DNA of 64,000 nucleotides from Podarcis bocagei. Lineage: Eukaryota. This document shows positions 1 to 64,000 of this stretch, piece by piece. Position 1 is the first letter of the stretch; each line of letters begins with the position of its first letter. The notes below the pieces were generated by a model, which ran no database searches, was not told where the DNA came from, and worked only from the letters and a program-made list of their open reading frames with translations. Position numbers and translations under genes: made by a program. The DNA is taken from assembly GCA_964188305.1 (NCBI GenBank), contig OZ076896.1; one strand, given 5' to 3'.

Positions 1-179
1 ATTTCAAAATGTAGAATTTCATACCAACAAAATACACATTTTAGCAATCTGGTTTATCTTTTTTCAAGCTGTAAAAAGAGGCACATCTCATCTAAACATA
101 TGCTCATAAACATTATTATAGAATACGTAATATATTGTCAAAACGGAAAGGGGGAAATCTTGAAAGCGAGTTTCAAATA

Positions 180-650
180 CAGTGGTACCTGCGGTTGTGA
201 ACGGGATCCATTCCAGAGGTCTGGCCGCATCCCAAGGAATTCACAACCGGAGGACCGCTTCTGCACATGCGTGTGGCACGTAGAACGCTTCTGCGCATGC
301 ACGTATGGCGAAACCCAGGAAAATACAGTGGTACCTCTGGATACGAACAGGATCTGTTCCAGAGCCCCATTCGCATCCTGAAGTAAACGTAACACGCGAC
401 TGCACGTCTGTGCGTGCGAGGGTCGCGTTTCGCCACTTCTGCGCATGAGCGTGACGTCATTTTGAGCGTCTGTGCATGTGGCGAAACCTGGAAGTAACAC
501 GTTCCGTTACTTCCGGGTCATCGTGGAGCGCAACCTGAAAATACTTAACTTGAAGCTACTTCAACCCAAGGTATGACTACTTCTGGGTTTGCTGCATTCG
601 CATCCCGAAGTTTACATATCCAGATTGATACGTAAGCGGAGGTACGACTG
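180..650. mobile_element. Tc1/mariner-pogo type MITE containing a nested related copy (326-~577)
   Basis: TA-CAGTGGTACCT...AGGTACGACTG-TA; second TA-CAGTGGTACCTC at 326. Confidence 0.85.
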
Positions 651-1470
651 TATTGTTATGGAAGCTGCAAATGTTGTAGTAATAATGCAACTGAATGGAC
701 TTTTCAGTGGTGGCCTCCACTTATGGAATATGCTCTCCCCAGGCACCATCACTGCCTGGCTTTAGACCAGGCAAATACACTGTTATTTACCCAAGTCTTC
801 GGCCCTTAAATTGGAGGGTTAACTCATTATATCTATGGCCTCTTGTTGTGCTCATCCTTTTAAGTGGGATGGGTAGAATTCAACATTTATATATGCATAT
901 AAATATCTAGACTAAGATTTTAGGTTTTTGTTTTATTGCTGTTGTTATATTTGGTTTTAATATTTCTTGGGGGTTTTTTTCCTATTCAAATGAAATAAAT
1001 AAATAATGTGACTGGGAACACAGAACATGTGCACAGCATGGATGAAAATAAATCCACTGCAGGTATTGAATAGAAAAAGCCCCTTCCTAGATTTTGAACT
1101 GTCTTCCTAATATATTCCAGGAAAACTGGAGCTTGGGTCGTATATACTGAAAATACCTTCCGCTCCTCCCCTCTGTTCCACTGCAATTTCAAATGTCAGC
1201 AGAGAATTGTCCATTGATTATAACCATCAATGCCCTGTGTTGGGAGAACAAGGACATAACTGTGCCACTCTCAAGGGCCTTGGCCAGTTTGGGAAGAATT
1301 TTTATGGTGTGTGTTTTTTTCTGAGCTGTTTAGGAGCAAGCTGACTCTAGGGTCAAAAGAAACAGGAACCTTTTTGTTTTATACCACAGTTACATGAGAG
1401 TAAGCATACTGACTTGAAAGATACACACTTCCTATACAAAAAGTGCTTTCATGAAGGAGACACTATAGAA

Positions 1471-1800
1471 CAGAGATGTCCAACAGGTCGACTGTGATCT
1501 ACTGGTAGTTCCCCATGGTGGATCTCTGACTCCTACCACGCCCCTTCACCCCACCCTCCATTCTTGTATGATCTCTGGAAGGGAAGACGGAGCTTTCTCT
1601 GTGCTGCTGTTTTGATCCACAGTGATCTTTTTGTGAGTGACTTTACCCCTTTGTCCCTTGCCTTTAACCCCCCCCCCCATGGAACTGCCCTCCCAAAAAG
1701 CTTTTTTTGTAACCCCTAAAACCCCCAAAATGGAGGTAGATCACTACCAGTTTTTAATTCTGAAAGTAGATTGCAGTCTCTTGAGAGTTGGCCACCCATG
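1471..1800. mobile_element. hAT-type MITE
   Basis: 8-bp TSD CTATAGAA (1463-1470, 1801-1808); imperfect CAG..CCAAC / GTTGG..CATG termini. Confidence 0.8.
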
Positions 1801-1975
1801 CTATAGAAGATTACCCTGAACCTTGGGAAAATGTTAAGACAGAAATAGTTTCCAGATTTTTAAAAATGTAAGCCACAATGCTATAGAAACATTTACCTAG
1901 GACTAAGTCCCACTGAACCTAGCAGGAACGACTTCTGAGTAAGTGAGCACAGAACTGCGCTGCATTTCATACAAA

Positions 1976-2103
1976 CCAGGAAGGCCTTTCGGACATTGCT
2001 GGACTCCAACTCCCATCAGTCCCAGCTGGAATCATCAGTGGCCAAGAATGATGGGAGCTGGAGTCAAGGAGCACCTAGAAGGACACAGACTCACCGCCCC
2101 AAT
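1976..2103. mobile_element. Small palindromic non-autonomous DNA element
   Basis: GACTCCAACTCCCATCA...TGATGGGAGCTGGAGTC internal inverted repeat. Confidence 0.6.
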
Positions 2104-2867
2104 GTAAACTAGAAGGTTAGTAAACTGCACAAAACCTAACATCATTGTTTTGTCCAGGGATAGGGTGAGATGGGGAAACTGAATTCAGTCTAAATTTTGG
2201 TAATGCCACACCTCCAGCCCTTTCATAACTGGCCTCCATAGCACTTTCTCAAAATTCTAAATATGCCACTGGTCCAGAATGATTGGCAACCACTGAATTA
2301 TGTGAATGGCTTACAAAAAAAAGAGTAAGTTAACAGCAGACCTTGATAAGGGTTAGAGAGGCTTTAGCCTCTACATTCCCTGCCCCACAACTACAGTCCC
2401 AATATGAACTGTGGGGGCCACAGCTTCTATTAACATTCAAAGAAAAGCTTCCATTAGTACAGTTTAATACAAATAGGTGGTGCAAAGGGACCAATCTGGG
2501 CCAGGTATACAAGGGGGAGAAAAATATTAAAGCCCCCCCTTACTGCACCAGGGTCTTGATCTGGATCACACATGCATATACAGGCACACACACTTGCTTT
2601 TAAAAAAGCAATTATGTGAATGGTGTCTTGTCCAGTTTGGCCTTAGACTGACTCCAACTACATTCATCCTAAAATAGTTTCCTCGTGTCAGTCTGATGAG
2701 CTAGCAGCCCATGAGATGAATGCAAGAAAAGGCATCTCTGGAAACAATGGTATCATAAGCATTTTACATCACAATGGAGATTCAGTTTCTGACTATAATG
2801 GCAAAACTAAGAACCTTGAGGAATGGTACTGAAACATTCTCAAGATCACAACACAGATTAGGTATGC

Positions 2868-2871
<4 letters not shown>

Positions 2872-2917
<46 letters not shown>
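2872..2917. repeat. (CA)n microsatellite
   Basis: Direct inspection. Confidence 0.97.
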
Positions 2918-2923
<6 letters not shown>

Positions 2924-2966
2924 ATATTGCTACTAAATAAGAGTGACTGAAGTTGTGTTAGGTTAC

Positions 2967-3052
2967 TACTGAAGGGCAAAGAAAGATTGCAGAATATACT
3001 GGTCGACTGTAGGTACAAAATTAGAGGTTAACATTTATTTCCAACGGTCAAT
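2967..3052 (-). other. Candidate 5' UTR exon 2 of the downstream gene
   Basis: Strong acceptor CTACCTTTCACTTTCAG|ATT at 3052; weaker donor GTA|GTAACC. Confidence 0.35.
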
Positions 3053-3515
3053 CTGAAAGTGAAAGGTAGTAAACTAACCAGATGTTTAATCTCTATTCCA
3101 GTTACAACTCAACACCTCAAGAGGCTTGAAGTCCTCTGAAAGGCAAGTACAAATAAATGCTGAAAATGAGCACATATTCCATAACGCTAAACACACCCAT
3201 AAAATATTCAAATCTATACTGCATGTGCTTTCACATCCACAGGATTTAGATTAATCGAGAAAGCTGTAGTCTAAAAATCACCTGATATCTTAATGAGGCA
3301 GGATTCTCAATATAATGCATCTGCACTTTCAAATGACAAATCAGTCATTTTACTGATTTTATTCCTGGACTCCTAAATATGATTTCATATGATGCTATTT
3401 TTCTCTTAATTTTTTTTGGTTCAATTGTTGTGTTTTTAACATTTTTATTGTAAGGTGCCTTAAATGGAGGGATAAAAATAAATACCCTGAGTACAGATAA
3501 AGGCAACGGTGCCTA

Positions 3516-3767
3516 GCCAGTGTGGTGTAGTGGTTAAGAGCGGTAGTCATGTAATCTGGGGAACCGGGTTCGCGTCTCCGCTCCTCCACATGCAGCTGCT
3601 GGGTGACCTTGGGCCAGTCACACTTCTTTGAAGTCTCTCAGCCCCACTCACCTCACAGAGTGTTTGTTGTGGGGGAGGAAGGGAAAGGAGATTGTTAGCC
3701 GCTTTGAGACTCCTGAAGGGGAGTGAAAGGCGGGATATCAAATCCAAACTCTTCTTCTTCTTCTTCT
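3516..3767 (+). mobile_element. tRNA-derived squamate SINE (Squam3-like)
   Basis: A-box TGGTGTAGTGG, B-box-like GGTTCGCGTC, CORE-like GTGACCTTGGGCCAGTCAC, (CTT)n tail. Confidence 0.85.
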
Positions 3768-6700
3768 AGCAAGATCAACTTGGCTCACTTTCTGCACCAG
3801 AATTATGTTCTCATTCAGAGCAACAGTTCTTCAGACTTCTTACTAAGTCCCGACTTACTCTGTGCTGTATCCAACAAGGTCATCCCATCAGCACAAGGAC
3901 TTTCATTTGTGCAACTGAACATCCCTTCCCTCTGCCTCCCCCTGTGGGATGGGGGTGGGTGGGGGAAGGAAATGATGTTGTGTGAGCAGAAGTCATTCAT
4001 GGAAGCATGGCAATTTCATGGCATTGCCCTCTGTGCCCCATGCTGCATGCAAAAGCATACCCATGCAAACATCCCACATGCCCAGTCACATTTAAACTTC
4101 CAGTGTTAGAAACTAAGATATATAAGCTAGGTGCCAAATGGCTCCTTCAACCAGGGTTACAGCCGCCAAAACTGAATGCCTATTTTCTGTTTTGGGGCCA
4201 GATGGCTTGGAAGTCATATTTTTCCATACGACTTTTTGGTTCCTGAAATTCATTCTGATTGTTCAGATAAAATATGGTGGATAGAATTCTCCAGGATGTG
4301 TTGCTAGTGTGTGAAAACAGTCAAGATTCAAGGATCCCCAGGCACACACCTCCAGATGGTGGAGAAGTCAGGCACCATTCTGGTGCCTGGGCATCTTCAC
4401 TAGGTTGCAAGTGTCTGATAGCCAAGAGCAAAATGCACCCAGCGCCTAGTGAATTTCTAATGCTGAACATAGCTGCCATGAGTGCTGATCCACACACATA
4501 TAGCGTTGGCATGACGGCAGAACACCTGTCCAGTCTGTGGGTCACTGACATGCCAATATTACACATCCATGTGCCACCCATAGTGTGTTACATATGACAG
4601 GAAACATGTAGAACACCTGCACTTCCCCCATGGCTTGTGTCACAGAAGATGCATTCTGTTAAAAGTCTTTCATGGAAGCCTGACTGCAGGCATCCAGAAA
4701 AGCCAATTTGTCAACTTAAGTTACTTGTATTGAGACAGGATTTTAATTTACCTGTTCAGAAGCTGTTTACCTCTTAATTCTGTTGTTTATGGTGACTGTT
4801 ACCTGCTGCAATTTTCTCCTACATTTCAGTGATGTTTTAAGACTGCAACTTTTGCTTTCAATCGGGCCTTGAGCATGGTTCCCAACAATGGAAAGGTGTG
4901 ATATGGCTATGGGTATTAGGGAATTTTTTTACAGCACTACTGCTATAGAACTCCCACCCATACTGACAAGCTTTTGTAATATTTGCTCATTTTCTCCTGC
5001 TTTACTGTACAAATAATACTGGAAGGACACTTGCTTTCCATGTGTTGGATGTGTGAGACGTTATTATACAGAGATCTTTGGTATTTGGCATGACAGCTGA
5101 CACTAAGAGTGTGGTTGTGTGCTTTCAGTTCTACATGTATTGCACATGCAGGTGGCATTTGTGTACAATGTATGTATGCGACATATCTAATAGACAGACA
5201 GGATGATGCACACACAGAATAATGCACACACATACACAGAGAAACACTTGTGAGCACAGAGATGTGTATAAACAAAGAGAACTCCATGTTGGCAGGTGAC
5301 TGAGGAAGTGTTGGGGATGGGGGAGAAGACAGATTATTGATAACCTTGTTCTCACCTTGGCCCTATTCACTACAGACAAATAGCTTTTTGTTGCTCTCCT
5401 GTAGCCCATACAACTGAAAACAACTTTCTTGACTACGAGCTCTCTCCCAAGACATTGAAAAGGAAGCGTCAGCCAGGACAAGAAATGGGCTGGGATTTCA
5501 CATGCCATCAACTGCTCCAGAAGCTTCCAGGACACACAACATACATATCTATCCATGAATCTAGGGCAGTCATGTTTTGGCTTTGAAAGGGATAGCAGTC
5601 ACTGAAGTCCCCAAAAACTGTTGCATGGGCAGTCAGTTTTCTGTTACTGTCCATCTCCTTAGAGCAGAATCCCTGATAATGTAACATTCCATGGAACACA
5701 GTGTGAAAGCCAATGATGTTAAGAACAGGAAGGTAGTCAGCACCACTGGTCCACAGTTCTATCAAGAAGCACAGTGACCTGTGAACGACCCAAGACTGTC
5801 AGACATGAGGATGTGGTTGAAAACATCATGGAATTCCTTGTTTACATACTCTCAAGTGATGATGGAATTATCTCCTCTAAATACTGCAACTTGTCCATAC
5901 TGTCATAAGTAAAGCACAGATCTCTTGGGCCTATATAAGATATCAATACTGGTGAGAAAAGCAACAGAAACATTTTCCCTCATTGTATTTGCCATGAAAA
6001 ATATACATGGAATAATTATGTTTCTCACACAGGTGATTATTTAAACTGGTTCATTGTGAAAAACGAGATCATTTTAGCCAGCCTTAGTCCCTCGCCACTA
6101 CTATCCCTAAGCAACAGATGTTTCCTAATGCTTGCAGCGTGCAGTTACATTCAAACCCAATGACTGAAAGCTTTTTACGTCATGCATGCGCATGCTTGCG
6201 TTTTGTGGGATTTGCCAAGCAGAACCACTTGCCTGTATTTGATTAGACAGTTCTGCATGGATCTGTGTACACAGGATATATCATTCCGGCTGCATTAAGC
6301 ACCCCGGACACAAACTCTGGCACATATAACAAAAGACTATAAATAGCTTTTTCAAATCAGACCTGCAGCATAACAACTCTGGCTGTTTCTTTTAACTGCG
6401 ATAGTTTTTCACAACTGGGGCTTGCAGTATTTCTTTTGATGAAATGCACACTTAACCACCATAATCACACAGATTAAACCTCTTGAGTCATTTAGCACCC
6501 GTGCATTAAAACTCCACAGAGGGGCTTCCAAGATGGCACCAGCTAGCCCCACTCCATAGATGCAGACTTCCACAATCAGTGTCATTCTGAAGCAGGGTCT
6601 GGGTGTGGGGTGTGCATATGGGTGTTATATGCGCAGGGCTCCCTTCACTGAGATAGGAACACTCACCCATTAACACAGTAGATTCATATAGTGGACAATA

Positions 6701-6874
6701 ACCAGAAAAGGCGGGAGAGAAGACCTACAGCATGGCTTTTTCTGCAGCACCCTGATTATGGAACTCCCTTTCTAGTGAATCTCAAAATGTTTTAATTCAC
6801 CCAGGCATTGAGTACCTGAAGTTTTTAGCAGCCTTTGAGGTTGCTGGTTTGCGTTTTAGTTTGTGTATTATTTA

Positions 6875-7232
6875 GGGACGCGGGTGGCACTGTGGATAAA
6901 ACCTCAGCGCCTAGGACTTGCCGATCGCATGGTCGGCGGTTCGAATCCCCGCAGCAGGGTGCGCTCCTGTCTTTTGGTCCCAGCACCTGCCAACCTAGCA
7001 GTTCGAAAGCACCTCCGGGTGCAAGTAGATAAATAGGGACCGCTTACCAGCGGGAAGGTAAACGGCGTTCCGTGTGCTGCGCTGGCTCGCCAGATGCAGC
7101 TTTGTCACGCTGGCCACATGACCCGGAAGTGTCTGCGGACAGCGCTGGCTCCCAGCCTATAGAGTGAGATGAGCGCACTACCCTAGAGTCTGTCAAGACT
7201 GGCCCGTACGGGCAGGGGTACCTTTACCTTTA
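6875..7232 (+). mobile_element. Sauria SINE (Squam1), full length
   Basis: GGGACGCGGGTGGC start, B box GGTTCGAATCC, (ACCTTT)n tail, 10-bp TSD GTATTATTTA at 6865 and 7233. Confidence 0.93.
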
Positions 7233-7469
7233 GTATTATTTAACTTAACGTTGTATGGCTGCCCTGGGCTCCTTCTGGAGGAAGGCTGGGATAAAAACCC
7301 AGTAAATATACAACAGTGGAGCCCTATATCCCCCTCATCGGGTCACCTCTGGATTGGTGCCAGTGTCTAGTATGAAAGGTCAGCCAGCATGTACTCAGAA
7401 GCCCCTTCACACATTAGTTACCAGAAGAGGACTAATGCAACTTGCAAATCAAATTGTCTTTGTACACGG

Positions 7470-7552
7470 ATGACCATCTGTCATGGATGATTTAGCCGAG
7501 TTTCCTGCATTGCAGGGGGTTAGACTAAATGACCCTTCTATGATTCTGTGAT
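7470..7552 (+). mobile_element. CR1 LINE 3' fragment
   Basis: CCTGCATTGCAGGGGGTTAGACT...TTCTATGATTCTGTG. Confidence 0.7.
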
Positions 7553-7751
7553 AAAACTTTTGCTTCATGGGTGCTCCAAAAACGTGCACAAGTGTATTGT
7601 AAATGAGATAGTGAAGATGACACAATACACTACACTCCCCATAAACATCATAAACACAATGCTCAAGGCAGTCTTTGGATTTTGCTAGTTGTATACAGAG
7701 CTTCTGGGCCTAAAGAGAACTCAGGATTTTTGCATCCAAGTGGGTTATGAT

Positions 7752-9251
7752 TTGAGATGCAAAATTTCTGGAAACTTTGTAGCTGTGGGGAAATGAACTT
7801 TTTTTGGGAGGGGGGATGAAAAGATGCAATATTCCCTTTTTAAAAAGCACCCTTTATATATTGAAAGTCATTTTTTTACTTTGGGAACATAAAATGTATT
7901 ATGCATAACTCAGTTTACCACGTAATTATCATGTCTGATATATTAGCAGTACAGTTTATTTAGACAATAATTACAAATTGAATTTGTTTTTTAAAGTTTT
8001 TGTTAGAAATGTAACTACAAGCTACTGCCAAACTGTAAGGAACCTAACATCTCTTTGGTTTTGCCTGTTTATGAGGAACAGGCAAAAACAGAAACCATCA
8101 GCATCCAAACACAACCAAAACAAATTATTATTTATAGTAAAATTATTTTATCACCTCTAGTTCTCCACCGTGTCAAGCAGACATAAACCATCCATTTCCA
8201 TATAAAGAGCTGAGAAAAAGGGGATGGAGGACAAAACGAATTGAGTACTATATGAAATTTAATCAGTCTCTTTTTCTAAGCTATCACTATCAGTTCTCTT
8301 TCTTCTTATTTGTTATTGTATTAATCAGGGGCTTCCAACAATTGAAGATTTGCCCCAGATTGAAACATGCTTCTACTCTTTCAACATGTCAATTTATTTA
8401 TTGATTTGGTGCATTTTCAAGCATAGGCCAGTTTATTTTACATGCTGCAAAAAATGGAGGGATCTGAAGTAGGTAATAAACATGAAGACTCAGAGTCTGT
8501 GTTGTGCAAAGGCCTTGTCTCTCCGTTGCAGGAGGAATATTGCTTGGCAGAATCCCAGACTCCTTGACCAAACACCTGAAGATGTTCTGTGCTCTGCAAC
8601 ATTTCAAAGCACCTTTCCGAGGCCAAGCCCCAGGTGTACTGCCTGTTTTGTAATCCAGTCAAATGAGGAAGCTATCATCACTTAACATTCTGCCTTTAAA
8701 TCTTGGATCCAAAGGATCTGTAGCAGCATGAATTGAGTTGCAACAAAATTATTTTGCTCTGTACTTTCTGCCACTCCCAGTACTTTTGAGGCCTAGTCAG
8801 AAGGAAAGAAAATGATCCACTATGCCAGCAAGTCCACAAGCAAATAAGATACTGGATCTTTCTCCCCTCTGCTGTGACAATGGCTGTGCCCTTCAAGAGG
8901 CAGAAATGCATCTTCATTTTGCATTTGAGAGTTGAACTCTCAAAGTACAACTCAGGACTTGCCTGTTCTTAGTATACTGGAATTTTAAGGATATGATACT
9001 GTACACAGTATTACATAAGTCTTCCGGTTACACAGTTTTAGAATTCTTTTTTGGGGAGAGTACTAAATATATTAAAAGTTGTTATGAAATATTTTATATT
9101 TATTTTATAAATATAAATATATAAATATAAATTTATATATTTAAGAGTTATATTTAATAAGTCTTTTTTCAGAAAAAAACAAAGCAAAACAAAAGGCTTT
9201 TGGGGAGGGGATCAGTTTTCCCATGGATTTTCCCAGGCCTTCACACTTCTA
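7752..9251 (-). mobile_element. Decayed hAT DNA transposon with transposase remnants (~8260-8950)
   Basis: Minus-strand fragments FCCNSIHAATDPLDPRFKG and GLCTTQTLS...LLQIPPFFAACKINW resemble the hAT IHAAAY.LDP and dimerisation-domain IP.TSA.SER.WS motifs; frameshifted; boundaries approximate. Confidence 0.65.
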
Positions 9252-10639
9252 GTCGTGTTGTAGGTATACATTACTGATAATGCATTAGAACAGAGGTTTC
9301 TGGAATTTCAAAATATGCATAAATACGGGTAGCTTAAGGTGGCAGCAAAGGGGACCTTTGCTAGAAATATATAATAGTTTTGTAATCTGAAAATGTTTTG
9401 TACTTGGGCAACCACCATGGCTTATCATTGCTGTTGAATCAAGGTGTTAACCTTTAACTTCCTTTAAAGCTACAACCTCTCTCTTGCCATGCGTGGCTCC
9501 TGGTCGCCAACATGAAGGCGCTTCTGCAGAATAGAGATGCAGTGAAAATGGTATGCAACAGTGAAGATCAGACTCCATGAGAACGGGGTCAGAAAGATTC
9601 CAGTCTGTCATGCAGAGGAATCCTGGCTGCCAAGAGCTCTCCATAGTGCTACTTCCTTTTATGGACAATGAGTCAAAGCAGCAGCACCAAGGAGAGTCAT
9701 TGAAGCACGCTCAGAGAGAGGGAGACAGCACACAAACTACGCTTCAGCACTATTCCTTGGCACAGCTTCAGTACTCTAGCTCAGCAATGACAGAGATGCA
9801 TTTCAGCAGACTGAGAGGCAGAGGCTGCACAGCAGCAGGCAACTAATTTCGGTCACCTTATTCGCCGAAATTAAACTTGCAGAAGAACAGGCAGTGGGGC
9901 GGCACCTGCTTTGTTTTAACGCTTTGCCATTTCTTTCTGCAAGACCTTGGGAAACACAAAGAGTGTGGTGTAGCTAAACAATGTTGCTACCTACAAAGGC
10001 CTGCCATTGTGTAGAAATGTTTGGCATTTTCTTGCAATGGAAAAAAATAGTACATGGCGCGCGCCCCCCTTGCAAAGCACAGAGAGCAGCGCAAGATCAA
10101 AGACCCTCATGCCACACTGAAATAAACAAACACACATGGATTGCACCTATAAGTCTGGACTTCATATTGTATGTAGCATATATTGCACAACCTAGACAAC
10201 ATCTTACTGCATATACAATTGCAAAATACTGTGCCCATCTAAGTACAACAGCCTTAAGAGAGGCCACACAATACTACATAACTATTGGCATACTCTAGCA
10301 GTTTTTTTTTAAAAATCCTGCTATCCAGAAGCTAGAGAAGAGAGTGTGTGTTCTAAAGCCTGGCACATGTGTTGCAAGGCTGACATTTCTGAGCACATGC
10401 CGTATAAAAAAAACCATATGCACATGATTTATGCTCAGTCCGTAGAGACACACTTAACATAATGTATATAACCTACACAACGTGGAATAGTTTTTTTCAG
10501 ACCGGCACTTGAGGAAAAAACAACACACACACACTTTGTGAATGCAAATGTATTATCTACTTATGGGCGCACACAAAGCACCATTGGAAACAATATTCCT
10601 GAAAGCACGAAGGCATTTTGCCTTTCAGACTTGGGCTAC

Positions 10640-11530
10640 ATCGCGCCAAGGAAGCGGACCGCCAGAATCCCGCGGCGTGTAACGAAGGGAGACAAACGTA
10701 CACACAACCCAAATGTTTACAAGCGCGCGCGCGCCCGCAGATACACACACAGGCGGTGCGCTGCACCTCGGTCGCCGGGCGCGCGCGCCTCCTCGGCCGC
10801 TAGACCTCCTCGCCTCGCGGGCACGGCTCTCGGCGGAGCCTCACCCAGCCCTTCGTTTCTCCCCGGCTCTGCTCACGGGGCTCTTCCCAGGTGCAAAGGG
10901 CGCGCCTTCTTGGCGCATCCGCAGCCGCCGCCGGCCTCTCCTCAGCCCAGCCCACCCCGACCTTACTCTCCTTGCCGCAGCGGCGGCGGCGCCCCCTCGC
11001 TTGCTCGCCTACCTGCCTTCCAGGGTGCCGGGGCCTGAGGGGCCGCGTCCCGGCCGCCGGCGACGCTGCGACGGCGAGCGAGCCAGAGAGGAGAGGCCGG
11101 CCGCCCCGCCCCGCACTCTTATTCCGCGGGCCCGGGGCGGGGATTGTGTGTCTGGCGAGGCGGAGGAGCCACTCCAGCGCCTGCCTCCCCGTCCGCCTGT
11201 TCGCAGCTTCTGGCCCGCCCACCGCCGCCGCCGCCTCGCTCGCCTTCCTGCCTTCCTTCCGTCCTTCCTGGAGAGACGGACTCCGGCCTGCAGGCGGCGC
11301 AGGGATTGGCGAGTCCTTGAACCTTCTCAGGCTCGCGGGGGCCTTGGATGGAGCCGCCCTGCGAGGCGGCAGTTTCGGGGTCCCTGCGCGCGCCTTTGCG
11401 CTCGAGCCACCTGATGGAGCAGGTGGCGACGTCCCCAAGGGAGAAAGGGCAAGTCTTGGGGCGCCTTAAAATAGGGGCGTGGTCAGGATTTATGTAAAGG
11501 GAGGGAGGACACGCGCCTGGTCCTCCTCCT
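10640..11530 (-). promoter_or_regulatory. CpG island promoter of the downstream minus-strand gene (MACIR/C5orf30 by synteny)
   Basis: Very GC/CpG-rich; GC boxes at ~11101-11142; CCAAT (ATTGG on +) at 11305. In human the gene order is GIN1-PPIP5K2-MACIR, with PPIP5K2 and MACIR co-oriented. Confidence 0.8.
10967..11095 (-). other. MACIR: Probable non-coding first exon of MACIR (5' end approximate)
   Basis: Donor GGAGA|GTAAGG at 10967 inside the CpG island; gene identity from synteny only. Confidence 0.55.
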
Positions 11531-11658
11531 CCTCTGCATGGCTCTGCCTAACTGCAGATTCGGGATGAAAGGGCTCCACCTTAAAATACTTCCGTTGGAC
11601 CCCAAGGACTCAGAAAAAAGGCTGCCCCAAATCTTCAGTCATTCGAAAACTAGGAAGT

Positions 11659-11660
<2 letters not shown>

Positions 11661-11734
<74 letters not shown>
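11661..11734. repeat. (AAT)n microsatellite
   Basis: About 24 perfect units. Confidence 0.97.
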
Positions 11735-11736
<2 letters not shown>

Positions 11737-12632
11737 TAACATCGGGGAGTTCCTTTCATGTGGTAAATGAGTCTTGCAAAACTACAAAGAACACACCTGT
11801 TTTCATCTTTTTTGAAAAAGGAAAAAAAACAGTGCTAAAACAAGTTTTCTTGCGTTTGCTGAAAACCTTTTCGGCACTTCCTTCTCAAATTCCTTTTTCC
11901 AATGCAGTTTTCTTGTGCATATTCAGTAAGCATAGCCCATTCCTATTTTTAAATATTTGTATTTTTATTTACTTGATAGTTGGGGGGCTCTGGCTAGACT
12001 CTGTAACTTAAAAGACTAGCAGGTTGGCAGCGTGAGCCTGGCCATTCGTTCCTGGAAGTAAACCACACTATTTCTGTGTGTTGCAGCCTTATTGCAGTGT
12101 AACTTTTTCCTTTAGCCTGCGAAAACTTAAGTAACAGTAAAGGCCTCAAGTTGCCAGAAAGATTCCCATCAGGTTCTTTTTTATGTACCTCGGCTAAATG
12201 CTATGCCAGGGGCGTTGCTAAGTACGTAATCAGGATTGGGAGCGGGGATGACAGTTTAGAGATGTGAATGCACATATGCAGCAGGGCAGCACATCCATGT
12301 GGCAGACTGAGGCACATGGGTGCCCCACTCATCCCTATCGCAAGAGAAGTGGTCTGAGGTGATCTTGCAGGAAACGGCAGCTGTGCAACCCTGGTAAGTG
12401 AGGCTTCAGGACAGGGCGGCAGTGGCAGTTCCCATTTTGCCTCAGGTAGCAAAACAAGATGAGCCACCCCTGCTGTGTAGGGATGCCTCTGGCACATTCA
12501 GATGGGAGGTGGCTGCAGTCTCACAAGCATTGTGCATTACAATAGACCCAGGGGCTCTATATGCTAAATTTATTGGGGTGGGAACAATACAGTAGCATAG
12601 GAAGCTTTCTCAGACCATTGATTCATTTAGAT

Positions 12633-12848
12633 CAGGGGCCAGCAAACCTTGTGGGGGGCCGGACTATATTTTGAAGGGGGGGGGGAGAACGAATTCCTAT
12701 GGCCCACAAATAACCCAGAGGTGCATTTTAAATAAAAGCACACATTCTACTCATGTAAAAGCACACAGATTCCCGGACCGTCTGCGGACCGGATTTAGAA
12801 GGCAATTGGGCTGGATCTGGCTCCCGGGCCTTAGTCTGCCTACCCATG
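12633..12848. mobile_element. hAT MITE A
   Basis: Termini CAGGGGCCAGCAAAC / GTCTGCCTACCCATG; TSD ATTTAGAT / ATCTAGAT. Confidence 0.8.
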
Positions 12849-12856
12849 ATCTAGAT

Positions 12857-13369
12857 CAGTGTTTCCCAAACTTTTTTGGGCAACGGCACACCTGTTTACT
12901 GAAAAAAAATCTCGCGGCACACCACCATTAAAGCCCCGCCCCGTGACGTCAGCGCGCAGCGTCACGCCGGGAGGGACGCACGAAAGTGAAAGTTTTTTCC
13001 CTCCCCCCTCAGTCCCTCGCTCGGAATTCAGCTCGTTTGGGGCATCGCTCCGGCTGCTCCCTCTCCCGCCGCGCAGGAGCGATGCCTCTCTCTGGCTCTC
13101 CCTCCGCGCAGGCTGAGGGAGGGAGGAGGTGCGCGTGTGACCCGTCTCTGCTGGGAGACCAAACCCAGCGAGGCAGAGTCGCGCGGAGGCGCCCAGGCAG
13201 CGCTGCCGGCTGCGAGGAGGAGCGCCAGGCAGCAGCAGGCTTCTCCTCGCCGCCGCCGCCCCGCCTCTCGCCGCCCGACTCGCCCGCCTCCCTCCAGGCA
13301 TCTCGCGGCACACCAGCCAATGTCTCACGGCACACTCGTGTGCCGCGGAACACCGGTTGGGAAACACTG
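12857..13369. mobile_element. GC-rich hAT (Charlie-like) MITE B
   Basis: Perfect 13-bp TIR CAGTGTTTCCCAA, perfect 8-bp TSD ATCTAGAT (12849, 13370). Confidence 0.93.
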
Positions 13370-16300
13370 ATCTAGATCAACATTTTTTACAGACTGGCAG
13401 ATGCTCTCCATGAGTCAATACTACCTTGAAATGCAGGTGACGGAACCTGAGATCTTCTACATGCAAAGCAGATGTTATGGCCTTTACCACAAGGAGATCC
13501 GGGGGGCTGCTGCAAAATAGCTTTGCCTTGGGTTACCCCCCCCCCATTGCTAACAACTCTCTTGCTGACATGGCTGAACTCTGCAGGAAGTTGTCTTCAC
13601 AAAATAAAAGGGCATTCTGCCTCAAACATCTGGAATTAAGGGAGCGGCTTTCAGAGGAGATGCACAGCTTTATTTATTACATCTGCAAACCACCTTTCTT
13701 TGAAGGACCTCAAGCCAGTATGCATGACTCCTCATTTTTATTCTCAAAACAAACTTGTGAGGTCAGAAGTAAAGACAGAGTCAGCCAGTGAGATTCAAGG
13801 GTGAGTGTGGACTTCAGTCATGCTTCAGCACCCTTCAAGATACTAGTCATTCAACTTAAGACGGTTACGATATGGCAGTACCCCTTTTCCTATTATTTCT
13901 CCACTTTTGCTTTTGCAAGGGGCTCCTATGACACTGTCAGCAGGTGGTATCAGACAGGCCCTTCCAACTCACTTTTTTTCAGCCACACTCATTTACGTAT
14001 CTGCATATTTGGTGGCAGTGGCGTGTGTGTGTACTATTGCAGTCTATTGACAAAAATAAGGAAGTGGTATATTTCAGCATTTCCCCTTTTTTCTTTAAAT
14101 TTAATTTTGTTTTTTTAAAACAGGAAAACACATTGCAATATCCAGTTGCTGCACCCTAATAGCCATTTGCCATTTGCTATTCCATGTGTGCTTAGATTTA
14201 TGCCTACCTTCGTCTTTTTAAAGAGACGACTTATGCACCACCGTTACCTCTTTAAGAATTATGTTGCGTTCAGGTACTTTGTGCATTAGCATGCTAAGTC
14301 TAATTCACTCCTTAGCCTTGGCCTGATTTGAAGAAAAATAGGTCATGCTAAACTAAGAATAAGGATTAACATTAGGGAACTATGTTACCGTTTACACTAT
14401 CATCATGCCTACGGCAACTCTTGGCAATGAACAAGGACCTGCACATTTAAAAGTATTGCTTTTCATTGCTGGGGTATTGAAAACTGGCAGCTATGAACCT
14501 TATAATTCCTATATAGGAATTTAGAAATACTTGCAATGCTGTATTGTAACCTTGTTTACCTAAAGAATCCTTAGCAAATTCATTCTGCTTTATTTTAAAA
14601 ATTAGCTGATAGCAGAAAGAAGTTTCTAGAGGAGCAGTTCTTGTTTGCTACAGCAAAAACACTATTGTGGCATCTTTAAGACTTAACAAATTTATTATGG
14701 GGTTGGTTTTTGTGGACCCGTTCATCAGTTGCTTCAAGTACAATCCTAAATTGGCAGGCACACACATGCACGCACGCTCTCATACTGAGAAATAATCTAC
14801 CATAGGGCTAATCTAGAAGGAAAAAAATAACAGAACACCACTTCTTATTGCCTATCACTCCTAGGTGAAACCACTCAAACGTGTCATTAATGATCTACAG
14901 CCCACACCATACAATGCTGCTTACCTGCAGTGTGCCCTGGGGGGTTATTTCTAACAGAAAAGGCCCCCAAACTAAAATAGCTACTCTTCAGCATTAATGG
15001 GTCACATAGCAGGAAGACAGGGAGCAGGCCTTGCAACAAATCCAGATACAAACTTTGTTCCCATATCTCATGAAAGTCCTGTGTATGTAACAGTTGTATT
15101 AGCAGGCAGAGATTTAACATGCTAGGGGATACTGAGCCAGGTGAATTTTTGCTTGTTACACATCTTACAAAAAAGCCCCTGGATTTAATAGTGCTATCAG
15201 TCAGGATAACCTGTTTTGCTGTTTACAATTGGGCAGTAATTTCCACACACACACACCCATGAACAATGTACGTAGCACCATCCTGAATTAGCAAAGCTGT
15301 ATTTAGACATTTATATGTCCTGTGTAGGGTTATCTACCCCCCCCCCCCTTTTATGAGTCTCAGTGTTCTCTACTTGAAATGTGACTACGGAGATACAAAT
15401 GTGATGTAGTTTTATTTAGTAAATATTTCCATATGCAACACTCACCAGTGGGCATCAGACCCTACTTTTCCTCCTGTCTTCATGCATGAAGTGTTCAGCT
15501 GTATAGCAGGCAGAAGTTCAACATGCTGGACATTATACCTGTTGAATTTTTGCTTGTCACATGGTGGTAATTCAGAGACTAAAAACATAAGCTACCTGCC
15601 TGTACACCTGACCAAGTTTTTTAAAAAAACAACAGTGATATTGCATTGGGGTGATTGCTGCCTTTCCCTAGTGGCAGAATGGTCAGTCTGAAACCAACTC
15701 CCACCTTGTGGTAAAGGTAGAAAGTGCAACATAAAGAGTATTTTGGCCTCTGCAATATTGAAGAAGCAATACGACTACATTCCAGGGTTCAAAGGCTTCT
15801 CCAGTTACCCATTTATTCCATTTGCCACTGATTGCATGAAAGGTTGTATCCTAATATAAAAAAATAGCGCTGAATGTGTGGGGCGTTATATGCTCTTTAT
15901 GAGCAGTGAATTACATAGGCATGGTTTTGATATGTGGATTCTGTCAAATGGAAGATGAAGATTTAGATTTTTGTTTAACAATTATAGCTCTACCTGTGCA
16001 AATCTGAGCAAGTCAAGAGAACAGACAGCATAAAACAGCTTACTTAAAAAAAATTGTTTAGCAGAAACCTAAAAAAAGATAGTGAGCTCATTTTACCCTA
16101 ACATAGAAACTAATCAAAATCAGTGTGCGCACTTTAAAGATACATTGCCACAAAGGAAATAGGACAACACAAACACTATTATGCAATGCAGGGAGAATAA
16201 TTAATTTTATAATGGAATGATTTTAGAATGTTGTATTATTTTATTGTTGTTAGCCGCCCTGAGCCCGAACCAGTATGTTTCCATCTTCCTTATAATACAT

Positions 16301-16728
16301 ATTAGTAATAACAACAACGAATGAAACCGCCATGGAGACTGAACACCTGAACACCTTTGCCACTGGATACTGAGACACAATTTTCCAAGGAAGTTTTCAC
16401 CCTTATTTTAACTAGTAATCTGCATTTTCCTTACCACCATATAATACAAACAGTGCAAGTGCAGCATGGTGTAAGGTTGGCATAGAGCATTAATGGTTGT
16501 TGCAGTACTGCAGCAAGGTAGTGAATGAATGGTTGCTGTGTGAAATGGTAGTAATTAAAATGTACATCTTTCTCTGAGAAAAGTTCCACTTGGTCTGGAC
16601 CATCTCACTGATACTAGGAGCTATACAGTGGGGAGAAAAAGAGACCATAGGCTACTTGATTTCAATCAGCTGGTGAAGAAATTCAGATACTGAATTATTT
16701 TGACTAAAATATGCTACCAAAAATGTCA

Positions 16729-16768
<40 letters not shown>

Positions 16769-17812
16769 AATGTCTTAGACTTTTGTATTTCAAAATAGCC
16801 AGAGAACGATTTAGAGATATATGCAACGCATAAAACATCTGGCAATAGAAGGAAAAGGAAAAGGGGGGAAAAGAAAAGAAATATTCGAACATATGCACTG
16901 AAGGCCTTAGCTTTCTCCAAATAATTTAGATGGAAAGTTTCCCAAAACTAAAAAGGCAGGAAAAACATGAACATGTTTCAGTGGGTGTGAAAGCAAGGAG
17001 GGAATGGGAGATGAGTGGGAAAAGGCTTCTTCCAGCACTTTGGGTCACTAGAATTTTAAGCCTATAAGAGAAACATCTCAAAACCCACAGAAGGAAAAAG
17101 TACAGGAGGTCGGTCAGAATCTGTGAACAAGAAGTGGTTCAGAATCATTAGAAGCATAGCCTGTATCAAATGAAACATATTTTCCAACATAAGTTTTTTT
17201 GGGGGGACCTTGTTATTTGTGCATGAGGAAACCACTTTGGTTAGTTTGTTACCATTATAAGTGAACAAGCAAAACAGACATGTACATTAACTTAACACAC
17301 ATGCATTGACACATACACTTTACCTGTACTGATGTTAGTGGAAAAGTAAGGTATTCTACATATCCCTTAGTAACCATATCAAGGGCTATTTCTAGAGTAT
17401 TGCCTTTGTGGAGTACTGCTCAAATGCTAAACCATACTGACCATTTCTTTGAGTAAATGCTTTTTTTTGGGGGGGGGGGGACATCTGGGCTCCTACTATC
17501 AGTATAACAGCTACAGATGAAATATAGCCAGACATGTAAATTGCAGGTTTGTTTACCTATCACTACTTTTCTTTGTTAGTGTGCTTTTGCAGTTACACCC
17601 ATCTGTGTAAATGAATGCAGCACAATTAAAATATATACATATAACAATCACCTTTTTTTTTGCAGCAGTGATTGCAAGCTTTAAGTACATTTTATGGGCC
17701 CTTTCTTACAAAAAATAATAAAGAAAAAAGAGTAAATCAGCATTGATCTTAGAATTAGTATTTTGGACACAAAACCACATCAGTGGCGCTTATAAAAAGT
17801 CCTTGCTAGTAA

Positions 17813-18158
17813 TAAAGGTAAAGGGGCCCCTGACAATTAGGTCCAGTTGCAGATGACTCTGGGGTTGTGGCACTCATCTCGCTTTACTGGCCAAGGGAGC
17901 AGGCGTACAGCTTCCGGGTCATGTGGCCAGCATGACTAAGCTGCTTCTGGTGAACCAGAGCAGTGCACGGAAACGCTGTTTACCTTCCCGCCGGAGTGGT
18001 CCCTATTTATATACTTGCACTTTGATGTGCTTTCGAACCGCTAGTTTGGCAGGAGCAGGGACCAAGCAACGGGAGCTCACTCACAGGGATTCGAACCGCC
18101 GGCCTTCTGATCGGCAAGCCCTAGGCTCTGGTTTAATTCACAGTGCCACCTGCATCCC
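17813..18158 (-). mobile_element. Sauria SINE (Squam1)
   Basis: Reverse complement of the 6875 element; AAAGGT tail. Confidence 0.9.
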
Positions 18159-18169
18159 TACCTGATGAA

Positions 18170-18480
18170 TTTTTCTTCAACAGGGTGTTCCATAGACAAG
18201 GGGCCACCACTGAGGTCATTTCTCAGCATCTGGCAGGGGCAATCAGAAGAGGGCTTCCCTCAAGGATCTCAAAGCATGGCCAGGAACATACATGAAGAGG
18301 TGATTCTTCAAATACTGAGGCCCCAAGCCATGAAGGACTTTAAATGCCAAAGCCAGCACTTTGAATTGGGCTAGGAAATGTACTGGAAGCTAGAGAAGGT
18401 GATAAGAGTACTGGCATAATATGCTTGCATCAACATTCCCAGTCAGTAGCCTTTGCTGCCATATTCAGTACTTTTCCAGA
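18170..18480 (-). mobile_element. Old L2-like LINE fragment
   Basis: Degenerate similarity to the L2 fragments at 26760 and 61860. Confidence 0.5.
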
Positions 18481-18856
18481 CATTTTCAAAGCTCAGTGTG
18501 CAACACGTTATTGGGTGAAATTCAGTACTGTACAAGTGGAGTTCTTCTTCCTCACCTCCCTCCTGTAGTCTTCACGCCTCCCTTCAAATCTCCCAAGTTT
18601 TCCAAATCTCTGAAATAGATCTTTTGGGGTTACAGAGTAGGGTTGGGGTAAAGCGGGCGTGTGGAGAAGAAAGTGCAAGTGGAAATCCATTCTGCTTACA
18701 CATGGACACCACTGGATACAACCAATCATAGCAATCTAACAGGTGGTCACGCGGGCACAGAACACAAGGACATTTCCAACTCACCTTTCTCATGCAAAAT
18801 ATTAATGTGTCAGGCCTAAGTGTTTTCCAATATAAAGTGGTGCATGTCTACCGCAA

Positions 18857-18966
18857 TTTATTTTAAACACTTGTAGTTTATTAGAATGGAAAAGTAAAGT
18901 GAGAGTTAAGAATTTATTATAGAATACACAGAACAGACACTATCTGTTGCTATTGACTCTTTTATT
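18857..18966 (-). terminator. Probable PPIP5K2 polyadenylation region
   Basis: Four AATAAA hexamers on the minus strand (18857, 18877, 18913, 18961) at the end of an AT-rich, largely repeat-free 3' UTR-like stretch. Confidence 0.6.
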
Positions 18967-21537
18967 TAAGAGCAGATCAAAAATATGCCAAAGCTTTGGT
19001 TGTCTGGAATGATACGCACACTTAAATTATAACATTTTCTTATAGAAAAACAGTAAACATAACTTATACATTCAGAGGTGAGCAAGACAAACATTGTCCA
19101 TATTATAAACTTACATTATAGATAATGAAATGTTTGCAATGAGAAGTTAAGAATCTATTGTATATTTGGTATCTTAAACCATACTTAAGAATTTATCATA
19201 TGACCTCATATGAAATATGCACAGCAATGCAATGGCAAGCATAATTAGCAAATCCACTCTCATGGACAATTGCCAGGATGAGAATCAGCCTTTTTAAAAA
19301 ACACAGAAAACAACAACAATTATATTTGAAGGTAGGTCTCCTGGTATTTAACAGGAAAATATTGCTGTTGATGAGAATCACATTAATATTAATCCCTGGG
19401 TTGGACTCAGATTAATTAACAGAGTACACTCACTGAGAGATATAGAACAAGTTAGTTAAGCCTCATTGATTTCAGTGGGTCCAAACTGACTAAGCCTGGA
19501 CCCAATCCATTATATTTTATAATGAAAATAAAAGGCATTCAATTAATCATGTCACAAAGGAAATCTTAGGACAATTGACAAACCTGAATATGTTTTGAAA
19601 GAACACCCAGATTTCTCAAGATTTTCATAGCACTAATAAAATCTTCAGCTGTCTTTAACTAACAGCAGAGATGAGAAGGACAATGATGGGAACATTAGCT
19701 GTATTGGTTTATGTTCAAGTGTTCAGTGCTGAAACAGTAATTATGTAGATTTGGTAATGTTACAATTTCTTTTAATTTCAAAACTTGACAATATAATCTG
19801 CACATATAGAAAGTTCCCAGCATGGAATATTAACAGACCAGCTGTTTCAGCTTTGATGAAGCCCTGTAATCCACACGTGAACCATGCTTTAAGCAGTATT
19901 CTGCAGAAATCTCTTGAAGAAAGTCATCTTTGCAACAAAATAGAAGAGCATTTAGGAAAAGTGTAAACAGGAAATTACTTTTAGGAGAGGAGCTCATAAA
20001 GCACAGACACTAACAACCAAAGTATATTTGAATGTCAAGGGCCTGGTGTAAACATACAAAGAACAAGGAAATTAAAGGGCATGTCATCTGCACCCAGCAT
20101 ACCTATACCCAAACAAAAAAATGCTCTCTTTGGAAATGTATTTAAAAAAGAGATGCTCCCAGGTAAAGACTAAGTGTGCCAGGTGTCAGTTTAGGCAACA
20201 TACTAGTAATTAGCTCTTAATTCACAAATACAATACAATAGAGACCTTTAATCACCTAAGCAGTACCAGAATTGTTAACCTGTACCTCCATATGGCTGAA
20301 AGCAACAGGAAGGCAGAGATATTCGCAGAAGCCACATTTAAACTGGGGTAGGGATCAAAAAACAATATTTTGCACTCAGGTATAAGATTGAAATACTATC
20401 CCTGACTTTAGCCCATTTAAGCAGGACTACCATGGACAGGAGTCAAGACCAATGTCTTTTCCCCCCAGCACAGTTGCTGATGAAGGTGAGTTCCTTAAAT
20501 TTGGTAGTGGGCATATGCCAGGCCCTTCAGAACTGGAAGCAAAATATTTCCCTATAAAACAATGGTCTCTCGTGTTGCAGGTGTTTTTTGTTTTAATGTT
20601 TACTATTTCATCTGCCTTTAAGTTACTTGGAGCCTTGAGAAGTTCCAAAGAAGGTATTGTTCAGCCACTTCATATTACAGTTTTCTGCTGTTTTTCAAAA
20701 ACTGGAGTCAGGCTCCAATGAAAACTCTCTGTGAAATGAGTTTCTTCCTCATAAAATAACACAGCTTTCTTTCTAACAATGAACCTTTCTAATATTACAA
20801 TTATTATATTAGCACTTAAGTGGCTCAAAGTAATCTGACCTTTTATTTTTCAGGTAATGGTGTATGTACCTTCAAAGTATGAGGGCTTAAGTGCTTTTCA
20901 TTTATCATCCAGCTCCATTATGCATTTCTACCAGAGGGGAAAGAACCAACCACTGAGATGCTGTCACAGATTGACATTCATAAAGGCATCTGTTAAGCAG
21001 AGTCCTATTAATGTGCTTTGGTGATGAATAAGTTTTCATGTCCGGGCTTTAAGATCTACTGTAGGGCAAAAAGGAAATGGTGGCTTTTTCTACCCCTCTC
21101 CTATCTCCCTATTAGCTGCTCCTTTATAATGCAAACCAGTATGTTAGGCTGTTTTGGTTTGTGCGTTAATTTAGGACAACAAAGATGGTAAATGTCATGT
21201 GCAGTTTCTCTGTTAAAAGATAACCATTTCCTTAAAACAATGGTGTAAACATCTTTGCTTTTCATACTTTAGAAACAAATAAATCACCTTTCCTGAATAT
21301 ATACTATATATGCACTTCAGTAATTATTTTATATACAGGGAAACACATACTTACACAGAGAGAAATGATTAGCCTTTTAAAGCTAACTTATTTGTCTACA
21401 AAGAAATATACACTGCTAAAGATGGCATTGGCAGCACCTTCCAGTTTTGCTTGAATTGCTTCATTTCTTCTGAGACAGTTTAACCACCAGTGCTAAACAA
21501 GTATTGTTTTAACTCTTTTTTGGCATTTTATGATGTA

Positions 21538-21566
21538 TCAAACAGGAGGCGAAAAAACACTGGTAC
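21538..21566 (-). CDS. PPIP5K2: PPIP5K2 probable last coding exon (STSVFSPPV*)
   Basis: First good acceptor downstream of exon 30 (TCTGTTTTGCTTGTGTGCAG|GT), phase-compatible. Peptide is not homologous to the recalled human terminus, so the call is uncertain. Confidence 0.55.
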
Positions 21567-24500
21567 CTGCACACAAGCAAAACAGAATCATGTTTCTTAT
21601 GGTGAATAATAATAATAAAAAGACATGATCAAGACATTTTAGTGTCCGTTAGCTTCCAGGAGGAGAAACTTAAAACACTGAAACCAATACAACTTTGGCT
21701 ATGTCATGCCCAATATTACGATATCTCTGAAACTTGACAAAAATAAAATTAGAAGGATGGGAGCCCGGGGCAGCCTTTCCCTGGTCACTGTCTGAGGTGA
21801 ATGGGAAGCTGCTGCCTCCCCTCTGACGAAGCCTTACTGAAATCATGTGGTTGCAGGTTCCAGTGAGATCCTGTGAGAGATCCATGAGATCTCGCTGGAG
21901 CCCCCAAACCGCTTTTTGTCTAATGCATCATAATGAGACAGAAAAATAAGACCAATCCACACCAAAATGCTCTCAAATTTCTTAAAGTATAAAGCAAAAT
22001 GATTCTGAACAATCTCAGACGATTCTTGTTAATAATTAAGATGGATGTGAAAAGGTTTTTTTCAAGTATTACTTACTTGACATAGTCGAGGAACATTCTC
22101 GCCTACTCAAAGGGTCTTCTTGTGGCGTTGGTTGGATTTTTGCAGGGGTGTATGTATTTAAAGAGTTTTTTCTTGCATCCAGAAATGATGGCGAAGCTAA
22201 AAGGGTTAATAAAAGTTACAAAGCTATTTTATCTTATTCTTTCTCAAGTAACTGGATGTTGTCAATACTGAAGAAGCAGAGATTATATAAAGTATCAACA
22301 AAGGCTGTATTATTCTTTGAACAATTGCCTCTGAAAAGTGTGTACATTGTTTTTATGCAAATAGTACAGTGAACATATTATGCTCCAATATTACTCTTCA
22401 TCAACATGGATCTATAGGTTTTTGTCAACGTCATGTTTAAACTATTAAACAGTCATCTTTTTTGCTTCCAAGAAACCTATTTAGACAAACCTGAAAGCTG
22501 TCTCACTAACTGAAGTTGGCATGCATGCACAGAACATAGGTATCTGGCCAAATATGTATTTTGATATTTTTCTTATGTACTTCTTCTTTGTGTATGGCTT
22601 GCAGACTACTAAATTTAGCTATTGAAGAGTAGGATAATAAACTAGAGTAAGAAGGTCTAATACTGCCTGAATAAAGAACTTTTTCCTCAGAACATATTAT
22701 CTCTGAGTACTAGGTATAGATACCTAACTCAGCTTCTACTCACTTTTTTGACTTAGTGCATCAGGATTTGCTAATTTAAAAAATGTTATGCTTCTTTTTA
22801 CTGCTGTTTTCTACCACAAGGAACTTGTGAATTTTGTTTAAGTAAGAGGCAGGTCTGGAGAATTTTAAATTTACAAAATCAGACATTTTGTGTTCCTTCA
22901 TCCTAGCAGGTGTAACTTGAAACCTGCATTGCACCTTGGAATGTGAAATATATTAAGTCTGTTACCTCTTCCCATGCTCCGTCTTGAGACCAAGCACAAT
23001 GCAGGCTTCATGGCTTCAACACTAGGCCCATTTTTTGATCCTCTCACCTCTCGCTCTGCTTAAAATCTAGCCTGACAAAGAATTCTGGACAGCTCAAAAG
23101 CTTTCTCACTATTTTGTACTAGTTTGGATGCCCTAATAAAGGTATTGCCCTACTATGGAATTTGGGAAATTATTATTTACAGTTTGTTACAGAAATATCG
23201 AGAAATCTGCATGGCAGTGTTCGAGCGGAAAGAGAATAATGTGCTATAGGCATCATAGTGTTCAGGGTCCAATAAGCTACTTCAAGTATACAGAGAGGTA
23301 TGTGCCAAGCAGGATCTTCATTCCCCCACCTCAGCAACTCTATCTGAAGTTGCCTAAGTTTTTGAAACAAAGTTTCTAGCTTAGCTATGGGACATATGTG
23401 TGGAGTGGAGTGGTAGAATGGAAGCCCCACTTCTTTGGATCTTAGCAGTTTTTAATTGCACAAATAAGTGTTGTCATTATACAGAAATTTTGCACAGCAT
23501 ACATGCAGGGTATGTGTTATAGTCATATTGTGTGACTAATTTAAGTTAAATTGCATTCTCTTACACTTCCAAGGACAGACAAGAAGACAGCTGCAGTGTG
23601 GGTAGTGTGGTTATATGCCAATTCATGGGGAAAATGAGGAAATACTTATTTGATTAAATCTGAAACAGTTTATCAGTCCCACACCAGGAAACACTAAATC
23701 CTAGTATTCAATAGAATGCCTATGGCCAGCAGCGTTTTGCAGTTTGCGAAATAAAAGACATAAAAGGTAATTACGCAGAGAAAATGTGGATGCGGCTTGA
23801 AATCTGTCGTACAAAGGAGAGGCAGCAATGGAAGCAAGAAATTCATCCACCTGCTTTAATGACAAGGAGTTATGGAGGGTTTCTAGAGGGCAGATTGAAG
23901 GCACCATGGAATACAATTCAAAGCCTGAAAAAGAAAACACAGACACACACACACCACATATTTCCAACATAAAAGGAAGCAACTGAGCAATTATAATGGC
24001 AAAGGTATGTTCTGCAGAAGTATGCTTAACAGGCCAGAATACAAAGAGACCCGTGCATGCCATGTGCACCAAAGCACTTCTGAACCCAGTGCAACTCTCC
24101 AGATTTCTGCTCCTTTTGCACTGCATCAGAAGCAGCTCCAGAATGATTGCTTGACTTTCTGAAGGGAGTTTTCTCAGGTAGACACATGGCACATGCAGGC
24201 CTGCAGTGAGAAAGATGGAACCAAAAAGCCTCAAACATGATCCTGGCTCCATCCAAACACATGCAATCATACAGTAACACTTCAGATACTGAAACAATAT
24301 GGAGCTGGACTAAAGGGTGTCAGAATTTCCTATACAGGAAGCTCATGGTTCTGCATATACATAATATAAAAACATTTTTATTTAAATAAGTCTAAGGCAG
24401 CAATTTAACCACCACTTACACAGATGTAGACCTACTTATCCATTGTACTCTCCGATAACTCTAATCTAGGTTTTCATTCAATTTATAAATTTCTATATAA

Positions 24501-27500
24501 ACCAATGAAGTAGAGGCTCAGCATGTCCCTATGTTACTTCCATAGGCATCAGAGCTGGCTCTTCAAGTCAAAACTCCTGGTCATCTAAGTCAGAAAGTAC
24601 TGTTTTCTGAGAAGAAAGCAAGGACAACCCTCTTCCAGGATTATGACAAGTTTCCTTAATATTATTTACATCCAGCTTCATTACTTTTATAACAGTTATT
24701 GTCAAGCCACAAATAAATCTGAAATCCAGGGTTAGGCATCATAAGTAAAAACATAATCAACCATGCATACCTGAACTAACATTAATTTAAAACTCCATAT
24801 GCGTACATAAGCTTTAAAAAGCACTTGTGAACTGATTCAGACAGCTCCCCACAAAAAATTGTACGTATAAAGTTTCACTATTATAATTCCGAAAACAAAA
24901 ACTGTAATTTTACTTAAGTTGCTAAATTTCTCCCAAGACCTTTTTTTCCAATGACATAGATTTGCTAATGAATAAGTATTCATGTTTTTAGTGCAAGGTA
25001 CATTTAAATGTAATATGAAGTAAACTATAGTGAACTCCAAAACTAAAGAATTCAAATTCTTGTTATCTGAAATCACTTTTCTCTCCTTAAATTTCTAGAG
25101 AAGGAAACTTTGAAAAAGAACATTTTGGTATCTTATTGAATTGTAGCAGTTAAGCCTCTGTGTGTGCTTCAAGTTAATTGTGTTTAATGCATAATAATTC
25201 TTCTAAGAATACAACACTACGCATGCAGGCAAGCGCGAACCCTTTCTTTGCATTACAGTAAATTCCACGAGAACTGCAGCTTTCCCTGACTGGAGAAAAT
25301 CCACAAATGTGTATGAGTATCTATGTAAGGAACAATTTCATGGGACTATGGCAGGCTATTTTCTTTAAGTGCTCATGTCTATTTTGGTGCTTAGAATTAC
25401 CTCATGTCCAATAAATATCATTTGAAACAGTTAAATCTGAAGCTCAATCATGTCATTTATATTTCTGCATACTTCTTTTAGCTTTATTTACCTAGGAAAT
25501 AAAAACCAACTATTCACTTGTGCACACACCCATCTTTTAGCAGCTTCATTACTGGATTATCAAGCATTGGAAAAATACCCTGAGACATGTGCCGAGAGGC
25601 CATTTCCACTGGACTGAAATTGAAAATGATAAAAACCTATTCATTTGTGTTCTTTTGTTTTTAAAAAGACACCTACGTATTGGACAGTATCCCTTCAAAT
25701 GTCCGATCTGCTAACGTGAGCTGACCTCTATCTTAACATACCAGTTTCCATCAAAATGAAAGACAATGAAAGGGTTAGCGCAGCAACTTAGAAAGCCACC
25801 CTGCCGTCTTACATTTGAAAGCTATAAAGACATACCACTGGCGCCTAGAAATTCCTCAGAAGAAACCGACCAGCACCTAAAGAGGTCTGGATGTTCTGCA
25901 CAGAGGCCCAGAAAATAAGTAAAGCACTGTCAGTAGATACTTGTTTCACCATGTATCTTGAACTCAAGATGAAAGGAAGGGGAAGGCTGAAATGGTTTAG
26001 AAGTTGCGTTGTTATCTTAAAGTTATGGAAGTCAAAGAAAAGAGGAGGCCCTCAATGAAAGGTTAAGAACAAACAGTACGCCACGCCTCATTTTCAAAGC
26101 AGCTGGAGTGATCCCAAGTTACCTGAGGAAGTACATTTAGGCTTCTGAGAAATACATATAACCGTGCAGTAAATTGTGAAAGTTGTGAGGATACATATTA
26201 ATAAGATCACAGCAATCTGTGTCAACACCGCTGTGATAAAAAATATACAAATTTTAAGCACATACTATTTGGATAAAATGTGCTCTGCCAGCTATTCATG
26301 ATATATTTTCCCCCTTATTTGTAAATATTTATTTTTTAGCTCTCATACCTCAACTTTCAGCTGTTTTGCATGCTAAGTTGAGCATCTCTCTTTAGATGAC
26401 TTAATTTTAGAGTCAATGTGCACATTTTTTTTTCATTTTCACAACTAATTCTATATGTAGGTATGAAATACTGTAGTACTATTAGTAAAGATTATTTGTG
26501 ACTGAAGCAAACCTATCATTTTATTATGATGATTTGGGAATAGACACAAATCTACAGCTTCATGAAGACATTATATTACCTTACCACTGAAGTCAGTTAA
26601 TAAATGGCTTTGGAAACTTTTGAATAAGGATAAATAAACTGAGAGCAGCATTACTGTTTCATCTATGATGGAGGAGTGGCCAGCTCAGTTTCTGTGATGA
26701 AAGGAGCAATTCAGTGGCAAAGCTTTGCAAAATGTGTTATATGTTGGGGCAGGATGGGGGCGGCTTCCAACAAAATATTAAAATACAATGGTCTGTTGAA
26801 CATTAAAAGCTTCCCTAAAAAGGGCTGCCTTCAGATGTCTTCTAAAAAGTCTGGTAGTTGACATCTGGTGGGAGGGCGTTCCACAGGGCGGGTGCCACTA
26901 CCGAGAAGGCCCTCTGCCTGGTCCCCTGTAACTTGGCTTCTCGCAGAGGGGGAACGGCCAGAAGGCCCTCGGTGCTGGACCTCAGTGTCTGGGCAGATCG
27001 ATGGGAGTGGAGATGCTCCTTCAGGTATACTGGACCGAGGCCGTTTAGACCTCTGGAGGAAAACATAGCGGCAAGTAACTCATTACAGAAAGCACTTAAG
27101 CTGTCTGTATGAAAGGAAGGAAACTTAAACAAGGTGAAGCAAATCATTTGGTTACTGACAGAAATGTAGGGAACTTTGTTTTCAGTTAACTTTTATTTTA
27201 AGTCTAATGTGATTTCAAGATGATAGCAAGTTCCAGTTGTTATTTATAATGAAATCCTGAGTTCACATAGAATAGGCTTAGCAGTGGTTGTTACCTATGC
27301 TAGATAATCAGAATCTTCATGTTCAAAGGCTGTATACCTCTGAATCCCAGTCACTGGGGGACAAATAGAGGACAGACCACCACTTTCATGCCCAACTTAA
27401 TGAGTTTCCCAGTGCCATCTGGTGGTTGCTGTTGGAAATAGAGGGCTAGAGAAAGTGGACCATTTGGTTTGGTTTAGTAAGGCAGTTCTTACGCTGAGTT

Positions 27501-30500
27501 CCAAAAGTTCAGAACAGAGATATCCAACACAGCAGGATGCCAAAGAATATGAAGGGGAAAGGAATAGGAGCTGTTTAGGATCAGAAAGCTTTTAAACCAT
27601 ACACTATGTGTACTAATTGGTTGTGTCATTAAGAAGACTGCGTAAAAATAGACATGGAATTCATTTAATTCCCCACCCCATCCCAAAAAGGATTTTGAAT
27701 GTGTGAATTTTAAAAGACTAGATTATGGAATTAAAAAGGGGAAAGGGATTTAAATTATCAGAATTTCTAATAATTGACAATATGGCCATGTAATCAGCTG
27801 GAATCAGGGAGGAGGATGGTGGACAGTACTATACACCCCATAGTTTGGAAGGGATGAAGCAAGGGAATACTTTTTTTTTAAATAAAAGCAAAACATACCA
27901 TTGGTTGGGTGTCGAGCAAATGAGATAGAAAACCTTTTAACAGCAGAACCACGTGTGGTGTCTGAGAAAGAGAAAAACAGGTACCTGAAATTCAAAACAG
28001 CTACCAAAAGAGGGATAATTCAAGAAAGGACAGAAGAGGGGGAAACAATGAAGAGTAGGTTAGAACTGAGTGGCATGCAGAGGGGATTGGGAGAGGTGCA
28101 AAGGCCAAAACAGTTTTAAAAGCAGGTAAAACTTTGCTGGTTGTTACTACTAGAGGTTTAATGGAGTGTATGGAAGACAAATACGGGTGAGCTTGTGATT
28201 TTGGCATACAGACATACATGGTTAGAATTGAATATCATGGATGTGACAGTAGGAGAAAGCTGAATGTTTCTTACCCTCAAGAAAGTTAACAAACATTGTA
28301 AAATGGTGGAAATCTGGTGCTGACATGTCTATTCTGCTTGTTACTCTGAAGCCCCAAGCCAAACACTTTCGGGATAATTTTAAAAATAATTTAACAAACG
28401 TACCTCTTTTTAGGACTTTACAAATATTAATGAATCTCCTTTGATTTCTCTAGTTCTCAATAAATGGTTTTTGTTCCATTTCAGGAAAAAATTACCAAAT
28501 TAAATGGTTTTAAACATAGGTTGAACATAAACTTTTTTTAAAGTTGGTTTGTTACGGAAGGGAAAAAGCCCTCCTTCCATCGGTGTGCCATTAAACACAA
28601 TTAATCTCTGAGAAATAAAGGGACACTACAACCCTCTACAAATTAATATTAGTGATCGGTATTATAGGCTTCTACTCTGTAAACAGGCCTAGGACTTTCT
28701 TTCAAGGTTTAATGTGTGCATATGAGTGGGTGGGTGTAAGTGCATGTGCGAAGGTGTGCACATACCATCTATGCAGCCAGAAGAAGTCAGCTTTTTACGA
28801 TGAATACGAGCATAATCCTGTAGGTTAGGTGCACTTGAAGAACCCCCGAGCACCGAAGTGCTAAACAGGCTCGCACAGTGAGACCCTGATGGGAGTTAGA
28901 GAAAATACATACAGCAACCAGGTGTTCTTCTGTTCACATCGGGGATGCATGCAGCATGCAAGCATATCGCTCTTACCACACAAGAGGCTGCCTCTGGCAT
29001 TGCCTTGAACAGGTTCACAATATGCTTATAAAGTCAGTGGTACTTTCAGGATGTAACTACCACAAATTACTGTGCTTCTACTTATCACAATCCCCTTACT
29101 AATTATATACAAAGAGAAGGCTGAACTCTAATGAAGGGAACTTGCTTTTGTTTTCTGTTGTTAGACTTCATAAAGAAAAGAAAACCTGCCTGATAGGCCA
29201 ATGTAAAACAAAAAGGGATGGTTGAGGAAGAAACACAAGAATGAATATTTGCAGTTTATAACTGAATCTGTTAAAATGAGCACTGAACTCTGCAAAAGAC
29301 AGAGATCAGCATATTTTCATGTGGCAATTCCACTTAAATTCATGGGACGTGATCACGTTTTCTTGCACGCGTTCCACTTGTGGCTTGTGGAGACATATCC
29401 CATTAAATGTGTTGAGTTTCTCAATGTATTTTTAAAAGTTAATGGTTGATCTAAAAACAAAAAAAACCATGGTGTACTGACTTTTGCTGTCTCATATTAA
29501 AAACCTTGTTTATAAAGAATAATTCTCTATGTACTACAATATTGGTACCTTCTCCCATAATAATATTTTAATTTACATTTAAAAACCTAAGAAAAGGGCT
29601 ACTTTGGCTGTAATATATTTTGGACAATCCCTTACCAATATAAAATTCATTTCAATGGCACTTGCTCAGGAGAGGTTTCTCCTATCCTTGCCCTTTGAAA
29701 CCTGATCTATTTGCTTTCTAATCATGAACCACTGATTCAAAATTTCTGTTATTACCACTGACAACCAAATGGTGAGGAAAACATTAGTAGCACATCTGAT
29801 GAAACACATCAATATAAATGTCTAATCTGTGGAGAAGCTTTGGAACTTAAGAAATACCTGCATTTAGATCAGTTTTCATCAACATGTACTGTACTGGCCT
29901 GAATATAAGCCTCATTTTTTGCCCAAATTCCAAACGTGAAAAGTTAAAGCGTGGCTCATATTCGTGACCTTACGATATGCAGACAGGAGCGTGGCAAAGT
30001 GGCATCCGTCCTGTGCGTAGTCCCCCGTCCTCTCTCCAAAGGCCAGGAAGGGAAAGTGTGAGGAAGGGGAAAGGTTGCTAGCAACGGACACCCCCCCCTT
30101 TGCAGCCAGGAGCAGCGAGGAATGGAGCGGCTTATATTCAGATTTTTCTTTTCTTTTCCCTCTCCAATTTTAAAGGTGCGGCTTATATTTGGGTGCAGCT
30201 TATATTGGGGCCAACACAGTATATTTACGTGGAATATCACAGAGAACAGGATTGTGCAATTATTGAAGAACATTAGAAAAATTAAACTCCAGTAATCAAG
30301 AGCATCTGATGTATGCATTTTGCTAGGTAAAATTTTGAAACGCGAAGAAACAAAATAAAATAAAATTGTGTATATAGAAAGAATATAGAGTTTAGTAGAC
30401 AACTGGAGAATTTTTTATCTTAGACTGCATTTAATGCTGTGTTTGTTTTGTTTGAAGTGCTATGAAAGTGTTACCCAAAATATTAAAACATTTGCAGAGC

Positions 30501-33500
30501 AAAAAAGTACCGGTAGTATACACTACCAAATGTAGTATAATACACTACAGTACAATGAAAATAGTATTCATTCTACAGTACTAAAATGCTGCTGAAATAG
30601 AAATCTGATGCTTGCTGTAATAAAACAGTTACAATAGCCAAGCCTGTATTCTGAAAGCTGTAGTTGATGGAATTTGGGGTAGTGCAAAGAACATTACTCT
30701 TGTGTTGTTCTTAAATGTATATGGAAAACAAAAAATGAGAAAAATAAAGGTTTTTGATTACCAGGAGAATCTCTTCAACAGTTCCCATCTGACTAAGGAG
30801 CAAGCCCTCAAAAGCCTAGAGATGAATCCTCTTAAAATGGTCTCTATTAACTTGTCAAAACAACAATATGGTTTGGGTTCAAGTGAAAAATTCATGCCAA
30901 CAATGACAACTGATATTCCATATTCAATGACCAAATGACTTATTTGTATTAAAATATTCAAGATACATTATCCAAACAACGGAGTTAACTTTTAAAATAT
31001 CTACAAGCTTGAATACTGAAAACTGAGTAGGTCTACTTTAAAGGGGCAGGACTTTAGGAAATATATACGTACCTATACCGCTTGCCTTTTGCTCCACAAT
31101 AGTTCTTGGTGGTCGGAAATAACTGTTGGTTTCTGTTGGGACCTAGACATGGGAAATGGATAAGTAAGACCAAAAACAGACTAGTGGGATTGTAGAATCC
31201 ATTAAGCTTGAAACAGCAGCCTGTTCATGACAGACAAGTATTAATAAGCCATATGATGCATTAGTAGAGATACCAAAACAATATGGAAGGTCATGCAATA
31301 TTGCTGAAGGGAATCCAGTTCACTCATGAGATCCTTGCAATGAAGTGGTGCAAGCAGGCATTCATGATGACAAAAACAGGACAGACACCAAGAAAGATAT
31401 GAAAACACAGACAACTGTGTCATTTTAGTTTACCAAATGAACACTCCTAAACTGCGCCTGTATTGGAAGGGAGAGGGAGGAAAAAAAAGGAAACATAGAC
31501 AGGCTGATGAGGTCACCTTACAGTCACTGATCCATGCACAGGCTCTTATCAGGGTAAACGTCTGATGTTCACAACCTTTAACCTAAAACTCTTTTTTTCT
31601 ATATCCAAGCAATTTTTAGTTTCAATAGGACATCAAAATAACATTCTTTTGAGGGGGGGGGGGAGGGTTTCCGGTAACAGGGCACCATCCATTGTTTAGT
31701 ACAACCATTTGTAAGTATGTTGTTTTATATCCAACATTAGTCCTACTCAGAACAGACCCACTGAAATGAACAGATATGACTAATTTGGTTTCATTAATTT
31801 CAGTGGGTCTACTTTGGGTATATCTGAGTTGGACAAAAACTGTACACTATTCTATTTTACTGTTCAGTATATGTACTATTTTACTTAATTTCCCCAATAT
31901 GTCAAATTTCACAATGTTATACATTACAATGGATGAAGAACTGTCTTCAAAACAAAGAGAGAGAGAGAGAAAGGACACCTCCAGTTCACAAGTAGAGAAA
32001 ATAATTATTAGTACTAACAATTTTTTTCTTGAACAGTTAATAGGCCATTGAAAAGACAATCTATGCTAATCCCAACTGTGGAATACCAATATTGGACCCC
32101 AATCCAATTACTTCAAATCACATTTTGTTTCATTCATTAGCTAATCATTTTAATGCACCTGCCACCAAATTACTCAATGCTGTTTTTGTTTTGCTTTGTA
32201 AGTAAAAAAAGAAAAGTCTTAAAGGACAACTAAGCCAAAGCTGATGTCTATTTCATGAGGAACTAACTATTTCCATCTCTACAGTGCTGAAAAGAAACCA
32301 ACTGAAAACCAAACAATCAACTACATTCAGTGAAACTTGTGTAGGAAAAAAAAAACATGCACTTGCTTTTTTCCCCCCCGAAGCATTCTTGGAAGTAACT
32401 AGTTTTTTTTATCACATTTTAATGACAGGTGAAATAATTTTCTTTGAATAAAATCCAGAACAAGGGATTAGATGTCCTTAAAGACAGCTGTTTTCTGCTT
32501 GGANNNNNNNNNNNNNNNNNNNNNNNNNNNNNNNNNNNNNNNNNNNNNNNNNNNNNNNNNNNNNNNNNNNNNNNNNNNNNNNNNNNNNNNNNNNNNNNNN
32601 NNNNNNNNNNNNNNNNNNNNNNNNNNNNNNNNNNNNNNNNNNNNNNNNNNNNNNNNNNNNNNNNNNNCAGGTACCAATACACTCTGGGCTAGACACACTC
32701 AGGGGGCTCTCTTCCTGGAAGTGAGAAAGGGGGCAAAAAAACAGCAAAGCATGCAACGTTAGATTCATAGCCAAATGATAAGAAAATGAAATACAGTTTT
32801 GTCTGCACCCTTTGCTAAATAACTTTAACAGCATTATACAGTAATGAGCCGTGTTTCCTATAATAAAATCACACAATACAAACACAACTGGAATTACTCA
32901 GCTCCTATTTTCACCAAAGACACTTAAACAGTACTAATGACAAGGAAACTGAATATGTACATATTTTAAAAATGTCACCATTAATTATGTTCCTCTCGCT
33001 AAGCATAGCAAATTCTCTGTCTGTGCTGCGTTCACTATTAATAAAGCACATATTTCACAAAAACATGTAACTGGCCTCTGATGACACTAACAATATTTTC
33101 TTAATTTTAGTGTCTCTGTTTTTTCCCCTAACAAAACACACCAGTAAAATTTAATCTTCATTCTGTATCCACATGCCACATCTATCCTCTGCATAAACAT
33201 TATACATCCTGCCTAAGCTCCAGGACCAACTCTAAGAACTAAACCAAACACCAGTGACAGGCTGGCACACCAACAATGCTGTTATAACTTAGGTCTAGAT
33301 CAAGACATTCACAAGAAACAGAGTCAGGACCACACTGAAAGAACATAACAGATACATTTATGTTCAATATATATTTAGGGAGCCTTGATCTTCAAGGTTA
33401 AGTTGTTTGATTTTTCTTCACTTTCTCCAAATAGAAGAGAATCAGCTTCACGTTGCTTTACACACCATTTAAAAAAACAATCTTTTTAAAATGGTATTTT

Positions 33501-36500
33501 ATTGAAGTGGGAAAGAATTCTAAATTCAGCTAAAAAGAATCTCTCCATGTTCCTATCAATGAATACACAGAATGTCCCAAGAAGAAAGAAAAATATAATG
33601 TAAAAATGAAGCCATGATTTCCAAATCTTTCTATATTAAAAGTTTCAGGCTAGTAAAGTCAGCAAAATAAAAACAGTGTTTATTGACAGGGAAAAGCAGA
33701 ATTTACAACTATGTGTGAAAAATTACAAAGGATATGTAGTATACTGCTCAACATTAATGTTTGCCTGCTGGAAAAACCCACAGCATTTATTAGGATATTC
33801 CTGTATCATCACATAAAAAACCTGGAACATCATAATAATTAAAATATTTTTGGATCCCTAAGAAATATATATATAATATCTCTCTGATAAAGACTGCCAT
33901 GATCAGTAACAAACGCATGTGCCCACATTGGGGAGAGAGTGGGCTGGATCGGAGGGGTGGGGAGGGAAAAGAACTTGGTTTAAACAGGCTACAAACTTTA
34001 TTCACTACAGGTTTGATGAATTGGAAACACAAGGGTAGAACTAAGAAGTCAAGTGACCTGCCTGCTGTTAGAAGAGTCCAGGCTGCCTGCTGAAAAGTGG
34101 GATGGTCAAAAGGTGGCAGGATCGTCTGTAGCCTTGAGCAACCACCTACCAGAGTGCAGGTATGATGGCAGTGACTGGTAGTGAGCTGATGCACAATTTG
34201 TGAAGGCATCTCTTAGTACAATTAGGCTAAGATCCAAATAACAGCATAAATAATTCTGCACACACACAGAGGCTTAGTACTTGAAATTTTAGATGTTGGG
34301 TCCTGAACAACACATGGCACTTATGAAACGGAGAGGAGTTTTTGAAAAACTGAAATACAACATGGGATCTTTGCTTCAGAGGGAAAAGGTAAATAAAATA
34401 AAATAAAAATAAAAATCCCATAGGATATATACAAGATCTTGGATACAAAATGAATTTTTTTAGCCTTCATATTTATCACAGCTCAAGACAGCCAAATAAT
34501 AGTATAGAATTCAATCAATAATATCAAATGGCCAAATTATTTGGAATTATTCATTTTGTAGCATGTAAGTCTGGAGATAGTACAACCCACTCCCCATAAG
34601 TCTTTGCTCCTGACTTGTCAAGGGACAAGGGCTGTTACACAAACTAGTGCCCACATGACACCAAAAATAAATTGTAACATATACAGCATTCACATATCAC
34701 AGTATATAGCAGTTGATGGTTTATCATGAATGTGCAGAACGCTCCTTCCCTCTAGCTAGTGAGAGCAGCAAACCACACTCCCTGGCTTAGCATTCCATCC
34801 AAAATAGGAATATGGTTTGTTTTTGACTTCATGTCATGATTTGTTTGGAATAGAACAAACCATGATTCCTAGGTTCAGATGCAACACTAAACCAGGGATT
34901 GTGGTTTATTGCTCCTGCTGGCTGTACAAGAAGAGCAAAAGTGGAGTGATCTCTGCATTCATGGTAAACCATCAGTTACGGTTTACTGTGTTGTGTGAAC
35001 TGGGCCATACTGTTTCTTGCAATTTTATTCTGTTACTGAAAAATTATTGGTAAAAAGAGAAACTCTCTCCTCACCTACTTCACTATTCTGAAGTAGCCCT
35101 CGTAAATATGACAGACCTCCGCATCAACCTTGATTCAGAATATTTAAGATTTTGGGACAGAAGACATCTCTTTCATATTGATAAGATAATGTCTTATCTT
35201 TCAGGGTACACTACAACAATCAGTTATATTAGGAAATATATATATTGGGATGAACCATAACATTCTTGCAAAGGGCAAAAAATGTCTTTAACTATTTATT
35301 TAGAATAATACATTTTGTAAGATTGTGTTTGCAAGCAATGTAGATTAGTCAGCCTGAAGACTAACTTAGACCTTGTTAAGTGATCCAAACTCCTCTGAAT
35401 AGTGGTATCTTTCGGTTATTAATTTATGGAAGTGTCTGAAGCAATGTTAAAGTCCTAAGAGAACTACAGCTATGTATTTGCCATGCATTAAAAAAGAGAA
35501 AAAGAAATGTGAAAATCTCTCTAAAACAGGAGCCTGTTTCTATAGTAGTTAAGCATGGGAACAGCAAACTTACTTCTGATGAACCAATTTTCCTGGGTCT
35601 TGGAAGAGGCGACTTTCTGTGTATATGAATTGGATCTGACACCAATGGCTTGAAGATCATTACAGATCGATCTGTTTCATCCCTTCTACAAGCATGTGAT
35701 TCCTCATCACTTTCATTTTTCTGGGAGTTTTTCCTTGGGCCATCATTCTGGAAGAAAATGGATGTTTCATGTGACACAAAACATTCGGCAGGTGGAAAAC
35801 ATAATTCCTTCAAATATTAAGGATTATGGCCCTTGGATACCAATAGCAACAAACCATGCACCACATGTGTTTGGATAAAGCAGCTTCCTATGGAGCTATG
35901 GAAATGTACACCAAAGCATACACCAAATGTTCCACCTAAACATTAGGAAGAACTTCCTGACAGTAAGAGCTGTTCGACAGTGGAATTTGCTGCCAAGGAG
36001 TGTGGTGGAGTCTCCTACTTTGGAGGTCTTTAAGCAGAGGCTTGACAACCATATGTCAGGAGTGCTCTGATGGTGTTTCCTGCTTGGCAGGGGGTTGGAC
36101 TCGATGGCCCTTGTGGTCTCTTCCAACTCTATGATTCTATGATTCTATGATTCTAAGCACATTTGGTCAGGCCCTAGCAACTGTCTCCAACTCTGAAGAC
36201 AATGATTTGTCCATTTTCTTAGTATCTGGCAGGGCAATCCATACCCCAACAAGGGAGCTGTTCACGCCATCTGGGGCAGAAGACAGTGGACAGGCAAAAG
36301 TCTGCTCTTGCCTACCTCTGTCTGGAGCTGGCATCGTGATCAGACCCAGATTGAGCCCAATGCCACCAAGTGGGACCAGCTACGGATTGAGCAGATCACA
36401 GGCTGGCCAAGTCCCTCCAAGCAGCACCCTGTTTTGGTGCTTTCTTGCAGACAACTGCTGATGGGAAGGCCTTTTGTTGGGTGAAACTGGGGGCTCCGTG

Positions 36501-39283
36501 GCAGGCAGAAGCCAGTGGAGCTGTTCTTGGCTGGGTGGAAGAAGACCTTATTCCCAACATTTCCTTCACCCATGTAAGGGCTTTTCTGAACATGGGTCTG
36601 GGTGTGAGGTGGAGTGCTCAAGTATGCTCGGTGTGTGATTGAGAGAAATGTACTTGGGCAGAGAAAGAAAGATGTAGGTATGTACGATGTGTGCACACGT
36701 GCACGATAGAGTTAGAGGGAGGTATTTGTGTGTGTGACTGTGTACACATGGCATGTGTCTGCGAGAGAAATACAAGTATGTCCTTGGTCTGCATGTGTGT
36801 GGTGTATGCAATGTGAGGGAGAGGGGGGAGAGAGTGTGATATGGCCACCTTGTACATTTTTCCTGGTAGTGGGGAATGCTTCTTGTTCAAGACAGCGACA
36901 GCATTGTTTTGTGGAGGTGACACTGTGTAAACTTCCACAACATAATGTTGTCCAGGGTAGCAGCAATGACAGTACACCCTCTCATTTTGTGACATGCCAC
37001 ATCCCCAAGGCAGCCATGTTGTGACTGATGGCCACAGCTTTTCCTCAAAATTCAAAATGTGCTATTTTCTACAAATAAGTGGGAAAGGTACAACAACACA
37101 AGCTGTGTTATGTCATGATACAATATTAAGCATTCAACTACAGTGGTACCTCAGGTTACATACACTTCAGGTTACATACGCTTCAGCCTTACAGACTCCG
37201 CTAACCCAGAAATAGTGTTTCAGGTCAAGAACTTTGCTTCAGGATGAGAACAGAAATCGTGCTCTGGCGGCGCGGCGGCAGCAGGAGGCCCCATTAGCCA
37301 AAGTAGTGCTTCAGGTTAAGAACAGTTTCAGGTTAAGTACATACCTCCGGAACGAATTAAGTACTTAACCCAAGGTACCACTGTATTGTGAAAAGTCCTG
37401 CTCAAATTTCATGTATGTAAGAAACATTTTAAAGAGTGTTTACCTCCCGTGAAGCAGGTCTGTATCCGAAGCCCGATGGTAAATTTTTATCTTCTTCACA
37501 GCCTTTAGCTCCTGGACTGAAGTGCAATTCCACATGGAAACGCTCCTCTGATGAAAGCTCCTAAAGAAAATGGACAAGGGGTTAAACCATGTTTCCAAGT
37601 ATAGAATACTGGTTTGCTTATGCGCTTAGCATTTATTTACCTTGTTTGGATCCTCATACAGCATGATCACAATCTGAGTCATGTAATTGAGTTCACTGAC
37701 AGCATTTAGATAATCCATAGCTCGTTTCCACTGTTCGTCTTTGGATGGCTTAGATCAAAAGAAATTCACATGTTTAGTACTGTAAGCGTATGGGTGACAA
37801 TTTCTTTTTAATCTCTACATTCTGTTAACTTCTATTGTTAGCTTCTAACTCAAGGGCTGCAATTTGAAACACCAAGGAGTAAGTACATTAAGCACAACTG
37901 ACTTACTTCTAAGCAAGCCAAATAGGATTGTACGGCGCTATAATAAAATGCATTCTTATACAGGCCAATGTTACATCACTTTTACGTCCTTTCCCAAAAC
38001 CTATCACAATTTAAATATTATTATTATTTGTAAAGCAAAACTGAAATACAAAGCATTTTCATAACCATACAGGCAAAAATACTTCAAAGAGCATATAATT
38101 TAAAAATGATAACAATGGGTTGGGGAAGGGGAAAATAACAAGTGGTGATGATGGAAAAGTGCAGTACACATGCTGTGCATGTGGTTACAGGCAAGAAGGA
38201 GGATTACAGAGTTTAGGTTTACCAGCATGCCCACAACTGAAATTCTGTCATTTGTATAGCAATATAGCAGCAACCCCTTCTACAAATAGCTTGCGCCTCT
38301 CTTCATAATGATCAATTTGCAGAACATCAGTCAGAGAAATGTGCTAGACTGTGTCTGAGAATATTATATAGATTTTAAAAGGTCAAGTGGCAGATATTTC
38401 AAAACATGGAACAGATAAAATAACTCACAGTAGCCTTTTCCACACGTTTCAGAACAAAGCAAATCAATGAAAGGTAACAGAACTATTTCTGCCTATGGGG
38501 AAAAACCCCAACTACACTTAGTAGTATAAAGTTTGCATTATTCAAAACGTTTTTAGGACATGGCTCTCCAAATCCACCCAGAGCTCTCACGGTAGATTTT
38601 CTGTAATGAAAAGTTTATTCCCATGGGAGTGGCATTTTGAGTTGCCACATAATACTTCTACCTAAATAATAATAATAAAGTACGCTGCACATTTCCAAAA
38701 GTGATGAGCATACAAAACTCAACTAAAACAACCAGAAGAGGATATCACTTACATCACATAAAGAACCGAAGCGAAGAGTTGATAGTAAGGAATGGACATG
38801 GCTCTCACTGGTGAAGTATAGCCTAGTTCGGACATGACGTTCAGGAGACATAACCCCACTGGAATACCTAAGAGCAAAATAATCTGAGACAGTAAACAAG
38901 TATTATACAGGCTCATGAATACCTGTAGAGAAAGCAAGAGAGCTTAAAGTGCATTTCCCCATAATTAAAATTTCTAAAGATCAAAAAAAATCCAGAATAA
39001 TTTCCCAAACTCTCTTAAATTGGTGAAAGAGTATCTGTGTAATGACCATGCAGTGAACAAATTTCATATTTCCCCCCAATTATTTTTCCCTTTCTGTTTC
39101 ATAAGATCACACACCCCCCCCGGAAAAAATATATCTTGTCTTTCTTACTATAATAGTCTTTTTTTAAGGACTATTATAAAGACTACATTTTTTAATGTTA
39201 ATGCTGCAGTTGGAGTGGCTGGGAGTATTATGAAGACTCTTTATCTTACAAAAATATGGTGGTGGTTACTGCAGTTTAATGGT

Positions 39284-39322
<39 letters not shown>

Positions 39323-42300
39323 CAAGCAGCACGGGTGGTGGCTGGCCAAGACATGCCCTGAAGGAACAGTGAGGATGGGGGAAAGGGCAGTTCCCCAGCA
39401 GCAGTCTTGTTCTGCTGCTGCTTCTGTTTTGGCCTCAGCAGCATTGGAGGCTGATGAGAAAGCAGCAGCAGCATAACAGGACAGTTGGTGGGTTCTGCCC
39501 TGGCAGGCAAGCAGCCTTGGGGGTGAGGAGGCAGCAAGAAGGATTTAGCTAAATTCATGTCACTATAAAAGTAACAAGAAAGTACCACTCCCAAGTTTTC
39601 CAAGCGAAAAGGAACTTACAAAGGGTGGAGCTTGTTAACTGTATCATCATCTTGAGTTCTTTGAAGATCGGACCGGATTTTCCTCAGTAGTGGATTGCAG
39701 TACCCTTTAGCTATTTCTATTTTCTCAGCTGCAGTAATACCATATTCCTGGATGAGAAGAGCATAATTAAAAATAAGCTACAATGTGCACTGAATATATG
39801 CATGGCATGCTACAATATTTTGCTATAGGGCCCCATTTGTTCTTTCTATTTCAGATTCCATTTGCGCAGAAGCACAAAACATCACTAGGAAAAATCCTAA
39901 GGGGTGGGGAGACACTCAAAAGAACCCACGGAGAACTGAGTATATCTAGTGCCCACACAATACTGACTGTTGAAAGGGAGGGGGCTAAAACCAAGATGGG
40001 AGGGGAATGGAATACAGTGGTCACAACTCTGTTTGCTTGCAAACTTCCATTCCTCGTGATCTGATGTCAAATTCTAGATCATGTGTCTCAATAGGTTTTT
40101 AATGTCTTGCATTGATTGGTTGCAGGAACCTACTTGTCACTCGCTTATTATGGCTTGGGAGTTAATTGCACTTTGGCTCCATTAAAATAAATGGTGTAAG
40201 TTAGTCATTGATTAGGTCCTACTAATTTCAATGCTAAGCAATGACTAACCTGCCCCATTTATTCTATTAGGACAAAGTGAAAGTAACTTAAGCTGTAATC
40301 TTCTGCCTGCTTAACCAGGGAGTAAGTCTCATTGTACTCAATGGGAATTACTTTTGAGTAGACATGTACAGGATTGCATTGGATTTAGCCAATATATATA
40401 AAATATATGTCTATGTAATTATTAGATTACATATCCTCTAGATATTTCCTTATTTAATTTAATAAGGAACAGAAACAAACAATATTTCTTTCAATTCATT
40501 TATAAAAACTGGTTAGTGGACCACAAATTATTTGGAAATAGTTAAGCTATGGATTGCCGTGATGATTAGCAAGTATAACCAGTATGAAACATCTAGTTGT
40601 TGCAGAATACTATTTAAGAGTAGTTGCAAGGTACATACCTGTGGTATAACAATGTCAGCTAACGCCTTTGACAGTCTATATAGTTCCATTGTGTTTTCTA
40701 GTTTTAAAGAGACATTATGCTGGACATCATACTTAATACAGTCATAGATATCTGGAATTTTACTGATGTCATATCTTCCATTCTTTGTTTTAAAGTCCTT
40801 TTCAAGCTTGGACCATCTACGCAACATTAGCTCCAGCGTTTCACTGTGGTAAAGCTGAATATCTAGGTAGACAATTATTAGCGAAGAATAATCAAATCAG
40901 GTAACTTGAAGTAAAATCAAATGAAACATTAAGAAAAAATATGATCTAGTATATTCTAGTTAGAATTATCTCATGTATATTTGCTTTCACATCAAATATA
41001 CCCTTTTTCAGATTAAAGAATGCCAGCCACTTACATGACAAAAGTCATGAGCTAAACAAGCTCTAGCAAAGGACTGCACAGTTCATATTGTTCTGATGGT
41101 TAGCTTTATTAGCTAAAGAAGGATAGATTGATACATTGGCCACAGAAAGAACATTTTTTTCAATTTTAGTTGTTTTCTTCTAAAACGATTTTTGTTAAAT
41201 TCATTTCCTCTCCCTGCACCCCAGTGCAAACTCTCTCTGCACCATGGGTTTTCTCCAATCTAGTTAACTCTGCCCTTCCTTTTTTGTCTTCATCTCATAG
41301 CATATACTGTCTTCTCTCTTCACCCATATTTCTCAACTCGCCCTTTTTATCATTGCATACCATACCACCCACTCTTCTTTTGGGTCACCATAAATCTCTT
41401 GGCACCCTATCTTTTCTTCACTAATAACTCACTATTAATATATATTTTAGTAGCTAAATTTCACTGACAGCAATACTGTCTACTCAAAATTCTTAAAACT
41501 GCCTAAGCCTTCATGGCTAGCATCAACATTACAGTCTGCTTAAAATAATTGTTTACCTGCAGACTTAGGATCTTCCATCCGTCTTCTGATCTGAGATGTC
41601 AAACTCTGGATCAAGGAATATACCTTATCACATGTCTTAACGGGGTTTTTAATGACTTGCATTGATTTTATCAGAGAAACACTGCCGGATGGTGTGAGCT
41701 GAATATCAAATAAAAAGGGAATTCATTAGTTCTATTCATTTTTATTTTTGTTTGAAGGATAATAGGATACTATAACCTTAAAACAGGTAATCTTAAGAAT
41801 CATAATTTGATTTTCAATAAATGATTGCTTTCAGGGTTTTTGTTCGTTTTTTACAGTCAAGTGGTGGATAAATGTTATAAAACAAAGAAATTAAGTCCCA
41901 ATGAAGTAAATGGTGCTTGTGGCGCTAAAAAAGAAGTTTGTCTTATCTGAAGCATAGATTTGGTGGGTTAGGAAGCGTTCCCTGGGTTGGGTAATCATCA
42001 TGAGCTATGACGAAGGTAGGACAGCAGAATTGTGGGGAGTGGAGGAAAAAACACAGCGTGGTGGAAAAAACACACAGCGACAACAGAATAGTGAAAGAAT
42101 AAGAAGTAAAAACACTTAACTGACAAGGAATAGAGAGAGCCAGGAAGACCAAACTGCTTTCACCAGGCTAGAAAAAGAACCTGAGGAGAATCACTCCACT
42201 TTCCGCAGTTCTGCTCTCTTGCCTTTGTCATAGCTCATGATCATTACCCAGCCCAGTAAATCCTTCTTTAACGCACCAAAATTACTTTTTACACAGTGGG

Positions 42301-45300
42301 TGGTATTCAACCAAGTTTTACTCTGAGCTGATCCATTGAAATAAATCAAGATGACTAAGTTTCACCCATTAATTTCAGTAGGTCTATTTTAATAAAACTT
42401 ACTTGAATACTACTTAATACATCTAAGACTGTTCAAACCAAGGTGCCTCTGCACTAGACATTTAGTGTGGATTTGCCATGCTTCACTCACCCACTTTCTC
42501 CAGGGCATCCACATGATGCCATCATCCAACCATTCTCATGCCATATTTTCCCTGCGGTCTTGAAAGACCAACTTTTTAAGGAAGGACAGGAAGCATAGGG
42601 CTGTTTCCAGTTTTAGATGCCTTTAGTACTACTCTCCTGCCTTTTAAAGAGTGGGGCTTTGACATGGACAGCAACATACCAGAAAAATAATCATATCACT
42701 GCTCAGCACACATTCATTATAACAATTATATTAAGTGTCAGTTTATTACTGCTTTTGTTATTTTAATTGATCTTTCAATTATCATCAAAACACTTTTCCA
42801 GTTATAATGTATGTGTTTTCCCAATTCTCCTTGTGCTCCATTCAGGAGAGTTTCAGAAGATGGCTAGAAGAGAATCCACTGATTTTCAACATTTGCCCAC
42901 ATTCAGTATTTAGAGCACAGTATAGTACTTTGTTATCTTCTAACCTTTTCATAGTCTTCATCAGTAAAGTCTCTGTCTCTCTGGAGTATTTCATTAAGGC
43001 GTGCCTTCGCACGATGTTGGCAGCTGCTAAGAGAGTCACTGTCACTGTCGAGTAGCCCATTCATATTAGCACTTTTGACCATCTGGACAAGTATAGGAGT
43101 AAGCTCTCCCTCCAATGCCAGGAGTCCCTGGGTAAACAAAATAACTGAGTGATGAGGGAAAATGTGGCAAATAGTCTAAAGCACAAAAGTGAACATTGGT
43201 ACTTAACATGATAAGTTCTTTTTCTGTAGGGAGAAGGGGGGTCCCGTGTGGGTTGTCACCACTCACCTCTCAAACTTTCAAGAGGGTACACCTGGTATAT
43301 CCCCTCACCAGTTCAATTTATCCTTAAGCAAGTAACTGTATACCTATAGGCACTAACTTTCTACCTATTGTTAATAGGTATTGCTTTTTAGTGCTTATTA
43401 CACTATAGTCTACACCCAGGCAGGTAATACAAGAAAAACAATATGACTGTGGTGTCCACTTTTGATTAGAGAATATGGCTTGGAGCAGAGGTCATCAACC
43501 CAGTGCCCATGGGCACACCATGGCACCCATGAAGTCTTTCAGTGGTGCCCCTGAGGCCCTGGACTTTGAGCTTTCAATTGAAAGAAAAGTTAGTCTCCTG
43601 GAAAAAGGTTATCAGGCAAAATGTGCAGGTACCTTCTAAGCAATTTCTTTGAAATGACAATAGTAGGGATACCTTGTATATTAGACAGCAACACCATGTT
43701 TGTGTGGTGTCAGATCAGCAGCACATAATCAACTTTCCATGGCAAGTGTAAGGTTGTTGGGGGTGATTGTCTCTCTTATGTTGTGTTATGCCATACCTAC
43801 CTCTATCAAAATTTTAAATGTGTCCATAAGCCCCAAAAGGTTGGCAGTCCCTAGATTAGAATGTCCAGCACCTATTCTTTATTTTCATTTAAAAATGTAT
43901 ACATTTTGAAAAGTTTGCCATATATACTTCTGTAAGTCATGAGAACAAAAGTACATGCATTTGACCACTACTCTTATATGACACATCATATAGCACGCCA
44001 TTGTTTTACCACAACAAGAAAGAAGCAATTTATAAATTTCACACACAGAATGACTGGTGCAGGGACCCCAACTATAGGGGGCAGAAGGGGTTTTGGCTCC
44101 CTCAGTAGTGGTGGGCAGGGGGCTGAGCCCTCCCCAATATTGAGACGACTGCCACCCCCCACCCCCGCACGAGCACTCATGTGCCAAGCAGCGGCAGAGG
44201 TGTCATCACTGAGAGGGGTGACAAAATGACCAAAATATGAGTTTTAAAAATAAAAAACTGGGCTGATGAAACTTTTTAGTTCAGTCAACAAACGCAATGA
44301 AATGCGGCTGGCACCACACCGCGGGGGCCGTCACTCCTGGGAGTGACGTGGTGGCTTGGGCGCCTGCAGGCTCCATGCTGCCTGAAATGGCGTGTGACTT
44401 ATGTCTGCCCTCTGCCTCTCCCTCAGCCACCCTAGAGCTGAGGGGGAGGCAGCAGAGAGGCTCAACGCAGTGCGCCTCTCCCCATGGGTGGCTCGCCCAG
44501 CCCCTGGCTGCAGGATGCACGCGCTGCCCCCAGCACCCAGGCAGCTAGCTATGCCGCTGATGCCAAGCAGGGGTGGGATGCATCACGTGACACCCCCCCC
44601 CCATGTGGCGGGCAAGTCAGCGCCCCTGGACTGGTGTGTGGGAAGGGAGGATTACTCACATTGAACTACTAATCGTAAGCGAGAGGAAAGCATGTGTGAT
44701 ATGAAAGTAGGCCAAGTAGCTAATTTTGCATCTCTTTAATATTTAAACAGTTTTTTTAAAAAAGAAGTTCATCGTACAATCTCCGAAATTTTCTTATAAA
44801 CAGCCTGTATTCCCTTCCCATCTTTCATTATAATTATAATTATAATTTTCATAGTACCTTTGCAAAAGCTGCCGCAGTCATTTGAACTCTGCCTTCATCC
44901 GAAGCATAAATTTTGAGATCATGCCGATAGGTACTATGCAGTCTAAGTAAACCACATCCTGGAAATCCAGCATAGTCACCTACCAAAAGAAAAACAACCT
45001 TATAATTTTGCTTCTGTTTCTTTCCCCCCCCCCCCCAAGTTCTCGGTCTAAAGAAATGGCTTCCTTTGCCACCAATAAATGAAATGAGTTACCTTGTCCA
45101 CCTGGGTACATGCATCGGAAAGCTCTTCCTAGTTCCTCTGCCTGAACTCTGCCTGCAGGTGTTAATTCTCCTCCCCATTTTAGAACTAAGAGTAGAGATG
45201 GCTCACGTTTGTGGCTATCTAAATGCATACAAAAATACCACAATGCAAAATAATAGGTAAATAAAAACTGAGGAAGAACAACTAATTTACACCTAAGTTT

Positions 45301-46481
45301 CATATGCTAGAACAATTTTTAGCAGATAATTTTCTATTTCTGGTGAGCCGAAGTAACTTGAAAAACAGAGGGGTGAGTCTAAAGAAGCAGCAACAGAAAT
45401 GTGTGGATGGAATATAACTTTCTTACCCACTCCTCATCCCAGCAGCCTCTCCCGAAAGTTTAGAAACCCTGATGAATGGGGTAGGCTATGGCACCTGGGT
45501 AGGGGGAAAGTACATCTCCCCATTTTTTGGTGAGCCCCCTCTTCTTTCTCAACCCCCTACACCACAGTCCACACCATTCAACAGAGCCCAGGGCCCATGG
45601 AAAGGCTGCTTGAAATGAAGGGGTAAGAAAGTCACACTTTGCTCACCCACTTCCAACAGTATTTGTCTGATTCAAATACAGTATGTTTGCAACACTGAAA
45701 AAATGGAAGAGAGAATAGAGATTATTCAGCTGAATAAACATTTTAATATGATGAATGGTGGGCTAATCAAGTACATTCCTGTCAGGGACCAAGACTGGCT
45801 AAGTTAAAGAAATATTACTTTTTCTAATATATAAAAATGTGAGGATCCAAAGAACAGTGATACTATTCAGAGCATCAGGGATGAGTTTCGGATTGGATTT
45901 GTAGATTCTGAAACAGCAGCTGCTCATGCTTGTATGGCAAATTGCTTCTGCAATTCAGGGGAATATCAAAAGCTGCTTGCAATAAAGCACTGGAAGGAGA
46001 GTGTTTGATGTTCAATTAAGAAGTCAAACATTGTACTTACAGCACAACCCTATTCATGTTTATTCATAAGTAAGTATCACTGTGTTCTGTGAGCTTACTG
46101 CATAGCAAGTGTGTTTAGGATGCACACCAGCCCTAAAAGTTGATATTTTGCTGATGACCAGAGAGAGCGAGGAACAAAATGTAATTAATAAACTTAAAAA
46201 AACCTTACATGTTTCCAACTTCAGCTTTTTTGACAATAAAAGTGTTAAAAAGCAAAATTCAGTTACACTAAGCTAACAGAGGGACCAACTTCTAGAATTA
46301 ATTAGCATCCATACCTTCTTCTTCACTAGATGTTTTGGGACAACCATGAGGAAGATATGTCAGCTGAACTTTGCGGTTTATGCCGGAAAAATGTCCATAC
46401 CTAAGAACGACAAATGGAGAATGGGGGAAGCAAGGAGCACACATTAAAAACGAACTTGATATATATCATGCAGCCTTGTAA

Positions 46482-46546
<65 letters not shown>

Positions 46547-48165
46547 AAGCTATTGCATTGCTGCCATGATGAAGAATGCCTTTCCTGCACTGTACCACTT
46601 CATCCTGCAGGTTTCAGTACTTCCTGCATATGCACAGCAAGCATGTTAGGCAAAATGAATTTACTTAACATTCTTACTTAACTGGCAATTTTCTCTGTAA
46701 AGGGAGTTTGTTTTCATAGTAGAGAATTCAAGCACCCAACTTCTACCTGCAGTCTGAAGTAGTGTGCAGGAAAAGCTCTATCAATTGATTCTCTGATAGT
46801 AACCCTTGAACAGCTTAACAAAGCAGAAATTCACACAGCAGGTTAGTGTAGGCCAGTCTTCCCAAACCTGGGTGTCCTCTAGATACAATTCCCATCAACT
46901 ATTACCATTAGACCATGCTGGCTGGTGCTGAGCTGGTGCTCAATCTCTTAAAGCAGCGGTCTGTGGGCATATTTGCAAAGCAGAAAAAACTGTCATGGAC
47001 ACCACACATATTTCAACCAAGCACATGCCAAAACCTATTCTACTGGCTGCAGTAGAATGCTTCTTTCAAGCCTAATTCAATGGGAAAGATGACCCTATGG
47101 ACAGTGGCGGAGAGCAGACGGGGGCATGGCTAGTGCCTGTCCCGGGGGCATGTCGTGCCACCTGTGGGGGCGTGGCACCCAGCGCGGGCGGGGGGGGCAG
47201 CTGCAATGGCACCCCAATGGGATCGCGCTGCCAGGGGTGGTGCGCTCCCCCTGCACCCCTCTTCCTCCGCCAGTGCCTATGGACACTGGGAAAGGCTCAT
47301 TGGCAACTCTTCATAGTTAAAAGTTCAGCAGAAGCAGGATAAATATGCGCTCTCCCCAAATTCCCTCTGACATTCTCCTGCAGGCCTTAGTTATCATTTA
47401 TATGTCTCCGCAAGGAATATACATGCACAAAATGGCATTCAGTGGTTCATTAGAAATAGATTTCATGCTACCTAAAATTCTGAAGATGCAGTAATAGTGT
47501 GAAAGAGTCAGAAACTGACTAATAACACGGATTAGTTCCTATATTTCAGATTAACAATGTGGTTGAACTCTCTTTGTTCCTTAAAGAAATCTATATATAA
47601 AAAAACAATACATGAGAAAGATACCCGTGTCAGCAGTAAGATCTCCAAATTAAATACTTACATCTCCAACACAGTTTTCAGCTGTTCAAGTTTAGATTTG
47701 TTTTCTTCAATCTCAGAGTCATTATTTTGCCCTAGCTCTATTAAGAGGTGTCTTGCAATGTCAAGTACTTCCTAAAAGAGTGGCAAAATGTATTAGCAGT
47801 TTATAAAGACAGGTGTGAGTGTAAAAAAGAAAAGATTTTTTTTTAAAAAAACCCAACTTGCCTGTAATTGCTTCGGCTTTTTTAATTTTAGCTTCCCAGA
47901 CTTGTATCCATTGCATTTTTCAAAAAGATCAAAAAACCTTTAAAATAAGCATGGAATGATTAGAAAGGCAGTGAATTACTTTGCTAGAAGTCACTAGGCC
48001 AAACTAGTATTATTTTCTGGTTTAAGATTTTTAGAATAGGGAAAAGAATTGCTCATTGTTCAGGGAAGCTTTTAATGTTTGATGGCTTACTGTATTTTAA
48101 TATTTTGTTGGAAGCCACCCAGAGTGGCTGGGGAAGCCCAGCCAGATAGGCAGGGTATAAATAAA

Positions 48166-48228
<63 letters not shown>

Positions 48229-51200
48229 ATCAACCCCAAACCAGATTATTCATGTCTTCACATCTAGCAAATGACTGTTTGGGAAGCGTGTGGATGTTAA
48301 CACAAAACAATGTATTCAGTTATGAACTTTCCATATATTAACTGATGGTCTTGAAAAGACTTTGCACCACGTTGTATATGCAGTCTCTACGGAATAGTAT
48401 CTCAGGTCACCATTCTGTGGCTTTTGCTCCCTGAACATTCGCCAAGGCTTATGTTTATAAGCCATTCTCAAGCCAGTTTTGAAATAACTAATAATATACA
48501 TATACACTTAGAAAGTAATGAAGCTGGTGCAAAGCGAGCCAGTCAAAGTTAAGCTGGTGTAAAGTTCAGCCAGGGTTGCTGCTTTGCCTAAGCCTTGGCA
48601 CCAGAAAACAAGCCCTTAAAATAGTGTTCTGCACTGGATTGCAAGGTTACAAGACCAAGCTGAATGGGCTTAGGATGCCATAACCCTTTTCTGGGATTTA
48701 CACCAGCCTTGACTCAGCCAGCTTCTCCTCAGCCATCTGAGCAAGTTATAATACTAGGGTATCTTTGGCTGAGCCAGCCGAGCCAGAAATCACCAAGCTG
48801 AACTGGAGATCCACTGCATCCTAAGTAGCTCATACCAGTGAATCTTGCCATAGGTCTGCCCCGAAGAGTTCTGTTTTATTTGTTTTAAAAATTATATATA
48901 CTGTAGTTACTTCAGTGGAACTTCCAGGGCAGTTTACAAAATACAGAAGTAAAATTAAACTTTAAAAGCAGAGAAAACAAAACATTTGATGCTACAGCCT
49001 CTTAATACATAAATACAGATGAAAAATCAAATTAAATGTCAATAAACGCAACACAGATGCACATCTATGCCCCCCTCGGTTTAAACAATCAACTTACAAC
49101 ATGTAATGGGGAAAATATCAAATTTGTTCATTACATCCCCCCCCAGCCAATTACTTACTTTTGATGTTTAACTTCCATTTTCATTTTTTGTTTTGGTGTT
49201 CGATCTCCATGTCGTATAACAGCAATAACACATCTAAGTTCCATCCTGCAAGTATACAAAGATTTAAAAGCACAAAGTTTGATTGACATTAACAGCAACA
49301 ACAAAAATATGAAAAAGAGGACATGTAAATATGATTTCTCATATAAATATTAACGAAACATTTCAACGAAGATGTTGTTGAATTATTCTAAACTGAAAGT
49401 GAGAGAATATTGAGAGGTAAGAAAAATAGAAAATGTTACATAGTCAGGTTGCATAATTTAGACAGAGAAAAAATATTCTCTTACATTGTTCCAGATGTAG
49501 TTGGCACAATAGGAATATCCTCTGCTTCTAAAGGTATGGACCACGGGATTTGAAACTGTGGAGCAAGTTCTCGCATTACGATATTTCTAAATGGAATAGA
49601 AATAAGTGTTTGCTGAAATTAATAAGTCTACATTAATAACAACAATTAATAATTTGTCTAATAAAAACAAGTTGAAAATGCATTAACCCCTTAATGAACC
49701 ATACCCACATATGTTATGTTCCATAAAGAACGTGCCATTCTTTAATAACCAATCATGCTTCTTCTAAAACATTTTTCCCTAATCCTGAAGTTCCTAAAGT
49801 GGATCTCAGTGCCCTGAACACTTCATTCATGCTTGTGGAGGCCCTCTGCCTTTGTGTGTGGGTATGCCAGTGTTTTACTTTGAACAGCCAGCTGTGCTAG
49901 TGAAGCCATGGCTTCTAGCTGTCTGCCTTCTTCCTTTCCTTAGAATGCCTCTGAGGAATTCTTTGCTTTCCAGCATGCCTAAAAAAATCCCTTTTTAAAA
50001 TACAGAAAGGAAAAAGGACTCATGCTACTGCATGGTAAGCTTGGGGATGGGGAGGGGAACAACCAGGGATGGCTTGTCTCTTTGTGTTTTATTGAGTAGG
50101 TTGTATTTTGCCTTTCCCCAAATAGGGCATAAAATTTTGGTGTTTTATTTCTCTAACAGATATCTTGGCAAAGTTGCACAGAAACTATACTGGGTATGCA
50201 TGCTCATTATGGGCATCCTAAATAGCTGTTGTTTTATCTGAATTAATTGTGTTATCTAAAAGCTCTATTTTGCAAGATACATTTTCCAACAGGTCAACCA
50301 CACAAAGGACAGTATTCAGCTAAGTCCGACTCAGAAGAGACCTACTGAAATTAATGAACCTGAATTAGTCAGGTCCATTAACTTCAATGAGTCTGCTGTG
50401 AATAGGACTAGCATTGAATACCACCACGGATATTCTATTTACTTTAAATAAATTGTGAAAAGGAAACGGTCTGACAAATAGCATAAAATCTTACCCAAGG
50501 ATTTTAGCACAATCATCATAATATTTCATAGAATTCTTCACGAAACTAAAGCCATTGACATCACAGACGTAAGATTGTCCATTTGCACGCAACAGATCAA
50601 AGCCACAAACTGTTTGCTGTCAAGACAAGAAATCACAAGATTTATAAATTTATAAAACTTCAGATAATTATCTACAGTAAAAAATAAATGAACAAAAACT
50701 CATCTCTTCCTCAAGGATCAGGTTCAACTTCAAATGTATTTAATGAATAGCTTCTCCTCACAGAAGGTCTCACTACTGCATTTTTAAAAAGCTTTGGATT
50801 TTACGCCCTTCCAAAGTCTAACCCTTATCTTAGCCCTTCAAGCACTGAGATACATTAATAAAATAATTTACAATACATAGTACCATGTAAATGTATTTCA
50901 ATCTTATAAAGTAGCATAAATATTAGCAAAGGACTCAGTTCAAACAGCCAAAAAATATAGGTCAGTCACAAATGATGCAAAAAGCACACACATTCTATCT
51001 GGCTCCCAAGTTTGTGTAATGTAGGTTCTATTTACATATTTGTCTTAGCATACTTTCTCTCCTAGTCAGAAGAAGAGAAAGAGGGTCTTGTTCCTCCTCT
51101 GCTGCCTAACAGGGAACAGCATTTGCTGCCTAGGCACAGTGGAAAGGGAGTGCATGGCTGGCTGCCAACCTTGGTATGGCTGGCAATGTAGTATTTCTGC

Positions 51201-54200
51201 TCTTCTCACCCACATGGGAGGCTAGGAGACTGGGAAACGGGGCTCCCAGGGCAGACCTTGGTGAAGACTTCACTCATCCAGAACCACTCTGGGAGTACTT
51301 AAGGTGAGCTGTGGAGAGCTGCGGAGAGTGGAGTCACCACAGTGGGCATCAGGATTGCCCTCCCATCCTCCCTTTAATATACTGGTTTATAGGTTGTCTG
51401 CTGGAGAGTGACAGTCCCACTTTGACCTTGCTATGGATCATTTTATCACACTGTTTGGCCAGGTCTGCAGGTTTTGCGTACTTCAGCGCAATCATCACAA
51501 CTTTACGGTAGAAAAGCCATTAGGCTGGATCACTACTGAGGATGGGCAGAGGGAGAGACCCCTCTCAAGTTGTCTCATAGGAGGATCCCCTTAAAGGATT
51601 TTGGAGGGCTGCACTTTTTATCCAGATGCCAAATCACCCCCTACTGCTGATCATTGGGGGTTCCCCATCTGTGCTACCTCCCTCCCTAAATTTTGGTCAA
51701 CCCCAGTGCTTCATCAACCAGCAAGCAGGCTGGTGGATCCTTGTAATGCAATGCCTGATGCCTATGCCAAACCTGTTGCATCCGTAATAAATAAAGATGT
51801 GGTCTAACTTGAATCCAACACCTGTCTCCTGTTTCATCCTTTGCTTGTGTGCTCCACCACTGCCTCACTGTGCTTGGGCTTGCAGATAACAATTCTATAA
51901 CAACTCAAAGCTAAGGAGATGCCCTCTGGGGTAAACAAAGACTACTTTCTCCAGCCTTCATTCATTTTACCTTAAAAGCTAGGCATACTTTCCAAGCTAT
52001 AAGCTTCTCCCTTGCATTAAGGATGACTGGATACCGTACTTCTTTCCCTTCACTGTCCCGCTCTACTTTTCCATCCAGTGCAGGGGATTTACGAGCTTCT
52101 GCATGTGCATAATCTGGTCCTACCGTGTATACCTTTATTTGGAAATAAAAAAATACAACAGAATAAAAAACTTGTTTTTTTGGTTCATTACTTTTTCATT
52201 TCATAGTCAGCTCCTGGGCCTCTAAAGTCATACTCATTACTTTCACATCATGGGGAGATTAGTGACAAAATGAAAAGCGCTACAAGTTCCAATGCTATAC
52301 TGTATCCATGTCCCAATTGGCAATCTAATCTTGCTGAAAGTTTCATATTACAGCTTCTGCTACTACCAATTTATTTAACATGACTCCTAATCAGATAGCT
52401 TACAATCTTTGGCCAGGATTCAAAGAATGTGCAATCAGCTCTGCATACCCAAAGGGATTTAGATTTGTTTTTCTTTAAACTGCTCCCTGTCCACATCGCA
52501 TGGCAGCCAGATAATGTACTATGGGAGTTTCAAAAGCAGTGGTATGTTTATTCAAATAAAAAAGTAAAAGATTTCCCTCGTCTTGCCTAAAATAGCTCTC
52601 TGAATCCAACCCTTTGTACAGGATGAACCCACAAAGAATTAAAGTAGGCACAATTGATTTGTTAGGATTATATTATATCTATAATTATCAAACTTCCAAA
52701 CACTTAATTTTGGAAAGCCTCATGCCAATCTGTAGTTACAAGTTGTAATTTTCCTATGTAGAAATATTTTGTCTTAGTTTTCAAAGAATTTTGACAAATA
52801 AAAAAACCAACAAAATCCAGCTGCTGTATGATTAACTGATAATGAATGTTTAGGCAGCTTTGGAGACCACCAAGAGCTACATCAACTGCTCACAGAAATG
52901 CTCCATGATTGCTGAAGACAACTGTTTCCAGACTGTACAGATCAGTCAAAAACATCTCAGTATTTGAAGCATAGTTTTATGATTTAGGAATGCAGGTCCA
53001 TCCCTATACACTTTCTTGGAATTTTGGTCTAACACAATGTACTTTATTTTCAAGAAAGTATGCTTAGGATTGAAATGTTAGAATAATTTCATTTCAGGAC
53101 AAATGTATTTGTCTGAATACACATTCAGAAAACAGTATGGCAGCATGTTTATATTCTTTTTGAATGGTAAACTGTAATCACAAGAGTATCTAGAGAGAGA
53201 GACAAACTAAAACATGAAGTGTTCCTTTTACTTGGAGAAAACAAAACATGATATGTAAACTATTTTAAGTTTAATAATAGCAGTGCTTCAGGCAGAGATA
53301 AATGCCTCACATCTAAAGTTGCCGAGTTCGTTAAGTACTTGATTGTTCTAAATATAAACCAGAATATGCAGTTGTCATACCTTCACATCAGTGCCATCTG
53401 TAGGCATGAACTCCTCATAGATATATGAACCAGTTTTCCTCACACTGCTTTCAGGGGAATAAACACTGCTTCTGCTACCGATCTGAAACACAAACCTTCC
53501 CATCAATATTATTTCATACAAAGACAAAGCCTTCTCAGATCCATAAAACCCTGTACTTCTTTCGTCATCCCTCCCTAGCCTATTTTCCCCCTAGCACTTC
53601 AAAAGTAAAACCAAAAGCAACCTTATGTTATAAAGGTTTATTGTGGTGTAAAAAGGGCAGAAATGTTTAAGGAGGAAAGAGAAAAATCTAGATAGGCTGA
53701 CTCTCCCATGACATAAGCAGACCCAGAAGATTCTCTAGGCAGGTAACCTGAGGTCTCTCAAGTTCACAGAGCATGGAAATAGAAAGGGGCAAACATTCTC
53801 CACACCCACGCTACTCTGCCCATTCCAAGGCACCATCACTCAGTCCAACCTTGCCTCAGTAACACATGAACTTTGCATGCGAAAGATCCAATGGTTTAAT
53901 CCCTGGCATTTCTGACAGGGCTGGGAAAACCTTGTTAGAAGCCCTGGAGAGCTACTGAGGTGGACTAATGGACTGACACAAAATAAACTCTCAGAATACT
54001 TCTGGTGGTAATGATACATAGCGTGTGAGATTGCTTCAAATGAGAGATGGGGAGATAAACTGGGTGTAAGACAAGTTGTGAGCTATTTTGAACACAATTT
54101 TGAAAACTTTACATCATTTGCTCATTATACATTTCCATATTACAGAGCCATCCTCTGTCATGTTATTCAGTGGATAACCATTTCTATTAATGGAGATATT

Positions 54201-57200
54201 CTCTTCCCCATTCCTTTTTCACTCTTCCTTATGGGTCAAGTCCAAAGTACACAATTTAGCTGCAACCTTCCAGCTAATGCTATTTCCAACATTTTCCTAA
54301 GAACTGAGTAAGTTAGTTCTTTCCACCCTATAAATACATTTCAGTGCTTAAAAAACATTTTTACTATTATTCAGTTTAACATATTCTCACTTTCCGAAAG
54401 AGCCTCTGACTTCCACCACCAGCAGATGTTGGATAGTAAATATAAACATTGTGGTCCTCAGCACTGACGGGCTTCTCCACAAATGGTTTTTGGAAAACTT
54501 CTCCGTTCACCTCCACATGATCTTCACCTTCAATCAAATTGCATTCTGGAAAATAACACGAAGTGCAGACTTTAGGCTGGAGATACAATTAAGAGATCAA
54601 AATTTCATCAAACCTGGAGGAGGAGGAAAATGGCTTGAACCTCTAATGTAGCACTGCATCAAGCAAGCAAGATTACTAATCAGAAAAAAAAAAGTTTAGA
54701 ACAGAGCCCGTTGAAAATTCCATTATAATAGCCATTACCTTGTGGATTGTTTGGATCACGGATTAGAACTGCGTAACGAGGGAGTAAAATACCTTCAGCT
54801 TCGAGAATGCCATAAACCTCTCTCCTAAAATAATATTTTTTTCACAAAATGAATATTATCAATGAATTATGCATTCAAAACATTTCTCTAAAAAGTCACA
54901 TAATTACTATTATCAATGAATTATGCATTCAAAACATTTCTCTAAAAAGTCACATAATCACTATATAAGGATGGTATCAAAGTAGTAAGATCTGGATTTT
55001 TCTTCCACTCCCCTGGTTCTGGTATAAAGTGGGTACACGTGAACATACCACTCTTCAGGGAAGTAGCTAAAATCTGCCCAGACAAGGAGAACAGAAGTGT
55101 ATACCACCTCTCCTCAAGGAAGATAAGGAGGACACATTCATTCATTCATTCATTCATTGGGAATTGAAGTTTAGCCTAGAGCATTTCTTGTATCTGTTGA
55201 GTGTCTAGCTTTGACAAATATGCACAATTCATCCATCGGGCATATTCTTTTTTACATTCTATTGCTTTCATGACTCTAATTCATGATTATAATCTGTGCA
55301 GGAACACATAATTGGAATAGACACTAAACTGTATCCTGTTCTGTTTACTGTACCTTTCATAAACTTATTATTTACTGTTTTAAGGTGAACACTCTATATA
55401 CATTTCTTAGCTGAATAGTATTCCATTTTAGTTACATAACAGCTTTTTACTAGCTTTCTTTTCTTTATGTTAACTACTTTACCTCCATAATAATCAATCT
55501 GATGAGACAGCATTTCATTGAGGCCTTTTAAATATCGTACTAAGCACTTGTTCTTCAACAACTAGAGTGTGGGATATTTATTTATGGCTATTTACTTACC
55601 TGTCTTGTATGTGATATTGCATATTCAAGTCATTAATAACAAAAGGATTCCTCAGTTTTGAATAGGCAACTGCTTTGTCTAATGGAAATCCTAAATAAAA
55701 ATATTACAGAATATTAGTTCACAATGATTACATTTGTATAATTCTTGGTGATGGATTGGAATTCTTACTTTCCAAATTGACCTATGTGAAGAGGCTGTGC
55801 AAATTATCTGTAATCCCTTCAACTTTGAATAGTATCTGGTTTCAAGTGAGTCATATTCATATTGCTCCAACTGGCTTAGAAATTTTCCTTAGTTTTTATT
55901 CCTTGTTTTAGTCAGCTAAGAAAGGATAAGTTCCCATTACTTCACTACATTGGACTTCTCCCATCCCAAAGTGGCCTTGCTTTTAAAAGAAGGCATTGAT
56001 GCACCAATTGCAGTACAATTATCAGCATGTTTGCTTAGAAATATATATATTTTATTTCAGTGAGACTTGCTCACTAATAAGTGAGTTAAGGAATGTGGAT
56101 GTATATCGTATGTAGTTTTTGCCCTTGCTCCAAAAAGGGTACTAGCACAAAGTTATTATTACCTACTGACAAAACAGTAAGTGGCTGACTGAACGGTTTA
56201 AAAAAATAAATAAATAGTACACCCACTTTCTGTTACCATCACAGCATGAGCCCTTTGCAAACTAGAGCTTCCTGGAAATCCTAGTTTTGAGCAGGGAAGC
56301 CCCCGGGGGGGGGGAAAGCTCTAAATTCTCCTCCCTCTGAATAGACATTGCATTTAAAATATAAATAGGGGTTTCCATTATATATACTTTACCCTGAGTA
56401 TAATATTCTAAACATGCCAATGCACAAGTAAATTCCATATAAATAAATGGATTTTCTTCTAAGGAAGTGTTTTTTATTGCAGTGTGAAACAGGTTGACAC
56501 TGCTTTGTAGCAAATAGGTAAGGTAAAGGTAAAGGACCCCTGGACAGTTAAGTCCAATCAAAGGTGATTATGGGGTATGGCGCACATCTCGCTTTTCAGG
56601 CTGAGGGAGCCAGCTTTTGTCCACAGACAGCTTTCTGAGTCATGTGGCCAGCATGACTAAACTTCTAATGGCACACGGAGGACTGTGACAAGTGCCAGAG
56701 CACACAGAAACAGCGTTTACCTTTGTACTGTAGCCATACCTATTTATATACTTGCATTTCTATGCTTTTGAACTGCTAGGTTGGCAGAAGCTGGGACAGA
56801 GCAATGGGAGCTCACCACTGTTGTGTGTATTTGAACCGCTGACCTTTCAATCAGCAAGCCCAAGAGACTCAGTGGTTTAGACCACAGTGAAATATCAAGT
56901 TAATTGAAACATTATGTTCCCTTTATTACTACAAACTACTGCTCTGGTTCGCCAGAAGCGGCTTAGTCATGCTGGCCACATGACCTGGAAGCTGTACACC
57001 AGCTCCCTTGGCCAATAAAGCGAGATGAGCGCCACAACCCCAGAGTTGGCCACATCTGGACCTAATGGTCAGGGGTCCCTTTACCTTTACCTTTTACTGA
57101 ATATTTTACTGCACACATATATACATTTTAAAATAGTGTTGCTTAAGGCAATATTAAAATTACATTTATTTCCAAAAAGGCAAAAAGATTCAAACTTAAT

Positions 57201-57305
57201 ACATGCAATATGAAGACATTTTACATTATTGTGATTATTGATGTGTTTTATTATTGATATATTTGCCACCCTGACTTCCTTTGGGAGAAAGGGAAGGATA
57301 TAAAA

Positions 57306-57341
<36 letters not shown>

Positions 57342-58872
57342 AAACAAGAGAGAGTAATTACCTTTAGAATGAAAAGAAATGAGACAGTCACATAAAGGCC
57401 AGTTTTCCACAGGTTCATTCAAAATCACATCTTCTTCAAATATTACTACTGTGATATATTTAAACATGGAAAGGCGTTCAAGGATTTCATTCATTGGTTT
57501 TGATTTTGATTTCTTTGCCATAGAACATATTCCAACCATGATCTGTCTTTCTGGTGGCTAGTAATAATAATTTTAAAAAGGTCAGTAACATAAATTTGGG
57601 TTTCAAAGCTTTTCACCATATGCTAACTGAAGAATGACCATGCAATATTCTTACTAAGTATTAAACAACAGGCTCATTTCACAAACCTTTATTATGCTTA
57701 AGGGGCAGGGAATGTAACCTGATATCAGAGTTTCATACTCTTTGTGAAAAATACAGTCTTGACAAGCAAGGTTGTAGAAACAATGATAATATATAAAACA
57801 TAAAACATAGTAAGCCCATGCTGAAAGTTTTCTTAAAAGTGAAATTGTTCACAAAGGCATTAGCTATGTCCCATCTACAACCTTCCGACAAACTTAACCA
57901 ACCCTGTAAATCTAAGAGTGCCACTTGCAAGTAAAAATATTCTTCTGACTGGAATAAATTTACAAAGCGACAGCTTCAGAAACCCCATTAATTTCAATGT
58001 CAGTTGTGAAGGATGCCCATGAAGCTGTGGTAAGAAGCTGTATGACAGCAGTGTGTTGGAATGTGTCCACAATAGTACGTGACTATGATGATACTTGAAG
58101 CAACAAAATGTTTCACAGCTAGGAAAAGAAATAAATATATTCTGTATTTATTATTTAAACAGGTGAGAGACTTAACTTTCAATCCAATAAATGAAATTTT
58201 AGTCAACAAGAGTAAAACTAGAGTGAAACTAGGATATTAGTACTATATGACTTTTACTTTAACTGTTCTTCTTCAAAATGACCATTCAACAACTGTAACT
58301 AAAAGCTATTTTTAATAAATAAAATAGCTTGTTCCATAAATCTTTCCAAATCTTAGAATCTAAGATGTTAGTTTAACCATAACTGTTTCTTAATATTGCA
58401 AATATGAAACTTTGGGGCTCTTCTAAATAGTTTGAACCTGTTTCTTAATATTGAAATTATGAAACTTTGGCACTCTTCTAAAAGCTATCACAGTTTATAC
58501 ATATTGTATAAACTGCTGAAACTGGTCTTGATCAATTTGGTTTTAATTTAGCAAATGCCAATGTGTTTCTTTACAACTATACCTAACTAAGCATTTAAAC
58601 ACTTTGCTGAAATGGGGCCATAGTGCTTATTGCTTTTTATGCTCATTTCCTATCTTCTCTGCTAACAACGCTTTAGTATCTTATCAACTCAAACAATTAC
58701 TTGCCCCCAAACAATGAAACAAAGTACATACAGAATCATACTCATCGTCTTCATCTTCATGATCATAAAAGGCTTCAAATTCTGCAGACCTGGATGGATT
58801 CAAAAACTCATCTGGATCTTCACCACCCACAAAAAATCTAGGAATTTCGCCTTCGGTTGCAGTAACAGACAT
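21538..58872 (-). CDS. PPIP5K2: PPIP5K2, diphosphoinositol pentakisphosphate kinase 2 (multi-exon CDS span, 30 coding exons, ~1226 aa)
   Basis: Exons translate to the recalled human PPIP5K2 sequence ([103 protein letters not shown]). Splice phases join without frameshift. The C-terminal region ([21 protein letters not shown]) matches PPIP5K2 rather than PPIP5K1. Confidence 0.97.
22077..22196 (-). CDS. PPIP5K2: PPIP5K2 exon 30 ([40 protein letters not shown])
   Basis: 120 nt, [10 protein letters not shown] motif, donor CAA|GTAAGT. Confidence 0.92.
23775..23924 (-). CDS. PPIP5K2: PPIP5K2 exon 29 ([21 protein letters not shown]...STFSL)
   Basis: 150 nt, TTTTTCAG| ... TGC|GTAATT. Confidence 0.92.
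26758..27050 (-). mobile_element. L2-clade LINE 3' fragment
   Basis: Encodes [17 protein letters not shown]...[15 protein letters not shown] (L2 ORF2 C-terminus). Confidence 0.85.
27899..27961 (-). CDS. PPIP5K2: PPIP5K2 exon 28 ([22 protein letters not shown])
   Basis: 63 nt symmetric phase-1 exon. Confidence 0.95.
28766..28885 (-). CDS. PPIP5K2: PPIP5K2 exon 27 ([40 protein letters not shown])
   Basis: 120 nt symmetric phase-1 exon. Confidence 0.95.
29889..30219. mobile_element. Tc1/pogo-type MITE
   Basis: TA-CTGTACTGGCCTGAATATAAGC ... GCTTATATTGGGGCCAACACAG-TA. Confidence 0.8.
31073..31142 (-). CDS. PPIP5K2: PPIP5K2 exon 26 ([23 protein letters not shown])
   Basis: 70 nt, phase 0 to phase 1; similar to recalled human [20 protein letters not shown]. 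Confidence 0.9.
31730..31835. repeat. Old palindromic element (related copies ~19400-19505, 42295-42415, 50310-50425)
   Basis: AGACCCACTGAAATGAA...TTCATTAATTTCAGTGGGTCT hairpin. Confidence 0.6.
32504..32667. other. 164-N gap (assembly gap or masking)
   Basis: Run of n. Confidence 0.99.
32668..32714 (-). CDS. PPIP5K2: PPIP5K2 exon 25, visible 5' part only ([16 protein letters not shown]...); remainder lies in the N gap
   Basis: Strong acceptor CCCCCTTTCTCACTTCCAG|GAA; matches recalled human [16 protein letters not shown]. Confidence 0.9.
35574..35747 (-). CDS. PPIP5K2: PPIP5K2 exon 24 ([10 protein letters not shown]...[20 protein letters not shown])
   Basis: 174 nt, CAG| ... GAA|GTAAGT. Confidence 0.94.
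35930..36154 (+). mobile_element. CR1 LINE 3' end
   Basis: Encodes ...[34 protein letters not shown]...; (ATTCTATG)n tail. Confidence 0.92.
37141..37383. mobile_element. Tc1/pogo-type MITE (same TIR as 180-650)
   Basis: Perfect TIR CAGTGGTACCT / AGGTACCACTG, TA on both sides. Confidence 0.9.
37444..37560 (-). CDS. PPIP5K2: PPIP5K2 exon 23 ([17 protein letters not shown]...YRPASRE)
   Basis: 117 nt, AG/GT flanks. Confidence 0.96.
37641..37748 (-). CDS. PPIP5K2: PPIP5K2 exon 22 ([14 protein letters not shown]...YEDPNK)
   Basis: 108 nt, AG/GT flanks. Confidence 0.96.
38753..38867 (-). CDS. PPIP5K2: PPIP5K2 exon 21 ([38 protein letters not shown])
   Basis: 115 nt, AG/GT flanks. Confidence 0.96.
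39284..39323. repeat. (AGGC)n microsatellite
   Basis: Direct inspection. Confidence 0.95.
39620..39747 (-). CDS. PPIP5K2: PPIP5K2 exon 20 ([17 protein letters not shown]...NKLHPL)
   Basis: 128 nt, AG/GT flanks. Confidence 0.96.
40639..40862 (-). CDS. PPIP5K2: PPIP5K2 exon 19 ([17 protein letters not shown]...ADIVIPQ)
   Basis: 224 nt, AG/GT flanks. Confidence 0.97.
41557..41698 (-). CDS. PPIP5K2: PPIP5K2 exon 18 ([13 protein letters not shown]...MEDPKSA)
   Basis: 142 nt, AG/GT flanks. Confidence 0.96.
42945..43127 (-). CDS. PPIP5K2: PPIP5K2 exon 17 ([18 protein letters not shown]...DEDYEK)
   Basis: 183 nt, AG/GT flanks. Confidence 0.96.
43488..43853. mobile_element. Degenerate hAT-like MITE
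   Basis: CAGAGGTCATCAACC ... GGTTGGCAGTCCCT termini; no clean TSD. Confidence 0.5.
44858..44979 (-). CDS. PPIP5K2: PPIP5K2 exon 16 ([22 protein letters not shown]...AAAFAK)
   Basis: 122 nt, AG/GT flanks. Confidence 0.96.
45093..45218 (-). CDS. PPIP5K2: PPIP5K2 exon 15 ([20 protein letters not shown]...YPGGQG)
   Basis: 126 nt, AG/GT flanks. Confidence 0.96.
46315..46400 (-). CDS. PPIP5K2: PPIP5K2 exon 14 ([28 protein letters not shown])
   Basis: 86 nt, AG/GT flanks. Confidence 0.96.
46482..46543. repeat. (TG)n microsatellite
   Basis: Direct inspection. Confidence 0.97.
47102..47275. mobile_element. GC-rich hAT-type MITE
   Basis: TIR CAGTGGCGGAG / CTCCGCCAGTG, 8-bp TSD CCTATGGA (47094, 47276). 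Confidence 0.88.
47662..47771 (-). CDS. PPIP5K2: PPIP5K2 exon 13 ([10 protein letters not shown]...KTVLEM)
   Basis: 110 nt, AG/GT flanks. Confidence 0.96.
47862..47937 (-). CDS. PPIP5K2: PPIP5K2 exon 12 ([25 protein letters not shown])
   Basis: 76 nt; donor is CAG|GCAAGT (GC-AG intron). Confidence 0.94.
48064..48227 (+). mobile_element. L2-clade 3' end with (GTT)n tail
   Basis: Reverse complement of the 61860 element terminus, then a GTT microsatellite. Confidence 0.8.
49159..49245 (-). CDS. PPIP5K2: PPIP5K2 exon 11 ([29 protein letters not shown])
   Basis: 87 nt, RHxxRxP acid-phosphatase motif. Confidence 0.97.
49485..49586 (-). CDS. PPIP5K2: PPIP5K2 exon 10 ([16 protein letters not shown]...TTSGTM)
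   Basis: 102 nt, AG/GT flanks. Confidence 0.96.
50495..50616 (-). CDS. PPIP5K2: PPIP5K2 exon 9 ([10 protein letters not shown]...DVNGFSFVK...AKILG)
   Basis: 122 nt, metal-binding DVNG motif. Confidence 0.97.
51015..51890 (+). mobile_element. Possible solo LTR
   Basis: GC-richer block with TG...CA-like ends, TACTTAA TATA-like box and AATAAA near the 3' end; no clear TSD. Confidence 0.3.
51971..52132 (-). CDS. PPIP5K2: PPIP5K2 exon 8 ([17 protein letters not shown]...VCLAFK)
   Basis: 162 nt, AAG acceptor, GT donor. Confidence 0.96.
53381..53482 (-). CDS. PPIP5K2: PPIP5K2 exon 7 ([12 protein letters not shown]...TDGTDVK)
   Basis: 102 nt, AG/GT flanks. Confidence 0.96.
54391..54545 (-). CDS. 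PPIP5K2: PPIP5K2 exon 6 ([10 protein letters not shown]...[10 protein letters not shown])
   Basis: 155 nt, ATP-grasp kinase core. Confidence 0.97.
54739..54824 (-). CDS. PPIP5K2: PPIP5K2 exon 5 ([28 protein letters not shown])
   Basis: 86 nt, AG/GT flanks. Confidence 0.95.
54854..54963. repeat. 54-bp tandem duplication
   Basis: TATTATCAATGAATTATGCATTCAAAACATTTCTCTAAAAAGTCACATAAT at 54854 and 54908. Confidence 0.95.
55600..55690 (-). CDS. PPIP5K2: PPIP5K2 exon 4 ([31 protein letters not shown])
   Basis: 91 nt, AG/GT flanks. Confidence 0.96.
56516..56889 (-). mobile_element. Sauria SINE (diverged)
   Basis: (AAAGGT)n tail and body similar to the 17813 element. Confidence 0.88.
56940..57094 (+). 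mobile_element. Sauria SINE 3' half
   Basis: GCTGGCCACATGACC...GGGTCCCTTTACCTTTACC. Confidence 0.88.
57362..57557 (-). CDS. PPIP5K2: PPIP5K2 exon 3 ([13 protein letters not shown]...LISFHSK)
   Basis: 196 nt, TAG|CCA ... AAG|GTAATT. Confidence 0.96.
58383..58481. repeat. ~55-bp imperfect tandem duplication
   Basis: CTGTTTCTTAATATTG...ATGAAACTTTGG..CTCTTCTAAA twice. Confidence 0.85.
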
Positions 58873-59132
58873 GATTACAAATCCTAAAAAAGATCTACGT
58901 AGAAACGGCAGTCACTCTGAGAACTGAGACACTGTACATAATTCCCAGTGGCTAGGGTAATAAAAATCCTTGCCGTCTGGCACTGCTTACGCAGTTGCTT
59001 GTTACTCTGATAAAGTCAGCTGCCAAGTGCAGTTTAATTGATATCATCTGTCCATTGTTTCGAGTTGTTACAATCGTGAAGAAGAACCGTGCACGTTACG
59101 GCTTCCCTGAGATACTTTGGCAAATTTCAACC
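58732..59132 (-). CDS. PPIP5K2: PPIP5K2 exon 2 (5' UTR 58873-59132; CDS 58732-58872, [16 protein letters not shown]...EDDEYDS)
   Basis: Acceptor TCTCTCTTTTACCAG|G at 59132, donor TCT|GTATGT, PRFFVG motif and acidic tract. Confidence 0.9.
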
Positions 59133-61769
59133 CTGGTAAAAGAGAGAAAAGTAAAAAGATTGAAAATATTCCTTACTGTAATGAATTACTGAGAGATATT
59201 TAAGATAACCTACCCAAAAATACTTAACTTACTGCAAAATTCAAAGCTATTATTCACAATAGCCAAGCAATACAAAGCACCAAAAATAAAATTTATATTG
59301 AAAGATAAACATGTAAACAAAGTGGAAGTGTCATTTAACAGGCTGAATCATATCCACTTATTGCTCCTGAGAACTATGGAAGTAGAAAAACAGGAGTCAT
59401 CTGGGAATGGTAGACAAAGAGAAAAAGCAATGCAGAAACATAATGTCATATTTTACCATGTTCAGTAACAAAGTGGAAACAGCATTTGTGAGTAAACCAA
59501 AATTGCAAATTGAGTCATTTGTGTGCCAGGCTTTTCCCCCTGTTCTCCAACAAATACAAACATTATGCAACAACAAAACTAGGGGCTAAAAGTTTAACAA
59601 ATAAAAAGTCACAACATTTGTATATCTAGAAACACCATGGCTGACTAGCTAGAAGTAGTCTCTGAGATAAGGCACAGTTCTGCTTTCACTGCTCCCCATG
59701 TTGCTATAGCTATATCCACCAACTGAATCCCTCACATGATACAACAACCTGAATCCACTGGGGATCTAGCAAATGGAATATGGATTGTAGCTTCATAGTT
59801 CCTCTCAAGGAAAATGCACTGACTAAATTCATACTGTGGGTAAGAGCCTGAAGATATGCTCCAAAATGTTACCAAGTTGCTAAACAAATTCTCAGGACTT
59901 GGGGAACCTACAACATCCAAGGCAATAAAGAATGATTGAAAGTGGGGTGCAGGGAGAAAAGCAAAGGAAATAAAACTAAACTGCAGTCAATTTCCAGGTC
60001 AAGCAGGGAGGAGACTAACAGCCCTATGGTTTACCATGCATGACTCAGGCCAATGCAGCTGGGAGAAGGCAATAAAGTATAACATGAATTTAATGAGAAG
60101 TGATTTAATATACTTCAAAAGGTAAAAGGATTTTATAATCCAAGAAAGTAGAAAATCCCAGGCAGAAATGAACGCATCACTACAGAACAACTGGCTTTGA
60201 CAGCTCTTCTGTTGAGTTATTTATAGCCTGGTGAGGGTAAATTTTTTTCTAGGGATCAATGTCCATGATTTCCTCACATGCATAAACCTTGCATATTTTT
60301 TAAACCAGAACTTCATAGGTTTCATCGCTTGTTCTTAACATGACAGAAAGCAGTGGTATAGTTTCTGATGTCAACCAAATATTGTACCAATTTCAGTAGG
60401 GCATAAAGTAGTATTTTGACAGGCTAACATGGTCCAACCCAAAATTTCTGGAAGCATTTGAAGAGCACCTATTTCAACACACACACACGATATTATTATG
60501 AATATTTACTGAAAAGTAGGTCACACTGATTTAAGTTGTGTGCACAGGATCACATAAGGGATTTGCTGCCCACACTTCATACTGCCCTTTAGTTTCCTCA
60601 CCTTTTCCTAAGGACATATGACAGATTTCGAACTCTAGCTTGTATTTACAGTCCATGGAACTGCCCTTGTTGAGCCATGAAAATATGTTTTTCTTCCAGC
60701 CAAAGCTATCTCCCACCTCTTTCACAAAACATCATGAACTGCTCGTCAACATTCCACAACTGACTTTTCCTCCTCTGCACTTAAGAATGTTCATAAAATA
60801 CTCTGGGGTATTCAGAAACTAAGCCAACGGAATGATAGGGGAAGGAACTCATGCCAAACTCACTCAAACTAGGGGGGAAACGGAGGAAATGAAGAATGCA
60901 AGAAGAGAAGAGGGTGGGTCACAGGATGCTCCCAATCTTCCAATTATGGCTTGTAGGATCAGAAACATGATATCTGAACTAAGTTATTTCTGTAAGATGT
61001 TATGTTTATTTCCAATTTCTAAATATTCCATGGCATGGAAAAATATCTATAGTTTGGGGCAACAAATACATAACAGATCCACTGCTTGGTCTGAAAATTG
61101 ATGGCAAAGGAAACAAAAACATGTGGTTAGAAATGCTTTCAGTGTTATTTATCAGAATCTATTATTTTGGTATTTGAAATCCAGCTACTTGTACAGTTCA
61201 AAAGTTATGTACTATATTTATTTGCTTCTAGTAGTACAACAGTACAATTTTTTCCCCTACCGCCTTTTAAGTCCATCATTGGACAACTGGTGTCAAGGAA
61301 TTTTACTGGTGTAGATACATAGTTTAGCAGCATAAAGGATGAGGTCAATAAAGCTCCAAGGACAATATTTATTAGGTCACTGATAATGCCTAACCAACAG
61401 AGGGAAACACTACAAGAAAGGATTTATGTAGGAGTAATTAAAAGAAGTATAATAAAACAGACAATAAAATCTGATATTGATATGGATTGAAGGAAGGAAT
61501 AATTAAATATCTAGGGTCCAAATAATGTCAATTAATGCAAGTGCCCAAGGTAGTAACTCCTCCTCCTCCTCCTCCTCTTCTTCTTCTCACCTTTTAACAT
61601 GTTCTAGTAGTGTTAGGCATTATCAGTGACTAGGGATGTAAATTAAGGAACTGGAGTTGGGGGGAGAAAATCTGTATTTTTCTGACCAACTCACTGAAAT
61701 TGGCACTCTTACAATATTTTTAAACCTCCTATTTAATAAAAAATGTATTATAGATCAGTTAATGATTAG

Positions 61770-61804
61770 AAATAAATAAAATAATAAATAATAATAATAA
61801 AATA

Positions 61805-61853
<49 letters not shown>

Positions 61854-62220
61854 TAGTAATTTATACCCCACCCATCTGGCTGGGTTTCCCCAGCCACTCT
61901 GGGTGGCTTCCAACAAAATATTAAAATACAATAGTCTGTCAAACATTAAAAGCTTCCCTAAACAGGGCTGCCTCCAGATGTCTTCTAAAAGTCTGGTAGT
62001 TGTTTTTCTCTTTGACATCTGGTGGGAGAGTGTTCCGCAGGGCGGATGCCACTCCCAAGAAGGCCCTTTGCCTGGTTCCCTGTAACTTGGCTTCTCACAG
62101 CGAGGGAACTGCCAGAAGGCCCTTGGCACTGGGCAGAACAATGGGGTGGAGATGCTCCTTCAGGTATACCGTTTAGGGCTTTAAAGGTCAGCACCAACAC
62201 TTTGAATTGTGCTCAGAAAC
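61770..62220 (-). mobile_element. L2-clade LINE 3' fragment with AAT-repeat tail
   Basis: Near-identical to 26758-27050; (AAT)n at ~61790-61850. Confidence 0.85.
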
Positions 62221-64000
62221 ATACTTTAGCCCACTTTATAGCCCTCAAACCAGAAAACAAAAGATTCTCAGAATAAAAATCACATTCAAGCCTGAGATCA
62301 GGTATAAAAATAACATTGTCTTCCTATGGCATCAGAATTATTCATATGGCATTTCTTCCTCTCTTCCTCCTCCCAGCACCAACTTTCAGCCTCTACCTAT
62401 TAGGCAACAGAGTAAACTGATGACCTCTGAGGCATTGGGCCATGATGGAGGCATAATTTTCCTTTCTTGTAGTTGGCAGCAACAGCTCCCACTAAGGACC
62501 TCTGAGACAAGGGACATGGAGCGAGTAGCTAAAATGCACTCGGTCCACCATGGTAAAGACAACTCTTCCTTTTAAACCAAAGTGATGAGATGTACAAGTA
62601 GAACTTCACTTGCACTGCATGGCTTTGACCTTCCACTCGCAACTCCTTGTAACCCCTCCCCACAAAGGTTTCTCCGGAGGTTTGGGGGACATTCTGGAAC
62701 ATTAAATGATCTGGCACAGTTAGTTGTAGTAGGGTAAAATTGGCAGAAATCAGATGGGAAGCTGTATTCATGGAGAACGGCCTTCTGTTCACACAAATCA
62801 TTCTCTGGGTGCCAACCATAATTAAAACCAACCTCATAAGAATCTAGGTTTGAAGTATCAGAACTTCCTTTCAGTGGAAAAGACCTGCTGTGCATCTATG
62901 GATAGACTGGACACCACTTCCCTACAATGGCTTTCCATGCAGTGCTGAATCTCTGTTCTTTCCCTGACTGCCTTCACCTCCTCCAAACTTTAATTGTACT
63001 TCTGCTACAATCAACTTCACAGCCCTCTTTTCACTGTAAAGTACTAAGTAAAACAACAAGAAAGTTACAAAAACAACACTGTTTTCACACACTACTTTAA
63101 CCCCCTCTCCACAACAAAAACAGTATTATCAACCCAGATCTGGTGTAACACAAGGTTCTCTTAGCCTCTGCAAAATGAATGCAATAATGATGTGACTTAT
63201 CTGAACTGGTATTAATTATTTTTTAAATGTTTACAAACTCTGAAAAATCACATTTTTGTATGAGATAAGGGCAGTGAAAGCTTGTCTTTGCTACTATCTA
63301 TTGTTTTGACTTTAAGCCTCAAATCCCCAATCTCAGCTATCCTGAACTCTTGAATTTTAGTTTTCTATGAGGCTGCAACACTTCACAAGAGAAGACCAGC
63401 ATAACAGACTTTAAAATGGACCAAGGAATTATGTTTCTTGATTTTAGACAATGGGTGTTTCATTCTAGCCTTTTTTTTCTTATTAGTTAGATATGCTTTC
63501 CTAAATGTCAGTAATGACTATGACTTCATCGTCTAAAAACAGTGAATGGCAGGAGAAGGCTTGTTTCTCACAAAACCAATGAGAATAGTGGCTGCTTGTT
63601 TGGCCCCACAAATGCTAGAAATTTACTTTTAAAAATAGGAAAGCTAGGAATCAGGGGATTGTAGCTCTTCCTCTCCATAGATGTCCATGTAAGAGACCTT
63701 TATTGTTCTGATAGTGTTGATACTGCCACAGATGAGAAGCACTGTCAGTTAGAAGGATCACTACTTAGCAAACATTTCAAAACAAGATTTGTTTAAATAA
63801 TCCCACCAAAACAAATGATGCAGAAAATTTTACAACTTCAGAAATTTATATTATACAATTGCCCAGAACATGTTATTCTCTTACCGAGAGTTAAAGTGGA
63901 AAGCTGAACTATGTAGAAACCAAAAGCCACAAAACAGCATATTTGCTAAAGAGTTCCCTCTTCAGTTAGTTCTGGCACTGGACAGTGCTCATCATCAGTT

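Follow-up and report, generated by a model that had tools for sequence, protein, structure and literature searches.

A conserved exon-like element in a PPIP5K2 intron of the lizard Podarcis bocagei: a candidate amniote cassette exon with a putative RBFOX-type distal control block

RESULTS

The PPIP5K2 locus and its phase-1 intron

The DNA analysed here, called the window throughout, is a stretch of 64,000 nt from Podarcis bocagei (contig OZ076896.1, assembly GCA_964188305.1) in which PPIP5K2 lies on the minus strand. An earlier reading of this DNA (below, the original prediction) had named the gene as PPIP5K2. This name was backed by a 71-codon exon (40854-40642) with 99% identity to proteins named inositol hexakisphosphate and diphosphoinositol-pentakisphosphate kinase 2, and by the C-terminal exons, which encode the PPIP5K2-type residues FELYSM; the protein P0025, which we take to be PPIP5K1, has FEGCSM instead. 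Judged by these sequence matches, the gene is PPIP5K2 and not PPIP5K1. A run of N occupies positions 32504-32667 of the window.

The intron with which this work is concerned, referred to as the host intron, extends from 27898 to 23925 on the minus strand. It is 3,974 nt long, interrupts the reading frame in phase 1, as had been predicted, and separates the exons that we call B and C. Exon B (27899-27961, minus strand, 63 nt), the 5' neighbour, ends with the residues ...ARHPTN/G and is a known cassette exon, absent from some isoforms of hippo, carp and others. Exon C, the 3' neighbour, starts with G/FELYSM, and its first part covers 23860-23924 on the minus strand. Exon A (28885-28766, minus strand) is 120 nt long. 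Human PPIP5K2 is reported to have 33 exons and at least 11 isoforms, all of which differ in the disordered region (PMC5891075), and one frame-preserving exon of the gene is regulated during influenza infection (PMC7735754). In the isoforms that we fetched, exons A and B, an exon of 58 aa and, in hippo, an exon adding 39 aa were skipped in various combinations. A combinatorial cassette module in the PPIP5K2 tail is already known.

The window was compared with genomic contigs from a squamate (L002, assembly GCA_051903775.1), a bird of the genus Mimus (L004), a frog (L005), a bat (L006), a paddlefish (L008) and a badger (L010). L002 was assigned to the squamates because its whole intron could be aligned to the window. 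The lizard, L002, the bird, the bat and the badger are the five amniotes referred to below; three further contigs (L003, L007 and L009) end short of the conserved blocks, L001 played no part in the comparison, and none of the contigs was treated as human. In the protein searches the exons were used one at a time rather than as a joined exon model. A profile-free search with a single exon of the window returned mostly genomic ORF fragments together with a lemur protein (P0006). A word search with the ORF 23860-24297 (residues 105-146) returned 23 short proteins, all of them fragments of 80-255 aa, which included P0282 (annotated as partial PPIP5K2) and one protein each from a bird, a frog and a paddlefish; the contigs of these four, together with the genes of the bat and the badger, supplied the loci for the comparison. 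A word search with the ORF of exon B gave no candidates. Every isoform returned by the mammalian word search had exon B joined directly to exon C, as the query covered the point where the two meet, and this result carries no weight against inclusion of the 60-nt candidate described below.

Three candidate segments and the specificity of the selection rule

The original prediction listed three AG/GT-bounded segments of the host intron that stay open in phase 1, together with two TGCATG motifs, and all coordinates, lengths, boundaries and translations were reproduced in our analysis. The 60-nt candidate (c60, 25895-25836, minus strand) lies between ...ctctgtgcag and gtatgt, and its phase-1 frame encodes the predicted peptide. 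The 30-nt candidate (c30, 25579-25608, minus strand) is bounded by ...gtccag/ and /gtattt, and the 45-nt candidate (c45, 25241-25285, minus strand) by ...agtcag/ and /gttcgc. One TGCATG is found at 25227-25222 on the minus strand, 14-19 nt past c45, and the other at 24767-24762 on the same strand.

The rule behind these candidates was counted over the host intron as AG/GT-bounded segments of 15-300 nt whose length is a multiple of 3 and which are open in phase. It was satisfied by 212 segments in phase 1, compared with 168 ± 26 in dinucleotide shuffles, and by 233-234 segments in the other two phases. The rule alone is no better than chance. The motif TGCATG occurred four times in the host intron where 1.6 occurrences were expected, and at least four were present in 13 of 200 shuffles. 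Splice sites were scored with a rough matrix, by which only c60 among the three candidates had good sites: its acceptor ranked sixth of 245, and its donor GTG/GTATGT scored 2.8, the real exons A and B scoring 2.9. The donors of c30 and c45 were poor on the same matrix (ranks 47 and 42 of 221). A strong acceptor at 24606, belonging to a possible 'stop exon' and ranking second on the matrix, was rejected, as it is not conserved relative to L002.

c60 lies within a block conserved among five amniotes

Between the lizard and L002 the host intron could be aligned from end to end with a mean identity of 0.55, and within it the region 26002-25725 showed identities of 0.85-1.0, with 100% over 25824-25765. 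The introns of the bird, the bat and the badger could be aligned to that of the lizard in only two regions, 26001-25749 (82-83% identity) and 25262-25218 (85%); the other matches of these species to the lizard sequence were exons A or B and their edges. The first of these two regions is a block of about 255 nt that contains c60.

The segment itself (25836-25895, minus strand, 20 codons in phase 1) keeps the boundaries cag/ and GTG/gtatgt in all five amniotes. Its orthologues are located at 16958-17017 in L002, 8010-8069 in the bird, 51966-52022 in the bat and 58126-58185 in the badger, and they measure 60 nt in every species apart from the bat, in which a single in-frame deletion of 3 nt leaves 57 nt. 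The pyrimidine tract, the CAG acceptor and the GTATGT donor are invariant in five of five species, and of the three frames of c60 only phase 1, the one matching the host intron, is free of stop codons in all of them. In the 5' intronic flank (25896-26002, minus strand), which comprises a branch-point-like CTGAC motif, the invariant pyrimidine tract and the CAG acceptor, 63 of 100 columns were invariant among the five amniotes. In the 3' intronic flank (25745-25835, minus strand) the sliding identity to L002 was 0.97-1.0, compared with the intron-wide mean of 0.55. Counted over 90 positions, identity in this flank was 88/90 between the two squamates, 73/90 between lizard and bird and 65-68/90 between lizard and mammals; between the squamates the flank was better kept than c60 itself (55/60).

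Conservation of the splice sites and frames in other sauropsids had been named in the original prediction as a check, and for c60 both were kept in the second squamate and in the bird. With its splice sites, reading frame and intronic flanks shared by lizard and mammals, two lineages that split about 320 My ago, c60 shows all the comparative hallmarks of a real alternative exon. The c60 block was missing from the introns of the frog (about 0.7 kb) and the paddlefish (2.7 kb), one copy of each being compared, and with this thin sampling the element looks amniote-specific.

The reading frame of c60 and the protein records

Among the five amniotes 14 of the 60 sites of c60 were substituted and 3 further columns were gapped by the bat deletion, whereas exon B was variable at 3 of its 63 sites in a hand count over the same species. 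Of the substituted sites of c60, 3 fell on first, 8 on second and 3 on third codon positions; therefore, its conservation looks nucleotide-level and not amino-acid-level, and no bias of substitutions towards the third codon position was detected in the five species. By a rough estimate, the open frame combined with an indel of 3 nt would be expected by chance in about 1 case in 20, which we consider suggestive rather than conclusive.

Neither the c60 peptide nor the c45 peptide was present in any of the 332 PPIP5K2 proteins and fragments that were fetched, 15 hippo isoforms included; this set is biased against B-C inserts because the word search favours an uninterrupted B-C junction and the other search gives only fragments of 80-255 aa. 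The original prediction had described the module as absent from the human reference protein, and the absence of the c60 peptide from the fetched mammalian proteins agrees with this. The longest annotated PPIP5K2 product has 1243 aa in both the bat and the badger. An isoform containing c60 and otherwise of full length would exceed this, so none is annotated in these two species. An explanation of the longer mammalian isoforms as products containing c60 and c45 was rejected, as the additional 39 aa of the hippo isoforms sit upstream, between ...GANE and EESPLSV.

These observations bear on a different account of c60, namely that it is a decoy or regulatory pseudo-exon that binds spliceosome components at its conserved sites but is not joined into productive mRNA. 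The block would then control retention of the B-C intron or skipping of exons A and B, and the distal complementary block described below would modulate this control. Such a role is consistent with conservation at the nucleotide level without third-position bias, with a flank more conserved than c60 between squamates, and with the absence of c60 from all fetched isoforms and from the longest bat and badger products. It is also consistent with transcript-derived fragments that retain the 3' end of the B-C intron although the introns downstream have already been spliced out; fragments of this kind were found in several mammals, a mouse cDNA cluster included, and in one bird. Parra et al. reportedly described decoy exons in retained or detained introns in 2018, and c60 resembles these as a highly conserved exon-like element in an intron with partly spliced transcripts, but differs from them in keeping an open, frame-preserving reading frame. 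A decoy needs no frame, yet phase 1 is the only open frame in five species and the sole indel is one of 3 nt; furthermore, inclusion of c60 creates no stop codon, unlike that of most known non-productive exons. We hold the decoy account, the main rival to an exon that is included in mRNA, to be possible but rather unlikely. The conservation of c60 suggests a genuine exon-like element, one that the splicing machinery would recognise and that amniotes have retained since their last shared ancestor; most probably it is a frame-preserving cassette exon whose inclusion is rare or restricted to certain tissues.

c30 and c45 are not conserved as exons

The proposal that c30 is a cassette exon failed when the second squamate was considered, since the whole segment, together with its acceptor, is deleted from the orthologous L002 intron; its sites are also weak. 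No match to c30 was found in the bird or mammalian introns, and on this comparison c30 is a chance match. The second TGCATG (24767) reads GGCATG in L002 and lies inside unconserved sequence, so that this part of the original prediction is not upheld.

The 45-nt candidate presented a mixed picture. Its phase-1 frame is open in three sauropsids, as expected, with lengths of 45, 45 and 42 nt in the lizard, L002 and the bird, but it does not behave as a frame-preserving exon in the mammals, as the frame is lost in both. In the bat the aligned acceptor gives the segment a length of 44 nt, and another acceptor 4 nt upstream gives 48 nt; in the badger the segment measures 46 nt and contains a phase-1 stop. 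In mammals conservation extends neither to the 5' half of c45 nor to its pyrimidine tract; the AG is kept. The donor, GTTCGC or GTTTGC (GTTYGC), is kept but very weak. The invariant part consists of the 3' end of c45 and the next 25 nt or so, TGCATG included. This distribution of conservation suggests that c45 is mainly a regulatory block, and its use as an exon is doubtful.

The original prediction had combined c60, c30 and c45 into one module of cassette exons used in combination. In its favour, all three segments have AG/GT boundaries and an open phase-1 frame in the lizard, and c45 is open in two more sauropsids. Against this stand the deletion of c30 in the second squamate, the c45 lengths of 44-48 nt in the bat, the stop codon within the 46-nt badger copy, the unconserved 5' half and very weak donor of c45, and the 212 segments that the same rule finds in the host intron. 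With c30 lost in a squamate and the c45 frame lost in mammals, we consider the three-exon module very improbable. The original interpretation is partly supported, with one credible exon (c60), one control element (c45) and one noise segment (c30) among its three candidates.

A distal block complementary to the 3' flank of c60 carries an invariant TGCATG

The second region that could be aligned among the five amniotes lies about 500-540 nt deeper in the intron than c60, and about 190 nt deeper in the mammals. It contains a TGCATG of RBFOX type (25222-25227, minus strand) that is invariant in the five amniotes and located at the same relative place; of the two motifs originally predicted, the one after c45 is therefore both present and conserved. 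Next to this motif we detected a sequence complementary to the 3' flank of c60. Arm 1 of the proposed duplex (25756-25781, minus strand) is located +55 to +80 nt past the c60 donor and contains the invariant core AACCCTTTC at 25776-25768. Arm 2 (25233-25258, minus strand), reverse-complementary to arm 1, shares sequence with the 3' end of c45 and with its 'donor' and contains the invariant core GAAAGGGTT at 25246-25238. The TGCATG begins 19-20 nt past the start of the arm-2 core, and 10-11 nt past its end, in all five amniotes, and in the mammals it is about 275 nt from c60.

Between 20 and 22 of the 26 positions of the arms pair in each of four species, and the calculated energy of the duplex was -24 to -29 kcal/mol, compared with -10 ± 2.7 kcal/mol for shuffled arms; none of 1000 shuffles was as good. 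In the badger, where the arms were read by hand, the helix is kept and two further pairs are weakened. Within each species' own intron, arm 2 ranked in the top 0-4% of duplex partners for the c60 flank. Both arms hardly vary among species, and they show no compensatory changes; the bird has one wobble-preserving change and one that breaks a pair. The consensus fold of the c60 block showed no covariation. Conservation, splice sites, frame and complementarity can be read directly from the sequences, and we infer that c60 is used, that the duplex forms and that RBFOX proteins bind the adjacent motif.

Deep non-coding conservation is common inside introns, and both blocks could be conserved DNA elements unrelated to splicing, for example a transcriptional enhancer, in which case the splice motifs and the frame would be coincidental. 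The substitutions in c60, which carry no coding signature, agree with this possibility. However, the features are strand-specific and in the orientation of the host gene, the invariant pyrimidine tract with CAG and the GTATGT coincide precisely with the two ends of a segment that preserves the frame, and the two blocks are complementary to each other. A 50-codon antisense ORF (25766-25918, plus strand) is broken in other species, and an intronic small RNA (snoRNA or miRNA) was rejected, as no Rfam family matched at E ≤ 1 over the whole intron on both strands. An origin of both blocks as DNA elements of this kind is improbable in our judgement.

DISCUSSION

We propose that the two conserved blocks of the host intron pair as an 'RNA bridge'. 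Such a bridge would bring the RBFOX site to within about 70-90 nt of the c60 5' splice site, and inclusion of c60 would depend on RBFOX. Inclusion would add 20 residues (19 in the bat) to the disordered C-terminal region of the protein, between ...ARHPTN and GFELYSM. We put the probability that c60 is an amniote-conserved cassette exon, used rarely or in a tissue-restricted manner and equipped with an RBFOX/RNA-bridge control element, at roughly 0.5.

The candidate exon can be compared with the known cassettes of the PPIP5K2 tail (exon A of 120 nt, exon B of 63 nt, the 58-aa exon and the exon adding 39 aa), which all preserve the frame, show strong nucleotide-level conservation and are skipped in various combinations. 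It is similar to them in lying in the same region of the gene, but unlike them it was found in no fetched isoform, shows weaker conservation than exons A and B, and is seemingly confined to amniotes. In ENAH and KIF21A, RNA bridges are documented to carry distal RBFOX sites to exons (Lovci et al. 2013, as presented in the review PMC10790352). As in these two genes, a conserved distal UGCAUG in PPIP5K2 stands beside a sequence complementary to the exon-proximal part of the downstream intron. In contrast to them, the putative PPIP5K2 helix is without covariation, and the mammalian site is only about 275 nt away. We found no paper on c60 or its distal partner, and nothing relevant that joins PPIP5K2 and RBFOX. 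Since the combinatorial module of the tail is described, the part that may be new is the c60 exon-like element together with its distal partner.

PPIP5K2 catalyses both the synthesis and the breakdown of InsP8, a signalling molecule, and it is a deafness gene (DFNB100), mutations of which cause loss of hearing. A more far-reaching version of our proposal is that c60 is an exon some 320 My old and absent from reachable annotation, switched by the RNA bridge and RBFOX, which would insert an aromatic peptide of 20 residues in excitable cells, for example neurons, muscle or the hair cells of the inner ear. We regard this version as speculative and unlikely.

For the search for exons in intronic sequence, the lesson for method is that a rule built on AG...GT, a length divisible by 3 and an open frame yields hundreds of chance segments per intron. 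Genome comparison alone separated one real signal from two segments that are not conserved exons. If c60 is used, it would offer a clean and testable case in which distant parts of an RNA pair and thereby carry an RBFOX site to an exon. The PPIP5K2 tail would then possess a further tissue-specific switch, amniote-wide and with its own ultraconserved control region, and, if the excitable-cell reading is true, the InsP8-making enzyme would exist in those tissues in a form of its own.

Features within the B–C intron

In the consensus fold the acceptor of c60, the 60-nt candidate cassette exon in the PPIP5K2 B–C intron, has its GUGCAG (window 25900–25895) paired with CUGCGC (25787–25782), the final four bases of which are the opening four bases of arm 1, one side of the proposed long-range duplex downstream of the c60 donor. 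The long-range duplex would face competition from this local pairing, which could serve as a switch; no covariation backing the acceptor–CUGCGC pairing was found in the consensus fold. At 24606–24568 (minus strand) the intron's second-best acceptor according to a rough splice-site matrix leads into a short stretch that stays open up to a TGA, and neither the acceptor nor the open stretch was conserved in the second squamate. An intronic, repeat-like ORF was also noted at 26842–27147 (minus strand; peptide ...[11 protein letters not shown]...[15 protein letters not shown]...), with similar ORFs near 62000–62200 and at 18243–18359. Since the orthologous stretch of the second squamate did not align there (identity about 0.3), the ORF fits a lineage-specific interspersed repeat.

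Transcript-derived fragments and sequencing runs

Transcript-derived fragments from mammals and one bird (P0278, P0285, whose cluster includes a mouse cDNA, P0290 and positions 1–150 of the short contig L007) begin within the 3′ end of the B–C intron and are spliced downstream, a pattern pointing either to retention of this intron or to a start of transcripts at an internal site. The 14 sequencing runs X1–X14 are small assemblies of 72–148 Mb whose type was guessed as RNA. About half of the words sampled from the mostly intronic region 23600–28900 were present in each of them, and the runs could represent DNA, capture data or intron-rich RNA.

Flanking regions and the known cassette exons

Further upstream, a coding exon (...[15 protein letters not shown], then N) is interrupted by a run of 164 N (32504–32667). 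In hippo isoforms the orthologous exon is the 58-aa cassette exon. Hippo isoforms also carry a +39-aa cassette exon placed between ...RKMGANE and EESPLSV, for which the corresponding lizard intron lies at about 35400–32900. A candidate 24-nt microexon was proposed at 31434–31457, between exons 25 and 26. A GC-rich island (10000–14000; 52%, against about 38% elsewhere) is found past the 3′ end of PPIP5K2. The island may be the promoter of MACIR/C5orf30, since at the frog locus the next gene downstream contains the Pfam domain UNC119_bdg (MACIR/C5orf30).

The known cassette exons A (28885–28766) and B (27961–27899) were nearly invariant at the nucleotide level in the lizard, the second squamate, the bird, the bat and the badger. 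Among these five amniotes only 3 of the 63 sites of exon B varied, synonymous sites included. Such near-invariance in the aligned sequences suggests that the whole alternative-exon region of PPIP5K2 is under strong RNA-level constraint.
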